Shown: in pieces, positions 1-64,000 of the stretch
Numbering within the stretch: position 1 is the stretch's first letter
Layout of the letters: each line of letters starts with the position of its first letter
Assembly (NCBI GenBank): GCA_963781615.1
Contig: CAWAGI010000008.1
Span: forward strand, 3,939 to 67,938
Reading direction: 5' to 3'
Length of the DNA: 64,000 nucleotides
Origin: an uncultured Actinomycetes bacterium
GTDB taxonomy: Bacteria; Actinomycetota; Acidimicrobiia; IMCC26256; JACDBD01
Notes under the pieces: generated by a model
The model's input: the letters and a program-made list of their open reading frames with translations, nothing else
Told to the model about the DNA's origin: nothing
The model's database searches: none
Position numbers and translations under genes: made by a program

Positions 1-1244
1 TCCGAGGTGTAGTTGGCCGCCACGATCTCCAGGCCGATCGGCTTCCCGGCCACGACCTTGGCGATCGTCGATGCCCGCGGCGGGTTGCGGTCCTTCGCCG
101 TTCTCCCGTACTTGTAGTCGCCGGCGAGCCCGTCGAACTCGAGTGTGCCGACCTGCTTCAGCGCTTTCTGGATCCCGGCCCTGCTGAGATCGCCGTTCTT
201 CACGGCCTGCTCGAGGACTTGGTCCATTGCCGACGCCTCGACGTATCCGGCTCCGAAGTAGTGGTCCGGTTTCTGGTCCGGCGCGTATTGCTGCTGCTCG
301 TCGATGAGCCGCTTCATACCCGGGACGCTCGTGTCACCCCACGCCGGGCCCTCTACGACCAGCAGGAAGTGCTGTGCGAAGAAGCTCCCGTTGTTCGGGT
401 CGTTCTCGAACCCGGACAGCCAGCTCGGGAGCAGGCCGATGAGCTGCGGCGAGAAGTTCCGGCCGATCATCTTCGTGGCGATCGAGGCGGTGTCGTTCGG
501 TACCGACACCAGGACCACCGCGTCGCACTTCGCGTCGGCGAGCTCACCCACCTGGGCGCTCACGTCCGACGTCGTCGCGAACCGCACGGCCTTGGCCACC
601 TTGAACTTCAGCGTCTTGGAGGCCTGCGACAGCCCGTCGAGGCCGGCGGCCCCGTACTCGTCGTCCTGAGCCATCGCGCAGATCTTCTTTCCCTGGCCGC
701 CGTTCTTCAGGTAGTAGTCGACGCCGTTGGCCGCCTCGACCTGGTACGGCGCGCCGAGCGGCACGAGGTTCTTCTCCCGTATCCACGCTGAGTCCAGCGT
801 GGCCGGCGCGGCGACCTGCTGCTCCTGCTTCAGCCTGGGAAGGATCGACTTCGTGATCTGGGTACCAAGGATCTGCTGGAACGCGACGACGTCATCCTTG
901 ATCTTGTCGTAGGCCTGCAACGCGCTCTCGACCTGGTACTGGCTGTCCTCGACGAGGAGCTCGACCTTGTACTTGCCGGTCACGCCGCCCCTGGAGTTCT
1001 TGGCGTCCCAGTACACCCGGTTGCCTTCCGTGAGCGGCTTGCCGATCACGCTGGCGAGCCCGCTGGTGGGCGTGATCACTCCCAGCTTGATGGTCGTGCC
1101 GTCGAAGCCGGGAACGTCAGGCGGTGTCTTCCCCGAGTGGACGCCACCGGCGAACGCGTGCTGGCTCGTGGCGCCGAAGGCCAGGCCCACGGCGACCAGC
1201 GCTCCGAGGAGCCGCCCGAGCTTCTTCCCCCGCATCGTCGTCAC
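1..1244 (-). CDS. ABC transporter substrate-binding protein, branched-chain amino acid (LivJ/Peripla_BP_6) type; 3' end runs off window
   Basis: Manual translation MRGKKLGRLLGALVAVGLAFG...PGFDGTTIKLGVITPTSGLASVIGKPLTEGNRVYWDAKNSRGGV..KYKVELLVEDSQY; signal peptide; GGAGGG RBS before GTG 1244 (alternative ATG 1235). Confidence 0.85.
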   Translation of the reverse strand, partial: MTTMRGKKLGRLLGALVAVGLAFGATSQHAFAGGVHSGKTPPDVPGFDGTTIKLGVITPTSGLASVIGKPLTEGNRVYWDAKNSRGGVTGKYKVELLVEDSQYQVESALQAYDKIKDDVVAFQQILGTQITKSILPRLKQEQQVAAPATLDSAWIREKNLVPLGAPYQVEAANGVDYYLKNGGQGKKICAMAQDDEYGAAGLDGLSQASKTLKFKVAKAVRFATTSDVSAQVGELADAKCDAVVLVSVPNDTASIATKMIGRNFSPQLIGLLPSWLSGFENDPNNGSFFAQHFLLVVEGPAWGDTSVPGMKRLIDEQQQYAPDQKPDHYFGAGYVEASAMDQVLEQAVKNGDLSRAGIQKALKQVGTLEFDGLAGDYKYGRTAKDRNPPRASTIAKVVAGKPIGLEIVAANYTS

Positions 1245-1452
1245 CTTCGGCCCTCCGTTGGCCGACCGGTACCACAACAGCCGGACCTTGCGACGGCGTC
1301 AAGATTGTCCGCTCGACGGGGGAGCTGACGCCATCGCGCCCTCATCTCGGGGTGGGGTTTCGACTGCAGCTTGTCCGGCCGCGGGTTCGTCTGCAGACAG
1401 ACGAACGGCTTACCGGTGCCTGTGTCGCCGATCCTCATAGCATCGAGAAACG

Positions 1453-2085
1453 GTGAACAGAGTCCAGCACCCGGTCTTCGCTCGCGTCTACCAACGCTTC
1501 AGTCACGTTGCCGAAGCGAAGGGCGCGAGCGACTACCGGGGTCGACTGCTCGCCGGCTTGCACGGCCGGGTGATCGAAGTCGGAGCGGGCAACGGTCTGA
1601 ACTTCTCGCACTATCCGAGCACGGTGACCGAGGTGGTCGCAATCGAACCCGAGTCCTTCCTGCGCGCCCGAGCTGGAGAAGCGGCTCGCTCGGTCTCGAT
1701 TCCGATCACGATCCTCGATGGAACGGCTGACGCTCTTCCTGTCCCAGACGCGATGTTCGACGCCGGTATCGCGTCGCTCGTGCTGTGTTCGGTTCCGGAT
1801 CAGTCAACGGCGCTCGCGGAACTCCGCCGCGTGATCAGCCCAAGTGGTGAACTGCGCTTCTTCGAGCACGTCGTGTCGAACCGTCCCGGACCAGCCCGCG
1901 TGCAACGCCTCGCGGATCGCACGATCCGCCCGTTCCTCTCTGGCGGCTGTCACGCCGGACGCGACACGCTCGCCGCGATCGAGGCAGCCGGTTTCGTCAT
2001 CGAGACGACCGAGCGCTTCAGCTTCCGACCGAATCCAATCGATGTCACATCCCCCCACATCCTCGGAACCGCGCGACGCCCTTGA
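1453..2085 (+). CDS. Class I SAM-dependent methyltransferase
   Basis: VIEVGAGNGLN motif I, LVLCSVPD, ELRFFEHV, GGCH motifs. Confidence 0.9.
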   Translation: MNRVQHPVFARVYQRFSHVAEAKGASDYRGRLLAGLHGRVIEVGAGNGLNFSHYPSTVTEVVAIEPESFLRARAGEAARSVSIPITILDGTADALPVPDAMFDAGIASLVLCSVPDQSTALAELRRVISPSGELRFFEHVVSNRPGPARVQRLADRTIRPFLSGGCHAGRDTLAAIEAAGFVIETTERFSFRPNPIDVTSPHILGTARRP

Positions 2086-2188
2086 CGTCAAGGGTTACTC
2101 GGCTGCTTGCCATGCGCACAGATCGCCGGTGAGAGGCGCGCAGCCCGCCGGCTGGCGGGGTAATGCGGGGCGGAACGAGAGGCCGCGG

Positions 2189-4931
2189 TTACTTCTCCGA
2201 CGCGCAGGGATAGCCGGCGGCGACGCCGACCTCGGGCGGTACGAAGCCGAGGTCCAGGAGCGGTGTGGCGTCGCCGTGGGCGGCGAAGAACTCCGCGGCC
2301 GCTTGGCGTAGCTGTGCGGGGTCGACCTTCTTCTCGAGCTGCTCCACGAGCTTGGCTCGGACCGCCGTCCCGTCGGGGGCGTCCGGACCGAGCAGCGCGT
2401 CCGGTGCAGCGTCGGCGAGCCGCTTGATGTCGCGGTCCCCGAGGCCGAGGGCGCGCAGGCTGGCCACCCCTTGCGCGGGCGCGGTCGAGGATCGGCATGG
2501 CCCGTTCGACCAGCTCCTGCGGGGCGGCGTCGACATACGGGCCGATGTCCTGGGCGAGCGCCGGGGCGTACGCCAAGTCGGTGAGGCCGGGATCGTCGGG
2601 GTCGGCCTGGAGAACGGCGACGGCCCACGCGCTGAGGCTCAGCTTCGCTGATCGCAGCACACGGCAGAAGCGCACCGGGTCGCCCCCGGTCAGCGTCGTG
2701 ATCACGCTCGCCTCGGGCAGCGGCGTCACTTGCCCGACGTCGGGCGAGCCCGGGGCCGGCATCGCGTCGGGCGGAGGCTCGGCGGGGATCTGCGCTTCGT
2801 TGGCCTTGGCGCGCTCCTCCTTCAGGTGCTCGTCGTTGATGTCCTGCACGGTGGAGAAGAGGTCTCCGCGTTCGGCGAACTGCACTTGGACGATGTTGGG
2901 GGCGAGGCCTCGTTCGCGGAGGCACTGCTGGATGCGCTGGTCGAGGACTTCGCGCGAGTTCACGGTCGCCTCCACCGCCGGATTGGGCGGCGACAGCGTG
3001 ACCCAGTGGTTGATGAGGAACAGCTGGGCGTCGGGACGTCCCCGGTTCGGCGCGCAGTCGAACTGCGCCTTGTCGGTGAACGAGAACGGGGTCTCCTGGA
3101 ACCAGTCGTACATGTTGTGGTACCAGGGCGGCCCGCCGGGGTCGCCGCGCTCGGCGAACACCAACAGCGTTCGTCCGCTGTCGATCAGCGTCCGGAGCGT
3201 CGGGAGCGGCTCGCCGTGTCGCAGGGTGGCAACACGATCGCCGAGCCCGGCCGCGTCGATCACCGCGGCCGTGTCGGCCGGGCTCGTGAAGTCATGGATG
3301 GTGAGCATCAGCACGTCGTCGGGGTGGCTGTCGAGGAAGTCCTTGATCTCACCGAGCCCCTTTTCGAGCTCGATCGCACCCGTCTCACAGTTGCTGTGGC
3401 ACATGTAGATGCCGCGCTCGGCGTCGGCGTCCTTGGGTGCTGCGGCCGCGAGTTGCGCCGCCCGCTTCGCCGCTGTCCCATCCTCTTCGCTGTGCCCGCT
3501 CCGGGCCACCACCTCGGCTGCCCTGTCGGTGAGGACGATCGGCGTGTCTTCGCCCGGGATGCGCGCCGCGGACGGGACCCCGTAGTGGGTGTCGATGTTC
3601 ACCGCGCGCACGCCGGCGTTCAGCTGATCCGTGATGGTCCCGGTCTGTTGGGCGAACAGGAAGCCCGGGTAGTCGGGGGACGCAAACCCGTGGTGCACAC
3701 CCGGAAACGTCACCTGGTCGAGCCTGAGATCGCACAGTGAGTTGTCGCGGTTGCAGAGTTGCTCGTCGCTCGCCTCGGCGGCCTTCGTGGCACCTCGCGT
3801 CGTCAGCACGAAGCCGGCCGTGACCAGACCGCCGATCACCACGATCGCGCCCCCGACGGCGACAAGGCGCGGCCAGAGGGCGCGGCGCTGTGCCCGCGTC
3901 GCGGTGATCGCGCGGACGAGGCGGAGGATCTCGGTGACGGCGAGGTAGCCGACCCAGAGCGCAGCGGCGCGGATGAGGAGCTCGAGGTTGCCGAGCGGCT
4001 CCTGGATGAAGACGAGGCTGATGAACAACCCCAGGACACCGAGCACGATCGTGCCGCCCGTGGTCTGCCGGCGCCGCTCGACCCAGCCGCGCGTCCGGTT
4101 CCAGACCTCGGTGGGGGTGTAACGGCGCTCGGTGCTGGTGGCGGCGGCCGCGACGACGAGTCCGTAGGCCGCGATCCACAGACCGATGAGGCGCAGGTCG
4201 CCGGTGGCCTCGCGCAGCGCGCCCTTGATGGCATCGGCGAGTCGGGCGTCCTCGATCTGGCGACCCACGAGCCAGGTCGCGACGAACAGGAGCGCCACGA
4301 TGAACAGGCCGCCGATCAGCGCCGCGATGCCGAGGCGGCGAACCGCCCGCCGTCGATCCTCGGCGAGCACGATGCTGCCGATGGCCGAAGCCAGCCCGAC
4401 GACGAGGGCCGCCGCGGCAACCTGGCCGATGGTGCCCTCGGCGGTCCAGAGGCCGAAGTCGTCGATCTTGCTGGTGACGTCGCTCAGGCTGTTGTCCAGA
4501 CCACTCGCACCCGGCGCGGTCCCACCCCCTCCGGCGCCGGCCTGGAGGCTGCTCGTGATGAGAGAGAAGGAGGCGCCGAGGTCGAGGCCGTTCCGGCCTC
4601 CGCCGTCCCCCTGCTCGATGACCGCCTCGTGGGTCCTGCGAACCGCGTTGCGGAAGATCGACTTGAACGTGTCGGTGTCGATCAGGCCTTCGACCGCAAG
4701 CTCGAACGCAGGCCGGAATTCGGTCGCCTGCTGGTTCCCGGCTTGGATGAGCTGCGCCGTCAACCGGCGCGCGAGCTCCGTCCGCACGGCCTGCGAGTTG
4801 AGCGGCTCGACCGCCCGCTCACTGAACGATTCGCTGTCGTAGAGCGTCGAGTGAGCCCAGGTCGCGAGGACGCCCACCGGGAACAGAACGCCTGCGACCA
4901 CGAGCAGCACGACGCTCGCCACCCGCCGCAT
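2189..4931 (-). CDS. Multi-pass membrane protein fused to a PI-PLC-like phosphodiesterase domain and a C-terminal extracellular domain; frameshift near 2470-2490
   Basis: N-terminal TM helices, then LCNRDNSLCDLRLDQVTFPGVHH, DQLNAGVRAVNIDTH, MCHSNCE, FQETPFSF, CAPNRG, LINHWV; C-terminus continues in ORF 2189..2536. Confidence 0.75.
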
Positions 4932-5064
4932 ACGACCGCAACCGTAATGGGCCATCCGCGTGAGCCCGCCGCGAGGACCTCGCGTACTTCGACCGGCGAC
5001 CATCCGTCGATGCTGCGAGCGCCGATGACAAGCTTTTGAGAATCCATGCGGAAGAAGGAGCCGG

Positions 5065-5535
5065 ATGAGTCTCGGCTATTACGAGGACTGGTCCAAGGCC
5101 GTGCTCGGGCGAAGAAGGCGCGTCCGGGCGCGGGACTGGAAGGCCCCGCGTCGGTTGATGGATCGGACTGACAAGAAGCTGGGGGCGTGCAAGGCCTGGA
5201 TTCTCGGAGGGTCAGCCGGCAACTCGGCCGATGAGCCGTGCATTGTGTTTCTGACGAATCGTGCGCTCTATGTCGATGTGTGGCCCTATGAGGGGGGAAC
5301 ACCCGGAATGATCGTTGCGCCGTTCCACAGGATCGCAAGGTTCGGAATCGAGCGGAACGACGGTGGTGGCACTCGCCTCGTCTTCATCCTCGACACGAAG
5401 GGTAATCAGAACCCAGCCGAGCTGCGGAGCATTGCCGTCGATCTTCCGCGAGACCGACATGGCGCTGCCTTCGGACAATTGGTCGTCGAGACAGTCGGCG
5501 CGCGTGCGTGCACTTCCCGATTCGGCCGCGTGTGA
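5065..5535 (+). CDS. Hypothetical protein (possibly bacterial PH-like fold)
   Basis: GGAG RBS before ATG; beta-rich IVFLTNRALYV segment. Confidence 0.55.
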   Translation: MSLGYYEDWSKAVLGRRRRVRARDWKAPRRLMDRTDKKLGACKAWILGGSAGNSADEPCIVFLTNRALYVDVWPYEGGTPGMIVAPFHRIARFGIERNDGGGTRLVFILDTKGNQNPAELRSIAVDLPRDRHGAAFGQLVVETVGARACTSRFGRV

Positions 5536-5546
5536 CGGCCCGGTAG

Positions 5547-6799
5547 TCAAGCCGTCGGCTGCTGCGGCCGGCCCGGGGATGACCGGGAGCTCGGTGAGGC
5601 CACGGAGGACGAGCCCGTCGCCGTGACCCCAGTGCAGCTCCTCGTCGGGGACGGCGAGTCGGAGCTGCGGGAAGCGGAGGAGCAACGAACGCAGCGCGAG
5701 CTGGCCTTCCATGCGCGCCAGTGCGGCGCCGAGGCAGAAGTGGATGCCGTGCCCGAACGCGATGTGGTGCGAGTTGCCGCGGTCGAGGTCGAGTGTCTCC
5801 GAGTCGATGGCACAGTCGGCATCCCGGTTGGATGCCGCCAAGCAGATGATGACCTGCGCACCGGCCGGGATCGTCACCCCCGCGATCTCCACCGGCTCCG
5901 TCGCGTAGCGGAACGTCGAGTGAGGAACGGGCGAGTCGTACCGGAGCAGTTCCTCGACTGCCGGCGCGATCTCGTCCGGGTTCGCCCGCAGTGCCGCGAG
6001 CTGGTCGGGATGTCGGAGCAACGCGACGACGCTGTTGCCGATCAGGCTCGTGGTCGTGTCGTGCCCGGCGATGATCAGCTGGAGGATCGTCGAGAGCAAC
6101 TCGCGCTGGTCGAGGCAGTCGGTGCCGTCACGCGTGTTGATGAGCGCGCTCACGAGGTCGTCCCCGGGGTCGGCCTGCTTGCTCTCGACGAGCTGGGTCA
6201 GCGATCGGACGACGGCGTCGGACCCCGCCTTCGCCCGCTCGTACTCGGCCGGAGTCGAAGTCGGCATCGACAGGGCGCCGAGCGCCGCGTCCGAACGGCG
6301 CTCGCTCGGGCTCGGGCACGCCGAGCAGCTCGCAGATGACCGTGAACGGCAACGGAAACGCGAACGAGGCGACGAGGTCGACACGCGCGTCCGGTCCTTG
6401 TGCCGCGATGGCGTCGAGAAGATCGTCAATGATGGATTGGACGTGCGGCCGTAGCGCCTCGATCCGACGCACCGAGAACGCCGCCGACACGAGGCGCCGC
6501 AGCCGCGTGTGGTCGGGCGGGTCGACGACAAGCATGTGCCGGGCGAAGTCCGGCCCGGGAAGGCCCTCCGCCACGGTCTCCGAGCTCGACGCCAGCGCCG
6601 CCTGCATGTCTTTGGACAGCCGCGGGTCGTTCAGCAGCGCCTTGGCCTCGTCGTGGCGCGCCACGAGCCAGGCGTCGTGCCCGTCGACGAGCGTCACCTC
6701 ATGCACTGCACCGAGCTCGCGGACCTCGGCGAACAGCGGGTACGGGTCGTCCTGGTCGTACGACCCCCACGCCTCGAACGCCTGCTCCGGAGACTGCAC
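5547..6799 (-). CDS. Cytochrome P450 (CYP107-like), frameshifted near 6290; 3' end approximate
   Basis: DPYPLFAEVR, DPPDHTRLRRLV, AGHDTT I-helix, EELLRY ExxR, FGHGIHFCLG heme motif, split over ORFs 6128..7060 and 5212..6531. Confidence 0.92.
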
Positions 6800-6947
6800 G
6801 ACTTCAGACGTCTCTCGTCGCGTCCGCACTGCCCACCGCGCCACAATACCGGCGAGCGTGAGTTCGCAACTATGGTCACGGACCAGCCTTGAGCAGGTGC
6901 GGCATCGCGCTTTGGCTCCATTGCGTTTTGTCCCAAAGGAGTAACCC

Positions 6948-7346
6948 ATGGCAGATTTTCCGCCGCTCACCCATGTGGCGGTCACCGTGCGAGATCTCTC
7001 GGTCAGCGTGCCCTGGTACGAAGCGCTGTTCGGTTCGAAACCGGTCCTCGACGAGGACACCGACCCCGATTTCCATCACACCGTGTACATGATCGGAAAC
7101 GGCACGCTGTTCGGTGTGCACCAGCACGGGACGCCGGCGCCCGACGAGACGTTCAGCGAGTTCCGGGCCGGCCTCGACCACGTCAGCTTCGGTTGCGCCG
7201 ACCACGCCGAGCTCGAGACCTGGGCACGCCGGCTCGACGAGCTCGGCATCGAGCACGGTGGCATCAAGGATGCGAGATACGGCTCGGGCGTGAGCTTCCG
7301 CGATCCCGACGGCATCGCGCTCGAGTTCTTCTGTCCTCCCAGCTGA
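6948..7346 (+). CDS. VOC/glyoxalase family protein
   Basis: THVAVTVRDL, GLDHVSF, FRDPDGIALEFF; AAGGAG RBS. Confidence 0.92.
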   Translation: MADFPPLTHVAVTVRDLSVSVPWYEALFGSKPVLDEDTDPDFHHTVYMIGNGTLFGVHQHGTPAPDETFSEFRAGLDHVSFGCADHAELETWARRLDELGIEHGGIKDARYGSGVSFRDPDGIALEFFCPPS

Positions 7347-7410
7347 CGGCCGGCGCTGCCGCGGCGCGCTTCCCGACGCCTCACGCAAACCGCACTGACG
7401 CGATTCTCAC

Positions 7411-7947
7411 GTGACTTCGACAAGGCTCGGCCGGGCCACGACGGGGAGCGAGGCTCGAGCCGAGCTCTTTCGCGAGGCCATCACCATGGTCTTGTACGTG
7501 TCGGTCGTCGAGGTCGCCGAGCTCGCGGCGCTCCCCGAGAGCCACTTCGCGCACGGCCGGGTCACGGGCGCGGTCGAGGGACAGCTCTTGGCGATCTTGT
7601 GGGGCACCGCCGTCGGGCTCGCGCTCGCCCACTGGTTCGCGTTCCAGTTCGCTGCGCCCCTCTTTCGCGGGGAACGGCCTACCCGCCACGCCGCTCTCAT
7701 CGGCCTCGTCCAGGTGGGCGGCGCCATGTTCGTCGCCGCCGTCTCGAGCGTGCCCGTGCTCGTGCTCTCAGACGTGCGTGCTCAAGAGACCACGGGCGAC
7801 GTACCCGCACTGCTGATCGGCATCGTCGCGTATGTCGTCGCCCGGATCGCGGGACGCCCGCGCGTCATCTCGTGCCTCTACGGCATCACCGCTCTGGCTC
7901 TCGGCGTTCTCATCGCCCTCGTCAAGAGCATCCTCGCGGCGCACTGA
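7411..7947 (+). CDS. Integral membrane protein (about 5-6 TM)
   Basis: Hydrophobic helices; high-GC codon usage. Confidence 0.75.
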   Translation: MTSTRLGRATTGSEARAELFREAITMVLYVSVVEVAELAALPESHFAHGRVTGAVEGQLLAILWGTAVGLALAHWFAFQFAAPLFRGERPTRHAALIGLVQVGGAMFVAAVSSVPVLVLSDVRAQETTGDVPALLIGIVAYVVARIAGRPRVISCLYGITALALGVLIALVKSILAAH

Positions 7948-7961
7948 ACGGGTCCCGAGAC

Positions 7962-8384
7962 TCACGCCGCTGGCCGCGATGCGGTGATCCGGAACGTCGG
8001 ATGGTCGGCCGGGTCGGGGAGTGCATCGAGTACCGAGCCGACCGTGGGCATCTTGCCGTAGCGATCACGGTAAGCATCGAGCAACTCGCCGCGCTCGGCG
8101 ACGGGCACATCTGCGACTTCGATCTCCTCCACGTCGCCGCGCCGGGCGAGGCGGGCCGTGTGTGAGGCCTCCAGGTTGCGGGCCCAGTCGCTCGCGCCCC
8201 GGTAGGAGATGAGATAGCGCTCGCCGCCGTGGTCGAGGACGGCGACGGGCGTCGTGTGCCACCGTCCGCTGCGGCGGCCGCGCACCGACAGCTTCAAGAC
8301 CAGCGACGGCCGGAAGAGCACCGACATGCGGTTGCCCACGAGGCGTTGCATGAACGGCGGCTTGATGTAGCGAGTCGTGTTCAC
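7962..8384 (-). CDS. Deazaflavin (F420)-dependent nitroreductase/quinone reductase family protein
   Basis: LSVRGRRSGRWHTTPV, SDWARNL, DHPTFRI motifs. Confidence 0.85.
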   Translation of the reverse strand: MNTTRYIKPPFMQRLVGNRMSVLFRPSLVLKLSVRGRRSGRWHTTPVAVLDHGGERYLISYRGASDWARNLEASHTARLARRGDVEEIEVADVPVAERGELLDAYRDRYGKMPTVGSVLDALPDPADHPTFRITASRPAA

Positions 8385-8559
8385 AGGGCTCCCTTCTCGA
8401 CGGGCGGTCGTGACTGATGTACCCGAACCGGTCGCCGGCGACGCCGGGAATCGCCGCCTGAATCATCCGCTCCGGGCGATGCGCTCCGGGCCCGATGCGG
8501 CCACGCTGGGTGCCGCTTCGCATCCCGGCTGCCGGAGGCCGGGAGGAGAGAGGTTCCCC

Positions 8560-9949
8560 GTGGCTCTGCACCGCAAGCTCGTCGAAGACCTCACGCCCTT
8601 GGTCCTGGGCCCGATGTACGCCCGTCCGGGTGAGGCGGTGCGGGCACCACGCCACCGCATCCCGGATCTCGAGCTCGCTCCCGACACCGGCGTATCAGTT
8701 CGTGCGGGACGAGCTGATGCTCGACGGCAACGCCCGACTCAATCTCGCCACGTTCGTGACCACGTGGATGGAGCCCCAGGCCACGCAGCTCATGGCCGAC
8801 ACGTTCGACAAGAACATGATCGACAAGGACGAGTATCCGCGCACCGCGGAGCTCGAGCAGCGATGCGTGAACATGCTGAGCCGCCTGTGGAACTCGCCCG
8901 ACGAAGAGGAAGCCACGGGGACGTCGACGACGGGATCGAGCGAGGCCGCGATGCTCGGCGGGATGGCCCTGAAGTGGCGCTGGCGCGAGCGTCGTCGAAA
9001 GGCCGGCAAGCCGACCGACGCCCCGAACATGGTGATGGGCGCGAACGTCCAGATCTGTTGGGAGAAGTTCTGTCGCTACTGGGACGTCGAGGCTCGCCTC
9101 GTCCCGATGGAGGGGGACACCTATCACCTCACTGCTGCCCAAGCGGCGGAGCACTGCGACGAGAACACGATCGCCGTGGTCGCCGTCCTGGGATCGACGT
9201 TCGACGGTTCGTACGAGCCCGTCGCCGACATCTGCGCCGCGCTCGACAAGCTCCAGGCCGACACCGGTCTCGACGTGCCCGTCCATGTCGACGGCGCCTC
9301 CGGCGGGTTCATCGCACCCTTCATCGATCCCGACATCGTGTGGGACTTCCGTCTTCCCCGCGTGCAGTCGATCAACGCCTCGGGCCACAAGTACGGGCTC
9401 GTCTACCCGGGTGTCGGGTGGATCATCTGGCGGGACCCGGACGCGTTACCCGACGACCTCGTCTTCGACGTCAACTACCTCGGCGGGAACATGCCCACGT
9501 TCGCGCTGAACTTCTCCCGACCCGGCAATCAGGTCGCGGCGCAGTACTTCAACTTCCTGCGTCTCGGGATGGACGGCTACCGGCAGGTGCAACAGACGTG
9601 CCGTGACGTCGCCCGCTACACCGCCGACGCCATCGGCGAGCTCGGGCCCTTCGAGCTCATCACCGACGGGAGCGAGCTGCCCGTGTTCGCGTTCTCGCTC
9701 AAGAATCCGGGCGGGCCGTACACCGTGTTCGACGTGTCCGAGCGCCTCCGGGAGAACGGCTGGCTCGTCCCGGCGTACACGTTCCCGGAGAACCGCCAGG
9801 ATCTGGCCGCGCTCCGGGTCGTGATCCGGAACGGGATGTCACGCGACCTCGCCGACCTCCTGATCGCCGACCTCAAGACGCACATGGCGCGCCTCGACCA
9901 GCTCCAGGCGCCGCTGCCGCAGCCCACCCACGAGAGCTTCCACCACTGA
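8560..9949 (+). CDS. gadB: Glutamate decarboxylase (frameshift near 8690)
   Basis: DELMLDGNARLNLATFVTTWME, NMIDKDEYP, HVDGASGGF, SINASGHKYG (PLP lysine); N-terminus VALHRKLVED lies in the adjacent frame after GGAGAGAGG. Confidence 0.95.
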
Positions 9950-10036
9950 GGAGTGGTCATCCTCGGACGCGCTCGCTCTCGCAGTCTCTGAGCGCGAGGA
10001 TCGGCGCTTCGTCGATGCGCCCGACCGTCGAAGGGG

Positions 10037-11377
<1,341 letters not shown>

Positions 11378-11479
11378 CCCGGCCTTCGTAGTCCGCCCGC
11401 AGCGAGATCGAACACGTCGACGAGTGGGACCGACCACGCCGTCCTTTCGGACCGGCAGCGGCCGACGTAGCCTGCGGTT

Positions 11480-11773
11480 GTGGACACCGCGGAGCAACTA
11501 CGCGAGGTTCGATCGAAGATCGACATCGCGCTCGAGGCGGTCCGTGCCGATCAACAGGCGTCGCCGGTTCTCGTCGCCGTGGTCGGTGAGTTCGCGGCCA
11601 AGGGTGCGAAGGCAGCAGCGGCCGACGACGAGCGCGGCGCCGTCATCGAGCTCGAGCAGGCCGGTGACAGCGCCAAAGCGGCGGCCGAGGCGGACGCCGG
11701 TGCCGCCGACGGCACTCGCCAGGCGGTGCTCGATGCCCACCTGGCGATCTGCATCGCCAAGTCGAAGCTCTGA
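11480..11773 (+). CDS. Small helical hypothetical protein
   Basis: 97 aa with plausible codon usage; ELEQAGDSAKAAAEAD..HLAICIAK. Confidence 0.7.
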   Translation: MDTAEQLREVRSKIDIALEAVRADQQASPVLVAVVGEFAAKGAKAAAADDERGAVIELEQAGDSAKAAAEADAGAADGTRQAVLDAHLAICIAKSKL

Positions 11774-11902
11774 GTCGTCCTTCTCGAACTTCGAGCTCGC
11801 AGCCCGGGCGATGGCGGCGCCTCGATCCGCTCGGTCGGTCAATTCCTTCATCACGACAAGCTGAGGTCAGCTCGGAGGCGTCGACGAGGCGGGGATCGGA
11901 CG

Positions 11903-11946
11903 CGGGAGGCGGGGGATCCGGTCGTGTTGGACCTCTCCCGCCTCCC
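11903..11946. terminator. GC-rich stem-loop between convergent genes
   Basis: GGGAGGCGGGGGATCC...GGACCTCTCCCGCCTCCC imperfect inverted repeat. Confidence 0.55.
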
Positions 11947-11996
11947 ATACTTCCGGAGCGTCCCTAAGGCGGAGATTGTGGGACGGGCTGGGGAAG

Positions 11997-12005
11997 TTAT
12001 CCACA
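11997..12005 (+). promoter_or_regulatory. Single perfect DnaA-box consensus
   Basis: TTATCCACA in intergenic DNA. Confidence 0.35.
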
Positions 12006-12055
12006 GTCTGCTCCCACCACGGACAGTGGTCAATGGGCAACCTGGGCTCGGTGTC

Positions 12056-14179
12056 TCAGCGACCGCCCCGGCCGCCGCCACCGCCACCCCCGCCGCCACC
12101 GCCGGCCCCACCGCCGCGGGTCGGTCGCCGCCGCGGTCGCGCGGGTTGGGCCCCGGTGCGGGCGCGGGCGGCGGTGGGCCCGTGTCGGGCGGCGCCGGCG
12201 GTGGGACGTACGTCGTGCGGCCGGCGACCGGGTCGACGAACTTGCCCGGCGCGGCGCAGGCCGGTCCCGGCGCCGGGAAGGGAGCGTCGGCGGTGCCGCG
12301 GAGCGCGGGGACCATGAAGCCGCGCCAGATGCCGTTCGGGACGCCGGCGCCGAACCCGGCGCCGGGGACGTCCTGGTCGGGCATGCCGTGCCACACGTCG
12401 GTCACGAGGTTGGGCGTCCCACCGAGGAACGCCGAGCTGACCTTGCGGTCGTTCGTGCCGGTCTTGCCGAACGCGTCATGTCCCGGGATCCCCTTGCCCG
12501 ACGCGGTCCCACTGGGGTCGTCGATCGGGCCGTGGAGGATGCTCACCGCGCAGTGGGCGACGTTGGGGTCGAGCACGCGGGTACCCGGACGGCCGGCCTC
12601 GTCGAACAGGACCCTGCCGTCGGGCTCCACGACCTTGGACACGAAGATCGGGTCGTGGTGGACGCCGTCGCCGGCGATGGTCGCCGTGATGTTCGCCATC
12701 TCGAGCGGTGTGACCGAGATGACGCCGAGCGTGAACGTGAGGACCCGCCATTCGTTGACCGGCTGGCGCCCGGGGACCACCGATCGCATGCCCATCTTCT
12801 GGGCCATGTCGATGACCTTGTCGAGGCCCACGCTGGTGGACAGACGCACGAACGCGCAGTTCACCGACTCGGCCGTCGCCTGGTCGATCGTCATGACGCC
12901 CCCGCCGCCCTCGGCGTTGTCGGTCGACCCGCCGAAGCCCGGCACGCTGCACGGCGCCGTCCCGTCGACCTGGTCGTTGCGCGAGTAGCCGTTCTGGAGG
13001 ATCGTCGCCAACGTCGTGATCTTGAAGCTCGACCCGACCTGGCGCCCGGCGCCGTCGGTGGCGAGGTTGAACTTGGCTTCGCCGTACGGGCGGCTGTCGG
13101 TCATCGCCTTCACGTAGCCCGTCTTGGGATCCATGGAGACGAGCGCGGCGGCGAACCCCGAGGTGGCCGATCGCAGCCCTTGGGAGACGGCGGCGTCGGC
13201 TTTCTGCTGCAGCGTTCGGGTCCAGCGTCGTGTAGACCTTCAAGCCTCCCTGCAGCAGCTTGTCGCGACGCTCCTCCGGCGTCGCGCCCAGCCGCGGGTC
13301 GTTCAACAGGATGTCCTGCGCCTTCTGGGTCCAGGCGTTGTCGGGTCGCAGCTCCGCCGAGGGCTTCACCGTCGGCAACGGCTCGTTGTTGGCCTCGTCT
13401 GCTTGCGCCTGCGTGATGTACTGCTCCTCGACCATCCCCTTCAGCACGTCCGCCCGCCGTTCGAGCGCGCGGTCCGGGTGCACGAAGGGGTTGTCACCCT
13501 CGGGGTTCTGGATCAATCCCGCCATCAACGCCGACTCGCCCACCGTGAGCTCGCCGAGCTGCTTGCCTCGAATGCCGAACGGCGCCGAGGGATCGGGAGT
13601 GAGGAAGAAGCGGCGTGCCGTGGCCTTGACGCCGTACGAGCCCTGCCCGAAGTAGACGGTGTTGAGGTACTGCTTGAGGATCTCCCGCTTCGAGTACTTG
13701 TTGTTGAGCCGGTAGGCCAGGACGAGCTCCTTCGCCTTCCGTTGCAGGTCCTGCTTGTTCCCGAGGATCCGGTTCTTGACCAGCTGCTGCGTGATCGTCG
13801 ACCCGCCCTGGCTGATCTCGCCCTTCGTGAGGTTCTCGACGAACGCACGCGACACGCCGGAGACGTCGATGCCCGAGTTCGTCCAGAACGTCTTGTCCTC
13901 GGTCGCGATCACCGCGTTGATCAGGATCTGCGGCACCTCGTCGAGCCCGGCCGGCTCACGGTCCTGCACGCCGAGCTTGCCGATCTGCGCGCCGGTCGCG
14001 TCGTACACCGTCGTCGGCTGCGAGAGCTCGCCGAGGCTCCCGACCGTGGGGGTGTAGCGATTCGCCTGCGCGATCTGGCGCGCGCCCGGGATCAGCGCGG
14101 CGAAACACACGGCGAGGGGAAACCCGCCGGCCAGGATGATGACCGCGAACCTCGCAAGAATCGGAGCACGTCGTGGCAT
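12056..14179 (-). CDS. Class A penicillin-binding protein (transglycosylase-transpeptidase) with Pro/Gly-rich tail; frameshifts near 13215 and 12140
   Basis: ATEDKTF, QGGSTITQQLVKN, YLNTVYFG; SxxK (GSSFK), SVN, KTGT; tail ends GGGGGRGGR*. Confidence 0.9.
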
Positions 14180-14310
14180 GGCTCGGACTTCTCTGGGCGT
14201 ATCCAGGGACCAGGTGGATCGCGCTTGGGGATCGGCACTCCGCACCCGACCCCCGATCGCCAAAGGCTATGGACCGGTCGCCCGGGAGGAAAGTCGGCTC
14301 GTGCGCCGAG

Positions 14311-14630
14311 CTACCACCGCTCCCGGTGGACGACCTCGTCGAAGGGGCGACGGCTCGGACGGCGGATCGGGCGCAGTGGCCTGCCAGCTGGGTAGCCGAG
14401 CGGGATCAGCAACGCGCACGAGCGGTCGTCGGGGAACCCGAGGATGCGACGGGCCAGGTCCTGGTCCGCGACGGCGGAGTGGCCGCTGCCGATGCCGAGG
14501 TCGGCGGCGGCGAGGACGATGCTCATCGCGGCCTGTCCGAGGTCGAACTGGATCGACCCACGCGTGTGGGCGTCGGAGGCGGCCGAAACGACGAGCGCGA
14601 TCGTCGCCGCCGAGGTGGCGACGTCTCGAG
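14311..14630 (-). pseudogene. Nitroreductase, C-terminal half only
   Basis: FDLGQAAMSIVLAAADLGIGSGHS...LGYPAGRPLRPIRRPSRRPFDEVVHRERW; N-terminal RRxxR FMN motif absent. Confidence 0.75.
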
Positions 14631-14817
14631 GGCAGCTTCGCTGAGTTCGATAAAGCGAAGAGGCGAAGGGGACCCACCTGACTGACATTGTCGGGCGAGG
14701 CTGTGACGATCCTGGATGCGCTACCCGTACCAGAACGACCGCTAGGTCAGGCCCTCGGACGCTACGAGCAACCTCGTCGCGTCTGCACGAGACTCTCCAT
14801 CAGGGCAATATGCGCTG

Positions 14818-15201
14818 GTGGGTGTCCGGTCACTGGTCCAGGTTGCGCAGCGTGTCGAGGACCTCGATCGAGCCGTTGAGTTCTACGGCTCAGTGCTGGG
14901 CCTTCGCCTCATCGCTCGGTTCGATGCGCAATGCCTTGCCTTTTTCGACCTCGGGTCGACCCGCCTCCTGCTCGGCCCGAATCATTACTCCTCGTCGCTG
15001 TTTCTGGAAGTCGACGACATTGATGAGGCTGTCGGCGCGCTCAGCGCCGCGGGTGCTCGCTTCGAGGGACAACCTCGATTGATGCACACAGACGAGTCAG
15101 GCTTGTTCGGGCCCGTCGGCACCCAAGAATGGATGGCCTTCGTTTGGGACTCCGAAGGGAACTTGCTCGGACTCGTGGAGCGCCGTCAATCCACTGGGTA
15201 G
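14818..15201 (+). CDS. VOC/glyoxalase family protein
   Basis: QVAQRVEDLDRAVEFY, LAFFDLG, WMAFVWDSEGNLLGL. Confidence 0.88.
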   Translation: MGVRSLVQVAQRVEDLDRAVEFYGSVLGLRLIARFDAQCLAFFDLGSTRLLLGPNHYSSSLFLEVDDIDEAVGALSAAGARFEGQPRLMHTDESGLFGPVGTQEWMAFVWDSEGNLLGLVERRQSTG

Positions 15202-15261
15202 TCCCGTCTTCTCGGGCATGCCATTCCATCAAGACGCGGTAGTGATCACAGCACTGCCGAT

Positions 15262-15382
15262 CTCCGCATCGCCGACGTCGGCGTCATGCCCAACGTGGTC
15301 CAGCGGCAACACCAACGCGGCCTCCATCATGATCGGCGAGAAGGCGGCTGAGATGCTCGCCGCCGACACCATGTCCAGCTGA
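15262..15382 (+). pseudogene. C-terminal remnant of a GMC (choline dehydrogenase-like) oxidoreductase
   Basis: Manual translation LRIADVGVMPNVV/SGNTNAASIMIGEKAAEMLAAD (one frameshift), the GMC C-terminal signature. Confidence 0.8.
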
Positions 15383-15524
15383 AGGAGTTCGACGCCCCAC
15401 CGGATGAGCCCGGTCCATCAGCGCTGGGTGAGCTTCGAGGTCGACGAGCCGCTGCGTGACGTCGCAAAGGCCTGCCGTTTCAGAGTCGCCTGACGGTGTC
15501 GGCCACCGGTCGACCTGCTGGGAC

Positions 15525-16733
15525 TTACCCGCTTGGTGTCGCGGCGACAACGATGAACATCAGCGCGGCGGCGAGCGCGAGATTGGCGGCAACGACGCGG
15601 CGATAGCGCGGGATGGCGAGCCGCCGGGCAGCCACGGCGGCCAGGATCACCTGGAACAGGTAGTAGAGGGCAAACGCCCGAGACGCGAGGCTCACGATCG
15701 AGAAGACATCCACGAACCACACGACCAGCACGGCGCCGAGGGCTACGACCGGATACCCGATGTTCTGGGGCTGGTGGCGGGGGCGGTCGGTCAGCATCTC
15801 GGCGCCACCGGCGGTGTCCGCGGTGGCGGCGGAGAGTTGGCTCGCGACCGCGGCGACGACGAGCATCGGAACGAGCACTGGCGAGACGACGCGCGCGGCG
15901 TCCAGGATCGACGTTTCGCGGGGCCCTGCGCCGAGATCATCGAAGAACGTCACGACGAGCGCGGCGAAGCCGACGTAGATCGCGCCACTGATGATCTGGG
16001 CGTGACGCATCGTCCGCGCTCGGAGGGCCGGGCCGTAGTAGTGGCCGAGGTAGCGTGACGTCTCGAAGCCCTGGACGACGAGCAACATCCCCGCCAGTCG
16101 ACGGGCGACGGTGAGGCCGTCGAATGTGATCGGGTGGTGTCGGTAGGCGGTGACGGTCGCCGAGCCGTGAACCACGTCGAAGACGGCCATGCCTGCGAGC
16201 AGCCCCGCGATCACCGCGATCTTGACGTCGACGGCCGGGATCTCGACCGTCTCGATTCCGTGCAGCCCGCGGACGATGCCGATGGTCGCGATCGCCACGA
16301 GGATGCCTGTCGTCATCACACGGTCGTTGAATTCGTTCTGTACGCCCACGCTCTCCAACACGAACGACGCGAGGAGGCGTAGATAGAAGGCGACCGAGAT
16401 CGTGTACGCGAATCCGAGCGCGACCCGCGAGATTCGCTCGAGGTCGCGCGCCACCTTCGGCGCGTCGGATGACGCCAGCAAGGCCTCGGTGTGGACGATG
16501 TTGAAGCGCAGCGCCGCGCCGATCGCGTACGCCGCGAGCACGATGCCGACCATCGCCGGCGCGGCCCAGGCGCCCACCGTCTCCGCAAGGAGCGGCGCCA
16601 GCACCAGGAAGCCACTCCCGATGATGGACGCCAACGGGGTGACGGTGGCGCGCCAAGTCGTGGACCCGCGTACCCTGCGACCTGCGAGCACGAGCGCGCA
16701 CGAGGCCGTCGCGACGAGGACGACGACCAGCAT
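15525..16733 (-). CDS. APC-superfamily-like membrane transporter
   Basis: TVTPLASIIGSGFL, VQGFETSRYLG; about 11 TM. Confidence 0.8.
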   Translation of the reverse strand: MLVVVLVATASCALVLAGRRVRGSTTWRATVTPLASIIGSGFLVLAPLLAETVGAWAAPAMVGIVLAAYAIGAALRFNIVHTEALLASSDAPKVARDLERISRVALGFAYTISVAFYLRLLASFVLESVGVQNEFNDRVMTTGILVAIATIGIVRGLHGIETVEIPAVDVKIAVIAGLLAGMAVFDVVHGSATVTAYRHHPITFDGLTVARRLAGMLLVVQGFETSRYLGHYYGPALRARTMRHAQIISGAIYVGFAALVVTFFDDLGAGPRETSILDAARVVSPVLVPMLVVAAVASQLSAATADTAGGAEMLTDRPRHQPQNIGYPVVALGAVLVVWFVDVFSIVSLASRAFALYYLFQVILAAVAARRLAIPRYRRVVAANLALAAALMFIVVAATPSG

Positions 16734-16784
16734 CAGGCCCGGTTCATCGTCCCGTTTGCGCCGGTGGGAAGCGTGGGTTGTCGC

Positions 16785-16979
16785 CTACGCGGACATTGTC
16801 GGCACTGGAACCTCGTCGGAGAACGCCGCGCCGCCCTTCTGTGCCGCGACGACGTGCGTCAGCTCCGGCACCCGGCGGAGCGCCGGCAGGAACCGATCGA
16901 CGAGCCCACCCGGCACCATGAATAGGTACGAGACACCGTCGGCCACCAGCGACTTGAGAACGAAGTCGGTCCCGAGCAC
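16785..16979 (-). pseudogene. N-terminal remnant of a thiamine-diphosphate-dependent enzyme (acetolactate synthase-like)
   Basis: GAGGAGG RBS; GTDFVLKSLVADGVSYLFMVPGG...VVAAQKGGAAFSD, truncated at about 60 aa. Confidence 0.75.
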
Positions 16980-17148
16980 ACATCCTCCTCGCGGAAGCTA
17001 TCGACGTCACTCCCGGCGAGAAAGCAGGACTGGTGTGATGGACTTCTGTGAGGTACGCCAGGCCGCTCGTCCGCCCGATCCCCGACCCTGCGTCGGAGAC
17101 CAGACCTGCCCTCCCGGCGAACGCGACGAGGGCGACCGTCGAGGATCG

Positions 17149-17457
17149 TCAGGGGTCGCGCCGTTCGGGGCGCAGGGGCCGGTTCAGAACCTCGAGGAGC
17201 CAGCGTTCGTACTGCTCGCCGAGGCGGCGCGTCCGGCCCCGCGGTGGGTGCGCAATTCCGTGGCCACAACCGAGTGCGCCGGATCCGATGGTCTCGGCGC
17301 TGCGAAGTCCTCGTTTGCGAGCCTGCCCACGAGTTCACGTGGCAGACGCGTGGGCACTCCGGCGCATGCCCCACCACGCGGATCGCCGTCCCGACATGCG
17401 CGTCACGCTCGAGAGCCTCAAGCACGTGGCCGAGAGCGAGGCCGCCCGTCGATCGTG
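17149..17457. pseudogene. Joined remnants: TetR-like C-terminus (- strand, 17149-17222) and SRPBCC/polyketide-cyclase fragments (+ strand, 17225-17457)
   Basis: - strand EQYERWLLEVLNRPLRPERRDP*; + strand VGAQFRGHNRVRRIRWSRRCEVLVCEPAHEFTWQT and MRVTLESLKHVAES. Confidence 0.55.
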
Positions 17458-17502
17458 AAGCACCCCACGAACGCTCCTGGCGTCCGGTGATGCAACGACG
17501 GG

Positions 17503-17823
17503 TCAACCAGAAGCCGATGCCGCGACACGTTCGCGCACCCAGGCGAGGCTCTCGGGCTTCGCCATCGCTTCCTCCCATCCGGCCAGCGCCGAATTGATGG
17601 CGTCTCCCCCATCGATGACGCCCAAGACCTCCACGGTCACCGACTCGGTCGAGATCTCGCGCCGGCTGTACGGCTCCGCCATGACGTACACCTCGCCGGT
17701 GTCGGCGATCCAGGAGACCTCGAACCGCCGGTCGTTCTCGGACCACTCCCGGCCGAACTCGATCTCGTCCGAAGCTCGCCGTCGTGGGTCCTGGTCGTAG
17801 AACTCTTCGATGTCCATGCTCAC
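17503..17823 (-). CDS. Conserved-looking hypothetical protein
   Basis: MDIEEFYDQDPRRRASDEIEFGREW...VSWIADTGEVYVM; clean codon usage. Confidence 0.75.
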   Translation of the reverse strand: MSMDIEEFYDQDPRRRASDEIEFGREWSENDRRFEVSWIADTGEVYVMAEPYSRREISTESVTVEVLGVIDGGDAINSALAGWEEAMAKPESLAWVRERVAASASG

Positions 17824-17836
17824 TCGCTGCGAGCCG

Positions 17837-18248
17837 TTAGAAGTGACCGAGGACAGGGTGCGGTAGGTAGGGCTCCTCGAGGCGTTTCACCTCGTCGTCG
17901 GTGAGCTCCAGCTCTTCGGCGGCGAGCGCGTCCGTGAGGTGGTTGAGCTTCGTGGCCATCGTGTGGTCGAGGACCGGTCCCATGATCTCGGTGAGAATCT
18001 GGGACGAGTAGGTCTCGTGGTCACGGAGCACGGTCATCACTTCGTCGTGGCCGAGCACGTTGAACGACGGATCGCGGTCCTCGTCGACGGTTCCCACGTC
18101 GTCGGCGCAGGGGCCACTCGAGCTGGACGGGACCCTTCCGGCGGGCGGCGGCGAGGTGCGGGTAGGGGTCGTCGGCGGTGCCGAGCTGGATCGTGTCGGG
18201 CAGCTCGAACGGATCGAAGCCGGCCACCGGGGCGCCGGACTCGATCAT
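17837..18248 (-). pseudogene. Chimera: cytochrome P450 N-terminus joined to aldo/keto reductase C-terminus
   Basis: DDPYPHLAAARRKGPV...VLGHDEVMTVLRDHETYSS (P450-like), then ATKLNHLTDALAAEELELTDDEVKRLEEPYLPHPVLGH (AKR C-terminus). Confidence 0.75.
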
Positions 18249-18266
18249 GCCGACCGGGGCGCTGGG

Positions 18267-18322
18267 AATACCGACGGGTATCTGATACCGCTCAGTATCG
18301 GATACCTGACGGTATCTGTCAA
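18267..18322 (-). promoter_or_regulatory. Sigma70 promoter overlapped by three tandem GATAC-N6-GTATC palindromic operators
   Basis: Units at 18267-82, 18284-99, 18301-16; -35 TTGACA (18322-17) and -10 GATACT (18299-94) with 17-nt spacer. Confidence 0.8.
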
Positions 18323-18347
18323 TGCCCAGGGGCCCGAGGACGCCCGT

Positions 18348-18704
18348 CTAGCTCGCCGTCCAGGCGATTGCCGCGGCCCGTTCTGCGAGCGGGAAGTGCT
18401 TCACCTCACCCGGCGTCATCCACCCGAACATCGTGGTCATGTGCACCATCCACTCGATGTCCGTGACGAGCGCGATGCGCTTCCAGGCGCGCAGATGCTC
18501 GACTCCCATCTTGAGGTCCTCCCAGAGGGCGCCGGCCGAGAGTCCCTCGAACTCGCCGATGACGATCACGCATCGGACGTCGCCGTCACGTGCCGCCCGC
18601 TCGACCGCGGGCAACAGGACGTCGCGGTAGTCCTCGGCGTGCAGCTTGCCGGCCGTCTCGAATCCGATGACGCCGGCCGGTAGGTCGGTCAGCTCCTTGA
18701 TCAT
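18348..18704 (-). CDS. SpoIIAA-like (STAS/SEC14 domain) protein
   Basis: GKLHAEDY, ALWEDLKMG, WKRIALVTD, PGEVKHF, AIAW. Confidence 0.9.
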   Translation of the reverse strand: MIKELTDLPAGVIGFETAGKLHAEDYRDVLLPAVERAARDGDVRCVIVIGEFEGLSAGALWEDLKMGVEHLRAWKRIALVTDIEWMVHMTTMFGWMTPGEVKHFPLAERAAAIAWTAS

Positions 18705-18775
18705 GATCCTCCCTTCTTCGCCACCGCCGGTCGTTGACCGCGCGACGGACGCTATGTCGCCGTACTGTCTGCGTC

Positions 18776-19570
18776 ATGACGAACAGTCTGCAAGTCGAGA
18801 ACGACGGGCGGTTGCGCGTGCTGCGCCTGAACCGTCCCGAGCGGAAGAACGCGCTCGACGGCGAGCTCCTCGGAGCCATCGTGGGCGCGGTTCGCGATGC
18901 CGCGCACGACGAAGAGGTCTGGGCCCTCGCATTGACGGGGAACGGTGACGCCTTCTGTTCCGGTCTCGACCTGGCGGCGAACGACTCCGACCCGGACGCC
19001 GGTGCGGAGGAAACGTCGTCCCCGGACGACGGGGCCGACAACTTCCCAATGGTCATGCGGGTCGAGTGCGAGAAGCCAATTCTCGCCGGGGTCAACGGCG
19101 TGGCCGTCGGGATCGGCGTGTCGCTCGCCATGGCCGCGGACATCCGCATCGCGGCGCCATCAGCGCGGTTCCATCCGGGCTATGCCCGTGTCGCGACCTC
19201 ACCTGACGGAGGGGCCACCCTGACGATCTCGCAGGCACTCGGTTACGAGGGTGCGATGCGGTTCTTCCTCGAGCAGCGCATGGTGTCCGCGGCGGAGGCG
19301 CGCGACATCGGCCTGGTCGGTGAGGTCACCGAAAGCGATGCCGATTTCGAGGACCGCTTCCTCGCCTACGGGCGGATGCTCGCTGCGACCGCTCCGATCG
19401 CGGCCCAGCAGACGAAGCGGCTCGTCAGCCGGGTCACGACGCCGGCCGACCTTCCCGCGCACCTCGAGGAGGAGATCCGCCTTGCGCTGCACGGCCTCTC
19501 GAGCGAGGACAGTCGTGAAGCGCTCCGGGCGATGATGACGAAGGAATCACCGCATTTCGAAGGCCGGTGA
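18776..19570 (+). CDS. Enoyl-CoA hydratase/isomerase family protein
   Basis: LNRPERKNAL, AFCSGLDL, KPILAGVNGVAVG, ADIRIA. Confidence 0.92.
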   Translation: MTNSLQVENDGRLRVLRLNRPERKNALDGELLGAIVGAVRDAAHDEEVWALALTGNGDAFCSGLDLAANDSDPDAGAEETSSPDDGADNFPMVMRVECEKPILAGVNGVAVGIGVSLAMAADIRIAAPSARFHPGYARVATSPDGGATLTISQALGYEGAMRFFLEQRMVSAAEARDIGLVGEVTESDADFEDRFLAYGRMLAATAPIAAQQTKRLVSRVTTPADLPAHLEEEIRLALHGLSSEDSREALRAMMTKESPHFEGR

Positions 19571-19867
19571 TCCGACCTGGCGGTGTTGGTCCAGGGTGTG
19601 CCTTGGTGCCCGCGACAGACCCGCGATTGTGAGCAGCAGTTGGGTGTGGGAGGCGTCTCCGCCGGCGTACCTCCCGACGGACCTGAGGTGAACGCTCAGG
19701 GCGTTCCTCCCGTTACTCCGCTCTGTCGACTCCTCCGTGGCGAGGCGTCCTTTCTGCAACGCCGAGCAAGGGTCGTGTTCCCTCCTCGTGGTCCTGTAAC
19801 GGAGGGGGGTTTGCGGACGGTTCTTTGGGTGAGAAGGACAAACAGCCCAATACGGGATGGTGATCGA

Positions 19868-20206
19868 ATGAAGAAGACGTTCGTGACCCTCGTGGCGGCG
19901 GCCGCATTGACCGCTTCTGCGGGCTGGATCTCGGTGGCTGGGGCAACACCTAGCCCTGACCCTGACGCCAACGGGGACGTGCACTCGAACTGCCACACCG
20001 GATCCAAGTTCCGGGGTGCAGGCGGCGAAGACGAGGGTCCCGGCAACCCCAAGGACACGAGCGACGAGGACCGCTGCGCTGCTGCGCCGGTGACGCCGCC
20101 CGGACCGTCCGGGCCGCCCGGTCCAGCCGCTGCATCGTCGGCTGCTGCACCGTCGGCTGCTGCGCCTGCGGCCGCGGTACGGGGTGTGCCGACGCTCACC
20201 GGATAG
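19868..20206 (+). CDS. Small secreted Pro/Ala-rich protein ending in PTLTG
   Basis: MKKTFVTLVAAAAL signal peptide; two Cys; AAAPS repeats. Confidence 0.7.
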   Translation: MKKTFVTLVAAAALTASAGWISVAGATPSPDPDANGDVHSNCHTGSKFRGAGGEDEGPGNPKDTSDEDRCAAAPVTPPGPSGPPGPAAASSAAAPSAAAPAAAVRGVPTLTG

Positions 20207-20235
20207 CGGTTCCCAAAACGATACATTGCGGAAGC

Positions 20236-20257
20236 GCCCCCGCTGAAAGGCGGGGGC
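20236..20257 (+). terminator. Intrinsic terminator-like hairpin
   Basis: GCCCCCGCT-GAAA-GGCGGGGGC, 30 nt after stop. Confidence 0.7.
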
Positions 20258-20349
20258 CCTTCTGCATCAGGTCCACTGATACCCATGGGACAGCCCGACA
20301 CTGTCGGGCGATAGAGGCGATGAGCAGGAGTGCTTCCCGAAACGCCCGC

Positions 20350-20820
20350 TCAGCCACCCGAACACATGGAAGGCTGACCGTGTTTGAGACCTTTCGAGCA
20401 AGCTGGTCGAGAAGTCGAGGAGCCTGGGGCAGACGCGTCGCTAGGAGGGGGCGACGAAGCCGAGGAAAGTTGCGAACCGCTCGAGTCCGATGACGGCCGC
20501 GCCGGCGCCTGCACGCCCGCCGTGGCATTCGCCAAGGAATTGGAACGCGGTAGGCGTGCACGCCCGGTCTGCACGCCGGTGCTGGGCGGACCCGGGTCAG
20601 TGGTCGTGTCAGGCGGCGGCGGGTCGGTAGTCGTGGCCGGTGAGGACGACGACGGAGGTGTGGTGCTGGACGGTCGCTGCACGGGAGTCGCCGCGCGGTG
20701 GCCCCCGCTCACTCCGGGCGAGATGGTGTACAGACCTGCGAACGCGAGAACCACAAACACCGCTGCCACTACGACGGCCGCGCCCATGACCCCCGCAACC
20801 ACGACAATGGCTTTGCGCAT
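20350..20820 (-). CDS. Membrane-anchored Pro/Ser/Thr-rich hypothetical protein
   Basis: MRKAIVVVAG N-terminal TM; low-complexity linker; C-terminal Cys pair. Confidence 0.55.
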   Translation of the reverse strand: MRKAIVVVAGVMGAAVVVAAVFVVLAFAGLYTISPGVSGGHRAATPVQRPSSTTPPSSSSPATTTDPPPPDTTTDPGPPSTGVQTGRARLPRSNSLANATAGVQAPARPSSDSSGSQLSSASSPPPSDASAPGSSTSRPACSKGLKHGQPSMCSGG

Positions 20821-21112
20821 CGCCGCGTGTCTCTCGTTGTGACGCGACGCGGGCGCGTCGCTCTCGTATGCCGGAGACCGTCGGCGTACCCCGGCGAACC
20901 GCTCTCCGCCCCGCCACTGCGCGACCACGCGAAGGGTTCGGTTCGCGCGAGGAAATCGTCGTCATGCCCTGTCACGATTCCAATCCCTCGAACGACCGCC
21001 TCATCGCCGTGCCCTCCTGCACGGTGACAGAAGACGCCAACGGTACTCGGCGTGGCAAGCTGCGATCCCAAGGTCTTCGGTAGGGCACCGCCGCACGCGG
21101 CATGCTCCGGGG

Positions 21113-22009
21113 GTGGGTGATCGCGTGAATGCTCCGAAGCTGTGGCGGCGGTCGGTCTGTCTCGCTCTCGCCTGCTTGTTCCTCTACCCGGTGGCGAGCG
21201 CCGCCGCTGCTGCACCGATGCCGCGTAGCTACGTCGTGCTCGGTGACTCCTACGCCGCGGGGCCCGGCATCCCCCAACAAGTGGGCGACCCGCCCGGGTG
21301 CGCGCGATCCGATCACAATTACGCCCATCTGGTTGCCCCGTCGTTGAGGCAGAGCGCGTTCCGGGACGCGAGCTGTATCGGCGCCGTCACGTCTGACATC
21401 GCCTCGCCCCAGAGTCACGACGTCGGCTCGTCGCCGAACCCGGCGCAGCTCGACAGCCTCGATGCCAACACCCGCGTGGTGACCCTCCAGGTCGGCGGGA
21501 ACGACATCGGATTCTCCGAGATCGCGTACAGGTGCGCCGCCTACAACCCCGGCGCCACCCCGTGCCAGGACAACTACGTCCGCAACGGAACCGACGAGCT
21601 CAGCCGACGCATCGCGGCGGTCGCCCCGAGAGTCACAGACGTGCTGCGTCGGATTCACGCCCGTTCACCCCACGCCCGGATCTACGTGGTGGGATACCCC
21701 GCGATCTTGCCCGACTCGGGGACGGGCTGCTGGCCGCGCCTGCCGTACGCCGACCCTGACGTGCCGTATCTCCGGGCTGTACAACGCGGGCTCAACGCCA
21801 TGCTCCGAGCCCGGGCGAAGGCGAACCGGGGCATCTATGTCGACACGTACAAGCCGAGCATCGGACACGACGCGTGTCAGCCACAGGCAGTGAGGTGGGT
21901 CGAGCCGGTGTTCGACGCTTCGGGGGTCCCGCTCCATCCCAACGCCGCCGGCATGGAGGGCATGGCCTCAGCCGTCCTGGCCGCCGTCCGCGCACACGGC
22001 GGAAAGTGA
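21113..22009 (+). CDS. Secreted SGNH/GDSL hydrolase
   Basis: YVVLGDSYAAG, VGGNDIGF, GHDAC, LHPN; signal peptide. Confidence 0.93.
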   Translation: MGDRVNAPKLWRRSVCLALACLFLYPVASAAAAAPMPRSYVVLGDSYAAGPGIPQQVGDPPGCARSDHNYAHLVAPSLRQSAFRDASCIGAVTSDIASPQSHDVGSSPNPAQLDSLDANTRVVTLQVGGNDIGFSEIAYRCAAYNPGATPCQDNYVRNGTDELSRRIAAVAPRVTDVLRRIHARSPHARIYVVGYPAILPDSGTGCWPRLPYADPDVPYLRAVQRGLNAMLRARAKANRGIYVDTYKPSIGHDACQPQAVRWVEPVFDASGVPLHPNAAGMEGMASAVLAAVRAHGGK

Positions 22010-22440
22010 TCCGAAACCCCTCGGCTCCTTGGGCCGGGTCGCCCCATCCCGCGCTCTGACCTGCCGTTTTCTGGCCGCGGCCGCCGGGGAAGGCTGAACA
22101 GACGCTCGAGAAGGGGGCGGAGTCATGAGACGTTTCGATCTCGGCGTGTTCGAGCCCGCCGATCGCACCTCGTACGCCAGCATCGACGGAGACCGGCGCC
22201 GCGGCAACGACCTCGGCGACCTGGTCTCCCTCGCAACCTTCCTCGGCCCAGAGTTGCATCGCGCTCGACGGCGCAGGACGCGCCGCCGTCGTGATGAAGC
22301 AGTGGGCTGACGGCGACGCGGCTCTTCTCGCGGAAGCCGAGACGATCGCTCACCGTGAGCACCACGAGGATGCGGCCGAGATCCTCCATCACGCTCACGA
22401 CCTCGCGGCCGCCTGACGAACCACGATCAACCGTGCGGGC

Positions 22441-22467
22441 TGAACCGCGCCTCGACGGCGCGGTTCA
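22441..22467 (-). terminator. Perfect 11-bp inverted repeat downstream of the DUF1269 gene
   Basis: TGAACCGCGCC-TCGAC-GGCGCGGTTCA. Confidence 0.65.
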
Positions 22468-22476
22468 ACCGCCTCC

Positions 22477-22971
22477 TTACTTCTCCGCGGTCTCGATCTC
22501 CTTCTTCAGCTCAGCCGCGTCGGCGTCCACCTGCTTCTGCAAGACCTTCTGCGCACGCGTGACGGCCTTCTGGATCTCCTCGTCGATCCTCGACTCGCCC
22601 ATCACGATCAACGCGGCGTTGCCCTCGTCCAGCGCCTCGCCGAGGTCCTTGAGGTCGCCGCGTGACATGCCCTTCCGCAGGTGGCCGATCACGCCCCCGG
22701 CGGTGCCACCGACGATGGCGGTGCCGACGATCGACGGCGGGAACAGGATGCCGGCGAGCGCGCCGACCCCGATGCCCGTCCAGGCGCCGTGCTGCGTCGG
22801 CTTCTCGCGCTTGTGAACGTGGACCTTGTCGTCCTCTTTCTCGATCACCGCGGCGTCGAAAGTCCCGATGGCCTTCGCTGCGTGAAGATCGAAGACGGCG
22901 TCGTAGTCGCTCTCGGCATCAGGGATGTTGTCGTACACCGCGGCGTAGAGGAACACGGGTCGGTCAGCCAT
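22477..22971 (-). CDS. DUF1269 domain protein
   Basis: DAAVIEKEDDKVHV, glycine-zipper GAWTGIGVGALAG, LKDLGEALDEGNAALIV; GGAGG RBS. Confidence 0.85.
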   Translation of the reverse strand: MADRPVFLYAAVYDNIPDAESDYDAVFDLHAAKAIGTFDAAVIEKEDDKVHVHKREKPTQHGAWTGIGVGALAGILFPPSIVGTAIVGGTAGGVIGHLRKGMSRGDLKDLGEALDEGNAALIVMGESRIDEEIQKAVTRAQKVLQKQVDADAAELKKEIETAEK

Positions 22972-23093
22972 TTCTCGACTCCTCCGTCGGTGGGGGGAAT
23001 GTGAGCACCTGCTCCGAACTGACCGTACGAAGGAGCACCGGAAAACGCATCACCCCGGCGGGATGATTCGAGAGACGTTCGACGAACGAGCGT

Positions 23094-24026
23094 TCAGCGT
23101 GCGAGCGAGGCCGTGCGGGTGTACCAGTCGACGTAGCGGCGAAGCCCGTCGGAGAAAGGTGTCTCCGCCTCCCACCCCAGCACGCGTTTCGCCTTTTCGC
23201 CCGAGATGACCCGGCCTTCGTAGTCGCCCGGGCTGAGCGGACCGCCCTCGATCGTGAACGGCGATCCGAGCAGGTCGCGGACCTCTTCGGCGATCCGCCG
23301 GATCGTGATGGGTTCGGGGCCCTTGAGGTTGAACACCTCGTTCTCGGCGTCGCCGGAAAGCGCGGCCAGGTGGGCGCCGGCGAGGTCGTCGACGTACACG
23401 TAGTTGCGGAACTGCGAGCCGTCGCCGTTGACCGTGTTCGCCTGGCCCTCGAGCGCCTGCCGCACGAACCGCGGGATCACGAGGTTCTCCGACATGCCCG
23501 GCCCGTACACGTCGCCGTAGCGCAAGATCGTGAACGGGGTGCCGTAGAGCTCGCAGTAGTTGTGGGCGATGAGCTCTTCGGTGATCTTCGACGACGTGTA
23601 GATGTGCCCCGCGCTCGGGAGATGGAACGGCGCGTCCTCGTCGATCGGGGCGTCGCCGTGCGCGCCGGCGTAGACCCACGCCGTGCTCGCCAGCACCGTC
23701 CGGCGCACCTCGTTGCGCCGGCTGGCCTCGAAGACGTTCGCCGCGCCCGCGACGTTCACCTGGACGGCCGAGACCGGACGCGCCAAGGCGTCGCCGGCGT
23801 CGGACATCCCCGCCAGGTGGAACACGGTGTCGAGGTCACGCGTCGCCTGGACCAGCTCCGCAAGATCCAGCACGTCGACGTGCCGGTACGCGAGGTCCGA
23901 TCGCTGGGGGCGGTGCTGATCGAGGACGACCACGTCGGAGCCGGCAGCGGTCATCCGATCCGCCACGCACGACCCGATGAACCCCGAACCGCCGGTGATG
24001 CCGATTCGTCCCGCCGGTTCCTGCAT
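23094..24026 (-). CDS. NAD-dependent epimerase/dehydratase (NDP-sugar)
   Basis: ITGGSGFIG, FHLAG, YTSSK (YxxxK), LRYGDVYGP, GDGSQFRNYVYVDDLA. Confidence 0.92.
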   Translation of the reverse strand: MQEPAGRIGITGGSGFIGSCVADRMTAAGSDVVVLDQHRPQRSDLAYRHVDVLDLAELVQATRDLDTVFHLAGMSDAGDALARPVSAVQVNVAGAANVFEASRRNEVRRTVLASTAWVYAGAHGDAPIDEDAPFHLPSAGHIYTSSKITEELIAHNYCELYGTPFTILRYGDVYGPGMSENLVIPRFVRQALEGQANTVNGDGSQFRNYVYVDDLAGAHLAALSGDAENEVFNLKGPEPITIRRIAEEVRDLLGSPFTIEGGPLSPGDYEGRVISGEKAKRVLGWEAETPFSDGLRRYVDWYTRTASLAR

Positions 24027-24089
24027 CGCGCTCCCGGTCGTCGTTACCTGGTAGAGCCGAGGTTACGCTCCTGAGTCCTCCGTCAAGTC

Positions 24090-24240
24090 TCAGTGCGCGA
24101 CGAGGATGGTCTTGACGAGGGCGATGAGAACACTGAGCGCGAGCGCGGTCACACGCGTAGAGACACGCCGCACGCGCGGCCTATCCGCGATCCGGGCGAG
24201 GAAGTAGGCGACGACACCGATGAGGAGGGCAGGCAGTCCC
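24090..24240 (-). pseudogene. Degraded 3' fragment paralogous to the membrane protein at 7411..7947
   Basis: LPALLIGVVAYFLARIADRPRV..CLY..TALALSVLIALVKTILVAH* versus VPALLIGIVAYVVARIAGRPRVISCLYGITALALGVLIALVKSILAAH*. Confidence 0.8.
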
Positions 24241-24260
24241 GGACACGACAACGTCGCCGC

Positions 24261-25430
24261 TCAGCGGCCGCCTGGTGCCGACGTGAGGACGGGGACAGGT
24301 TCCGCGTCACGCCGTCGGACGTGACGCGCGGCATTGATCACTCGGAACCCGAAATAGGCGAGCGAGAGCGGAAGTGCGATGGCGAACACGACCATCGTGG
24401 CCGCCTGGTCGGCGTTGGAGACGACGGGAGGCGCCAGGTGCCTCATCGGCGTGCCGATCCTGTCGTGCAGCAGGAACAAGGCCGCGCCCGCGAGCAGTAC
24501 GGCAGCAGCGAGCACCACTCGCGAGCGTGTGAGCATGGCACCAAGGTCGTCGCTCACCGTGTGCACGGCCCGCGGGATTCGGACCCGGTCGCCGACCGCC
24601 GACCACGGAAAGAAGATCGAGTACGCGACGACACTCCCGGTGAAGTCGATGCCGAAGGCGAGGAAGATGGCGAAGTGGAAGACGACGGCCGCCGCGCAGA
24701 ACAGGCGCAGCCGTCGCGGTGAGACGATCGCGATCGCGAATCCCAGCTCGAAGAGCACCGTCAGGTAGTCGAGCGGCTTCCAGAGCAGCGCGCTCGTCGA
24801 CTCGAGCGGCAACGTGCCGAGCAGGCCGTCGTCCGGGGCCACGAAGTGGTAGTGCACGACATGCGAGCGCACTGCAAGCGTCGAGGGATCGATCCACCCA
24901 GAGGCGAGCTTCGGCAGCACCGCCGTGAGCATCAGGAACCCCAGCACCAGCGCCGCGAGCGCGACTGGCCACGCCTCGGCCTGCCGCTCGGCGCGCCCGG
25001 GTTGGCGGACGGCGTCGACCGAGTAGGCATCGCCCCAGTTGGACGCGGCCATGATCACGAGCACCGCCGCGAGGTAGGTGCCGGAATGGTGGATGTGGCC
25101 GAAGGAGTACGTGAACCCGTCGACCGTCAAGAGCAGCAGTCCCGTCACGCAGGAAGCGAGCCGTGTGTGATAACCGACGAGGAGCGCGACGGTCGTCACC
25201 GACAGCACGACGGAGAGGGCTGTGAGCGCTCCAGAGGACGGCACGTCACCGATCAACCGCAACGGCCCCGGCGGTGGACGGTAGAAGGCCTCCGGGAGCG
25301 AGCTCATCCAGCGCACGTCCGGGAATCGCTACAGGACGAGATACGTCGCGACGAGAATCCGTGAGATCGCGAGCGATCGAGGCGTGGGCGTGAAGGAATC
25401 GAACATCCAGTGGTCGAGACGGCGACCCAT
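24261..25430 (-). CDS. HTTM-like multi-pass membrane protein (frameshift near 25320)
   Basis: LLVGYHTR, SFGHIHHS, WGDAYSVD, AVLPKLASGW, TVLFELGF, VFHFAIFLAFGIDF; N-terminus MGRRLDHWMF in adjacent frame. Confidence 0.75.
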
Positions 25431-25434
25431 CGCG

Positions 25435-26016
25435 CTAGTCGCCGAGAGGCACGACCAACCGGGCGAAGGGCCTCACCATCGACGCGGTGGCGCGCTGGTC
25501 GGCGTAGCGGTGCTCGTCCCAAGTGATCTCGAGCGAACGCGGCGTCTGCCCCGGATAGAGCTTCGCGATTCGGTCGCGAAACCAGGCAACGGTCCCCGGG
25601 TCGCGCAGCGTCGCAGAGAGGTTGCGGGCGCCGGATCGGAACGAGGGCTGCTGGAGGAAGAGGCGGAACTGCGCCGGCGTCGACGTGGGGTGCGCCTCCG
25701 ACGAGCGGGGCGCGAGCACCGTGTAACGATCGAGTCGGCGACGACGCCGGGAGCGGGTTGGAGCAGCTGCTGGTACGGCACGACGACGAGCCGGTCGGGA
25801 TCTCTGAACCGCACCGTGAGCGTCGGGCGTACGAGCCGCACCGCGCTCACCGTCGTCAGGAGCGCCGGGGAAGCTCGGGAACACGAAGCTGGGGTAGGGC
25901 TCCTGCGCGGCGTACGCGTAGCCGGCCTGGGCGATGAGCAGCGCGACCACGGCGAGGAACACGACGCGCACGAACCTCCGGCATCGTGCGCTCGGGCGCG
26001 GCGCCCCTTCGGTCAT
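25435..26016 (-). CDS. Membrane-anchored partner of the HTTM protein (internal frameshifts)
   Basis: TM helix followed by EPYPSFVFPSFP; stop lies 4 nt upstream of the HTTM start. Confidence 0.6.
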   Translation of the reverse strand: MTEGAPRPSARCRRFVRVVFLAVVALLIAQAGYAYAAQEPYPSFVFPSFPGAPDDGERGAARTPDAHGAVQRSRPARRRAVPAAAPTRSRRRRRLDRYTVLAPRSSEAHPTSTPAQFRLFLQQPSFRSGARNLSATLRDPGTVAWFRDRIAKLYPGQTPRSLEITWDEHRYADQRATASMVRPFARLVVPLGD

Positions 26017-26050
26017 GCGACGGCGGAGGTGCACGCGGCGCCGGCGCGCA

Positions 26051-27064
26051 TCACGCGGTGTCCCAGCTCGCACGGTGGATCACGCGAGCCGGGCCGGCAC
26101 GGGCTCGCCGGCGTTCGCACGCCGCGACCACGCGCGGTGTCACGACGCGATCGAGCGCGGCACGCGCGCGGTGGACGACAGCGCGTATGCGTCCACGGAG
26201 GCCGTCTCCCGACTCCTGTCGTCGCCCGAGCCGCCGCTCGCGATGCCCCTGACGGAAGATGTCGTCGATGGCCAGGTCCGTGAGCTGCCAGGAGTCGTTG
26301 AACCGGCGGAACGATCGCTCGGCCCACTCGTCGCTCCAGCGCGGCAGGTAGAAGCGGTAGTCGGCCAGCGTGTTGCGCTTCGGCCACGGGTACCGCACCA
26401 CGACCGACGGCTCGAACCAGATCTCGCCGCCTATGGCCACAACCTGCAGCGAGAGGGTCGAATGCTCCCGCGCCGCGATCAGGCCGTCGTCGAAGGGGCC
26501 GATGCGCCGGAGCACGCCCACCCGGGCGAGGAGGCCGTGCGCCTCCACGTACTCGGTCGGGGCTCGCGTGAGCTCGGCCAGAGCGCCGACGGGGCGATGC
26601 ATATGCGTGTTGTGCTCTTCGAAGCGCCGAGCCGTCCCGTCGCTCACGATCCGACACGTTCCGCCGGCAAAGTGGATCTCCCAGCGGTCCCGTCGCCCCC
26701 ACAGGACGGCCGCCGCGACCAACACCACGCCCGTGTCGTCCGCGCATCGCTCCAACCCCTCCAACCATCCGTCGTCGACGAACGTGTCGTTGTCGAGAAA
26801 GCACACGTATTCGGTGTCGACGTGGCGCATGGCCTCGTTGCGGGCCTCGTTGGACGTCATCACGGCGTCGCGATGGATGAGCGTAAAATCGTGATCGTCC
26901 GCGAGATGTGCGAGGCGTCGCCAGATCCGCCGCGGTGCACCGCCGTCGACGACCACGATCCGGCTGGGCGCGGGCGTGCGTTCGACCAACGTCTCGAGCA
27001 TCCGCGGTGTCACGCTGTACGACTCGCGCGGCACCACAGCGATCGTCGTTCGTGGCTGGCCCAT
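26051..27064 (-). CDS. Glycosyltransferase family 2
   Basis: IAVVPRESYS, IVVVDGG, ARNEA, YVCFLDND, GPFDDGL, REHSTL. Confidence 0.9.
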   Translation of the reverse strand: MGQPRTTIAVVPRESYSVTPRMLETLVERTPAPSRIVVVDGGAPRRIWRRLAHLADDHDFTLIHRDAVMTSNEARNEAMRHVDTEYVCFLDNDTFVDDGWLEGLERCADDTGVVLVAAAVLWGRRDRWEIHFAGGTCRIVSDGTARRFEEHNTHMHRPVGALAELTRAPTEYVEAHGLLARVGVLRRIGPFDDGLIAAREHSTLSLQVVAIGGEIWFEPSVVVRYPWPKRNTLADYRFYLPRWSDEWAERSFRRFNDSWQLTDLAIDDIFRQGHRERRLGRRQESGDGLRGRIRAVVHRARAALDRVVTPRVVAACERRRARAGPARVIHRASWDTA

Positions 27065-27118
27065 AGCCGGATCCCCCCGTCCCGGCCACGGTAACACGCG
27101 TGCGAGGATGCTTCCGTC

Positions 27119-28234
27119 GTGAGGATCCTCTTCCTGACCCCGTTGTACGTTCCGCACGTCGGCGGCCTCGAGACGCTCGTCCGCCAGCTTGCCGGTGCGC
27201 TCCAAGCACGGGGTAACGATGTTGCGATCGTCACCTCGCACGGTCGCGAGGTCGCCTCCGGCGACGACGTCGTCGACGGTGTGCCAGTGCGCCGCGTCGG
27301 CGCACACGATGTCGTCGAAGCCCGGGACGCGGCGGCGATCCTCCGCGTCGAGCTCGATATCCTCCGGTTCGCCCGGGATTTCGCGCCGGACATCGTGCAT
27401 TCGCACGACGCGGGCCCGGTCCTGTGGATGTACTCGCGGGTGGCACGCCGCGACCCGCGACCGCTCGTCGTCACGTTGCACAACGTGATGACACGCAAGT
27501 TCGCGTCGGTGCTCCCCGTGCTTGCAAAGATGCTCCGCGACGCCGATTGGATCACGGCCGTGTCGCAGGCAGTTGCCGACGACGTACTCGAGTACGAGCC
27601 TTCGGTGGCGTCACGTACATCGGTCATCGTCAACGGGATCGTGCCACCGGTGCGCGACGCATCGGCGGTCCCGGACGGCCCACCGAAATTGCTCTGCATG
27701 GGAAGGCTCGACCGGCAAAAGGGCTTCGACATCGCCATCGCCGCATTCGAGCGGCTCTGCGGCCCGTGCCCGGATGTCCGGCTCGTTGTCGCCGGTGATG
27801 GGCCCGAGCGCAATCGTCTGATCGCACTGGCGTGCTCGCTCGGCGTCGACGACCGGGTCGACTTCGTCGGCGAGGTCGACCGAGCGCAGGTCGGGGCGCT
27901 GCTCAACGCGTGCACCGCCGTCGTCATGCCGTCGCGGTTCGAGGGCTTGCCGCTCGTCGCGCTGGAAGCGGCGTGGGCCGGGCGACCGGTCGTCGCGGCC
28001 GCGGCTCCTGGTCTGACCGACGCCGTCGTGCCCGGTGAGACCGCAGTGATGGTCCCGGCCGAGGACGCCGACGCGCTGGCGAAGGGCATCGCCGAGCTCC
28101 TCGCCGCCCCTCGGCGCGCCGGCGAGTTGGGCCGGAGCGGACGCGCTGTCGCCGAGAGTCGTTACTCGCTCGATCGCTGCGTCGACGACTACGAGCTCGT
28201 CTACCACCGTGTCCTGGGGAAGGGCCTTTGCTAG
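27119..28234 (+). CDS. Glycosyltransferase family 4
   Basis: YVPHVGGLET, GRLDRQKGFD, PSRFEGLPLVALEA (Ex7E). Confidence 0.93.
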   Translation: MRILFLTPLYVPHVGGLETLVRQLAGALQARGNDVAIVTSHGREVASGDDVVDGVPVRRVGAHDVVEARDAAAILRVELDILRFARDFAPDIVHSHDAGPVLWMYSRVARRDPRPLVVTLHNVMTRKFASVLPVLAKMLRDADWITAVSQAVADDVLEYEPSVASRTSVIVNGIVPPVRDASAVPDGPPKLLCMGRLDRQKGFDIAIAAFERLCGPCPDVRLVVAGDGPERNRLIALACSLGVDDRVDFVGEVDRAQVGALLNACTAVVMPSRFEGLPLVALEAAWAGRPVVAAAAPGLTDAVVPGETAVMVPAEDADALAKGIAELLAAPRRAGELGRSGRAVAESRYSLDRCVDDYELVYHRVLGKGLC

Positions 28235-28275
28235 CGTGCCCCGGCGTGACGGCGAGTGTGGGGCACGCGCAATCC

Positions 28276-28695
28276 GTGTTCGAGGTACGCCCGACCGTGA
28301 GGCACGAGCGCCTCGACGACGAGGTCATCGCGATCGACCTCGAGAGTGGCGCGTACTTCGCGTTGGACGACGTCGCCGCTGTCTGCTGGTCGATCCTCGC
28401 CGCCGGCGGGACCCTCGACGCGGCGGTCGACGCGACCGTCGCATGCTTCGACGTCGCATCTGAGACCGTGCAGCGTGACGTCGAGGGCTTCGTCGACGAG
28501 CTCGTCCGGGTCGGACTGCTCGCGCCGGCCGACGGGTCACCGGAACACGCCCGGGTGCCGCACACGGAGCAGGACGACCGTGCATATAAGCCGCCGGCCA
28601 TCGAGCGCTTCGACGACCTCGAGGAGCTCCTCGTGCTCGACCCGATTCACGAGGTCGAGGAGGCCGGCTGGCCGGCCACTCCCGCCGACCGGTAG
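28276..28695 (+). CDS. PqqD/RRE-domain protein with leader-peptide-like C-terminal tail
   Basis: HERLDDEVIAIDLESGAYFALDDVAAVCW...DVEGFVDELVRVGLL; tail YKPPAIERFDDLEELLVLDPIHEVEEAGWP. Confidence 0.88.
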   Translation: MFEVRPTVRHERLDDEVIAIDLESGAYFALDDVAAVCWSILAAGGTLDAAVDATVACFDVASETVQRDVEGFVDELVRVGLLAPADGSPEHARVPHTEQDDRAYKPPAIERFDDLEELLVLDPIHEVEEAGWPATPADR

Positions 28696-28707
28696 CCGGG
28701 CAGAGCG

Positions 28708-29403
28708 TTGGCCACCGACGATGCCGGCCGCGTCAGCGTCGTCGTCGCCGTCCGCGACGGGGAGCGCTACCTTGCCGAGGCGCTCGACAGCATCCTCGGC
28801 CAGTCCGCTCCGCCGGGTGATGTGGTCGTCGTGGACGACGGCTCCACCGACGGGACTGGAGCGGTGCTCGAGCCGTACGAGCGCCGGGTCCGGGTCGTGG
28901 CACAGCCGGCCGAGGGCGTCGCTGCCGCGATGAACCGCGGGATCGCGGCGTCGACGGGCGAGATGCTCGCGTTCCTCGACGCCGACGACGTGTGGCCCCC
29001 GACCTCGCTCGAGTGCAGGCTCGCCCGCCTCGCGATTCCCGACCGGCCGGACGCCGTCTTCGGTCGGATCGCCCAGTTCGTGAGCCCAGAGCTCGGCCCG
29101 GCCGCGGCGAGCACATTCCGGTTCGACCCCGCCCCCGTCCACGCGCCCATGTTTCAGACGATGCTGATCCGGCGCGAGGCCTTCGACCGAGTCGGCGCCC
29201 TCGCCACCGACTACGTGATCGGAGCGAACATCGACTGGTCGTCGCGTGCTCGCGCCGCCCACGTGCGCACCGCGCTGGTCGAGGACGTCGTCGCGTTGCG
29301 ACGGCTCCACGGATCGAACCTCGGCGTCACCGAGCGCCGGCGACAGACGGAGGACCTCGTCCGCGTCGTGCGCGCCCATCGTCGGCGCACGCTGTCGAGC
29401 TGA
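28708..29403 (+). CDS. Glycosyltransferase family 2
   Basis: VSVVVAVRDGERYLAEAL, VVVDDGSTD, AFLDADD. Confidence 0.92.
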   Translation: MATDDAGRVSVVVAVRDGERYLAEALDSILGQSAPPGDVVVVDDGSTDGTGAVLEPYERRVRVVAQPAEGVAAAMNRGIAASTGEMLAFLDADDVWPPTSLECRLARLAIPDRPDAVFGRIAQFVSPELGPAAASTFRFDPAPVHAPMFQTMLIRREAFDRVGALATDYVIGANIDWSSRARAAHVRTALVEDVVALRRLHGSNLGVTERRRQTEDLVRVVRAHRRRTLSS

Positions 29404-29413
29404 GAAGACCTCG

Positions 29414-31025
29414 TCACCCTTCGACGACGCGCACGGCACGGAGCTGGACCGATGGCCGCGCATCACCCGGGCCCCGATCCCTCCGGGCCGGCGCGAACGG
29501 CTGCTGCGGTCGGATCACCACGTCGATCGGCCGGCACCAGTCACCCAGCCAGCCCGGGACGTCCAGGCGCGGCGGCGTGTAGTCGCCGCTGCTCCCGAAC
29601 CGCCACTCCGCCAGCGGCCGCCCGTTCACGAGCACGACCGCGCGCGGGTTGGGGCTGCGGTGCGCGTCGTCGCCGAAGCGGAACTCGATTGCGAGCTGCC
29701 GCCCCCGCGGCACCGTGGTGTCGAGCGCCAGGCGCGCTTCTGCCCCGTCCGTCCACACGCCATCGAGCATCGGCCAGCTCCAACCCGATCCGGCGACGCG
29801 ATCGAGCGCGGCTGCGGTCGTGAGCTCGATCCACTCCCCGGGACGGAGGGCGCGCGGCGCCGGCGGGCGGGCGAACGGGCCGAGCCCGCGGAGCGCCGCC
29901 ACCTCGATTCGGCGCGGCCGCCCGACGAGCGCGAGCGCGGCGCTGACCGCCGGATACCGGCAGAGCGCAGGCTCGATGCGCCGCCGAAACATGTCGCGTG
30001 CGGCTCGGATTGGACGTGTCTCGTCGCCGTGCACGGCGGCGGCGCGCGCCAGCTCGCTCAGCCGCGGGAAGGATCGGCCGCGGATCGTGCCCGTCTCCGT
30101 TCGCGGCGAGAAGCCACTCACGGACCCCCGCTCGGTCACGATCCATCTCCGCCGCCGCGCCTCGAATGGAGGAGGCGCCGAGCGCCCTCGCCATGGTGTC
30201 CAGTGCCTCGCTTGCCAGGTCGTGCACGCCGAGCTCGCGAGCGCGACGGGCGAGCTGTCGCCCGTCGACGTGGTCGAGCACGCCGGCAACGTCTGCGATC
30301 CATGCCAGGCGGTGTGCGGGCTCGCTGTGCGAGGCGTGCTCGATCAGGTGCAGAACCTGGTCGGCCTCGTCGAGCGCGAGCAACTCGATCTCCCCGAAGC
30401 AGACGCGGCGGGTGCGGCGGAACAGCTTGTCGTCGACGCTGCCCGCTCTCACCGCCTCGAACGCGTGCCAGTGCAAGTCGAAATTGTCGTAAGGCGTGCC
30501 CCGTTCGTAGTTCCAGCCATGGCGTCGCAGCACCAGCCGCCGGGCGAGGAACTCGGACGAGACCCCGCCCCGTGCGACCCATCCGGCCGCATCGAGCGCC
30601 CGGGCGGCCTGCATCGCGCTTCCCGCGGGGACGAGCAGGTCGACATCGCCCATCTCACGGGCGCCCCATGGGCATCGCCCCGAGGCAAGAAGTGCGGCAC
30701 CCTTCATGAGCACGGTCGGGATGCGGGCGTGGGCAAGCGAGCGCAACGCGGGAGCGACGGCGTGGCTGCGAAGCTGGTTCGCCGTCCAGACCCATCGGTA
30801 CTTGCCCCGCAACCGGGGCGGCAGGCAGTCGGCGCTGCCCTGGGCCGCGAGGTTTGCGTACACGCGGGGGAGGAGCCGCGCCTCGTCGAACGGCAGGTCG
30901 TCGAGTTCGACGCCCGCGAACCACTCCTCCCACACGGCGCGCGCCTGCGGGCCCGACACTGCGGCGGCACGGAGGAGGAGACGGTCGCGCGGGCCCGGTT
31001 CGCTGAACCTTGTGCGACGTCCCAT
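29414..31025 (-). CDS. Nucleotidyltransferase (NTP_transf_5-like) with C-terminal beta-sandwich domain; frameshift near 30110
   Basis: VLMKGAAL, REMGDVDLLV, DLHW, WIADV; C-terminal GSGWSWPMLDGVWTDGAEARL. Confidence 0.85.
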
Positions 31026-32066
31026 TCAGGTGCAGTGCACGAGGCCGGCGACGGCGTCGGCGATCTCGTCGGCGTCGTCGCCGAGCTCGAGCACGAATCC
31101 CGGAACGCACTCGGCGACCCGAGCGAGAAGGCAGAGCGTGTGCTGGGTCGCGCCGAACAGGCCGAACACGGTGCTTGGCGCCATCGCGCGCAGGACTGTG
31201 CCGGGCGTGGTGGGCTCCAGGCGCACGCGTCCGGTGAGCCGCGGGACGACGATGGCGCGCAGGGGCGCGCTCGTGGCGAGGAGACGGTCGTAGGAGCCGG
31301 CGAGGTCGAGGATCGCCTTCTCGCGGTCGAGGCGGTCCGCGTTACGCACCGTCGGGCGGAATTCCGGAAGCCGCTCGAGTGCGTCCGGTTGCAGCTTCGC
31401 GGTCGTGTACACACGGTGCACGACCGGCGGAGCGCCCCCGTCGACCAGGCAGTAGTCGTCCCCGAAGAACTGCATGCCCGCGCGCAAGCACGTCAAGGAC
31501 GTCGTCGACTTGCCGGCGCCTGCCCCGCCGACGAGCAGCGCGGCCCCCGCCGGACCGGCGACGGCCGCCGCGTGCGTGAGCTGCATGCCGCGACACGCAG
31601 CCCACCACGAGAGGATGAGCCGCAAGGGTGACGCCGACTGCCAGTAGGCCATGAGCCGCGCGTCCTCGATCCAGAAGCGGGCGTGCGACGTCGCCCGGTC
31701 GAAGAGGCTGAGCGACGCCGTGTGCACGTCCACCGCGGTGAGGAATCGCTCGTCGCAGTACGTTTTGACCAGCCCCAGGGGCCGGAGGTCCTCGGGGTGC
31801 CAGGGGGCCTCGCCGATCGGCATGCCCGAGGTCGCGCTGTCGAACATGTCGACGACCAGGTCCGGTGCAGTCGGCGGAACCATCTCCGCCGACGGGCGCG
31901 CGAGCGCCGGATCGGTGCGCGCGACCAGCTCGGCGCCGGCGGCGCGCACGAGCACCTGCTTGCCCGCGATCTCGTAACAGCGGTCATGACGCCCGCAGGC
32001 CTCGGCGGCGGCGTCGAACAGCGCGCCCGCGCCGGCAAAGTACCGGCGGGCGGACGAGCTGCTCAT
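31026..32066 (-). CDS. HPr kinase-like P-loop kinase
   Basis: LTHAAAV, LLVGGAGAGKSTT (Walker A), FFGDDYCLV; ATGA-coupled to the upstream gene. Confidence 0.88.
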   Translation of the reverse strand: MSSSSARRYFAGAGALFDAAAEACGRHDRCYEIAGKQVLVRAAGAELVARTDPALARPSAEMVPPTAPDLVVDMFDSATSGMPIGEAPWHPEDLRPLGLVKTYCDERFLTAVDVHTASLSLFDRATSHARFWIEDARLMAYWQSASPLRLILSWWAACRGMQLTHAAAVAGPAGAALLVGGAGAGKSTTSLTCLRAGMQFFGDDYCLVDGGAPPVVHRVYTTAKLQPDALERLPEFRPTVRNADRLDREKAILDLAGSYDRLLATSAPLRAIVVPRLTGRVRLEPTTPGTVLRAMAPSTVFGLFGATQHTLCLLARVAECVPGFVLELGDDADEIADAVAGLVHCT

Positions 32067-33596
32067 CGTGCCGGCTCCGGAAGGCGGGGCCAGCCGGCCT
32101 CGTCGACGAGCAGGCGGGGCTCCCGGATGAGCAGGTGCGCCATGTCGTCGTACGCCTCGACCACCGGAGCCTCCCACCTCCGGCCCACGGGCTCGGCGCC
32201 GTCGGGCCCTCGCGAGCCGTCGACCGTTGCCGCTCGCGCGAGCAGGCCCGCGCGTTCGAGTCGGGACGTGAGGCGCATGACGTCGGCCTTCACCACTTCG
32301 AGCGGCGCGCCGTACTGCCGCGTCAGCCGACGGGCCACGCCACCCAGTGTCGCCGGGTGCTCGAACGACCTCCAGACGTCCGCGGCGCTGCCTGCCATCG
32401 CGTAGTACGTGCCGCGCTCGACATCGATGGCGACGACCTCGTTGTCGAGACGTTCGTGAACGATCCCGGGGGCGTTTCGCATCACGACGGAGTCGAGGCT
32501 CTCGTGCCCGAGCGACCGGTAGACGTCCGCATACGCGCACGCGCACGATACGACGTCGAATCGCACCGCCCGCCGGCGCGCCCGCTCGCACATGTCGTTC
32601 GTGCGCATGGGATCGGCGAGGAGCCGGTCGACGGCCGCCGCGAGCAGCGTCGGCGTCGTCCGGCGAGACGAGGAGCCCCGTGAGGCCGTCCTCGATCGTC
32701 TCCGGTAGCCCGCCGACCCGGGTGGCGACGACCGGGCGGCCCAGGTGCGCAGCCTCGAGTGCCACCAGCGAGAAGCCCTCGATCGTTCGCGACGGCACGA
32801 GCACCATCGATGCATGCGAGATCTCGCGCAGGATCTCCTCGCGCGGCAGGCTGCCGAGGAACCGCACACGCGACGCGATCCCGAGCCGTTGTGCCTGTGT
32901 CCGCAGGTTGTGCTCCTCTTCGCCGGTGCCGGCGAGGTGGAGCGACAGGCCCGGGCGGCGCCCCGTCAGGCGGCCGAGCGCCTCGATCGCGAGGTCGAAC
33001 CCCTTCTGGTCCTGGAGCCGACCGGCGGCGAACAGGTGGCCGGTCGGTGGCCACGGTGCGGAGTCGCTCGGCGCCTCGATCGCATTCGGAATTACTTGCA
33101 CCCGGTCGAGGTCGAGCTTCGGGACGGTTGCGGCAACCGACTCACGGACGCCGCTCGACACGGTCGTGACCACGTCGGCGGTCGCCAGCATGCGCTTCGT
33201 GACGCGGTTGAACAGGGCAGGCTCCTCGATGGTCCCGTGCACGCTGATGACGAGCGGGAGTGGAGCCCGTTGGTGGCGCCGCCACACGAAGAAGGTGTTG
33301 AAGTCGAGCCCGTGGACGTGCCGGAGCGTGACGCCATGCCGTGCTTCGATGTCACGGAGCCGACGCGTGACGTCGAGGATCGCGGCCGGATCGGGCGAGC
33401 GCGCCGCGGCGACGAATGGGAGGCGATACACCGGCACGCCGTCGACGGCGGAGGCCGCAGGCCCGTCGTCGTCGACCTCGGTCACGATCACCGGCTCGTA
33501 GCCCTGGTCCCGGAGCAGGGGCAGGGTGTGGCGAAGGAGCGTCTCGATGCCCCCGACGTGGGGGACGTAGCGGGTCGGGGCGATGAGGATGCTCAT
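32063..33596 (-). CDS. GT4 glycosyltransferase-PqqD/RRE fusion with leader-like tail (frameshift near 32650)
   Basis: YVPHVGGIET, GRLQDQKGFD, EGFSLVALEA; GT4 C-terminal helix (YADVYRSL) runs in frame into HERLDNEVVAIDVERGTYYAM...WEAPVVEAYDDMAHLLIREPRLLVDEAGWP. Confidence 0.82.
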
Positions 33597-33792
33597 GTGT
33601 GGGCCCCGTCGGGTCGGCGGCCTCCCAGCCGCTGCCGGCCGAATCCGGGAGGCATGGCGAGAGGTTAGGCGTCGCGGCTCATGCCGGACGGTTGACGACC
33701 TCGTTGCCTGCAATCCGTTGCCGGCGCCGGGGCGTACATCCTCGAAGCCAGCCTCTCGATGTGCGGGCGAGTTCAGCCGGGGGAGTTGAAAC

Positions 33793-34497
33793 ATGGGTCG
33801 ACGAGTGTTCGTGACCGGGGGGACCGGAGCGCTGGGCACCGCCGTGACGAAGCGGCTGCTCGAAGATGGTCATCGTGTCGCGGTCACGTGCCGGCACGAG
33901 GGGGAGGTCGCGGAGCTCAAGACCACGCTCCGCGACCTCGACGCCGATCTGGCGGTCATGGAGGCCGACGTCACCGATGAGGACTCGTTCGGGCGAGCGA
34001 TGGCGGAGTTTCACAACCAGCTCGGTTCGGTAGAGGTGCTCGTGCACCTGGTCGGTGCCTGGCACGGCGGAGAGCCGGTCCAGGACCAGTCGTTAGAGAC
34101 GTGGAGGCGTTTCACTGATCTCAACCTGACCTCGGCGTTCCTCTGCGCTCACGCCGTGCTCCCCGAGATGCTCGACGAGGGCTGGGGTCGCCTGGTCATG
34201 GTGTCGAGTCGCACGGCGAGGGAGGGCCGCAACGGCCAGTCGGCGTACACGGTGGCCAAGGAGGGCGTGGCGACGTTGGCGGAGGTGATCGCCGACGAGT
34301 GCTGCGGGAGCGGTGTCACTGCCAACACCATTGCGCCCTCGGTTCTCGACACTCCCGCCAACCGCGGCGCGATGCCGTCGGCCGACTTCACCCGATGGGT
34401 GCAACCGAGCGTGGCCGCGGCCGTCGTCGCCTTCCTGGTTTCCGAAGAGGCCGGTACGTTGCGCGGCGCGTGGCTGCCTGTGTTCGGGTCCGTCTGA
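33793..34497 (+). CDS. Short-chain dehydrogenase/reductase
   Basis: VTGGTGALG, YTVAK, PSVLDTPANR. Confidence 0.92.
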   Translation: MGRRVFVTGGTGALGTAVTKRLLEDGHRVAVTCRHEGEVAELKTTLRDLDADLAVMEADVTDEDSFGRAMAEFHNQLGSVEVLVHLVGAWHGGEPVQDQSLETWRRFTDLNLTSAFLCAHAVLPEMLDEGWGRLVMVSSRTAREGRNGQSAYTVAKEGVATLAEVIADECCGSGVTANTIAPSVLDTPANRGAMPSADFTRWVQPSVAAAVVAFLVSEEAGTLRGAWLPVFGSV

Positions 34498-34530
34498 CAC
34501 AGGGATGCGCCGCCGGCGCTGACGTGACGT

Positions 34531-34821
34531 CTACTCCCAGCGCTCGAAGCGCCGGGTGCGGCGTACGACGAAGCCCACGAGGACCAGCACGAGAATCGCC
34601 CCGATGATCGCGCCGATGACGCCGCCGAGATCGAACACGTCGGTGTCCCCGATGCCGAAGAGCCCGGTGAAGATGAGCCATCCGACGAGCGCGCCGACCA
34701 AGCCGAGCACGATCGTCACGACCCATGACCTCCAACCCCGGATGCGCTCGAACGCGTCGTTGGGGATCACCAATCGAGCCACTCCGCCGGCGACGAGGCC
34801 GAGGATGAGCGCACCGATCAC
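34531..34821 (-). CDS. GlsB/YeaQ/YmgE (transglycosylase-associated) membrane protein
   Basis: ILGLVAGGVARLVIP, TIVLGLVGALVG, IGAIIGAILVL; GGAGG RBS. Confidence 0.9.
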   Translation of the reverse strand: MIGALILGLVAGGVARLVIPNDAFERIRGWRSWVVTIVLGLVGALVGWLIFTGLFGIGDTDVFDLGGVIGAIIGAILVLVLVGFVVRRTRRFERWE

Positions 34822-34981
34822 AGTTCCTCCTTCGACTGGGACGCTCTTGCTCTCGTCGGTACCCGGCGCCGCGGCGAAGTAACCGCAGACGTTGCCGCGC
34901 GGCGCGCGCAACGTCACATCTCCGACCAAATTGCGCGTACCACTCGAGCAAGCGGCGGCGGAGCGGCCGCGGCTGTCGCGC

Positions 34982-36152
34982 CTACGACCCCTCGGCGGCA
35001 GAGATCATCTTGTCGTAGGTGCCGAGGACCTTCCCGGCGTAGCCGCCGTCCGACGCCCACTTGCCGCCGCCCATCGCCCGCCACGTCGTTGCCGAGCCCG
35101 TGCCGCCGAAGCTGGCGTACTTGCTCGCCGCCGTCATCGGGTCGGGGCCCCACCAGTAGGGCGAAGCCGGGTTCACGAGCGCACCGCCGCCCGCGTACGC
35201 CTTCAACAACTGCATCTGCGCGCGGATCCCGTCGAGCGCGGTCGGGAAGCGGTTCTGACCCCCGCAGCCGTCGCAGGCGCCGAGGCCGGAGAAGTTGTTG
35301 TCGCTGCCGCCGGCGCTGAACCCGCCGGTCTCGATGTACGCCTGCGCGAACGCGACGTCGCCGCGCACGTTCTCGGTGGTGCCTTCGTCGACGAAGATCT
35401 GAGCGATCTGCTCGAGCGTCATGCTGCCCGACAGCCGGGGTGAGGACCCGGTCGTTCGGAGCCACGCCGCCATCTCGGTCGCGTTGAGCACGGTCGGGCC
35501 CATGATGGGATCGCCCGCGGCGCGCATCGGCGCGAGCTTCTCTTCGATCTCTATGGCGCGTTGTGCCTTGGCGACCCTGTCCGCGGACTCCGCCTTCTCC
35601 TTCTCGAAGCGGGGGACGTCCTCGTCGAGCTCGCTGCGCCTCTGCTCGAGGTCGTCCTGTGCCTGTTGCTGCTTGTCCGCCGTCTCGTGCAGCTGCTCGG
35701 CCTGCTGCTCGTAGAACTTGTCGGCGTACTCACTGAACTTCGTCCTGCGCCCGGCTTCCATCGGGTCGGTGGTGCTCAGGGCCTCGAGACCGCTCGCGTC
35801 GGGGTTCTTGTACAGGGCGATCGCCCGCCGGACGACCTCCGAGCGCAACGCCGCTTCCTGCGCCCGCGTCGAGGAGATCGTCTGCTGCAACTCGGCGAGC
35901 CGGACGTCTGCCGCGTTGCGTTCGTTGACGGCCTGGTCGTAGCGACCTTGCGCGGCGGCGGCGTCGTCCTGCGCCTGCGCCAGCCGCTGGCGGACACGGG
36001 CGACGGGATCCGCCTGTGACCCCGGCCGCCGGCGTGAACGCCGGCAACGCGATCAACACCACGCTGAACAGCGCGGCGAAGCCGAGCGCTGTGCGCACCG
36101 ACCGCCGGCGCACACGCGAGCTCCAATGAGGTGAGGCGAGGACGCGTTCCAT
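34982..36152 (-). CDS. Secreted coiled-coil plus glucosaminidase-domain peptidoglycan hydrolase (frameshifts near 35920-36010)
   Basis: Signal peptide, PcsB-like coiled coil, AFAQAYIETG, NNFSGLG, WASDGGYAGKV. Confidence 0.8.
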
Positions 36153-36431
36153 CAGGGATGTGTCGACCGCTAGGCCGGTATCGATGACGGGCGCCGCTCA
36201 GATCCCGCTCCGCCTACGGGCGCCGCCAGCCGGGGACGCTAACACCCGGCCGCCGCTCGCTTCCACGGGGCCGGGCCACCCCTTGGCGGGCCCGGGCGGC
36301 CCGGCCCCCGGCGACGCCGCGAGTCCGGAATGCGACGCATCCACCAGATCGCCTGGGCCCACACCTACGCTCGATTCGCCGTGTTGGTGGATCGGCCGTC
36401 CGGATCGAGGGCGGCCCGGAGGGGAGAAGGA

Positions 36432-36839
36432 ATGGCTACAGAGAGCTATCAGAAGGGCGAGGGCTGGCTGCTCTTCGCCTTCGTGATCCTGGTGATCGTC
36501 GGCTTCTTCAACGCCGTGCTGGGCCTGACCATGATCGCCGGGGACAACATCTACGTGACCGCCCGGGACTCCGGGACCGTCGTGATCGGCAACGTCGACG
36601 GGTGGGGCTGGGTCATCCTCATCCTCGGCATCTTCGAGGTCATCGCCGGGTTCGGAGTGCTGGCCCGGAGCCAGCTCTCCCGCTGGTTCGGCATCATCAT
36701 GGCCACGCTCGCGGCCCTCGGCCACCTGCCGGTGCTCTTCGGACCGAAGCCCGTCTACTCCTTCCTGGTGGTGCTGATGTCCGTGCTGGTCATCTACGGC
36801 CTCGCGGAGTACGGCGGAAGGGACCGCGTCGCGGCCTGA
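36432..36839 (+). CDS. 4-TM actinobacterial membrane protein (DUF7144-like)
   Basis: GWLLFA, GFFNAVLGL, WGWVILILG, SRWFGI; AAGGA RBS. Confidence 0.85.
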   Translation: MATESYQKGEGWLLFAFVILVIVGFFNAVLGLTMIAGDNIYVTARDSGTVVIGNVDGWGWVILILGIFEVIAGFGVLARSQLSRWFGIIMATLAALGHLPVLFGPKPVYSFLVVLMSVLVIYGLAEYGGRDRVAA

Positions 36840-36916
36840 AACACGTGAACGACCCGGAACCGGGCGGCTCTCGCATCGGGGGCCGCCCGCTCCGCGTCTC
36901 GCGGGGGATGAAGGCC

Positions 36917-36946
36917 TTGACGTGCGAACGTATGTTCGTCTAGGTT
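36917..36946 (+). promoter_or_regulatory. Promoter with LexA SOS box
   Basis: TTGACG (36917) and TAGGTT (36941) flank CGAACGTATGTTCG (36925-36938). Confidence 0.85.
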
Positions 36947-37000
36947 CATGGGGCACTCCCCACCGCTTCCCCCCGTCCGTTCGTTCGTGCCGGAGGAAGC

Positions 37001-38170
37001 GTGTTCGGGTTCGAGAAGGTCCGCAGCGCTGTCGACGCTCTGAAGGCGACGGCACACGCGCTCGACGCCGCCCGTATCGACGGCCACGACGCCGACCGCG
37101 CTCTTCGACGCTGTCAGCGAGGGCGAGCGCGTGTGCGGCGCCATGAAGGCTCTCTTTGGCCCGACGCATCGAGGAGACGAAGGTCTGGCGGGAGTCCGGG
37201 CATCGAAGCGCCGCACACTGGGTCGCGGAAGCGACGGGCGAGACCGTCGGCGCCGCGTCCCGGACGCTCGAGACGGCGCGGGCGTTGGACGCGCTGCCCG
37301 AGACCGATGCCGCGTTCCGTGCCGGCAGGCTGTCACCGACACAAGCAGCGGAGATCGCCAGCGCCGCCGGCGCCGATCCCGCTGCGGAGTCGGAGCTGCT
37401 CGACGCCGCCGGTGGCACGAGCGTGAAGGGTCTGCGCGACCGCTGTCGGCAGGTGCGCGCCGGCGCCGAGGCCGACGATCGGGCGTGGGCGCGCCGCCTG
37501 CACCTCGAGCGGCGCGCGCACTCTTGGAACGATCCCGAGGGCTTCTACCGCGTCGAGGCCCGGCTGGCGCCCGACGCGGGCGCCCGATTCAGCTCAGCGT
37601 GGCAGGCGCACGTCGACCGCATCTTCCGCGACGCGCGCCGGGCCGGTGTCCGCGAGCCGAGCGCCGCGTACGCGGCGGACGCGCTCGTGGCGCTCGCAAC
37701 CGAAGGCCCCTGCAAGCCGGTCGAGGTGCGCGTGACCGTCGACAGCGCCGCGCTCGCCCGCGGGCACACCGAACCGGGTGAGCGCTGCGAGATCGATCGG
37801 GTCGGCCGCGTACCCGTCACGACGGCGCGGGCGATGCTCGACGACGCGTCAGTCGGGGTGCTGGTGCGCGACGGCGACGAGATCACCGCGGTTTCGTCGC
37901 CCAAGCGCACGATCCCGATCAAGCTGCGGCGCGCGCTCGAGGCCGGTTTCCCGGTCTGCGGCGTGAAAGGGTGCGCCAACGACCGGTTCCTGCAGATCGA
38001 CCACGTCGTGCCGCTGGAAGACGGGGGCGAGACCAAACGTGCACAACACGTGGCGGATCTGCTCCCATCACCACTCCTTGAAGACGTACGACGGCTGGAG
38101 GGTGGTCGGGCAGCCCGGCAACTGGGACCTCGTCCCACCCGATGATCCCGACCCGCCGCCGTCAGGCGAC
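37001..38170 (+). CDS. DUF222 / HNH endonuclease (13E12-repeat family), frameshifted near 37100-37160 and 38040; 3' end approximate
   Basis: WRESGHRSAAHW, ADALVAL, RTIPIKLRRAL, CGVKGC..LQIDHVVPLEDGGET..NTWRICSHHH. Confidence 0.85.
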
Positions 38171-38192
38171 GAGCGACGCGATGCGACGGGGC

Positions 38193-38930
38193 TCAGGCGG
38201 CGGCGCGGCCGGGCCGCGCGTCCGCACCCACCGCCACCGATCCACGACTCTCCCGATGGTGCTCGGCGAACTCGTCGCACGCAGCCGGATGCGTCGTGGT
38301 CGTGACGAGCCAGCCGCACGAGCAGCGGGCCGACCAGCGCCGGCCGAGCCCGTCGCCGAGAGAGAAAGAATTGACACGGGCGTGATGGGCGACTCGGGGC
38401 TCGGAGGCGTCGTCCCGCTCGGGCGGCGTCAACTCCAGCGGGCGAGTCAGCTGGAAGTACTCGAACGCACTGCGAGGAAGCTGCTCGAGGCCGCCGTCGG
38501 CGCGTCGTACCCAGTGCACTCCGCCGCAATCCGTGAACGCCATTTCGATGCCGAGGCGCGAGTACATGCCGTTCCAGCCGCCGTCGACGCACACCCGCCA
38601 GCGGCCGGGCGGGATCACCCCGACTCTGATTCGCCATCCGCCGCGCGACGGCGAGATGTCCTCGCCGCGCGTCGGACCGGATCCGTCGATGAACACGAAC
38701 GTGACGACTGCGTCGTAGACCGGCTCGTCGGAGTGGTTGAGCAACGCCACCGGTTGCGGGTCGGCGCTCGGCTCCGGCCATCCGGAAACGTGCTCGGCCT
38801 GGGCGCGACGTTCGACGTCCGCGCGCATGCGTCGTTCGTGGCGAACCTGTCGCACCGCGATGAACACCGACGTCAGCCAGCCCGCCGCCGCGAGCAACGC
38901 CAGTGCTGCAACCCACCAGTACTCGGGCAC
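38193..38930 (-). CDS. Hypothetical protein with N-terminal TM
   Basis: Open frame; NHSDEPVYD, FTDCGGVHWVRRADGGL; C-terminal CSCGW. Confidence 0.55.
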   Translation of the reverse strand: MPEYWWVAALALLAAAGWLTSVFIAVRQVRHERRMRADVERRAQAEHVSGWPEPSADPQPVALLNHSDEPVYDAVVTFVFIDGSGPTRGEDISPSRGGWRIRVGVIPPGRWRVCVDGGWNGMYSRLGIEMAFTDCGGVHWVRRADGGLEQLPRSAFEYFQLTRPLELTPPERDDASEPRVAHHARVNSFSLGDGLGRRWSARCSCGWLVTTTTHPAACDEFAEHHRESRGSVAVGADARPGRAAA

Positions 38931-38988
38931 GGTGCAATCCTGACCGAACGCATCTGCCGAACGGTGGATCTCCCGCGAGCCTTGATGC

Positions 38989-39348
38989 ATGAGTGACGTG
39001 CCGGCCACGCAGCGTGGCCTCGTCGTCGTGACCACGGACGCGCGTCCCGACCTGTGGGAGCAGGCCGAGCCCGCGTTTCACGACGTCTGGCCCGAGTACA
39101 ACCAGCACGGCGACGTAGCCGGCGAGTACTTCGGCGCGCTCGTGCCGTAGCACGTGCAGCTGCAGTTCCTGATCTGGGACACCGATCACCGGATCGGTCG
39201 ACGAGTGGGCGGATTGGACGGGCCTCGAGTTTCCGGGCGACGGCGACGACGTCCTCCCCGGCGGTCTCGCTCCCCTCGAGGTGCGCGACGGGACGGCCGC
39301 TACTGGGAGCCGAACGTCTGGATGCTCCATCGCGTCGAGCGGCGCTAG
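38989..39348 (+). pseudogene. GNAT-like acetyltransferase remnant with in-frame stop and large internal deletion
   Basis: VWPEYNQHGDVAGEYFGALVP*..QFLIWD joined to [35 protein letters not shown]. Confidence 0.7.
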
Positions 39349-39358
39349 CGTCCGCGGT

Positions 39359-40447
39359 ATGGCGAGTGAGGTGCGCGGCGTCATCGCGCCGGGCAAGGGC
39401 GAACCCGTGCGCATCGAGACGGTCGTCGTGCCCGACCCCGGCCCGGGCGAGGTGCTCGTCTCGGTGCAGGCGTGCGGCGTCTGCCACACCGACCTCCACT
39501 ACCGCGAAGGCGGCATCGGCGACGACTTCCCGTACTTCCTCGGCCACGAGGCCGCGGGCACCGTCGACGCCGTGGGTGCCGACGTCACCGTGGTCGCACC
39601 GGGCGACTTCGTCGTCCTCAACTGGCGCGCCGTGTGCGGTGAGTGCCGGGCGTGCCGTCGGGGCAAGCCCTGGTACTGCTTCGCGACGCACAACGCCACG
39701 CAGTCCATGACACTCGACGACGGGACCACGCTCTCACCGGCGCTCGGGATCGGCGCGTTCGCCGAGAAGACGCTCGTCGCCGCGGGGCAGGCGACGAAGG
39801 TGAACCCGTCGGCTCGCCCCGAAGCCGCCGGCCTGCTCGGGTGCGGGGTGATGGCGGGCTTCGGCGCGGCGGTGAACACCGGTGGCGTCCAGCGCGACGA
39901 CACCGTGGCGGTGTTCGGCTGCGGCGGTGTCGGCGACGCCGCGATCGCCGGGGCGAGCCTCGTCGGCGCGCGCACGATCATCGCCGTCGACACGGACGCT
40001 CGGAAGCTCGAGTGGGCGCGCGGGTTCGGCGCGACGCACACCGTGGACGCGTCGAAGGAAGACGCGGTCGAGCGCATCCGGGAGCTCACCGACGGCAACG
40101 GTGCCGACATCTGCATCGAGGCGGTCGGCCGGCCCGAAGTGCTCCAGCAGGCGTTCTACGCGCGCGACCTTGCGGGAACGGTCGTGCAGGTCGGCGTCCC
40201 CACCCCGGACATGGCGCTCCCCGACATCCCGATGATCGACTTCTTCGGCCGAGGGGGCGCGCTCAAGCCGTCCTGGTACGGCGACTGCCTGCCGAGCCGT
40301 GACTTCCCGCTGCTCGTCGACCTGTACCTGCAGGGCCGCTTCAACCTCGACGGGTTCGTGTCCGAGACGATCGGCCTCGACGACGTGGAGGACGCCTTCC
40401 ACAAGATGGAGCGGGGCGAGGTGCTGCGCTCCGTCGTCGTCCTCTAG
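39359..40447 (+). CDS. mscR: S-(hydroxymethyl)mycothiol dehydrogenase / S-nitrosomycothiol reductase
   Basis: [54 protein letters not shown]. Confidence 0.93.
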
Positions 40448-40458
40448 CGGAACCGGAA

Positions 40459-41082
40459 CTGAGGATCGAGCATGTCACGACGACCGGGGTCTTCTCGCTC
40501 GACGGCCAGGACTTCGACGTCGAGAACAACATCTGGCTCATCGGCGACGACCACGAGGTCCTCGTCGTCGACGCCGCCCACGACGCCGCGCCCATCGCCG
40601 CCGCCGTCGGCGACCGCTCGGTCCGGGCCATCCTGTGCACCCACGGGCACAACGACCACATCAACGCCGCCGATGCGCTGTCGCGGGCGACCGGCGGCGC
40701 GCCCGTCCTCCTCCACCCCGACGACGAGATGCTGTGGGACGTCGTCTATCCCGATCGGAAGCCCGACGATGCCGTGCGCGACGGCGACGAGCTCGAGGTC
40801 GCCGGCGAGCGTCTTCGGATCGTGCACACGCCCGGTCACAGCCCCGGTGGTGTGTGCCTCCTCGGCCCCGACGGGCACGTGTTCGGCGGGGACACGCTGT
40901 TCAACGGCGGCCCGGGCGCGACCGGCCGCTCGTACTCCGACTTCCCGACGATCATCGAGTCGATCCGCGACCGGCTGCTCGTGCTCCCGGACGACACGAC
41001 GGTGCACACCGGCCACGGGGACTCCACGACCATCGGCGCCGAGGCACCGCACCTCGACGAATGGATCGCGCGCGGGCACTGA
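40459..41082 (+). CDS. MBL-fold metallo-hydrolase (mscR partner, Rv2260-like); no canonical start codon
   Basis: GVFSLDGQDFDVENNIW, THGHNDH, HTPGHSPG, GDTLF, GPGATGRSYSDF. Confidence 0.88.
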   Translation: MRIEHVTTTGVFSLDGQDFDVENNIWLIGDDHEVLVVDAAHDAAPIAAAVGDRSVRAILCTHGHNDHINAADALSRATGGAPVLLHPDDEMLWDVVYPDRKPDDAVRDGDELEVAGERLRIVHTPGHSPGGVCLLGPDGHVFGGDTLFNGGPGATGRSYSDFPTIIESIRDRLLVLPDDTTVHTGHGDSTTIGAEAPHLDEWIARGH

Positions 41083-41086
41083 CGAG

Positions 41087-41752
41087 CTACGTGGCGCGTA
41101 CTTCGCCCGTGAGCACTCGACGGCCCGAGGAAGTCTGGTCGTTGTCGGGTGCCTCGATCGTCACGGTGAGGGTCGGGAAGTCCTTCGGGGAGACGCCGGA
41201 CCACAGCGTGACGCGCCCGTCGCTCGAGCTGAATGTTCCGATCGGCACGAGGGCGCCGGCGGAGTTCTTCAGCCACGCCTGGTAGAACTCGCCGCCCCGC
41301 AGCGCGGGGAGATGCTCGGCGTACAGCTCGATCTCGAAGCCGGCGTCGTTGTGTGTGATGTCGGCAGACGCGTGGGCACGCGGCGCCGATCCCGTCGCGG
41401 TGAGCTTTGCTTGGTAGTCGGGACTCGTACCACCTCGCGTCACCAGCACGGTCGTGACGACGGTTGCGATCACCGCCGCGGCCGCGACTGACACGAGCAC
41501 TCGTGGCCACCGACGACTCCGCGCCTGACGGCGCGCGACGGGTGTCGGCGGCTTCGCGGTGGTCGCGTCGGTATCGGCGACGGCGCGCACGACTGCGTCC
41601 TCGAGCCCGGGGTCCGGTTCGGCCCACGTCGAGGAGTCGGAGAGGACCTCTGCCAACAGCGGCAGCTCGGCGGCCTCCCGCGACTCGAGCGCGCCGTCCC
41701 GCCCGTCGGCGATCAACTTCTCCCGCTCTTCGTTCGTCGGCCGGTCAGTCAT
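41087..41752 (-). CDS. Anti-sigma factor (RskA-like)
   Basis: TM helix, FYQAWL, PIGTF, LTVTIEAPD; ATGA overlap with the sigma gene. Confidence 0.85.
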   Translation of the reverse strand: MTDRPTNEEREKLIADGRDGALESREAAELPLLAEVLSDSSTWAEPDPGLEDAVVRAVADTDATTAKPPTPVARRQARSRRWPRVLVSVAAAAVIATVVTTVLVTRGGTSPDYQAKLTATGSAPRAHASADITHNDAGFEIELYAEHLPALRGGEFYQAWLKNSAGALVPIGTFSSSDGRVTLWSGVSPKDFPTLTVTIEAPDNDQTSSGRRVLTGEVRAT

Positions 41753-42347
41753 GAGGCACCTCCCGGAGGTGGCCCAGCAGCGCAGCAAGCTTCTGATGCG
41801 CCCGATGTGATCTCGACTTGACTGTTCCCAATGCGATGCCGAGCTTCTCGGAGATCTCGCTGTGCGTGAGGCCGTCGAGATGTTGCAAGCGGACGACCGT
41901 TGCTTCGTCGCGGCGGAAGAGCGTCGATTGCGCGCCGCACGTGCCACACGGCGTCTAGTACGTCGAGGTCCGGAGGCAGGCTCACGAGTGCGGGGTCGTC
42001 TGCGTTGACATCGTTGAGCGCGGTTGCCGGTCTGCGTGCTTCGCGTCGGTAGACATCGATGGCGGAGCGCTTCGCGATCGTCGCCAGCCAGCCCGCGGAT
42101 CGCGTTCGACGTCGATCCGATCGGCCGCCTGCCACGCACGCACGAAGGTCTGCTGCGCCGCCTCCTCGGCCAGGTCGTGGTGGCCGAGCACACGGTGCGC
42201 CACCGCGTATACGAGGCGTCCGTACTGGCTGTACATGGCTCGGACGCCGCTGGCTTCACGTCGCCGAAACGCGGCGAGGACGGACTGGTCCACGCGTGGA
42301 GACGCTACGACGGACGGCGCGCAGGCACGCAATGACTGCGTCGGCAT
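41749..42347 (-). CDS. ECF RNA polymerase sigma factor (SigK-like), two frameshifts
   Basis: LVYAVAHRVL, AEEAAQQTFVRAW, WLATIAKRSAIDVYR; region 4 GLTHSEISEKLGIALGTVKSR. Confidence 0.88.
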
Positions 42348-42490
42348 GGACCGCTTCTCGACTCGACCGATATCTCGCACATGGGGACTCACTGTCAGTA
42401 CGGCGGCGGCGCCGATTCGGTTCGCGAACCATCTCGAGGCCCTGCGTCGTACCGACGATGAACGATCCCCCCGAGTCCAGGAGTCACGCA

Positions 42491-42709
42491 ATGCGCAGAA
42501 CGATTTCGAGGCACACCCGCGTGCTCGCGCGTGCGGCCGCCGTGCTCGCCCGTGCCGGCTTCTTCCGAGCGGGCGATGGAAGGAATGCGTCGTTCACGGC
42601 CAACACGTTCGTCTCGGCGAACGAGCTCGCGCCGGACATCCCGGGGGTTCAGAACGTCTGGATCCAGGGCGTGGGCTGTGCGACCGCGACCACACACTTC
42701 AGCTCGTGA
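42491..42709 (+). CDS. Short ORF divergent from the sigma factor, possibly an internally deleted secreted protein
   Basis: AGGAG RBS; signal-like start then PDIPGVQNVWIQGVGCATATTHFSS*. Confidence 0.45.
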   Translation: MRRTISRHTRVLARAAAVLARAGFFRAGDGRNASFTANTFVSANELAPDIPGVQNVWIQGVGCATATTHFSS

Positions 42710-43000
42710 GGAGAGCGACGATGCTTCCCGCGCACGAACAGCACGGAGGGGTTGCCCGTGGTTCGCTCGCATTGGCGACCGCCGCCTTCGTCACGACGAT
42801 GCGGGCGTGGATCGGGCTGCTCAACGTCAGTGAGCGGGTGAACGTCGTGAGGCGCCGCAAGGCCTGTGTGCTGGTGAGGGCGGGCAGCCCGCCTCATCGG
42901 ACGTGCGAAGGCCTCACCGTCACGGTGACAGACCTCGAGCCTCGAGAGGGGTAGCGGCGCACAAGACCGCCCCGCAACGGCGCGGCGCGGGACACACGAA

Positions 43001-43033
43001 GGCGGGAGGTCCGGCAAGGCCGGGCCTCCTGTC
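43001..43033 (-). terminator. Hairpin downstream of phoD
   Basis: GGCGGGAGGTCCGGC-AAG-GCCGGGCCTCCTGTC. Confidence 0.7.
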
Positions 43034-43040
43034 GTCGTGC

Positions 43041-44633
43041 TCAGGCCTGCTGCGCGCCCGGCTTCCCCTCCTCGACCACCCAGGACGTGCCCGCCATCGG
43101 CTCCGCCTGCGGCTGCTGGACGGTGCTGACGTAGCGGAACTCGGCGCGCAGCTGCGGGCGCGTCGCCTCGACGTGCAGGTAGCCCTTGTTCGTGGTGTCG
43201 AACAGGTGGATCCACGGGTTGCGCAGCGCGCCGTCGATGTACTGCTGGGCGAGGCTCTCGGGTGACGTCGCCGGCGGCGCGACGAGCTCCGTGCCGACGA
43301 CGGGGGAGCCGTCCTTCTGGTAGTCGGGGCGCAGGTCGTCCACCGAGCTCGTGTGCGTGTCGCCGCCGAGCGTCACGAAGTTCTTCACCTTCGCCTTCTC
43401 GACGTGGCCGAGGAGCCGGTTGCGCGCCGCCACGTAGCCGTCCCAGGTGTCGGTGCTGTAGCCCGACGACGACCCGTCCTCGGGCGTGTGGTCGACTGCC
43501 GCCATCTGCGTCTGTTGCGCGAGCACGTTCCAGTGCGCGCCGGACCCGTCGAGCGTGCGTTGCAGCCACCGCTCCTGTTCCTTGCCCAGGATCGTGGCGC
43601 CGGAGTCGAGCGCGGCCGGGAGGAGGGGATAGCCACCCGGCGGGGAGCCCGGGCCCTGACCCTCGGTGGCGAGGGGCGTGCGGTACTGGCGGTCGTCGAC
43701 GACCGGCAGCGTGACGAGGTCGCCGAAGCGGAACGACCGGTAGATCCGCATCGAGCCGTCGTTGCCCGGTGGCTTCGCCCGTACCGGCACGTTCTCCCAC
43801 CACGCGCGGTACGCAGCGGCGCGCTTGGCGGGGAAGTTCGCCGCCTCGTCGGGCGCGCGCGCCTTGCCGAGCTCGCCGGGGTGGAGGCCGGCGTAGTTGT
43901 CCTCGACCTCGTGGTCGTCCCACGTCATGATCCACGGCGCGGCGGCGTGCGCGGCCTGGAGCTGCGAGTCGGCATGGGCGGCGGCGTAGTGGCGCCGGAA
44001 GTCGTCGAGCGATACGGCCGGGGGCAGGCCGTGCTGGCGCACGCCGCCGAGCGGCAGCTCGTAGATGTAGTCGCCGAGGAACACGACGAAGGCGAGGTCG
44101 TCCCGGCTCATCTGCTCGTACGCCGTGTAGTAGCCGGCCTGGTACGACTGGCAGCTCGTGACGCCGAACGCGGCCCGGTCCAGCCGGCGGCCGGGATCGG
44201 GCGCGGTGCGGGTCCGCCCGGTCGCGCTCACGTAGTCACCGACGCGGAACCGGTAGAAGTAGTCGTGCCCGGCGTCGAGACCGCGCGCGTCGACGTGCAC
44301 CGAGTGCCCGAGGTCCGGACCGGTGGTCCGCTTCCCGGAGCGGACGACCTTTCGGAACCGCTCGTCGGACGCGATCTCCCATCGGACGGGCACCTGCACC
44401 GCCGGCATCGGCTCCGGCGACATCGGGTCCACCGCCAACCGCGTCCACAACACGACCGAGTCGGGCAGCGGGTCTCCAGAGGCGACACCGAGCTGGAAGG
44501 GATCGGCGGGCAACGCCGGCGCCCCGCCCGCGCGACGACCGAGCGCGCCGGCCAGTCGGCCGCTGCTCGCGACCGCGACCCCCATGCCCGCCAGCCCACC
44601 CAGGAAGGTGCGGCGGTCGATCCCCCTGCTCAC
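43041..44633 (-). CDS. phoD: Alkaline phosphatase D, Tat-exported
   Basis: DRRTFL Tat motif, FQLGVASGDP, LGDYIYE, WDDHEV, DRQYR, DTWDGY, GDTH. Confidence 0.95.
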   Translation of the reverse strand: MSRGIDRRTFLGGLAGMGVAVASSGRLAGALGRRAGGAPALPADPFQLGVASGDPLPDSVVLWTRLAVDPMSPEPMPAVQVPVRWEIASDERFRKVVRSGKRTTGPDLGHSVHVDARGLDAGHDYFYRFRVGDYVSATGRTRTAPDPGRRLDRAAFGVTSCQSYQAGYYTAYEQMSRDDLAFVVFLGDYIYELPLGGVRQHGLPPAVSLDDFRRHYAAAHADSQLQAAHAAAPWIMTWDDHEVEDNYAGLHPGELGKARAPDEAANFPAKRAAAYRAWWENVPVRAKPPGNDGSMRIYRSFRFGDLVTLPVVDDRQYRTPLATEGQGPGSPPGGYPLLPAALDSGATILGKEQERWLQRTLDGSGAHWNVLAQQTQMAAVDHTPEDGSSSGYSTDTWDGYVAARNRLLGHVEKAKVKNFVTLGGDTHTSSVDDLRPDYQKDGSPVVGTELVAPPATSPESLAQQYIDGALRNPWIHLFDTTNKGYLHVEATRPQLRAEFRYVSTVQQPQAEPMAGTSWVVEEGKPGAQQA

Positions 44634-44865
44634 GATGTCTTCCCCCGCCCGGGACTGTAGGAGGTGGCCGGCGCGGCTGCTCCGCCGGGTTGTCCGATTC
44701 GCCCGGATCGTGAAAGGATCTCCCGGTCTGTACAGGGCCAGGGCGGGCGCACGACGGAGCGGAGGCCGTTCGCATTGAGCCCGGAGCAGGTCCCAACACA
44801 GCCCGTCCCCGTTGCGGTGGCTCCCGCGCGGGTTGCCTCCGCACCCGGCGCCGAGGATGACGCCC

Positions 44866-46854
44866 ATGGCTGAGGGACATCGCTACTCCTTCGAGGATGC
44901 GATGGCCCGGCGCGCCCGCGAGCTCGAGGACGCGCTGGAGCAGCAGCGCCAGGTGATCCGGAGCGAGGGTCTGGCCCAGACCGCCGAGGTCCAGCGGGTC
45001 GCCGCCGAGCAGCTCACCGCCATCGAGCATGCGGCATCCGATCGGGCCGCCGAGATCCACTGGGTGGCCGCCGAGCATCGCCAGGAGCTCGACGCCGTGG
45101 GCAAGGCGCAAACGGAAGAGCTCGAGCTGCTCGTGACGGATCAGCGCGCCGCGCTGGACTCGGCCGTGAAGGCCAAGGCCAACGAGATCCGCAACGCCGG
45201 CTCCGGCCGGGCCCAGGCGATCGAGAAGGGACTGCACGACGCCCGCGAGAAGCTCGAGCAGACCGTAGCGACCGAAGCGCGTCGCATCGACGAGCGGGTC
45301 GCGGTGTCGCAGGACGAGATGCGGAAGGCGGCCGACAAGGAATCCGTCGCCTTCGAGGAGTCGATGCGGGCGAGGCTCGTCGCGCTCGAGGACGCGCTGC
45401 GCGCCCAGGCGGCGCAGACGCGCGAGGACCTGCGGCGCGCCGCCGACGAAGAGACGGCCGCGTTCGACGAGGCCGCCGGACGCCGGGTCGTCGAGCTGCA
45501 GAACGCCGTCCGTGCGCATTCGGAGCTGGTCGACGAGCTCACGCACTTGCACGCCACGACGACCGGGCAGATCGACGAGATGCGATCACTCGTGGTCGAA
45601 CTGCGGGACGCGCAGGAACGCCAACCGGATCTCGACGCCGCCATGGAACGCCAGGTCCGCACGCTCGTGCAGGACCTCGCGCCGGGCCTCGCGGCGGGCG
45701 TCGCACCGGCTGCGGACGGGCCCGTGGCGGCTTCGACGCCCGACCTGCGCGGGCTCGACCATCAGGGCCGCCCCGTCGGGATCGAGACCCTCGCCGACGA
45801 CCGGTTCGCCGACCTGAGTGGGCACGTCGAGCGATCCGAAGCCGCGCAGCGGGCTCTGGAACAACGCCTCGCCGACCTCGAGGACGAGGTGGCGGTGTCG
45901 GCCGAGACGATGGACGACCGCCTCGCGCGCGCCGATCAACCGCACGGCCCGAATGTCGCCGAGCTGGAGGCGTCCCTCGCCGCCGCCGCCGACGGGTTCG
46001 AGGCAAGGCTGCGCGCCGCGGCCGACCAGCACACGCGCGAGCTCGAAGTCGCCGGCGTCGTCACGAAGAACCAGTTGTTGGACGCGTTGTCGGAGGCCGA
46101 GGCCGGGCTCGCACAGGCGGCGGAGGGCCGCGCCACCGAACTCGGCGAGATGATTGCAGCTGCGCGCACGACGATCGAGCGCGCGGCCAACAGCCGCGTC
46201 GAGAGCCTCGAGACCGCTGCCGTCGAGATCCGCGACGGGATCGAAGACCTCCAGCGCGACATCGCCGACGCGCTCACGCAGACCGGTGAGGCGCAAACTG
46301 CCGCGCTCGACAAGGCCGCCAACGACTGGCTCAAGCGCATGGACACGAACGGCGGCGGCGTGCATCGGAACGGCGGAAGGCTGCGGCGCCGGGTGGCGCC
46401 GGGTGCGACCGCCGTCGTGCTGGCGATCGCAGCTGCGCTCGGCGGCACCTTGTTCGTCCGCGGGGGCGGGTCCGATCGCTCCGGCGTTGCGAGCGCGAAC
46501 CCGCCCGCCCAGCGCGCCGCGCCCGCCAAGAACGCGTCCGCGGGCGACGAGGCGCCGGTGGGTCAGGTCGCCGACGAGCTCTCGAAGCTGAGCTGGCCGT
46601 CGACGACGACGACGGCGGCCCCGCTCGCCTGGCGGGCGCCGGCGACCGGGCCCTCATCGGCGACGAACGGCGCGGCGGCGCCGACGACAGGGTCGCCCGG
46701 TGGCGGGGCGCCGACCGGCGGTGGCGGTGGTCAGGCCCCTCCGGCCACCTCGCCCCCGACGCAACCGCCGCAGACATCTCCGCCGCCGCCGCCCCCGCCG
46801 CCGACGCTGCTCCCGCCCATCACGCTTCCGTTGTTCGGAACGCCGCTGCTCTGA
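44866..46854 (+). CDS. Long coiled-coil protein with C-terminal TM and Pro-rich tail
   Basis: About 500 aa Ala/Glu/Arg-rich heptads, TM AVVLAIAAALGGTLFV, PPPPPPPP tail. Confidence 0.75.
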   Translation: MAEGHRYSFEDAMARRARELEDALEQQRQVIRSEGLAQTAEVQRVAAEQLTAIEHAASDRAAEIHWVAAEHRQELDAVGKAQTEELELLVTDQRAALDSAVKAKANEIRNAGSGRAQAIEKGLHDAREKLEQTVATEARRIDERVAVSQDEMRKAADKESVAFEESMRARLVALEDALRAQAAQTREDLRRAADEETAAFDEAAGRRVVELQNAVRAHSELVDELTHLHATTTGQIDEMRSLVVELRDAQERQPDLDAAMERQVRTLVQDLAPGLAAGVAPAADGPVAASTPDLRGLDHQGRPVGIETLADDRFADLSGHVERSEAAQRALEQRLADLEDEVAVSAETMDDRLARADQPHGPNVAELEASLAAAADGFEARLRAAADQHTRELEVAGVVTKNQLLDALSEAEAGLAQAAEGRATELGEMIAAARTTIERAANSRVESLETAAVEIRDGIEDLQRDIADALTQTGEAQTAALDKAANDWLKRMDTNGGGVHRNGGRLRRRVAPGATAVVLAIAAALGGTLFVRGGGSDRSGVASANPPAQRAAPAKNASAGDEAPVGQVADELSKLSWPSTTTTAAPLAWRAPATGPSSATNGAAAPTTGSPGGGAPTGGGGGQAPPATSPPTQPPQTSPPPPPPPPTLLPPITLPLFGTPLL

Positions 46855-46872
46855 TCGAGGGAGCGGAGACGC

Positions 46873-47313
46873 TCAGCGGCTCCGCTTGGACGGCGACTTC
46901 TTCGCCGTCGACTTCTTCTTGCTCGTGGCCTTCTTCTTGGCGGTCGTCTTCTTCTTCGTCGCGCCCGTCTTCCGGGCACCGGTCTTCTTCGCCCCGGTCT
47001 TCTTCGTGGCGGCCTTCTTCTTCGTCGGCTTCTTCGCCGCGCTCTTCGTGCCGGCGCCCTTCTTGGCTGCCGGCGACCGCTTCCTCTTCTCCAGGGCGGC
47101 CTTCCCGGTGGCCCGGGCCTTGGCCGTCTGCTTCTTGGTGCGCTTCTTCGCCTTGCGGATGGCCTTCGTCACCTTCCGCTGCGCCTGGCCGATCGCCTCA
47201 CCGACCCGCTCCGCCGCCCGCTCGACCGCCGTCTCCGGCCTGTCCTTCTCTTCCTTCTCGTCCGTCTCAGCCACGGAAGCCACCTCCATCGCGTGCTGCT
47301 CGGTCAGGGCCAT
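46873..47313 (-). CDS. Lysine-rich histone-like protein
   Basis: Acidic N-terminus, then repeated KKTGA/KKxTxKK motifs. Confidence 0.65.
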   Translation of the reverse strand: MALTEQHAMEVASVAETDEKEEKDRPETAVERAAERVGEAIGQAQRKVTKAIRKAKKRTKKQTAKARATGKAALEKRKRSPAAKKGAGTKSAAKKPTKKKAATKKTGAKKTGARKTGATKKKTTAKKKATSKKKSTAKKSPSKRSR

Positions 47314-47348
47314 TTACCCACATCCGCCGGCCCTCAGGCAGGCCGGCG

Positions 47349-48540
47349 CTACCAGGCGGCGGCGTAGTTCTCGTCGGGCCAGCTGACGACGCCGTCGTCC
47401 TTCAGCTCCGCCATGCGCGCCTCGTCGACGCCGAGCCAGGAGAGGATCTCCTTGGTGTCCTCGCCGATGCGCGGCGGTGGGCGGTGGGGCCTGAACGGCG
47501 TGTCGGAGAAGTCGATCGTGCTCCCGAACTGGCGCATGGCGCCGAGGATCGGGATGCTCGTAGTCGACGACGAGGCCGAGGCGCTCGTTGTCGGCGTCGA
47601 AGAGCGCGAGGTCGCCGCCCTTGGGGTCGACGGCGATCTCGTTGGGGACGCCGGCGTCGTCGAGGTGGTAGCTCCAGCTCACTGCGGTACGGGTGCGGAA
47701 CCGCATCTCGAGCTGCACGCCGGCGGTCGACCGGTCGAGCGACGGGTCGACACCGAGTGTCGTGCACAACGCGTCCCATTGGCCGGGCTTGAGCGCCGCG
47801 ACCTGGAGCCATCCGTCCTGGGTCTCGTACAGCCGGTAGGCGGGGTCGACGCCGGTCGTCTGCTGGTCGAGGTGCGGCCGCGGGACGGGCGTGCCGTCGG
47901 GCTTCACCATCGCGTCCGACGCGAACACCGCCCCGCCGTCCAGCAGCGACGTCCAGAGCTCCTGGCCCTCGCCGGTGCGCGCCCGGTGGAGGAGCGCGGC
48001 GAGCACGCCGACCACGCTGAGCATGGCGTTGGCGGCGTCGCACATCCCGAACCGGTAGTAGAGCGGGTCGTTGCCGAGCTGGGTCGCGCCCGCCTCGTAC
48101 TCGAGGCCCGTCGCCGCCTGGTACAGCGGGTCGAGTCCGCCGAAGTGCGACAGCGGGCCTTCGAACCCGTACGCGTACGTGTTGCAGTACACGATGTCCG
48201 GCTTCACGGCCCTGCACGCCTCGTAGTCGATGCCGAGCTTCGTCGCCGTGCCCTTCGTCATGTTGTGGTGCACGGCGTCGGCTCGGCGCACGAGCTCCAT
48301 CGCCAGCTCGTGTCCCGCGGGCGTCTTGATGTTGAGCGCGATGTCGCGCTTGCCGCGCTGGCAGCCGAAGAACGGCTTGCCCGCCATGCGCATGCCGTCG
48401 CCGGTGGCGGGCTCGACCTTGACGACGTCCATGCCGAGGTCGCCGAGGATCATCGGCCCGAACGGGCCCGCGAGGTACTGGCCGAAGTCGATGAGCCGCA
48501 GCCCCTCGAGCGGCCCGCCGCCGTTCGTCCCGCCGGTCAC
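47349..48540 (-). CDS. Family III CoA-transferase (CaiB/BaiF), catalytic-type subunit; frameshift near 47550
   Basis: PLEGLRLIDFGQYLAGP, VVKVEP, RGKRDIALNIK, FGMCDAANA (catalytic Asp), PPRIGEDT. Confidence 0.9.
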
Positions 48541-49703
48541 GTCACGCGCCTCCCTCCCGTCACCCCCGCCGGGTCGGCAACGCCGACCTCGCCCCACACT
48601 TCGTCGTTGTGCTCGCCGACTCGCGGTTGGGGGCCGCGGATCTCGCCGGGGGTGCCGAACAGATTGATCGGGACGCCGACCTGGAGCAGTGGGCCGAGGT
48701 CGGGGTCGTCGACCGTGACCACCATGCCGTTGGCGTCGAGCTGCGGATGGGGCGCGGTCAACGCCTCCTCCATCGTGATGACCGCCTCGACGGCGATGTT
48801 GTTGGCCAGGAACTCGTCGACGAGCTCGGCGCGCTTCCACTCCTTGAACGTGTCGCGGCGCCGCTCGTTCATCAGTACCTGCTGCTGCAGCGGGAGGAGC
48901 CCCTCGAGGTCCTCGGCCGGTGGCGGCACGACCCCGAGGATCTCGTCCATGCTCTTCTTCGGCGGCAGGCCGCTCATCACGCTCACGTGCACGAACTCTC
49001 GGTCGGCGCACTCGAAGATCATCCCCTGGTGCACGCCGGGCGGGTAGCTCTTGCCCATCAGCTCGTGGAAGGCGGCGTTCGCCTTCTCGACGTGCTGCCA
49101 GATCTGGGTCGTGTAGAGGAACGCGCCCTGCAGCAGGCTCGTCGAGACCTGCTGGCCCCGGCCCGTGCGCTCGCGGGCGATCAGCGCGGCGAGGATCCCC
49201 GACGGCACGAGGAAGATCGCGCCCATGCTCGGCATCGGCATGTGCAGGAAGATCGGTCCCGGCCGCCATCCCGGCTGCTCCCACTGCTGACCCGACGACG
49301 CCTGCACCAGCGCGTCGTACCCCGGGCGCTGCGCGAGGCGGTGCCCGGGCGGGTACGCCGGCACCGAGCAGTACACGAGGCGGGGGAGCTCGGCGTGCAG
49401 CGCGTCGTACCCGACGCCGAGGCGGTCCATCACGCCGGGCCGGAAGCTCTCGACGAGCACGTCGGCAGTGGCCGCGAGCTTGCGGAAGGCGGCGACGCCG
49501 GCCTCGGACTTGAGGTCGCACGTGACCGACCGGCGCGAGCGCGTCCACACCTTGTAGCCGTCGTAGACGCGGAACGGGTCGCCGCCGGGCGGCTCGACCT
49601 TGATGACGTCGGCGCCCTGCTCGGCCAGCAGCAGCACCCCGAGCGGGCCCGCGATGCCCCATGAGAGGTCGAGGATGCGGATGCCGTCGAGCGCGCCGGC
49701 CAT
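48537..49703 (-). CDS. Family III CoA-transferase (CaiB/BaiF) subunit
   Basis: ALDGIRILDLSWGIAGP, VIKVEPPGGDP, ESFRPGVMDRLG, GYDALVQASSG. Confidence 0.9.
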   Translation of the reverse strand: MAGALDGIRILDLSWGIAGPLGVLLLAEQGADVIKVEPPGGDPFRVYDGYKVWTRSRRSVTCDLKSEAGVAAFRKLAATADVLVESFRPGVMDRLGVGYDALHAELPRLVYCSVPAYPPGHRLAQRPGYDALVQASSGQQWEQPGWRPGPIFLHMPMPSMGAIFLVPSGILAALIARERTGRGQQVSTSLLQGAFLYTTQIWQHVEKANAAFHELMGKSYPPGVHQGMIFECADREFVHVSVMSGLPPKKSMDEILGVVPPPAEDLEGLLPLQQQVLMNERRRDTFKEWKRAELVDEFLANNIAVEAVITMEEALTAPHPQLDANGMVVTVDDPDLGPLLQVGVPINLFGTPGEIRGPQPRVGEHNDEVWGEVGVADPAGVTGGRRVT

Positions 49704-49799
49704 GGGTTGCTCAGCCTCGCGCACACCTGACGGGTGTGTCAGACGGCGGCGGGTAAGACTGCGTTGTCCCTGTCAGGCTGACCGAACCCAGGAGGGCGC

Positions 49800-50807
49800 A
49801 TGCGGCGAGCGGCGATCGCCGTCGCCGTCGCGCTCCTGGGGCTCGGCACGACGGCGGCGTCGGCTTCGGCTCGTGCGGCGGCGCCGCGGCAGGCTGCCGA
49901 CGTCGACGTGCGGCGCGACCTCACGTACAAGGAGGTCGACGGCACGAAGCTCGAGCTCGACGCCTACATCCCCGCCGGCGGCGGCGTGCGTCCCGGCGTG
50001 ATGGTGATCTACGGCGGCGGATGGGTGCTCGGGAGCAAGGAGCTTGCGGGGCCGTTCGCGCGCGTGCTCGCCCAGAAGGGCTTCGTCGCGTTCGCGATGA
50101 ACTACCGGCTCGCGCCGTTCCACCCGTTCCCCGCCGCGGTCGAGGACGTGCAGGCGAGCGTCGCCTGGGTGCGGGACCACGCCCTCGACTTCGGTCTGGA
50201 TCCGGCGCGGATCGGCGCGATCGGCGGCTCCGCCGGCGGGAACCTGGCCGCCATGCTCGCCACCCTCGGGGAGGGCCCACACGACCAGGGCTCGCGTGTC
50301 GCGGCCGCCGCGTCGTGGGCGGGCCCGATGGACCTCCATCGCGACGAGGTCGGGGACGCCGGGTGGATCTACGTCCAGGCGTACCTGAACTGCATCGTGG
50401 GTCCGTGCGACGAGTCGGCCATCGCCGCCGCCTCGCCCATGTCGCACGTCGACCCGAGCGACGCGCCGATCCTGCTCGCTCAAGGCGAGGAGGATCAGCT
50501 CGTGCTGCCGCAACAGGCGGTGCACATGGCGGACGCACTCCAGAACGCGGGGGTCGGGCACCAGCTGCTCCTCCTCCCGAACGCCGGGCACGACGTCCGC
50601 ATCGTCGGGCGGGTGGAGCAGCCGTCGTTCGACTTCCTGCGGCGCGAGCTCGGCGGCACGGAGCCGGGGCCGCCGAGTGCGATCGGCGTCGGCGACGACG
50701 GCAGCGATCTGCTCGCACCGGCGATCGCGGTCCTCGTCGGCGCCTTCGTGGCCGCGACGGTGATCATCGTGTTCCGGCGTCGTCGCCGGCGGCGCATGGG
50801 GTATTGA
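49800..50807 (+). CDS. Secreted alpha/beta hydrolase (esterase) with C-terminal TM anchor
   Basis: YGGGW, NYRLAP, GGSAGG nucleophile, Asp/His, TM plus RRRRRRR tail. Confidence 0.9.
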   Translation: MRRAAIAVAVALLGLGTTAASASARAAAPRQAADVDVRRDLTYKEVDGTKLELDAYIPAGGGVRPGVMVIYGGGWVLGSKELAGPFARVLAQKGFVAFAMNYRLAPFHPFPAAVEDVQASVAWVRDHALDFGLDPARIGAIGGSAGGNLAAMLATLGEGPHDQGSRVAAAASWAGPMDLHRDEVGDAGWIYVQAYLNCIVGPCDESAIAAASPMSHVDPSDAPILLAQGEEDQLVLPQQAVHMADALQNAGVGHQLLLLPNAGHDVRIVGRVEQPSFDFLRRELGGTEPGPPSAIGVGDDGSDLLAPAIAVLVGAFVAATVIIVFRRRRRRRMGY

Positions 50808-50839
50808 CCATCCGTTCGGCCTTGAAAAAGAGGAGATTC

Positions 50840-51184
50840 ATGGCGATCACCGGTACGCACATGCTGCTGTACACGTCCGAGCCGGAGAAGCTGCGCGCGG
50901 TGCTGCGCGACGTCTTCGGCTGGAAGCACGTCGATGCCGGCGGCGGGTGGCTGATCTTCGCGTCGCCGCCGGCGGAGGTCGGCGTGCACCCGGGCGAGGC
51001 GCCCTCGCACCACATGAGCCTGATGTGCGACGACATCGAGGCGACCGTCGCCGAACTGCGCGCCAAGGGCATCGAGTTCCGCGGCGAGCCCGAGAACCAG
51101 GGCTTCGGCATCGTGACGATGATGCTGTTGCCCGGTGGTGTCGAGATGCAGCTCTACCAGCCGCGCCATCAGACCGCGATCTGA
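50840..51184 (+). CDS. VOC family protein
   Basis: AGGAG RBS; HVDAGGGWLIF, LMCDDIEATV, LYQPRH. Confidence 0.9.
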   Translation: MAITGTHMLLYTSEPEKLRAVLRDVFGWKHVDAGGGWLIFASPPAEVGVHPGEAPSHHMSLMCDDIEATVAELRAKGIEFRGEPENQGFGIVTMMLLPGGVEMQLYQPRHQTAI

Positions 51185-51203
51185 CGCCGGCGACCGCCGC
51201 GGC

Positions 51204-51443
51204 TCAGCGGAGGGTCCAGCCGGCGTCCTTGAGCTCCTTGCACGTCGGGCAGATCGGGTACCGGGACGGGTCGCGGGTCGGGACCCACTTCTTCCCGCAC
51301 AGCGCCACGATCGCCTCACCGGTCACGTACGCCCGGGCGATGGCGTCCTTCTTGGCGTAGTGGGCGAACCGGTCGTGGTCGCCCTCGTCGGTGCGCTCCC
51401 GCTCGGGCGCCTGCGCCGGCGTGAGCGTCTCCGTCTGGGTCAC
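51204..51443 (-). CDS. DUF3039 domain protein
   Basis: GDHDRFAHYAKK, ALCGKKWVPTRDP, PICPTCKE. Confidence 0.9.
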   Translation of the reverse strand: MTQTETLTPAQAPERERTDEGDHDRFAHYAKKDAIARAYVTGEAIVALCGKKWVPTRDPSRYPICPTCKELKDAGWTLR

Positions 51444-51510
51444 GCCGAGCAGGGTAGCGACCGCCTCACGACCCGCTGACACTCGGCTGAGCGGGGCATC
51501 ATCCGGGACG

Positions 51511-51560
51511 ACGATGCTTACGGCCATGATGCTGACGGCCATGATGCTGACGCCATGACG
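51511..51560 (+). repeat. 15-bp tandem repeat x3
   Basis: ACGATGCTTACGGCC-ATGATGCTGACGGCC-ATGATGCTGACGCC, ending at the esterase start codon. Confidence 0.85.
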
Positions 51561-52418
51561 AGACGACGCTGGATGCGCGGCGCCGCCGGGATCGCGGCCG
51601 CCGCCACGATGATCACGGTCGCGTTCGCGCCGGCCGCGGGCGCGGCGCAGGGCGACGTGACGGTCAAGAAGGATGTCACGTACCGCACGATCGACGGCGA
51701 GCAGCTCGGGCTCGACGTCTACCAGCCGGCGAAGAAGGGCAAGGACCGGCCGGCCGTGGTCATCGTCCACGGGGGCGCGTGGAGCGTCGGCGACAAGTCG
51801 TGGTTCGCGCAGCAGGCGAACCAGCTCGCCCAGAGCGGGTTTGTCGCGTTCTCGGTGAACTACCGGCTCGCGCCCGCGCATCCGTACCCGGCCGCAGTCG
51901 AGGACGTGGAAGCGGCGGTGGCATGGGTGCGCAAGCACGCCAAGGACTACGGCGTCGACCCGAAGCGCATCGGGGCCCTCGGTGGGTCCGCCGGCGGGCA
52001 CCTCGTCGGCATGCTCGCCACCGACGGCGAGGGGTCGCTCAAGACCGGCCACCGCGTCGCCGCGGTGGTGTCGTGGTCCGGCCCGATGGACTTCGTCAGC
52101 CTTGCGCCCGCCGCCGGCACGAACGCCGGCAGCTCGATCCGCACCTTCCTCGGGTGCCTCCCCGACGCGTGCGCGGACACCTATGCCGCGGCGTCGCCCG
52201 TCACGCACGTCGACAAGACCGACTCGCCGATGCTGATCGTGAACTCGACGAACGAGCTGGTGCCGAAGTCCCAGGCCGACGCGATGAAGGCCGCCCTCGA
52301 CAAGTCGGGTGTGGCCAACCAGGAGATCATCCTCCCCGGCACCGCGCACTCCCGGGCGTACTCGGACCAGGTCTGGGACCAGACGGTGAAGTTCCTGGAG
52401 AACTACCTGAAGAAGTAG
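51555..52418 (+). CDS. Secreted alpha/beta hydrolase (esterase), paralog of 49800..50807
   Basis: HGGAW, NYRLAP, GGSAGG, SWSGPMD, ASPVTHVD. Confidence 0.92.
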   Translation: MTRRRWMRGAAGIAAAATMITVAFAPAAGAAQGDVTVKKDVTYRTIDGEQLGLDVYQPAKKGKDRPAVVIVHGGAWSVGDKSWFAQQANQLAQSGFVAFSVNYRLAPAHPYPAAVEDVEAAVAWVRKHAKDYGVDPKRIGALGGSAGGHLVGMLATDGEGSLKTGHRVAAVVSWSGPMDFVSLAPAAGTNAGSSIRTFLGCLPDACADTYAAASPVTHVDKTDSPMLIVNSTNELVPKSQADAMKAALDKSGVANQEIILPGTAHSRAYSDQVWDQTVKFLENYLKK

Positions 52419-52473
52419 GAGCAGTCGGAGAAGTAGGAGTAGTCGGAGAAGGAAGTAGGAGTAGTCGGAGAAG
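52411..52473 (+). repeat. 18-bp purine-rich tandem repeat x3 including the esterase stop codon
   Basis: AGAAGTAGGAG(C/T)AGTCGG units; the third has a 4-nt insertion. Confidence 0.85.
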
Positions 52474-52514
52474 AAGAGAAACAGTGTCCCGGCCGCCCCG
52501 AGCGCGCCGCTACC

Positions 52515-53846
52515 GTGCGGGACGTGGACGAACCGACCCTCTCCGTCACCGAGGTCAACACGACTATCCGCGACGCGCTGCGGGAAGCGATCCCCGAGAA
52601 CGTGTGGGTGCGGGGCGAGGTGCAGGGGCTGCGTGAGTCACGGGCCGGGCACGTCTACTTCCAGCTGGTCGAGAAGGACGAGCGCCGCAACCGCGTGCAG
52701 GCGGCGCTCGACGTGGCGCTGTTCCGCAGCCACCTCATGACCGTGCACGCCGCGTTGCGCAAGGTGCCCGGGATCGAGCTCGCCGACGACGTCGAGGTGC
52801 GCGTGAAGGGCCACATCGACGTGTACCCGCCGACAGGCCGTCTCCAGCTGATCATGACCGGCATCGACCCGGTGTTCACCGCCGGCGCGCTCGCCGCCAA
52901 CCGGGACCGCGTGCTCCGCCAGCTCGAGGCCGAAGGCCTGCTGCGCGCCAACGCCGTCCACGAGCTGTCGCAGGTCCCGCTGCGGATCGGGCTCGTGACG
53001 AGCGCCGGCAGCGCCGCGTACCACGACTTCCTCGACGAGCTCGACGCCAGCGGCTTCGCGTTCCGCGTCGGCGTGTGCGACGTGCGCGTGCAGGGTGCCA
53101 ACGCGCCCGGCCGCGTCGTGTGGGCACTGCGCCGACTCGCCCGCATCGCCGATGCGTTCGACGCCGTCGTGGTCGTTCGCGGTGGCGGTTCCCGCGCCGA
53201 CCTGGCCCCCTTCGACACCGACGACGTCGCCCGCGCCGTCGCCGCCATGCCGCTCCCCGTGCTCACCGGGATCGGGCACGAGGTCGATCGTTCCGTCGCC
53301 GACGAGGTCGCGCACACGGCGAGCAAGACCCCGACGGCGGCCGCGCAGGTGCTGGTCGAGCAGGTCATGGAGTTCGTCCACCGGCTCGACGACCTGTCGC
53401 GCGGCGTCGTGCACCACGCCCGCTCGAACTGCGCGCTCGCACTGCGGGAGCTCCGTGACTGCGCCCGGCGCGCCCGGCGCGGCCCGCCGGTGGCGCTGAC
53501 CCGCGAGCTCGCCGTCGTCGAGCGCCACCGGGGCCGGGCGGAGGAGCTCGGCACGCGGGCGGTCAAGCAGGCCGTCGCCGGCCTCGACGGAAGCGAGCGT
53601 GCCGTGTCGGCGGCCGGCGGACGTCTCGCCCGGGCCGAGGACCGGCGACTGGTTGCCTGCGAAGCCCGGTTACGCGCCCTCGACCCGGCGCGGGTGCTGG
53701 AGCGGGGCTACACGATCACCCGCGACCGCGACGGCCAGGTGGTGAAGCGGGCCGCCGCCCTCAGCTCCGGGGACCGGCTCGTCACCGAGTTCGCCGACGG
53801 GACCGCCGCCGCCGTCGTGCACGAGGTAGACACGCGCGAGTCATGA
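52515..53846 (+). CDS. xseA: Exodeoxyribonuclease VII large subunit
   Basis: VWVRGEV, GHVYFQL, IGLVTS, VRGGGS, TGIGHEVD, KTPTAAA, VLERGY. Confidence 0.95.
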   Translation: MRDVDEPTLSVTEVNTTIRDALREAIPENVWVRGEVQGLRESRAGHVYFQLVEKDERRNRVQAALDVALFRSHLMTVHAALRKVPGIELADDVEVRVKGHIDVYPPTGRLQLIMTGIDPVFTAGALAANRDRVLRQLEAEGLLRANAVHELSQVPLRIGLVTSAGSAAYHDFLDELDASGFAFRVGVCDVRVQGANAPGRVVWALRRLARIADAFDAVVVVRGGGSRADLAPFDTDDVARAVAAMPLPVLTGIGHEVDRSVADEVAHTASKTPTAAAQVLVEQVMEFVHRLDDLSRGVVHHARSNCALALRELRDCARRARRGPPVALTRELAVVERHRGRAEELGTRAVKQAVAGLDGSERAVSAAGGRLARAEDRRLVACEARLRALDPARVLERGYTITRDRDGQVVKRAAALSSGDRLVTEFADGTAAAVVHEVDTRES

Positions 53847-54166
53847 GCACATCGAGCGGCGACGCCGACGACGGCAGCGGCGACGACCTCGGCTACGCCG
53901 AGGCGATGACCGAGCTCGAGGGGATCCTCGACGAGCTCGAGGGCGACCACCTCGACGTGGACGTGCTGGCGGAGCGCGTCCGCCGGGCCGCCGAGCTGAT
54001 CAAGCTGTGCCGCACCCGCATCTCCCGCGCCCAGGAGGACGTCAACCGCATCGTCACCGACCTCGAGGTGTTCGAGAGCGAGATCGGCGGCGCCCCCGCC
54101 GGCGGCGGCGACGAGGACGAGCTCGAAGGCGACGTCGCCGCCCACGAGGCCGACGAGCTGTTCTGA
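53843..54166 (+). CDS. xseB: Exodeoxyribonuclease VII small subunit with acidic extension
   Basis: YAEAMTELEGILDELE..LDVDVL..VRRAAELIKLC; ATGA overlap with xseA. Confidence 0.92.
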   Translation: MSTSSGDADDGSGDDLGYAEAMTELEGILDELEGDHLDVDVLAERVRRAAELIKLCRTRISRAQEDVNRIVTDLEVFESEIGGAPAGGGDEDELEGDVAAHEADELF

Positions 54167-54211
54167 GCCCGGAGAGAGCGCACGGCGGCGTCGACGCGCG
54201 AGGGTGATGCC

Positions 54212-55108
54212 GTGGACGAGTGGCCCGCGCTGCCCTACGACGACTGGCGCCCCACCCGCGACACGCTGCACATGTACACGCAGGTCGTCGGCAAGCTGCG
54301 GCTCGCGCTCTCGCCGTTCGAGCCGGAGTGGGCGAACGTGCCGCTGTACGTCACCGCGCGGGGGCTGACGACATCGCCCGTCCCGCTGGGTCTCCGCACC
54401 TTCGACGCCGAGTTCGACTTCGTCGACCACCGGCTGGTGCTGCGCGCCAACGACGGCGGAATCGAACAGCTCCCGCTGCGGGCGCAGGCCGTCGCCGACT
54501 TCTACGCCGCCGTGATGGACGCGCTCGGCCGCCTCGGGCTCGACGTGACGATCTCGCCCGGTCCGTCCGAGGTCCCCGACCCCATCCCGTTCGCCGAGGA
54601 TCGGACGCACCACTCCTACGAGCCCGAGCAGGCCAACCGGTTCTTCCGCGTCCTCTCCGCGACCGACGTCGTCCTGAAGGAGCACCGCAGCCGCTTCGGA
54701 GGCAAGACGTCGCCCTCTCACTTCTTCTGGGGCAGCTTCGACCTCGTCGTCACGCGTTTCTCCGGCCGTCCCGTGGAGCCGCCCGCGGGCGCCGACACGA
54801 TCACGCGCTACGGGGGCGACGCCGAGCAGATCTGCGGCGGCTTCTGGCCGGGCCATCCCCACTACACGAGCCCGGCGTTCTTCGCGTACGGGTATCCCTC
54901 GCCGGCCGGCGTCGAGCAGGCGTCGATCAGACCTGCGAACGCGGGGTGGAACGACGACCTGGGCGAGTTCGTCTTCCCGTACGACGAGATGCGGGCGACG
55001 CCCGATCCGAGACGCGCGCTGTTGGACTTCCTCGACAGCACCTACGACGTGTGCGCGAGTCGCATGGGGTGGAGCGCCGACCTCACGCAGATCAACGCGC
55101 CGTCGTGA
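54212..55108 (+). CDS. DUF5996 family protein
   Basis: TRDTLHMYTQVVGK, LYVTARGLTT, FGGKTSPSHFFWGSFDL, GFWPG. Confidence 0.9.
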   Translation: MDEWPALPYDDWRPTRDTLHMYTQVVGKLRLALSPFEPEWANVPLYVTARGLTTSPVPLGLRTFDAEFDFVDHRLVLRANDGGIEQLPLRAQAVADFYAAVMDALGRLGLDVTISPGPSEVPDPIPFAEDRTHHSYEPEQANRFFRVLSATDVVLKEHRSRFGGKTSPSHFFWGSFDLVVTRFSGRPVEPPAGADTITRYGGDAEQICGGFWPGHPHYTSPAFFAYGYPSPAGVEQASIRPANAGWNDDLGEFVFPYDEMRATPDPRRALLDFLDSTYDVCASRMGWSADLTQINAPS

Positions 55109-55998
55109 CGCGCGGCTGAGGAGGTCGCGGCGATGTGGCCCATGGCGCCGGACTGGTAGTCCTCGACCGCCTGGACGAGCTCGTCCCGGCTGTTCATGAC
55201 GAACGGGCCGTACCGCGCCACCGGCTCGCGTAGCGGCACGCCCGAGATGACGAGGACATCGAGGGGATCCTCGACGTCGTCGGGACCCTCGAGGTGCACG
55301 TCGCCCTGATCGCCGGCGAAGAGCACGAGCTGCGATTCCGACGCCAGCCTGCCGTCGTCGCCGAACTGGCCGCGGCCCCGGATCACGTACGCCGCAGCCT
55401 GGTGCCCCTCGGGGATGGGGACGTCGAGCGAAGCACCGGGCTGCAACGTCACGTGCAGGTACACGATCGGGCTGTGCGTGTCGACCGGGCCCCGCGCGCC
55501 GAACACGTCGCCGGCGACGACCTTGACCCGCGCGCCCGGCGCCGGCTCGATCACGGGGATCTCGTCCGCCTTGATCTCCTGATAGCGAGGCGACGACATC
55601 TTGTCGGCGCGCGGCAGGTTCACCCAGAGCTGGAGGCCGTGGACGCGGCCGCCCTCGCGCCGGATGCGCTCGGCGGGGAGCTCGGAGTGCACGATGCCCG
55701 CGCCCGCCGTCATCCACTGCACGTCGCCGGGCCCGAGGTAGCCGCCACCTCCGCTCGAGTCCCGGTGCTCGAAGGCGCCCTCGAGCATGTAGGTGACGGT
55801 CTCGAAGCCGCGGTGCGGATGGTCGGGCGCACCGACGGCCTCGCCCGGCGCGTAGTCCGCCGGGCCCATGTGGTCGAGGAGGAGGAACGGATCGACCATG
55901 TCGAGCCGGGCGGACGGGAACGTCCGCCGCACCACGAACCCGCCGCCTTCGACCGTGCGCGTGGCGGGCACGACCTGAGCCACGGAGCGCTGCGTCAT
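55042..55998 (-). CDS. Pirin family protein
   Basis: DPFLLLDHMGP, HPHRGFETVTY, WMTAGAGIVHSE, YGPFVMN. Confidence 0.95.
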   Translation of the reverse strand: MTQRSVAQVVPATRTVEGGGFVVRRTFPSARLDMVDPFLLLDHMGPADYAPGEAVGAPDHPHRGFETVTYMLEGAFEHRDSSGGGGYLGPGDVQWMTAGAGIVHSELPAERIRREGGRVHGLQLWVNLPRADKMSSPRYQEIKADEIPVIEPAPGARVKVVAGDVFGARGPVDTHSPIVYLHVTLQPGASLDVPIPEGHQAAAYVIRGRGQFGDDGRLASESQLVLFAGDQGDVHLEGPDDVEDPLDVLVISGVPLREPVARYGPFVMNSRDELVQAVEDYQSGAMGHIAATSSAARHDGALICVRSALHPMRLAHTS

Positions 55999-56034
55999 GC
56001 CGGGTGCAAGGCCGCGAGGCGGCCTGCTATTCCG

Positions 56035-56811
56035 CTACGCGGCCTGGGGGGCGACGGCGTTGACGGCGCCGGCGAGCGAGTCCTCCCACGGCCAGTTCCA
56101 CAGGAAGTGCTTGTTGACGTCGTCCATCTGGTTGTACATCCACCAGTAGAAGTACACGCCGCACGAGAAGATGCTGGCGACGATGCGGCCGGCGTAGTTC
56201 TGCTTGCCCTTCTGGCGGGCGGGGTCGGGGGCGGGGACGTTCTGGCCCAACCGGGCGAAGATCGCGCTCAGCTCGGCCTCGACCGCGCCTTCGGCCTGGT
56301 CGTGCTTGATGAGGTCCCCGTCGAGGAACACGAACCCCACGAAATAGGCGATCGACGTGAGGACCGCGATGAGCACCCAGATGCCGGGGTCGCGGAACTC
56401 GGTCGTCAGCCCGCGCATGACGGCCACGTTCGTGGCGATGCGCTCGAAGTTCGGTCGCAGCTCCTCGGCGACGCCCTGCGCGCTCGCCTGCTGCCAGGCG
56501 ACCTCCGTCGCCGACTCGAGCAGGTCGAGCCGGCGCCGGTTGTGGTCCCGCATGCGCCGCATGAGTTGGTAGAAGACGTAGAACCCGAAGATGCCGCACG
56601 TGATGATGGTGAGGAAGATCACCATCCCCAGGCAGTCGAAGTAGTAGTCGGTCTGCGCCCGGGCGTTGTACGCGTAGCGGAACCGCTCGGCCGGGGTCGT
56701 CGCCGGCATCGGCGCGCCCGGCTGCTGGGCCGGCGTGGGCGGTTGCTGTGGCGGGGGCGGGGGAGGCGGCTGCTGCGGCGGGGGAGGCGGGGGCGGTGGT
56801 GTCGTCGTCAT
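56035..56811 (-). CDS. DUF4234-like membrane protein with Pro/Gln-rich N-terminus
   Basis: LTIITCGIFGFY and SIFSCGVYFYWW repeats. Confidence 0.75.
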   Translation of the reverse strand: MTTTPPPPPPPPQQPPPPPPPQQPPTPAQQPGAPMPATTPAERFRYAYNARAQTDYYFDCLGMVIFLTIITCGIFGFYVFYQLMRRMRDHNRRRLDLLESATEVAWQQASAQGVAEELRPNFERIATNVAVMRGLTTEFRDPGIWVLIAVLTSIAYFVGFVFLDGDLIKHDQAEGAVEAELSAIFARLGQNVPAPDPARQKGKQNYAGRIVASIFSCGVYFYWWMYNQMDDVNKHFLWNWPWEDSLAGAVNAVAPQAA

Positions 56812-56898
56812 GGGCGTGCACCCTAGCGAGGGTGCGACCATGATGCGTACGTCAACCGGAACAGTTCCGGTCGACGGACGCACGATCGGAGCGGCTGC

Positions 56899-58068
56899 AT
56901 GGCCGACGAGTACACGCCGACGCCGGAGGATCACTTCACGTTCGGGTTGTGGACGGTGGGCAACCGCGGGCGGGACCCGTTCGGTAACGAGACCCGTCCG
57001 CCGCTCGACCCCGTCGACACTGTCGGCCGGCTCGCGGAGCTCGGCGCCTACGGCGTGAACTTCCACGACGACGACCTCGTGCCGCCGGGCTCGTCGCCGG
57101 CGGAGCGCGAGCAGATCCTCAAGCGGTTCCGGCGCGCTCTCGACGACGCCGGCATGAAAGTGCCGATGGCGACGACGAACTTGTTCTCGAACCCGGTGTT
57201 CAAGGACGGCGCGTTCACCGCCAACGACCCGAAGGTGCGCAAGCACGCCCTGCGCAAGACCCTGGACGCCATCGATCTCGGGGCTGAGCTCGGCGCCGAG
57301 GTGTACGTCATGTGGGGCGGGCGCGAGGGCGTCGAGTCCGACGCCGCCAAGGACGTCCCCACCGCGCTGGACTGCTACGCCGAGGCCATCAACCTCTGCT
57401 GCGACTACATCGTCGACCGCGGCTACGAGATCGACATCGCGATCGAACCCAAGCCGAACGAGCCGCGCGGCAACCTCTTCCTTCCGACCGTCGGGCACGC
57501 GCTGGCGTTCATCCACGAGCTCGCCCATCCCGACATGGTCGGGCTCAACCCGGAGTTCGCCCACGAGACGATGTCCGGGCTGTCGTTCCACCACGGCGTC
57601 GCGCAGGCGTTGTGGGCCGACAAGCTCTTCCACATCGACCTCAACGCACAGTCGCCCGGCCGGTACGACCAGGACTTCCGCTTCGGGTCCGAGGGCGTCC
57701 GCGACGCCTTCTACCTCGTGAAGCTGCTCGAGGACGCCGAGTGGGACGGCATGCGACACTTCGACGCGCACGCGTACCGCACCGAGAGCGTCGATGGCGT
57801 CTGGGAGTTCGCCCGCGGCTGCATGCGGTCGTACCTCATTCTCAAGGAGAAGGCGGCGCGGTTCGCCGCCGACCCCGACATCGCCGACGCGCTGCTCGAG
57901 GCGCAGGCCGAGGGGCTCGCCGAGCGGATCCTGCCCCAGGGCTATTCGCCCGAGGCGATTGCCGCGCTGCGCGGGGAGGCGATCGACGTCGACGCCCTCG
58001 CCGCCCGGGGCTACGGGCACGAGCGGCTCGACCAGCTCGTGACGGAGCTGCTCCTCGGCGTTCGCTGA
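56899..58068 (+). CDS. xylA: Xylose isomerase (class I)
   Basis: [43 protein letters not shown]. Confidence 0.97.
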
Positions 58069-58156
58069 GAGTTCGCTGAGCACGGCCGTTCCCGGCCGCG
58101 GTCGGCAAACGTGCTTCACTGTCCGGTCGCACGCTGAGCTCGAGCAGGAGGGCTGC

Positions 58157-59575
58157 GTGGCACTCGTCCTGGGAGTGGATTCGTCCACTCAATCGACGAA
58201 AGTCGAGATCCGCGACGCCGATACCGGTGTTCTCGCCGGATCCGGTCGTGCCGCGCATCCAGGGACCTCCCCGCCGCGCAGCGAGCAGGATCCCGAGTCG
58301 TGGCGCCAGGCGCTCGTCGACGCCCGCCATCAGGCCGGGGCGCCGGCGGTCGTCGCGATGGCAATCGCCGCTCAGCAGCACGGCCTCGTCGCGCTCGACT
58401 GCGACGGTCGGGTGATCCGGCCGGCGAAGCTCTGGAACGACACCGAGTCGGCCCCCGACGCCCAGTGGCTCGTCGAGCAGCTCGGCGGCCCCGAGCCGTG
58501 GGTGAAGGCGTGCGGGTCGGTGCCGGTGGCGTCGTTCACGATCAGCAAGCTCTCGTGGCTGCACCGCACCGAGCCCGAGACGTTCGACCGCCTGGCCCGC
58601 GTGCTGCTCCCGCACGACTGGCTGACGTCCCGGATGAGCGGCCGGTTCACGACCGACCGCGGCGATGCCTCCGGTACCGGCTACTGGTCGCCGTCCGAGG
58701 GCCGCTGGCGCCCCGACCTCCTCGACGTGGTCGACGACACGAAGGACTGGGACGAGTGCCTGCCGGAGGTGCTCGGACCGACGGAGCCGGTGCGTGAGCG
58801 CGACGGCGTGATGATCGGGCCCGGTACCGGCGACAACATGGCCGCCGCCCTCGGCGTCGCGCTCCGGCCCGGGCAGGTCGCGATCTCCATCGGCACCTCG
58901 GGCACCGTGTACACGGTCAGCAACGCGCCGGTCACCGACCCGAAGGGTTACGTCGCCGGGTTCGCCGACGCCACCGGCCGGTACCTGCCGCTGGTGTGCA
59001 CGCTCAACGGGATGCGCGTCATCGATGCGTTCGCCCGGCTGCTCCGTGTCGACCTGACCACGTTCGACGAGCTCGCGCTGGCCGGCGAGCCGGGCGCGGG
59101 CGGGCTGGTACTCCTCCCGTACCTCGACGGCGAGAGGACGCCCAACCTGCCCGACGCGTCGGGCACGATCGCGGGGCTACGACCCGACGTGACGCCGGAG
59201 CAGGTCGCGCGCGCCGCCGTCGAAGGCGTCGTGTGCGGGTTGCTCGACGCCCTCGAGGCGCTGCGCGTCGGCGGCGTCAAGGTGCGGCCCGCCGACGGCA
59301 CACTGCTCCTCGGCGGCGGCGCCCGCCTGCGTTCGGTCCAACGTGTGCTCGCCGACCTCACACGTTGCTCGATCGTCGTGCCGCGCGGCGAGCCGGTCGC
59401 GACCGGCGCCTGCGTGCAAGCGGCTGCCGTGCTGCACCAGGCCGCGCCGAGTGACGTCGCCGCCGCGTGGGACCTCGGCACGGGCCGTCCGGTCGAACCC
59501 GACCTGAGCACCGACACCCGAGCGATGCGGAGCGCGTACGCGGCGCTACGTGATAGGTACTACGCCACATCATGA
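58157..59575 (+). CDS. xylB: Xylulokinase
   Basis: GVDSSTQSTK, LWNDT, DRGDASGTGYW, GDNMAAALG, SIGTSG, GERTPN. Confidence 0.93.
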   Translation: MALVLGVDSSTQSTKVEIRDADTGVLAGSGRAAHPGTSPPRSEQDPESWRQALVDARHQAGAPAVVAMAIAAQQHGLVALDCDGRVIRPAKLWNDTESAPDAQWLVEQLGGPEPWVKACGSVPVASFTISKLSWLHRTEPETFDRLARVLLPHDWLTSRMSGRFTTDRGDASGTGYWSPSEGRWRPDLLDVVDDTKDWDECLPEVLGPTEPVRERDGVMIGPGTGDNMAAALGVALRPGQVAISIGTSGTVYTVSNAPVTDPKGYVAGFADATGRYLPLVCTLNGMRVIDAFARLLRVDLTTFDELALAGEPGAGGLVLLPYLDGERTPNLPDASGTIAGLRPDVTPEQVARAAVEGVVCGLLDALEALRVGGVKVRPADGTLLLGGGARLRSVQRVLADLTRCSIVVPRGEPVATGACVQAAAVLHQAAPSDVAAAWDLGTGRPVEPDLSTDTRAMRSAYAALRDRYYATS

Positions 59576-60378
59576 ACAAGCCGGCAGGTCGGTTCTCGGG
59601 TGTTGCCGCCGCAGCGCTGTTGTGCGCGGCCGCGCTCGGGTTCGGCGCTTCGGCGGTGCCCGACGCGGCCGCCGCGCCCAAGCGGCCGACGCTGCGCGTC
59701 CTCGTCACCAACGACGACGGGGTCGGCGCGCCCGGGATCGACGCGCTCGTGCAAGGGCTGCGCAAGCTGAACGGGGTGCGCGTCACGGTCGTCGCGCCCG
59801 CCGAGAACAAGAGTGGCTCGAGCGACATGACGACGCCCGGGCCCCTCACGACGACGCAGGCGACCACCACGAGCGGCTATCCCGCCATCGCCGTCCAAGG
59901 CTTCCCCGCCGACACGGTCGATTTCGCCCTCGACGGCGGCATCCCGACGAAGCCACAGCTGGTCGCTTCCGGCATCAACGCGGGCGCCAACCTGGGCCCC
60001 GTCACCCGCATCTCGGGCACGGTGGGCGCGGCCCGCACTGCGGTTCGCCACGGCGTGCCGGCGGTAGCGATCAGCCAGGGCACGACCGAGGGCGTGGAGC
60101 CCGACTATGCCGCCGGTGTGCGCCAGGCCGTCACGTGGGTGAAGGAGCACCGAAAGGCGCTCACCAAGAAGAACCCGAAGGCTCCGACCGCGGTTGCGAA
60201 CATCAACGTGCCGACGTGCCCGACCGGCAAGGTACGCGGGCCGATCGACGTGCCGTCGGCGACCGGCGGTGACCTCACGCAGCCGCCGAACTGCGCGTCG
60301 ACGCTGAAGAATCCTCCGGACGACGTCGTCGCCTTCGTGAACGGCTACGCACCGCTGAGCCTGGTGCCGCCCGACTGA
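59572..60378 (+). CDS. surE: SurE family 5'/3'-nucleotidase with signal peptide
   Basis: LVTNDDG, VVAPAENKSG, GFPAD, SGINAGAN, SGTVGAA. Confidence 0.88.
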   Translation: MNKPAGRFSGVAAAALLCAAALGFGASAVPDAAAAPKRPTLRVLVTNDDGVGAPGIDALVQGLRKLNGVRVTVVAPAENKSGSSDMTTPGPLTTTQATTTSGYPAIAVQGFPADTVDFALDGGIPTKPQLVASGINAGANLGPVTRISGTVGAARTAVRHGVPAVAISQGTTEGVEPDYAAGVRQAVTWVKEHRKALTKKNPKAPTAVANINVPTCPTGKVRGPIDVPSATGGDLTQPPNCASTLKNPPDDVVAFVNGYAPLSLVPPD

Positions 60379-60385
60379 CGTACGC

Positions 60386-61096
60386 CTACTCGGCGTTGTG
60401 GAAGATGATCCCGAGCGTGGTCCGCTCGCCGGTGTGGATCGTGCTCACGCCATGGCGCATCGCCACCCGCCTCGGCCCGCGCTTGCCCGGCACGGGCCGA
60501 TCGCGCGTGGGGAAGAGCAGCGCCTGCCCGCGCTCCAGACGGGCCACGACCGGGCGCGACTGCTGGCGCGGACGCTGCTCCACGAGCACGTTCTCGCCCC
60601 CGGTGAAGTCCACGTCGGGTGCGCTCAGCATGATCGTGACCTGGAGCGGGAACGCGACCTCGCCGTAGAGGTCCTGGTGCAGGCAGTTGTACCCGCCGGC
60701 CCAGTAGCGCAGCAGCAGTGGCGTCGGCCGGTGCTGCCCGGCCGACGCGCACACCTCGACGAGGCCGTCGAGCGTGTCGGGGAACGACTGTGTACCGAGC
60801 TGTTCCGCCCAGCGGTTGGCGATCTGCGCCAACGGCCCGTACAGCTCGACCCGGAGCCGCTGCACGACGTCGGGGAGCGGGTCGGCGAAGTACCGGTACG
60901 TGCCCTCGCCGAACGCGTGCCGTGACATCACGATCGTGCTCCGGAAGGCTTCGTCGACCTCGAAGAGGTCGCTGAGCTCGTGGCACTGCTCCTCGTCGAG
61001 CAGCGACGGCGTCACGGCGAAGCCCCACCGGTCGAGCTCCCCGCCGAGCGCGGGCCAGTCGAGGTCCGAGACTCCAACGACTCCGAGTTCCGTCAT
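60386..61096 (-). CDS. 2OG-Fe(II) oxygenase (DUF2086-like)
   Basis: GEGTYRYF, PTPLLLRY, NCLHQDLYG, FTGGE, RHGVS, LGIIFHNA. Confidence 0.92.
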   Translation of the reverse strand: MTELGVVGVSDLDWPALGGELDRWGFAVTPSLLDEEQCHELSDLFEVDEAFRSTIVMSRHAFGEGTYRYFADPLPDVVQRLRVELYGPLAQIANRWAEQLGTQSFPDTLDGLVEVCASAGQHRPTPLLLRYWAGGYNCLHQDLYGEVAFPLQVTIMLSAPDVDFTGGENVLVEQRPRQQSRPVVARLERGQALLFPTRDRPVPGKRGPRRVAMRHGVSTIHTGERTTLGIIFHNAE

Positions 61097-61140
61097 GTCG
61101 ACACCTCTATGTGCGCCTACCCGGAGACCTGAGAGAGCCT

Positions 61141-62780
61141 ATGGGCATGGCCGACGGGCTCGATCGAGGTCGAGAGGCGTTCCGGCGACGGGAGTGGGCG
61201 GACGCGTACACCCAGCTGTCGGCGGCGGACCGCGAGGCTCCGCTCGATGTCGACGACCTCGAGCGGCTGGCCGTGGCCGCCTACCTCACCGGCGACGACG
61301 CCGCCAGCACCGACGCCTGGGTGCGCGGCGCACCAGGAGTGCGTACGCGCCGGTGACCCGGCGCGGGCGGTCCGGTGCGCCTTCTGGCTCGTCCTCGGTC
61401 TCATGCTGCGGGGTGAGCTGGCGCCCGCCGCCGGGTGGCTCGCCCGCGGACAACGCTTCGCCGGCGACGTCGAAGGCCACGCCGAGGAGGGGTGCCTGCT
61501 TCTCGGGGACGCGGTCCAACTCATGTTCGCCGGCGATGCCGAGGGAGCCAACGCCATGTACAGCCGCGCGGCCGAGATCGGCGTCCGCTTCGGCGACCCG
61601 GACGTCACGGCGATGGCGCGACTCGGTGAGGGTCAGACCGCGATCATGCTCGGGCGCACCGCCGACGGCCTGACGCTGCTCGACGAGGCCATGGTCTCGG
61701 TGACGGCCGACGAGCCGTCGGCGACCATGACCGGCCTCGTGTACTGCGCCGTGATCGAGACCTGCCAGGAGATCTTCGACGTTCGCCGCGCACGTGAGTG
61801 GACGACGGCGTTGAGTCGGTGGTGCGAGTCGCAGCCCGAGCTCGTGCCGTACCGCGGCCAATGCCTGGTGCATCGGGCCGAGATCCTGGAGCTGCAGGGG
61901 GACTGGCCCGACGCGATCGACGAAGCCCAACGCGCCTGCGAGCGCCTCGCCGAACCCCCGCACCCGGCGGTCGGCAGGGCGTTCTACCGGCGCGGCGAGC
62001 TTCAGCGACTGCGGGGTGAGTACGACGCGGCCGACCACTCGTACCGCGAAGCCAGCGGGTACGGGCAGTCACCGCATCCGGGGCTGCGCACTGTTGCGCT
62101 ACGCGCAAGGACAGATCGACAGCGGCCGCGACCGACGATCAGGCAGGCGCTGAGCGAAGCACCGGACCGCGTCAGCCGAAGCAGGCTCCTCGGCGCGTCG
62201 GTCGAGATCGCGCTGGCCGGCAACAATTTGCAGGCGGCGCGCACCGCCGCCGACGAGCTCCTCGCATCGCCGCCGAGTTCGGGGCGCCGCTTCCTGGATG
62301 CGCGCTGTCCGACCATGCCGACGGCGCCGTCTTGCTCGCGGAGGGCGACGCCACGGCTGCGCTCGAGCCTCTGCGGCGCGCATGGCACGCGGTTGCAGGA
62401 GCTCGACGCCCCGTACGACGTCGCACGAGTCCGCGTCCACATCGGGCTCGTCGTACCGCGCCCTCGGGGACATCGACACGGCCGAGCATGGAGCTGGACG
62501 CCGCCCGAGCTGCGTTCGAGCGCCTCGAGGCCGCGCCCGATCTCGCCCGGGTCGAGAGCTGACCGGCTCCGCGGCCTCGGCGACGGCGGCCGGGCTCACG
62601 CCACGCGAGGTGGAGGTGCTCCGGCTCGTCGCCACAGGAAAGACGAACCGCGGCATTGCCGCCGAGCTCTTCCTCAGCGAAAAGACCGTCGCACGCCACG
62701 TGAGCAACATCTTCACCAAGCTCGGCGTGTCGTCACGGTCGGCGGCGACGGCGTACGCCTACGAGCACGACCTCACCTAG
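61141..62780 (+). CDS. TPR-LuxR family transcriptional regulator, multiple frameshifts
   Basis: [72 protein letters not shown]. Confidence 0.9.
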
Positions 62781-62875
62781 GCGCCGCGTACACAGAATTA
62801 CCCACGCGCCGTCGTCGGCGAATTGGTCCATTCCGGCGATGCGACGCGGTGCCGACTCGATCATCGTCGTCACCA

Positions 62876-63307
62876 TGACGACGACATCCGAGACCAAGAC
62901 CATCGAACAGGCGACCGCCGAGCGGCTGAGCGAGCGGTTCCACGACGCGTTCCGGTCCTTCGAAGCCGGGGACGACGCCTTCACGCCCGACGTGTTCTGC
63001 GACCTGAACATGCCCGAGTGGCGCTTCCAGCTGCAAGGGCGAGAGGCATTCGCGGCGCAGCTCGAACGCATCAACGAGGGTCCCTCCCGGGTCGAGGTCC
63101 TGCGGACCGTGCCGACGACCTCGGGATTCGTGACCGAGCACGTCGAGCACCAGGACGTCGACGGCGAGGACCATTCCGCCGCGCCGCCTCATTCTCTGCG
63201 AGGTCGTGCGTGGGAGGATCGCGGAGGTCACCGTGTACTGCACCGGCGAATGGACCGACGAGCTGCGCGCCCGGCACGCGGCCGAAGCGCCGATGATCCG
63301 GCCGTGA
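62876..63307 (+). CDS. SnoaL/NTF2-like hypothetical protein (frameshift near 63180)
   Basis: DVFCDLNMPEWRFQLQG...IAEVTVYCTGEW. Confidence 0.65.
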
Positions 63308-64000
63308 GCGCATCCGTCGCGCGGGCGCGGATGCTCGCCGGGCTGCCGATCACGGAACGGGTGCTCGACGTCGACGGCGTCGAGACCACTGTCCTCGAGG
63401 CCGGCGACGGACCGCCGCTGCTCCTGCTGCACGGCGGCATCGAATGCGGAGGCGCGTACTGGGCGCCGGTCATCGCACGGCTCGCGGAGCGTCATCGGCT
63501 GGTCGTGCCCGACGCCCCCGGGCTCGGCGAGTCCGCACCCGTCGAACGCCTCGACGACGACACGTTCGCGGCCTGGTTCACCGGTGTGCTCGAAAACATG
63601 CAGTGCGTGCGACCGATGCTCGTTGCCCATTCGCTGCTGGGCAGCACCGCGGCGCGCTTTGCCGCTGGGCGGGGCGACCTCTTGCGCGGACTCGTCGTGT
63701 ACGGCGCCCCCGGTGTGGGGCCGTACCGCATGCCGATGCGCCTTCGATACGTGGCGATCCGCTTCGGCATCCGGCCGAGCGCCCGCAACGCCGAGCGGTT
63801 CGATCGCTTCGCGCTCCTCGACCTCGACGCCAATCGCCGTCGCGACCCCGAGTGGTTCGCCGCTTTCGATGTGTACGCGAGGTCGCAAGCCACGTTGCGG
63901 CACGTCAAGCGGACCATGAGCAGGCTGATCGCGACCGAGACGAAGCAGATCCCCGATGCCGACCTCCGTCGCATCGCCGTGCCGACGACGCTGCTCTGGG
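63304..64000 (+). CDS. Alpha/beta hydrolase, runs off window
   Basis: AGDGPPLLLLHGG, VPDAPGLGES, AHSLLG; GTGA overlap with the upstream gene. Confidence 0.85.
   Translation, partial: MSASVARARMLAGLPITERVLDVDGVETTVLEAGDGPPLLLLHGGIECGGAYWAPVIARLAERHRLVVPDAPGLGESAPVERLDDDTFAAWFTGVLENMQCVRPMLVAHSLLGSTAARFAAGRGDLLRGLVVYGAPGVGPYRMPMRLRYVAIRFGIRPSARNAERFDRFALLDLDANRRRDPEWFAAFDVYARSQATLRHVKRTMSRLIATETKQIPDADLRRIAVPTTLLW

Follow-up and report, generated by a model that had tools for sequence, protein, structure and literature searches.

A conserved RRE, kinase, glycosyltransferase and nucleotidyltransferase cassette in a 9.6 kb accessory island, with the tail of the RRE protein as a tentative acceptor of phosphate and sugar

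The window, the whole 64,000-nucleotide stretch of DNA analysed here, carries an accessory island of 9.6 kb (approximately 24069-33708), the core of which belongs to a conserved cassette family, RRE > HprK/PEPCK-like kinase > GT2s > PF14907 nucleotidyltransferase. The island is a GT4-type variant of this cassette, which is widespread but unstudied and akin to the enzymes by which ribosomal peptides are phosphorylated and glycosylated. The cassette does not constitute a lasso cluster. The reading tentatively preferred is that the tail of the RRE protein is itself phospho-glycosylated, the protein acting as both guide and acceptor of a protein-primed phosphoglycan. The tail is the best guess, but a scaffold role on behalf of another acceptor is nearly as likely. 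Working the cassette out would yield either a new class of phospho-glycosylated ribosomal products or a case of RiPP machinery turned to other use. What the window itself contributes is a clade of GT4-RRE fusions, a second RRE paralogue in which the tail is relaxed, and a clean island boundary.

The island was missing from four same-genus genomes (G017, G003, G001 and G015), in which the block matching 22478-24068 of the window lay approximately 20-70 nt from the block matching about 33709-34500. No repeats were present at the island boundaries examined. The GC content of the island was 0.709 and its intergenic gaps were at most 118 nt (Table 1). It sits amid sugar-nucleotide and cell-wall genes, with four glycosyltransferases inside; GT4a and GT4b were 37% identical. 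Pfam and NCBIfam searches bore out the gene positions and domain calls of the first-pass annotation, and the coordinates agreed with the two convergent arms it described, the ends of which (29403 and 29414) are separated by 10 nt, and with a tightly coupled minus arm, in which the RRE2 and kinase genes overlap as ATGA and the kinase stop directly adjoins the ATG of the nucleotidyltransferase.

Table 1. Features of the accessory island and its flank, numbered from the first nucleotide of the window.
Feature	Position	Strand	Basis or remark
Accessory island	24069..33708		Absent between epimerase and SDR gene in four same-genus genomes
Epimerase, NAD-dependent	23094..24026	-	Epimerase (Pfam) E 1.8e-47; resident flanking gene, outside island
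Hydrophobic ORF, 53 aa, putative	24090..24251	-	Island edge
HTTM-like membrane protein	24261..25316	-	Pfam HTTM 27.6 bits vs cut-off 27.7
Membrane protein, one N-terminal helix	25435..26073	-	No family
GT2a glycosyltransferase	26051..~27094	-	Glycos_transf_2 E 3e-15
GT4a glycosyltransferase	27119..28234	+	Glycos_transf_1 E 6.4e-39
RRE1	28228..28695	+	PqqD E 4.5e-14; canonical tail
RRE1 tail	28585..28692	+	Motif YKPPAI, then FDDLEELLVLDPIHEVEEAGWP, then ATPADR
GT2b, small soluble, cassette-type GT2	28708..29403	+	Glycos_transf_2 E 1.1e-27
PF14907 nucleotidyltransferase	29414..31025	-	NTP_transf_5 E 1.7e-28; 225-aa C-terminal extension
P-loop kinase, HprK/PEPCK fold	31026..32066	-	Motifs, PDB matches, AF2, Foldseek
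GT4b-RRE2 fusion gene	32063..33596	-	RRE2 domain and tail at 32066-32500; PqqD E 1.2e-12

A divergent arm consisting of a GT2, a membrane partner, an HTTM protein and an epimerase had also been proposed as part of the system. For the HTTM arm and the epimerase this is not supported. The first three are indeed island genes, but the epimerase belongs to the core genome of the genus: same-genus genomes without the island retain it at a DNA identity of 87-91%. The HTTM-like protein, a borderline call because of the score given in Table 1, lies outside the conserved cassette; it and its membrane neighbour had no homologue in the 80 kinase loci described below, and the HTTM-like protein was not found in 15 same-genus genomes searched. 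The Arg-rich middle of the membrane neighbour may conceal further frame errors. GT2a, which has an uncertain start and a reading frame that stays open up to 27481, is not of the cassette type, with homologues in four of the 80 loci. The 53-residue ORF at the island edge contained no leader-type motif.

Conservation of the cassette was assessed in 80 kinase loci gathered from many phyla with a kinase profile. This neighbourhood survey revealed conserved co-occurrence, with an RRE in 76 loci, a GT2 in 78 and a nucleotidyltransferase in 60. Where the kinase match was strong (79 loci), the RRE was just upstream in 66, one to four GT2s followed the kinase in 71 (two or three in 55) and a nucleotidyltransferase followed it in 50. 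According to the record titles, the loci belong to Actinomycetota, Chloroflexota, Planctomycetota, Acidobacteriota, Verrucomicrobiota, Pseudomonadota, Cyanobacteria and others. Among 1.84 billion cluster representatives, a profile of the RRE and its tail matched 1,627 at E<=1e-30 and 6,034 at E<=1e-10. The cassette is sparse, the kinase profile having matched three genomes out of 400 others drawn from the phylum of the window, and since three isolates carry intact cassettes its function is testable at the bench. Isolates with an intact cassette include Novosphingobium sediminis NBRC 106119 and Aestuariivirga litoralis KCTC 52945. Other neighbours in the 80 loci were an ABC exporter family (21), GT4 (15), a Wzx-like flippase (10) and a sulfotransferase (5). 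The conserved set has no priming phosphoglycosyltransferase, polymerase or flippase, and Pfam searches of ten recurrent neighbour families found no peptidase family. In the window, the kinase directly follows RRE2, a PF14907 enzyme is present, RRE1 has all three elements of the family (RRE, [YFW]xxPx[LIV] and DPIH..GWP) and GT2b is of the cassette type (185 ORFs in 78 of the 80 loci when used as query). The gene order is atypical, in that this sole cassette-type GT2 lies on the opposite arm from the kinase.

RREs are known as guides for a leader peptide that is a separate molecule. In this cassette the sequences indicate that guide and recognition motif are one protein in almost every family member: of 64 aligned RREs, 61 had a [YFW]xxPx[LIVMFA] motif of the lasso-leader type ahead of the DPIH..GWP block. 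The near-invariant segment after the motif has the consensus LLLLDPIHEVDExGWP; the tail P, D, DP.H and GWP were conserved at 96-100% (73 sequences), and the invariant columns in the 64 sequences were E14, G23, P105, D112, P121, G129, W130 and P131. The motif block occurred in 74 of 81 loci, as a single copy in 73, and without exception formed the end of the RRE reading frame. RRE1 ends in ...LDPIHEVEEAGWPATPADR and RRE2 in ...REPRLLVDEAGWPRLPEPAR. The RRE2 tail keeps WEAPVV and GWP but reads EPRL instead of DPIH, so that the His and Asp of the block are missing. In the genome of the window, the leader-type motif combined with a [YF]xD[LM]xxL block was confined to the two RREs, and DPIH..GWP to RRE1. 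None of the hydroxyl residues (Ser, Thr, Tyr) of the tail was conserved, and in RRE1 the interval from the leader motif to GWP lacks them altogether. Past GWP, a variable stretch of 3-17 residues contained S or T in 41 of the 64 sequences, where about 70% would be expected by chance from its composition.

The AF2 model of RRE1 had a pLDDT of 88. Motif residues 101-110, at 97, formed a strand and are predicted to dock on the RRE of the same protein, while residues 111-137 were at 61-69. The nearest folds found by Foldseek were TbiB1 (35% identity, TM 0.87-0.91) and TfuB1, lasso B1 proteins solved with their leaders; the NCBIfam lasso_PqqD models matched the RREs at scores under their cut-offs. 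The built-in leader tail suggested in the first-pass annotation is thus supported and extended by the motif, by the model and by the fold.

The kinase has the P-loop GGAGAGKST and a GDDY motif. Its match to HprK_rel_B was weak (E 1.1e-7) and far under the cut-off, its sequence matches in the PDB were all HprK (best E 0.003), and its AF2 model (pLDDT 90.8) matched PEPCK (E 1.7e-9) and HprK/P (E 7e-6) in Foldseek. A complex model of the kinase with RRE1 scored 0.69, the best of three controls scoring 0.00. This mark was attained by 58 of 80 solved complexes and two of 110 mismatched pairs, counts that provide only a rough calibration because the complex model used our own alignments. The runs had at least 88% of their contacts in common, with a partner pLDDT of at least 75. 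The modelled interface comprises 118 contacts and includes kinase residues 181-182 in the P-loop and 287-319, RRE residues 5-27 and tail residues 110-134; on the kinase side it involves the invariant C-terminal block. Natural RRE-kinase fusions exist. One, P0054, has three RREs and a kinase in a single protein, and its residues 445-780 were 34% identical to the kinase of the window (E 1e-43). The GWP block of such fusions is internal rather than C-terminal, and the multi-RRE fusions P0052, P0054 and P0055, when read whole, had one DPIH..GWP block per polypeptide.

A PqqD-type protein is also paired with an HprK-related kinase in the HPr-rel-A system of NCBIfam, composed of HprK-related kinase A (TIGR04352) and a PqqD family chaperone (TIGR04353). 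Some cassette members matched these models weakly: the kinase of the window scored 18.4 bits against TIGR04352 and those of the isolates 31-40 bits (cut-off 200), and TIGR04353 had no match to either RRE at E <=0.01. With every score far under cut-off, the cassette is a family separate from HPr-rel-A.

The nearest system in print is the linear polyphosphorylated peptide (LPP) family (LppA/K/B/S/D/N; Popov et al., Nat Commun 2026, PMC13381572), in which LppK polyphosphorylates Ser3 of LppA and which was described there as restricted to Bacillota. LPP clusters resemble the cassette in an RRE that occurs with no lasso cyclase, an RRE-bound recognition motif of the [Y/W]xxPx[V/L] type, a location within polysaccharide loci and a nucleotidyltransferase whose role is unresolved in both. 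Their HprK-like kinase and NTP transferase are tentative counterparts of the pair seen here, the comparison being by the fold and motifs of the kinase and by the family (PF14907) of the nucleotidyltransferase. Unlike the LPP core genes, which include a free precursor (YxxPxVLxHQxIxFETxxS), LppS (a leader peptidase resembling SpI) and an MsbA-like exporter, the island has no free precursor, peptidase or exporter: strict and loose patterns of the precursor motif gave no matches in six frames of the assembly, no ORF of the island had a peptidase family in Pfam, and no MsbA-like exporter was found in the island. The cassette differs further in carrying the motif on the RRE itself, ahead of an invariant block of another kind, and in the GT2s that come after the kinase. 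Counted from the aromatic residue of the motif, the Asp of DPIH is 18 residues on, at the position of the phospho-Ser in LPP. According to the review PMC8498205, HprK-like kinases phosphorylate peptide Ser and a PF14907-type enzyme adds hexose to the phosphate. The sets of paeninodin (PadeK) and pseudomycoidin (PsmK/PsmN) draw on the same three families, including a B1-type RRE, and the same chemistry, phosphate on a peptide and then hexose on the phosphate, is expected of the cassette. There, the acceptor is the C-terminal Ser of a lasso precursor and a cyclase and B2 peptidase are adjacent, whereas neither is in the island nor, except for two PP-loop ORFs in the 80 loci, in relatives.

On the preferred reading, the lasso-B1-like domain leads through a linker to its own [YFW]xxPx[LIV] motif, which would fold back on the RRE, and the kinase would contact both the RRE sheet and the near-invariant segment. 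Both contacts come from models; the acceptor and each chemical step that follows we infer by analogy with paeninodin, pseudomycoidin and LPP. The kinase would phosphorylate a residue presented by the tail, the nucleotidyltransferase would attach a sugar to that phosphate, and the GT2 and GT4 enzymes would extend the sugar. Being joined to GT4b and having dropped the DPIH block, RRE2 more likely serves as the guide of that enzyme. In favour of the reading are the conservation of the gene set and of the tail, the structure models, the natural fusions and the known chemistry of the enzyme families; in addition, the island encodes no other acceptor, given its short gaps and the absence of the LPP precursor motif. 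Several observations argue against it, 1) conservation of the tail resembles that of an enzyme part, not that of a RiPP core, 2) it has no conserved Ser, Thr or Tyr and the GWP block is internal in RRE-kinase fusions, 3) the conserved set has no peptidase and an exporter accompanies it in only 21 of 80 loci, 4) RRE2 does without the His and Asp of the block and 5) the complex model is a prediction from our own alignments.

A serious alternative, only slightly less probable, is that the RRE-tail protein is a built-in subunit rather than a substrate. Its own motif would keep the RRE permanently "loaded" while the tail assembles or activates the kinase, glycosyltransferase and nucleotidyltransferase, which would act on a glycan, lipid, metabolite or other protein encoded outside the cassette. 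Enzyme-like conservation of the tail without a hydroxyl acceptor is consistent with such a role, as are the large modelled interface with the invariant block of the kinase, the existence of kinase and GT4 fusions with an internal GWP block, the single block per polypeptide in the three multi-RRE proteins, the glycan genes (flippase, GT4, sulfotransferase) at some loci and the setting of the island. On the other hand, the conserved GT2s are small and soluble, the enzymes that prime, polymerise and flip a glycan are missing from the conserved set, and no candidate acceptor was identified. To our knowledge, RREs have no role beyond peptide recognition, which also counts against a subunit.

An unlikely but specific form of tail modification is that the RRE protein recognises its own leader, shows the invariant segment to the kinase and receives a phosphate-linked glycan on a residue other than Ser, Thr or Tyr, the candidates being the invariant His or Asp of DPIH. 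If true, this would constitute a glycogenin-like, protein-primed route of RiPP ancestry in more than ten phyla.

Two minus-arm genes, GT4b-RRE2 and the nucleotidyltransferase, each contain a one-base frameshift, within 4.2 kb. In the assembly, RRE2 is out of frame with GT4b, the shift occurring near 32652, and the frame of the nucleotidyltransferase switches inside 30101-30131 and continues into the C-terminal piece, which has no family. If both frameshifts were real, the copy in the window would be broken; the island might then be a decaying remnant whose product is no longer made, and the degenerate EPRL of RRE2 and a minus arm with no GT2 after the kinase, as in only eight of 79 loci, would fit this rather improbable account. 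Both are probably assembly errors. Conservation against the relative L099 persists past the breaks (72% before and 65% after in GT4b, 68% and 74% in the nucleotidyltransferase, the latter figure for its C-terminal piece), and the downstream frames of both genes are open with coding-type GC3. The nucleotidyltransferase is unbroken in a single frame in L099 and L019, and the stretch with its frame break is 31 nt in the window and 30 nt in L099. A soil contig, 94% alike, has exactly one base fewer at 32652. The B1 gene of contig C3, which is unrelated, is likewise frame-broken, and the genome, on nine contigs, is 75.75% complete, where same-genus genomes reach 94-99% if in many contigs and others, in few contigs, 60-75%; this pattern is read as indel error in long-read assemblies. 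The GT4-RRE unit of the first-pass annotation is a real fusion because nine intact proteins of this type, of 509-510 residues, occur in relatives.

Of the features of lasso clusters, a B1-type RRE is present in the island by PqqD matches and fold. The absence of a cyclase, B2 peptidase and free precursor from the island, noted in the first-pass annotation, was upheld: Asn_synthase (PF00733) and Transglut_core3 had no matches over its ORFs, its gaps are at most 118 nt, and no free leader-type motif occurred in the assembly outside the two RREs. The proposed genome-wide search located a B1+B2 pair (G000:C3:307811-308479, the B2 at 308153-308479) adjoining ABC transporter genes, and for the cyclase only one weak partial match to PF00733 in the whole assembly (C5:182236, E 4.9e-6, model positions 13-85 of 354). 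The C3 B2 had no phmmer homologue in the 80 kinase loci, two of which had an ORF of at least 300 residues with the Asn-synthase PP-loop SGGxDS, so that lasso-type tailoring machinery without lasso core enzymes, as first described for the island, is the rule in relatives and not a local loss. It is very improbable that the substrate of the set is a lasso or LPP-type peptide produced elsewhere in the genome, for example by the C3 pair and a cyclase in the unassembled part of this incomplete genome, even though the same enzyme families tailor lasso peptides (PMC8498205), since no cyclase was found, the relatives are not beside lasso genes, the RREs bear their own recognition motif and the LPP precursor motif is absent from the assembly.

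Fusions of an RRE to a glycosyltransferase were noted by RRE-Finder (PMC7470986) and by a 2025 structure-based RRE survey (PMC12710340), in the main texts of which neither "kinase" nor "nucleotidyl" appears. Like that in the window, they join an RRE and a glycosyltransferase, which is taken there as a sign of peptide glycosylation. The fusions named in these papers are with GT2 (PF00535), whereas in the window a GT4 lies upstream of an RRE that has a leader-type motif of its own.

Genes in the window, which has a G+C content of about 70%, were called first from G+C at third codon positions and next from family searches, and every gene listed in the first-pass annotation was recovered. The two convergent arms have 10 nt between their ends. 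The RRE2 and kinase genes overlap by ATGA; the next ATG directly follows the kinase stop codon. The earlier statement that no lasso cyclase, B2 peptidase or free precursor is present also held, since no island ORF matches cyclase or B2 and the intergenic gaps are at most 118 nt.

Genes of the two convergent arms and the third arm in the window
Feature	Position	Strand	Arm
GT4a	27119-28234	+	plus arm
RRE1	28228-28695	+	plus arm
GT2b	28708-29403	+	plus arm
GT4b	from 33596	-	minus arm
RRE2	stop at 32063	-	minus arm
P-loop kinase	32066-31026	-	minus arm
PF14907 nucleotidyltransferase	from 31025, ending 29414	-	minus arm
GT2a, family-less membrane protein, borderline HTTM protein, epimerase			third arm

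The coding frame is broken twice, once near 32652 in GT4b and once within 30101-30131 in the nucleotidyltransferase gene, and neither place has a stop codon. The longer relatives of GT4b, nine of 509-510 residues and two of 345, carry both GT4 and PqqD domains and are 69-89% identical to the window piece; the GT4b and RRE2 pieces abut on the 509-510-residue fusion proteins, with three residues between them, and a 733-nt contig from a public soil metagenome run, 94% alike, spans the site with one base fewer at 32652. The GT4b-RRE2 fusion is therefore genuine, and the window carries one extra base. The soil run that bridged this site contained 0.06 of the sampled words, and its depth over 30110-30251 (0.22) was too thin to cover the nucleotidyltransferase break. 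In two related loci, L099 (kinase 76% identical) and L019 (62%), the nucleotidyltransferase and a 225-residue C-terminal extension are in one frame, the break itself having 31 nt in the window and 30 in L099. Sequence conservation behind each break equals that ahead of it, and a B1 (lasso RRE) gene on contig C3 of the same genome, unrelated to the island, is likewise frame-broken. The assembly, G000, has 9 contigs and a completeness of 75.75%; in the same genus, genomes split into hundreds of contigs are 94-99% complete, and those with 9-30 contigs (G000, G001, G003, G009 and G013) about 60-76%. Given the conserved downstream pieces, the broken B1 gene and the pattern of completeness with contig number, both frame breaks are probably assembly errors. 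Marker genes in the few-contig genomes are probably hidden by frame errors, which advises caution with gene calls in the window. Of the overlapping ORF pairs in the rest of the window, examined as candidate frameshifts, those that match a Pfam family are separate genes. The membrane protein at 25435-26073, adjacent to the HTTM gene, has an Arg-rich, out-of-character middle and weak third-position G+C, and may hide additional frame errors.

Relatives of the kinase numbered 51 in a large protein collection, metagenomic for the most part, and a kinase profile built from 15 of these found 125 in species-representative genomes; 80 loci were kept. When the window proteins were searched against the six-frame ORFs of these loci, three families accompanied the kinase: the RRE (76/80), GT2b-like glycosyltransferases (78/80) and the nucleotidyltransferase (60/80). 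GT4 was found in 16-17 loci, the epimerase in 15 and GT2a in 4. The HTTM arm had been proposed as part of the system, a membership that is not supported, homologues of HTTM and its membrane neighbour being found in none of the 80. The commonest order was RRE, kinase, two or three GT2s and nucleotidyltransferase. Among 79 strong-kinase loci the RRE lay directly upstream in 66 and the nucleotidyltransferase downstream in 50, with 0, 1, 2, 3 or 4 GT2 copies after the kinase in 8, 12, 35, 20 and 4 loci, respectively. Recurrent neighbours in the 80 loci were an ABC exporter (21), a Wzx-like flippase (10), an ATP-grasp enzyme (6) and a sulfotransferase (5); an Asn-synthase PP-loop ORF was found by pattern search in two, and a B2 search of the same loci gave no homologue. 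Intact cassettes are present in three isolates, Novosphingobium sediminis NBRC 106119 (L075), Aestuariivirga litoralis KCTC 52945 (L045) and Coleofasciculus sp. LEGE 07092 (L024), and no NCBIfam model reached its cut-off on their cassette proteins.

By record titles the loci belong to Actinomycetota, Chloroflexota, Planctomycetota, Verrucomicrobiota, Acidobacteriota, Pseudomonadota, Cyanobacteria, Gemmatimonadales, Binatia and others. The cassette is widely but sparsely distributed: among 400 further genomes sampled within the phylum of the window, 3 matched the kinase profile at E 1e-20 or better. A metagenome scan with the kinase gave one locus, L099. In L063 (8335-9396) and 11 other actinobacterial loci, a 354-residue protein with no Pfam match is encoded upstream of the RRE; a KG...DLDL pattern like that of PF14907 enzymes, seen by eye, makes it a candidate for an additional, divergent nucleotidyltransferase. 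A 578-residue Mycobacterium protein named glycosyltransferase at its source (P0050) combines GT2 domains with Hpr_kinase_C and shares 35% identity with half of the window kinase.

Within the genus, matches to 22478-24068 (a DUF1269 gene and the epimerase) and to about 33709-34500 (an SDR gene) are separated by about 20-70 nt in four genomes, G017, G003, G001 and G015. Because these flanks are nearly adjacent there, 24069-33708 (9.6 kb) is an accessory island, and the epimerase, previously counted as a cluster member, is a resident flank gene outside it. HTTM was not found among the 15 same-genus genomes searched. One of 18 genomes had a good kinase match (G015, 38% identity) and one a weak match; a kinase match was also present in G020. 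The island has the G+C content of the genome, no direct repeat of at least 8 nt is shared between its ends, which have a single inverted 8-mer, and no integrase was seen in the window family searches. A PADLOC defence-system search with seven island proteins gave no match. To the right, a DUF222-family gene (37147-38145) is multi-copy; the stretch 36913-38000 has many 72-80%-identical DNA copies in every same-genus genome, with at least six more in G000 itself (for example at C5:702861, C1:525617 and C3:221524).

A genome-wide check for lasso genes found a B2 gene outside the window: at C3:307811-310421 the frame-broken B1 (PqqD) and a B2 (Transglut_core3, E 3.2e-19) adjoin two ABC transporter genes. 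No cyclase lies beside this pair, nor did a search of the assembly, which is 75.75% complete, find one. The earlier reading is partly supported: it stands as to a lasso- or RiPP-type tailoring set lacking the lasso core enzymes, and is not borne out as to the epimerase and HTTM.

The nearest published system is that of the linear polyphosphorylated peptides (LPP), which has a free precursor, a SpI peptidase and an exporter (PMC13381572) and is described there as restricted to Bacillota, whereas the cassette occurs in many phyla. Two RRE surveys (PMC7470986, PMC12710340) report GT2-RRE fusions; the words 'kinase' and 'nucleotidyl' are absent from the main text of both. Full-text literature searches gave no account of the cassette and no paper with 'NTP_transf_5'; the supplementary neighbourhood tables of the LPP paper and of the two surveys might list such clusters. 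We regard the cassette as a variant of RRE-guided peptide phosphorylation and glycosylation, to which the window adds a GT4-RRE fusion clade, paired canonical and relaxed RREs, an extended nucleotidyltransferase and an island boundary.

The C-terminal tail of the aligned RREs is more conserved than the domain proper (consensus pFeaPvLEKYTDMQdLLLLDPIHEVDe.GWP), with P, D, DP.H and GWP at 96-100%. It opens with the [Y/W]xxPx[L/V/I] motif by which lasso and LPP leaders bind their RREs (PMC13381572), present in 61 of 64 sequences; the 'built-in leader tail' of the first-pass annotation is borne out by this motif and the conserved DPIH..GWP segment. The motif block was located in 74 of 81 loci; it is single-copy in 73, and it invariably closes the RRE reading frame. 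In the window's genome, the motif with its following block is confined to the two RREs, and DPIH..GWP to RRE1. The GT4b-fused RRE2 has EPRL where DPIH is expected, and more distant members of its clade keep DP.H, which suggests that, with a second RRE present, the constraint weakened. With a threshold of E 1e-30, the RRE-tail profile matched 1,627 representatives, including tandem two- and three-RRE forms and three-RRE-kinase fusions; the multi-RRE fusion proteins P0052, P0054 and P0055, inspected over their whole length, have only one DPIH..GWP block per polypeptide. In these proteins and P0057, 2-3 tandem RRE units are each followed by their own FxxPx[VIM], only one unit bears DPIH..GWP, and some of the proteins are kinase-fused. 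Short frames that contain the tail in L073, L080 and L087 were rejected as free tail-only peptides, as they appear to be contig ends or frame errors rather than distinct genes.

In the AF2 model of RRE1 (pLDDT 88), residues 101-110 (AYKPPAIERF) reach pLDDT 97, with a strand at 107-110, and the DPIH..GWP part 61-69. The nearest solved folds, TbiB1 (35% identity) and TfuB1, were both solved with bound leaders. The kinase has a GxxGxGKSTT P-loop and a GDDY motif. Its sequence matches in the PDB are HprK proteins (E 0.003 and weaker), and sub-threshold matches to Hpr_kinase_C were obtained for 13 of 15 family members. Structural matches to the kinase model (pLDDT 90.8) are PEP carboxykinases (E 1.7e-9) and HprK/P (E 7e-6, TM 0.61 over the target). 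A model of the kinase with RRE1 passed as a complex with a score of 0.69, against 0.00 for the best of three controls. Among solved complexes 58 of 80 attain that mark, as do 2 of 110 mismatched pairs, counts that are rough since our own alignments were used here. Contact agreement among runs was at least 88% and partner pLDDT at least 75. The RRE1 sheet (5-27) and tail (110-134) are predicted to contact kinase residues 84-98, 112-117, 134-140, 181-182 (P-loop) and 287-319.

HprK-like kinases phosphorylate Ser of lasso precursors, and the pseudomycoidin nucleotidyltransferase adds hexose onto the Ser phosphate (PMC8498205); in the LPP system LppA is polyphosphorylated on Ser3 by LppK, and no effect of LppN could be seen (PMC13381572). 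By analogy, the cassette product should be a phosphate-linked sugar chain. The RRE protein is the sole conserved non-enzyme, the GT2s are small and soluble, and no priming or polymerising glycan enzyme belongs to the conserved set of the 80 loci; for these reasons the RRE's own tail is tentatively taken as the likeliest acceptor for the phosphate-linked sugar, at somewhat less than even chances. Nearly as likely, at about one chance in three, the RRE would be a permanently loaded scaffold serving another acceptor, because the tail has no conserved hydroxyl residue, its conservation resembles that of an enzyme part, and the DPIH..GWP block is internal in fusions. The stretch after GWP consists of 3-17 unconserved residues; 41 of 64 sequences have an S or T there, no more than composition predicts by our arithmetic.

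The 225-residue C-terminal piece of the nucleotidyltransferase matched no Pfam, NCBIfam or PADLOC family. Atlas matches scored 0.81-0.83, and 14% of one cluster bore DUF7024, a tentative lead. In L019 a cassette-type GT2 lies between the kinase and the nucleotidyltransferase, and the latter (11745-13976, 744 residues in total) carries the same extension plus a SAM-methyltransferase domain.

Follow-up and report, generated by a model that had tools for sequence, protein, structure and literature searches.

The C-terminal tail of PqqD1, a small PqqD/RRE protein encoded in a 64,000-nucleotide stretch of DNA (the window, by which we mean the whole stretch analysed), is best read as a built-in ('self') leader in two parts, carried by a discrete RRE of the lasso-B1 type, and we put the probability of this whole two-part statement at roughly 0.55. 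In the first part, which on its own we hold to be quite probable, residues 120-129 would fold back across an 18-residue linker and dock in the protein's own leader cleft. In the second part, by itself close to an even call, residues 130-149 would form a capping-box helix, D-x-x-E-L-L-x-L, followed by D-P-I-H-E-V-x-E-x-G-W-P, which would not pack on the RRE and would instead project as an invariant handle towards the enzymes encoded with it, namely the HprK-like kinase, one to three short family-2 glycosyltransferases (GT2s) and an NTP_transf_5 protein. Such a handle would recruit or activate those enzymes, or be acted on by them. The layout of PqqD1 in the window is the following:

28228..28695, + strand: PqqD1, tailed PqqD/RRE protein of 155 aa including the C-terminal DDRAYKPPAIERFDDLEELLVLDPIHEVEEAGWPATPADR (ORF list, Pfam)
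28276..28530, + strand: RRE domain proper, residues 17-101 (DSSP on AF2 models, pLDDT 93-97)
28531..28584, + strand: Pro/Ala-rich variable linker, residues 102-119 (0.8 bits per column)
28585..28614, + strand: putative leader-like half of the tail, residues 120-129, YKPPAIERFD, Y-x-x-P-x-I (motif, AF2, covariation)
28615..28674, + strand: ultra-conserved half of the tail, residues 130-149, DLEELLVLDPIHEVEEAGWP (conservation, AF2)
28675..28695, + strand: variable short C-terminus ATPADR and stop codon (28693-28695; 1.1 bits per column)

The TTG start of PqqD1 overlaps the stop of the preceding glycosyltransferase gene (GT4a), and the true start is uncertain. Pfam PqqD (PF05402) matched residues 32-98 with 53.0 bits (cut-off 23.4), and AlphaFold2 (AF2), run twice on alignments of 88 and 150 rows, gave models with pLDDT 83-84. 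DSSP assigned strands at residues 17-20, 24-29, 32-37, 42-47 and 98-101 and helices at 49-58, 63-74 and 78-94 of these models. By AF2 and Foldseek, PqqD1 has the winged-helix architecture, in which a three-stranded sheet is combined with three helices and a pair of short clamp strands, in the same element order as the beta1-beta5/alpha1-alpha3 description of LppB and PbaB1 (PMC13381572, in part). The best Foldseek match was TbiB1 (5v1v_A; 36% identity, target-normalised TM 0.88), the top matches being TbiB1 and TfuB1 in complexes with leader peptides (target-normalised TM 0.84-0.89), and a PDB profile search returned TbiB1 at an E value of 6.4e-19, followed by TfuB1, PbaB1 and LppB. In the 150-row alignment, the pocket residues G41, Y43, L92 and W54 are kept in 150, 149, 146 and 143 rows, respectively, while position 88 is Phe in 101 and Leu in 42. 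Beyond the domain, the linker differs in length between homologs and was modeled at pLDDT 83 (block 101-110) and 73-77 (block 111-120).

We found several lines of evidence that favour a placement of residues 120-129 in the cleft. As the initial annotation had noted, the start of the tail resembles what lasso RREs bind: YKPPAI in PqqD1 and WEAPVV in its paralog PqqD2 both fit the lasso/LPP leader motif [Y/W]xxPx[L/V/I/F/A] recognised by discrete lasso RREs (PMC13381572, in part). With both alignments, AF2 modeled residues 121-130 at pLDDT 92-93, with a strand at 125-128 or 126-128, and such values beside a lower-scoring linker imply packing of this segment on the domain. Furthermore, position 120 covaries with position 84 of helix 3. 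Among the 144 rows with Tyr or Phe at position 120, Tyr is paired with Asp84 in 37 and with another residue in 2, whereas Phe is paired with Asp84 in 2 and with another residue in 103. The Tyr-Asp combination recurs in scattered lineages without the Acidimicrobiia signature (L019, L024, L045, L051, L080 and P0190). On an RRE tree built by FastTree without column 84 (84 columns, weakly supported), parsimony counted 8 Y/F changes, 9 D/non-D changes and 11 changes of the combined trait, such that 6 changes coincide; control RRE columns share at most 5 changes with position 120, and those that share 5 change 20-46 times. A strict independent-pairs test confined to supported branches yielded 1 pair, too few for significance, and plain mutual information between tail and RRE was not used alone as evidence because clade markers (129D, 131L) top its list. 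As far as residue covariation can tell, the 84/120 pairing shows that the tail contacts the RRE, in the same or in another molecule.

In the alignment to these PDB proteins, D84 falls on D70 of LppB (chain residue D88) and on Q79 of PbaB1 (chain residue Q97), and TbiB1 and TfuB1 carry Asp at the equivalent position. In the solved complexes, LppB D70 hydrogen-bonds Y-16 of the leader and PbaB1 Q79 hydrogen-bonds W-15 (PMC13381572, in part). Given the leader motif, the confident strand, the Tyr120/Asp84 covariation and the D84 alignment, residues 120-129 most likely occupy the protein's own RRE cleft, with docking presumably in cis rather than between two molecules. The pseudo-leader suggested at the outset is thereby well supported for this half, by the motif, the AF2 strand and a covariation repeated across lineages. 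Its two other options, a dock for a partner and a modified substrate, would apply to residues 130-149. In the proposed arrangement, Tyr120 would sit in the first hydrophobic pocket, hydrogen-bonded by Asp84, Pro123 would pack against Phe88, Ile125 would enter the second pocket, and residues 125-128 would add a strand at the sheet edge (strand 42-47). A plausible reason for tethering a leader is that LppB without its leader is insoluble and that PbaB1 becomes ordered upon binding (PMC13381572, in part). With its own leader docked, the RRE would be loaded at all times and would probably also stay folded and soluble. The Tyr120/Asp84 pair offers a specific and cheap mutational handle on the docking.

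The second half of the tail behaves differently in the models and in the alignments. AF2 assigned residues 130-149 a pLDDT of 62-65 (about 64) with a short helix at 131-137, so that an AlphaFold check proposed in the initial annotation returned a confident strand for residues 121-130 and low confidence for residues 130-149. D130-x-x-E133 probably reads as a helix capping box. A complex prediction of the kinase with the tail alone (residues 110-155), run without controls, scored 0.02 and 0.00 against a mark of 0.32, values that count neither for nor against binding. No other part of the protein is as well conserved as the tail, at 3.8 bits per column for residues 130-149 versus 2.0 for the RRE, and, judged from the alignments, this conservation is far above chance. 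D130, L134, P139 and W148 are invariant in the 150-row alignment and D138 and H141 are each kept in 149 rows, all 150-row conservation figures being upper estimates because most rows were gathered via the tail itself. The 80 genome loci that we compared were fetched partly through the pattern LL[LVR][LI]DP[IV]H[ED]V, and positions 134-143 are enriched by construction because the pattern spans them; outside it, D130 and W148 are each found in 80/80 loci and P123 in 78/80. The leader-like half has the family consensus FxxPxLxKY[T/S], with Phe at position 120 in 62 of these loci (Tyr in 13, Trp in 3), Pro at 123 in those 78, Leu at 125 in 63 (V 7, F 5, I 4, M 1) and Thr at 129 in 52 (S 17, D 7, E 2, R 1, M 1).

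Searched against 1.84 billion representatives, a 36-column profile restricted to the tail retrieved 3018 clusters with E<=0.001, of which 1651 stay below the stricter limit of E<=1e-10. Among the best 150 of the 3018 matches, the tail was found solely behind PqqD domains and was followed by 2-20 residues after GWP, i.e., the motif lies near the C-terminus. Of the homologs listed, 117/120 carry the tail motif and the remaining 3 are C-terminally cut fragments. We define a tailed-PqqD family here by a PqqD domain, a variable linker and, within 20 residues of the C-terminus, the motif [FYW]xxPx[LVIF]..D[ML]..LL[LV][LI]DP[IV]H[ED]V...GWP, all positions of which are present in PqqD1. The family spans many phyla; we found no public model for it, and no description of the tail or its motif in the openly accessible article texts searched, passages of genome-mining papers among them. 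It could be argued that the tail resembles a leader by coincidence and is, over its full length, a separate C-terminal module such as a partner or membrane anchor that leaves the cleft unused. Y/F-x-x-P-x-L is indeed short and residues 131-150 are modeled at low confidence, but such a module would have to account for the high pLDDT of residues 121-130 next to the linker, for a covariation that selects exactly the residue holding the leader aromatic in solved complexes, and for the exclusive position of the tail behind PqqD domains among those best 150 matches. We consider this explanation very improbable.

PqqD1 is surrounded by a second tailed PqqD and by genes for a kinase, a nucleotidyltransferase-fold protein and glycosyltransferases:

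26051..27481, - strand: GT2b, second family-2 glycosyltransferase (Pfam PF00535, 57 bits, residues 155-274)
27119..28234, + strand: GT4a, family-4 glycosyltransferase immediately 5' of PqqD1 (Pfam PF00534, 133.7 bits)
28708..29403, + strand: GT2a, short family-2 glycosyltransferase immediately 3' of PqqD1 (Pfam PF00535, 97.4 bits)
29541..31025, - strand: NTP_transf_5 (PF14907) nucleotidyltransferase-fold protein (Pfam, 100.3 bits, residues 48-281)
31026..32066, - strand: HprK-like P-loop kinase of 346 aa (HprK_rel_B 31.4 bits, HprK_rel_A 18.4 bits)
32063..32482, - strand: PqqD2, second tailed PqqD/RRE, ending in WEAPVVEAYDDMAHLLIREPRLLVDEAGWPRLPEPAR (Pfam PF05402, 47.4 bits, cut-off 23.4)
32087..32176, - strand: PqqD2 tail, WEAPVVEAYDDMAHLLIREPRLLVDEAGWP, with leader-like half and GWP kept and the DPIH core changed to EPRL
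32480..33602, - strand: GT4b, family-4 glycosyltransferase 5' of PqqD2 (Pfam PF00534, 110.9 bits)

PqqD2, whose start we took at the ATG of ..VVMRNAPG.., is 38% identical to PqqD1 over 140 residues. The ORF translations agree with the initial annotation that both paralogs end, past a variable linker, in the tails that it quoted, and the span given there for PqqD1 (28560-28695) covers Tyr120, whose codon begins at 28585, through to the stop. Conservation in both paralogs, as stated there, holds for WxxPxV and GWP and breaks down in between, where PqqD2 carries L137R, D138E, I140R and H141L at otherwise invariant residues and thereby lacks the DP[IV]H core of the family motif; L030, the nearest relative that we read, retains LLDPIHQV. 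A double frameshift was ruled out as the origin of the odd PqqD2 tail, the changes being codon substitutions and the motif being restored in no alternative frame. As PqqD2 lacks D138, I140 and H141 and is yet coupled to the kinase, it is awkward for the reading of residues 130-149 as a kinase handle, unless PqqD1 does the job. A third, weak PqqD-like match lies on another contig of the genome.

Within the cassette, the kinase ATG overlaps the PqqD2 stop (ATGA) and the NTP_transf_5 gene begins immediately after the kinase stop. Kinase systems of the HPr-rel-A/HprK-related type include a PqqD-family partner. The window kinase scores 31.4 (TIGR04355) and 18.4 (TIGR04352) against curated NCBIfam cut-offs of 200 bits, and its Walker-A residues G183, G185 and K186 and its H165 are invariant in 50 rows. 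There is no stop between PqqD2 and the upstream GT4b frame; GT4b apparently shifts frame near 32640 and has no stop of its own before PqqD2, and in a tblastn comparison with GT4a the homology ends at 32649 and resumes for the C-terminal part in another frame. The N-terminus of GT2b as listed is extended too far and there runs into GT4a. In 54 of the 80 loci, the gene immediately after the tailed PqqD encodes an HprK-like homolog, and the 41 loci with full flanks contain HprK-like (38), GT2 (39), NTP_transf_5 (32) and GT4 (15) genes. The cassette is patchy, occurring in 3/41 related genomes, this one included.

A search with a tail HMM through 26117 stop-to-stop ORFs of the 80 loci and the window returned one ORF per locus, with two in the window only, and thus no free-standing tail ORF or separate precursor. 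Three matches from a search for shorter proteins were rejected as free tail peptides, all resembling fragments of close relatives, and the short proteins among the top 150 matches begin inside the linker or helix 3 and are therefore read as N-terminally cut gene calls. For fused forms, 2859 candidates from a search for longer proteins included no match at E<=0.001, a weak piece of evidence. An alternative is an autoinhibitory tail that blocks the cleft until a true precursor peptide from elsewhere displaces it. Regulation by tethered pseudo-substrates is common, the cleft motif is matched by the leader-like half, and the third PqqD-like match on another contig could be counted in favour of this idea. 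However, neither the cassette nor its surroundings yielded a candidate precursor, a peptide partner with its gene elsewhere is unlikely to travel along with so patchy a cassette, and the 84/120 covariation speaks for selection of a good fit rather than a weak, displaceable one. As autoinhibition would also leave the top conservation of residues 130-149 unexplained, we regard it as improbable.

The same lack of a separate precursor in the 80 loci and the window would be expected if the protein were an RRE-precursor fusion, chaperone and substrate in one, in which the tail or the variable end after GWP is an acceptor to which the kinase, the glycosyltransferases and the NTP_transf_5 protein attach, say, a sugar chain linked through phosphate. 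A similar set of enzymes is known from LppK/LppN and from the tailoring of paeninodin and pseudomycoidin, by which a peptide Ser is phosphorylated and then glycosylated (PMC13381572 and PMC8498205, both in part). By our own count on the motif in PMC13381572 (in part), the phospho-Ser of LPP, at +18 from the aromatic, corresponds to D138 of the tail. The initial annotation had argued against a kinase substrate from the absence of Ser/Thr in the conserved part. This is correct for both window copies, which have neither residue across positions 120-149, but not for the family, where the T and S counts above make position 129 Thr/Ser in 69/80 loci. That position is Asp here and D/E in 9/80 loci with the kinase nonetheless kept, LppK accepts Ser only (S3T and S3Y were not phosphorylated; PMC13381572, in part) while the family mostly has Thr there, and lasso kinases target a C-terminal Ser (PMC8498205, in part) while the C-termini here are variable and inconsistently end in Ser. 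RiPP cores are, moreover, usually variable, and this stretch is nearly invariant. Overall, a fusion of this kind is possible but rather unlikely. A Thr/Ser129 phosphosite turned into a phosphomimetic Asp was set aside as a weak idea, as the kinase is kept where residue 129 is Asp and LppK refuses Thr (PMC13381572, in part).

More speculatively, the tailed RRE may be a protein-borne primer, its permanently self-loaded leader directing a RiPP tailoring set (kinase, nucleotidyltransferase-fold enzyme and glycosyltransferases) to a fixed acceptor on the protein or else, by way of the invariant handle, to a glycan that is not a peptide. If so, this would represent an unrecognised, phylum-spanning phosphate-linked glycan assembly descended from lasso/LPP-type peptide chemistry, a route that would need no precursor gene, peptidase or cyclase. 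The self-leader reading itself has consequences for genome mining, in which RREs are a common handle for ribosomal peptide pathways. To our knowledge, all described RREs are paired with a separate leader-bearing peptide. A natural self-leader RRE, if true, would explain thousands of 'orphan' PqqD-kinase-glycosyltransferase loci without a visible precursor, and mining tools would have to handle such loci differently. With 155 residues, PqqD1 and three or four neighbours form a simple test system for the product of the cassette.

By the ORFs scanned, in which no cyclase, peptidase or separate precursor was found, the locus is neither a lasso nor an LPP cluster, and among described systems the cassette stands closer to linear LPP than to any lasso pathway. 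LPP denotes the linear polyphosphorylated peptide clusters of Bacillota with LppA/K/B/S/D/N (Popov et al., Nat Commun 2026, PMC13381572, in part), and the LPP core of an RRE, an HprK-like kinase and an NTP transferase is co-located at our locus. As far as LPP is described in the available part of that source, both systems combine a discrete lasso-type RRE, an HprK-like kinase and an uncharacterised NTP transferase, have no macrolactam cyclase, and are embedded in glycosyltransferase/polysaccharide loci; in LPP, too, the cleft reads a leader, YxxPxV, whose Tyr is held by the helix 3 Asp (LppB D70, D84 here). By the same source, the two differ in that LPP has a separate precursor gene (YxxPxVLxHQxIxFETxxS with a variable core) and a SipW-like peptidase that frees the core, neither of which was found in the window cassette, where the leader would be the RRE's own C-terminus. 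A scan of 31 window ORFs returned no peptidase families (including SipW-like signal peptidase I). In further contrast to LPP as described there, GT2 genes are core members here (39/41 loci), the window cassette has no MsbA-like exporter (L034 and L053 have one), its kinase scores far under the NCBIfam cut-offs, and the tailed family extends across many phyla while LPP is found mainly in Bacillota.

The paeninodin kinase and the pseudomycoidin kinase/nucleotidyltransferase show the same pairing of an HprK homolog with a nucleotidyltransferase-fold enzyme as the window, the latter enzyme in pseudomycoidin adding hexose to the phosphate (PMC8498205, in part). According to the same source, again in part, the target of these enzymes is the Ser at the C-terminus of a lasso precursor, whereas the tails here have no conserved C-terminal Ser and no lasso machinery was found at the window locus.

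With the lasso B1 structures TbiB1-TbiA (5V1V/5V1U), TfuB1 (6JX3) and PbaB1-PbaA (9X90), PqqD1 shares the leader motif and, in the pocket, the residues Asp84, Phe88 and Tyr43. Lasso B1 proteins, at ~85-95 aa, end just past helix 3, and PqqD1 adds the tail; among RRE homologs read from 200 sampled Actinomycetota genomes, 20/21 likewise end past helix 3 without a tail. Against the NCBIfam B1 models, PqqD1 stays below the cut-offs (lasso_PqqD_Strm 43.8 versus 70, lasso_PqqD_Bac 29.0 versus 80). To act on its separate precursor, B1 relies on a B2 protease and a cyclase; none of the three was found at the window locus, and no Pfam family of a macrolactam cyclase or a B2 transglutaminase-like protease was present in the 31 window ORFs and 43 ORFs of four related loci. 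The original designation as a lasso leader/precursor therefore captures the leader motif and is otherwise too narrow. RiPP enzymes become constitutively active in engineered leader-to-enzyme fusions, which are built in the laboratory and have a catalytic enzyme as carrier. The tailed RRE is alike in concept, with a leader in cis and a recognition site that would always be occupied, but here the fusion would be natural and ancient, and its carrier a stand-alone RRE.

The tail is carried by two PqqD/RRE paralogs in the window, located as follows.

28228–28695, + strand: PqqD1, 155 aa; PqqD domain at residues 32–98 (Pfam score 53 bits, cut-off 23.4), C-terminal end YKPPAIERFDDLEELLVLDPIHEVEEAGWPATPADR
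PqqD1 residues 102–119, + strand: variable linker after the PqqD domain
32063–32482, − strand: PqqD2, second copy, C-terminal end WEAPVVEAYDDMAHLLIREPRLLVDEAGWPRLPEPAR

Upon re-reading both open reading frames, we found the tail strings, coordinates and shared pattern of the initial annotation to be right in all respects. Its claim that the tail is conserved in both paralogs (38% identical to each other) holds for PqqD1, whose tail is canonical for the family, and only partly for PqqD2, which in the alignment retains WxxPxV, Asp84 (PqqD1 numbering) and GWP but has R/E/R/L at family positions L137/D138/I140/H141; the nearest relative of PqqD2 among those read, L030, has a canonical tail. Two tailed copies were present only in the window's genome when 80 related loci and 40 related genomes were compared, and 3 of 41 related genomes, the window's own included, carried the tail at all (one of the three, G220, is unpublished). 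The PqqD2 side of the cassette may be decaying or re-specialising, or may be affected by an error in the assembly, which comprises 9 contigs and is 75.75% complete. A third PqqD-like match in this genome (contig C3:307766–307936) was weak (E 4.6e-4), covered profile positions 5–61 only and had no tail.

Sequence, structure prediction and covariation all point to docking of the first half of the tail in an RRE cleft. The tail begins with an aromatic residue followed by Pro at +3 and an aliphatic residue at +5, which sections 6 and 8 of PMC13381572 give as the motif recognised by discrete RREs of lasso and LPP (linear polyphosphorylated peptide) systems, and this shared spacing bears out the proposed match to the leader motif bound by lasso RREs. 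The best Foldseek hits were TbiB1 and TfuB1, which were crystallised with leaders (36% identity, TM 0.88, target-normalised), and a PDB profile search also matched PbaB1 and LppB. In two AlphaFold2 runs, on alignments of 88 and 150 rows, residues 121–130 reached a pLDDT of 92–93 with a predicted strand at 125–128 or 126–128, while the linker scored lower and residues 131–150 only 62–65. The predicted order of elements matches the β1–β5/α1–α3 layout of LppB and PbaB1 (PMC13381572, section 8), with one strand added at the would-be place of the leader.

Position 120 is Tyr or Phe in 144 rows; in these, Asp84, in RRE helix 3, accompanied Tyr120 in 37 of 39 cases (the exceptions, L046 and L056, have Ala) and Phe120 in 2 of 105, the others having mostly Ala, Ser, Gly or Thr. 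The Tyr120/Asp84 pair is no single-clade signature, turning up in loci whose titles name Cryomorphaceae, Clostridia, Parachlamydiales, Solirubrobacterales and Acidobacteria. We mapped both positions onto a FastTree tree of low branch support, built from the RRE columns other than 84, and counted 8 Y/F changes, 9 D/non-D changes and 11 changes of the combined trait, which gives six coincident changes; other RRE columns shared at most 5 changes with position 120, and those sharing 5 change 20–46 times. When restricted to supported branches, the strict covariation test was left with one pair. In the PDB alignments, column 84 corresponds to LppB D70 and PbaB1 Q79 and is Asp in TbiB1 and TfuB1; section 8 of PMC13381572 describes hydrogen bonds from D70 to leader Tyr-16 and from Q79 to Trp-15. 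Direct contact predicts a Tyr hydroxyl with a carboxylate and Phe with a small residue, which is the pattern at 84/120. As motif, kind of RRE, structure prediction and covariation agree, we give docking of residues 120–129 in an RRE cleft a probability of about 0.8, with docking in the same molecule somewhat less certain. The earlier proposal that the tail occupies its own cleft is thus favoured for these residues and does not extend to residues 130–149, which were predicted at low confidence. Most likely, the tail serves a discrete RRE as a natural self-leader, a reading from sequence and models that would explain its first half with good support. Given that LppB is insoluble without leader and PbaB1 is ordered only upon binding (PMC13381572, sections 8 and 9), a tethered leader might render the RRE self-sufficient.

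The tail is a real and strongly conserved feature. It was carried by 117 of the 120 homologs listed in a word-indexed search, the other 3 being C-terminally cut, and a search of 1.84 billion representatives with a profile of the tail alone (36 columns, 82 rows) matched 3018 clusters at E ≤ 0.001, of which 1651 reached E ≤ 1e-10. GWP lay 2–20 residues before the C-terminus in 150 of the 150 best hits. Hits below about 130 aa start within the linker or the last PqqD helix, and we rejected them as free tail peptides, reading them as cut gene calls. In the 150-row alignment, the information content per column was 2.0 bits for the RRE, 0.8 for the linker, 2.5 for 120–129, 3.8 for 130–149 and 1.1 after GWP, with D130, L134, P139 and W148 invariant, all upper estimates because about 130 of the 150 rows were gathered via the tail; tail positions outside the fetching pattern were also near-invariant across 80 loci. 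Independently of the tail, an RRE-only query over 200 sampled Actinomycetota genomes yielded 21 homologous loci that we read (one, L095, from the unpublished genome G148). Twenty were ordinary short PqqD/B1 proteins ending just past helix 3, and the tail hence marks one subfamily and is no general PqqD trait. The remaining locus (L110, genome G091, of the window genome's class) had a variant tail in which an additional residue precedes GWP (..IDPVHDVSQEAGWP), with Leu in place of the aromatic first leader residue and no Pro at +3 (..EPLQFDRFDD..).

We scanned 26117 ORFs, drawn from 80 loci and from the window, with a tail HMM: each locus gave one match, only the window gave two, and no separate precursor gene was found. 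This absence makes it attractive to regard the tail itself as the substrate of the cassette enzymes. We nevertheless consider this unlikely: the window's tails lack Ser and Thr, and position 129, mostly Thr and in part Ser family-wide, is replaced by Asp in the window's clade, yet the kinase retains every conserved residue. Furthermore, LppK phosphorylates Ser only (PMC13381572, section 7), and lasso kinases, according to PMC8498205, require a C-terminal Ser, which is not conserved in tailed-PqqD tails.

Beyond the self-leader, residues 130–149 form the most conserved stretch of the protein, yet AlphaFold2 modelled them with low confidence. Such a combination is common in segments that fold on a partner, and these residues may constitute a putative fixed handle presented to the kinase, GT2 and NTP_transf_5 enzymes. 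Across 41 long-flank loci, we found HprK-like kinases in 38, GT2 in 39, NTP_transf_5 in 32 and GT4 in 15, counts that may miss genes because they come from tblastn at E ≤ 1e-3; the kinase gene lay directly downstream of the tailed PqqD in 54 of 80 loci. Among four low-GC loci scanned with Pfam, two carry MsbA-like half-transporters, one a sulfotransferase, and one, L034, an 865-aa fusion of HprK-like kinase to GT2 domains. Long HprK-like kinase ORFs (578–851 aa) occur in L009, L010, L034, L043, L057 and L071, under titles including Bacteroidales, Bacteroidetes, Lentisphaerae, Syntrophaceae, Desulfatitalea and Gemmatimonadaceae; in five of these six loci NTP_transf_5 instead of the kinase comes next after PqqD, and in L071 GT2 genes do. 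In the Nostoc locus L020 (5904–7292, −), where tblastn found no HprK-like kinase, the tailed PqqD adjoins a SLOG (LSDAT_prok) protein and a two-TM protein of DUF4231/SLATT-like type, a pairing of neighbours typical of conflict systems.

In the window, PqqD1 is flanked by GT4 and GT2 glycosyltransferase genes, and the second GT4 is followed by PqqD2, the HprK-like P-loop kinase and the NTP_transf_5 (PF14907) protein. An ATGA overlap of the PqqD2 stop with the kinase start (32063–32066, −) and an NTP_transf_5 start (31025) at the base right after the kinase stop (31026–31028, −) suggest translational coupling of these three genes. GT4b (32480–33602, −), upstream of PqqD2, changes frame near 32640 (..LLVSPDDAD / LLAAAVDRLLADP..; window 32600–32700), and its C-terminal homology past this point enters the PqqD2 frame without a stop, which reflects either a genuine frameshift or fusion or else a fault in the assembly. 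The margin of the glycosyltransferase block (23094–25316, −) holds an NAD-dependent sugar epimerase/dehydratase and a membrane protein with an HTTM domain, the latter marginally below the Pfam cut-off (27.6 against 27.7 bits), and ~17 kb upstream of the cassette a PLP-dependent decarboxylase stands beside myo-inositol-1-phosphate synthase (8495–11377, +). A Pfam scan of 31 window ORFs gave no match to families of lasso cyclases, B2 proteases, signal peptidases or ABC exporters.

Of the described systems, the LPP family (PMC13381572) comes closest: it, too, combines RRE, kinase and NTP transferase and lacks a cyclase. It differs in having a SipW-like peptidase and a separate precursor, neither of which was found at the window cassette. 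The tailed protein is a PqqD/RRE in sequence and fold but scores below the curated values for lasso B1, and the window kinase falls far short of the curated values that define HprK-related kinases A and B. A search of freely accessible papers, supplements aside, brought up no description of the tail or its motif. Overall, the proposed self-leader tail would be a new form of a known recognition system.
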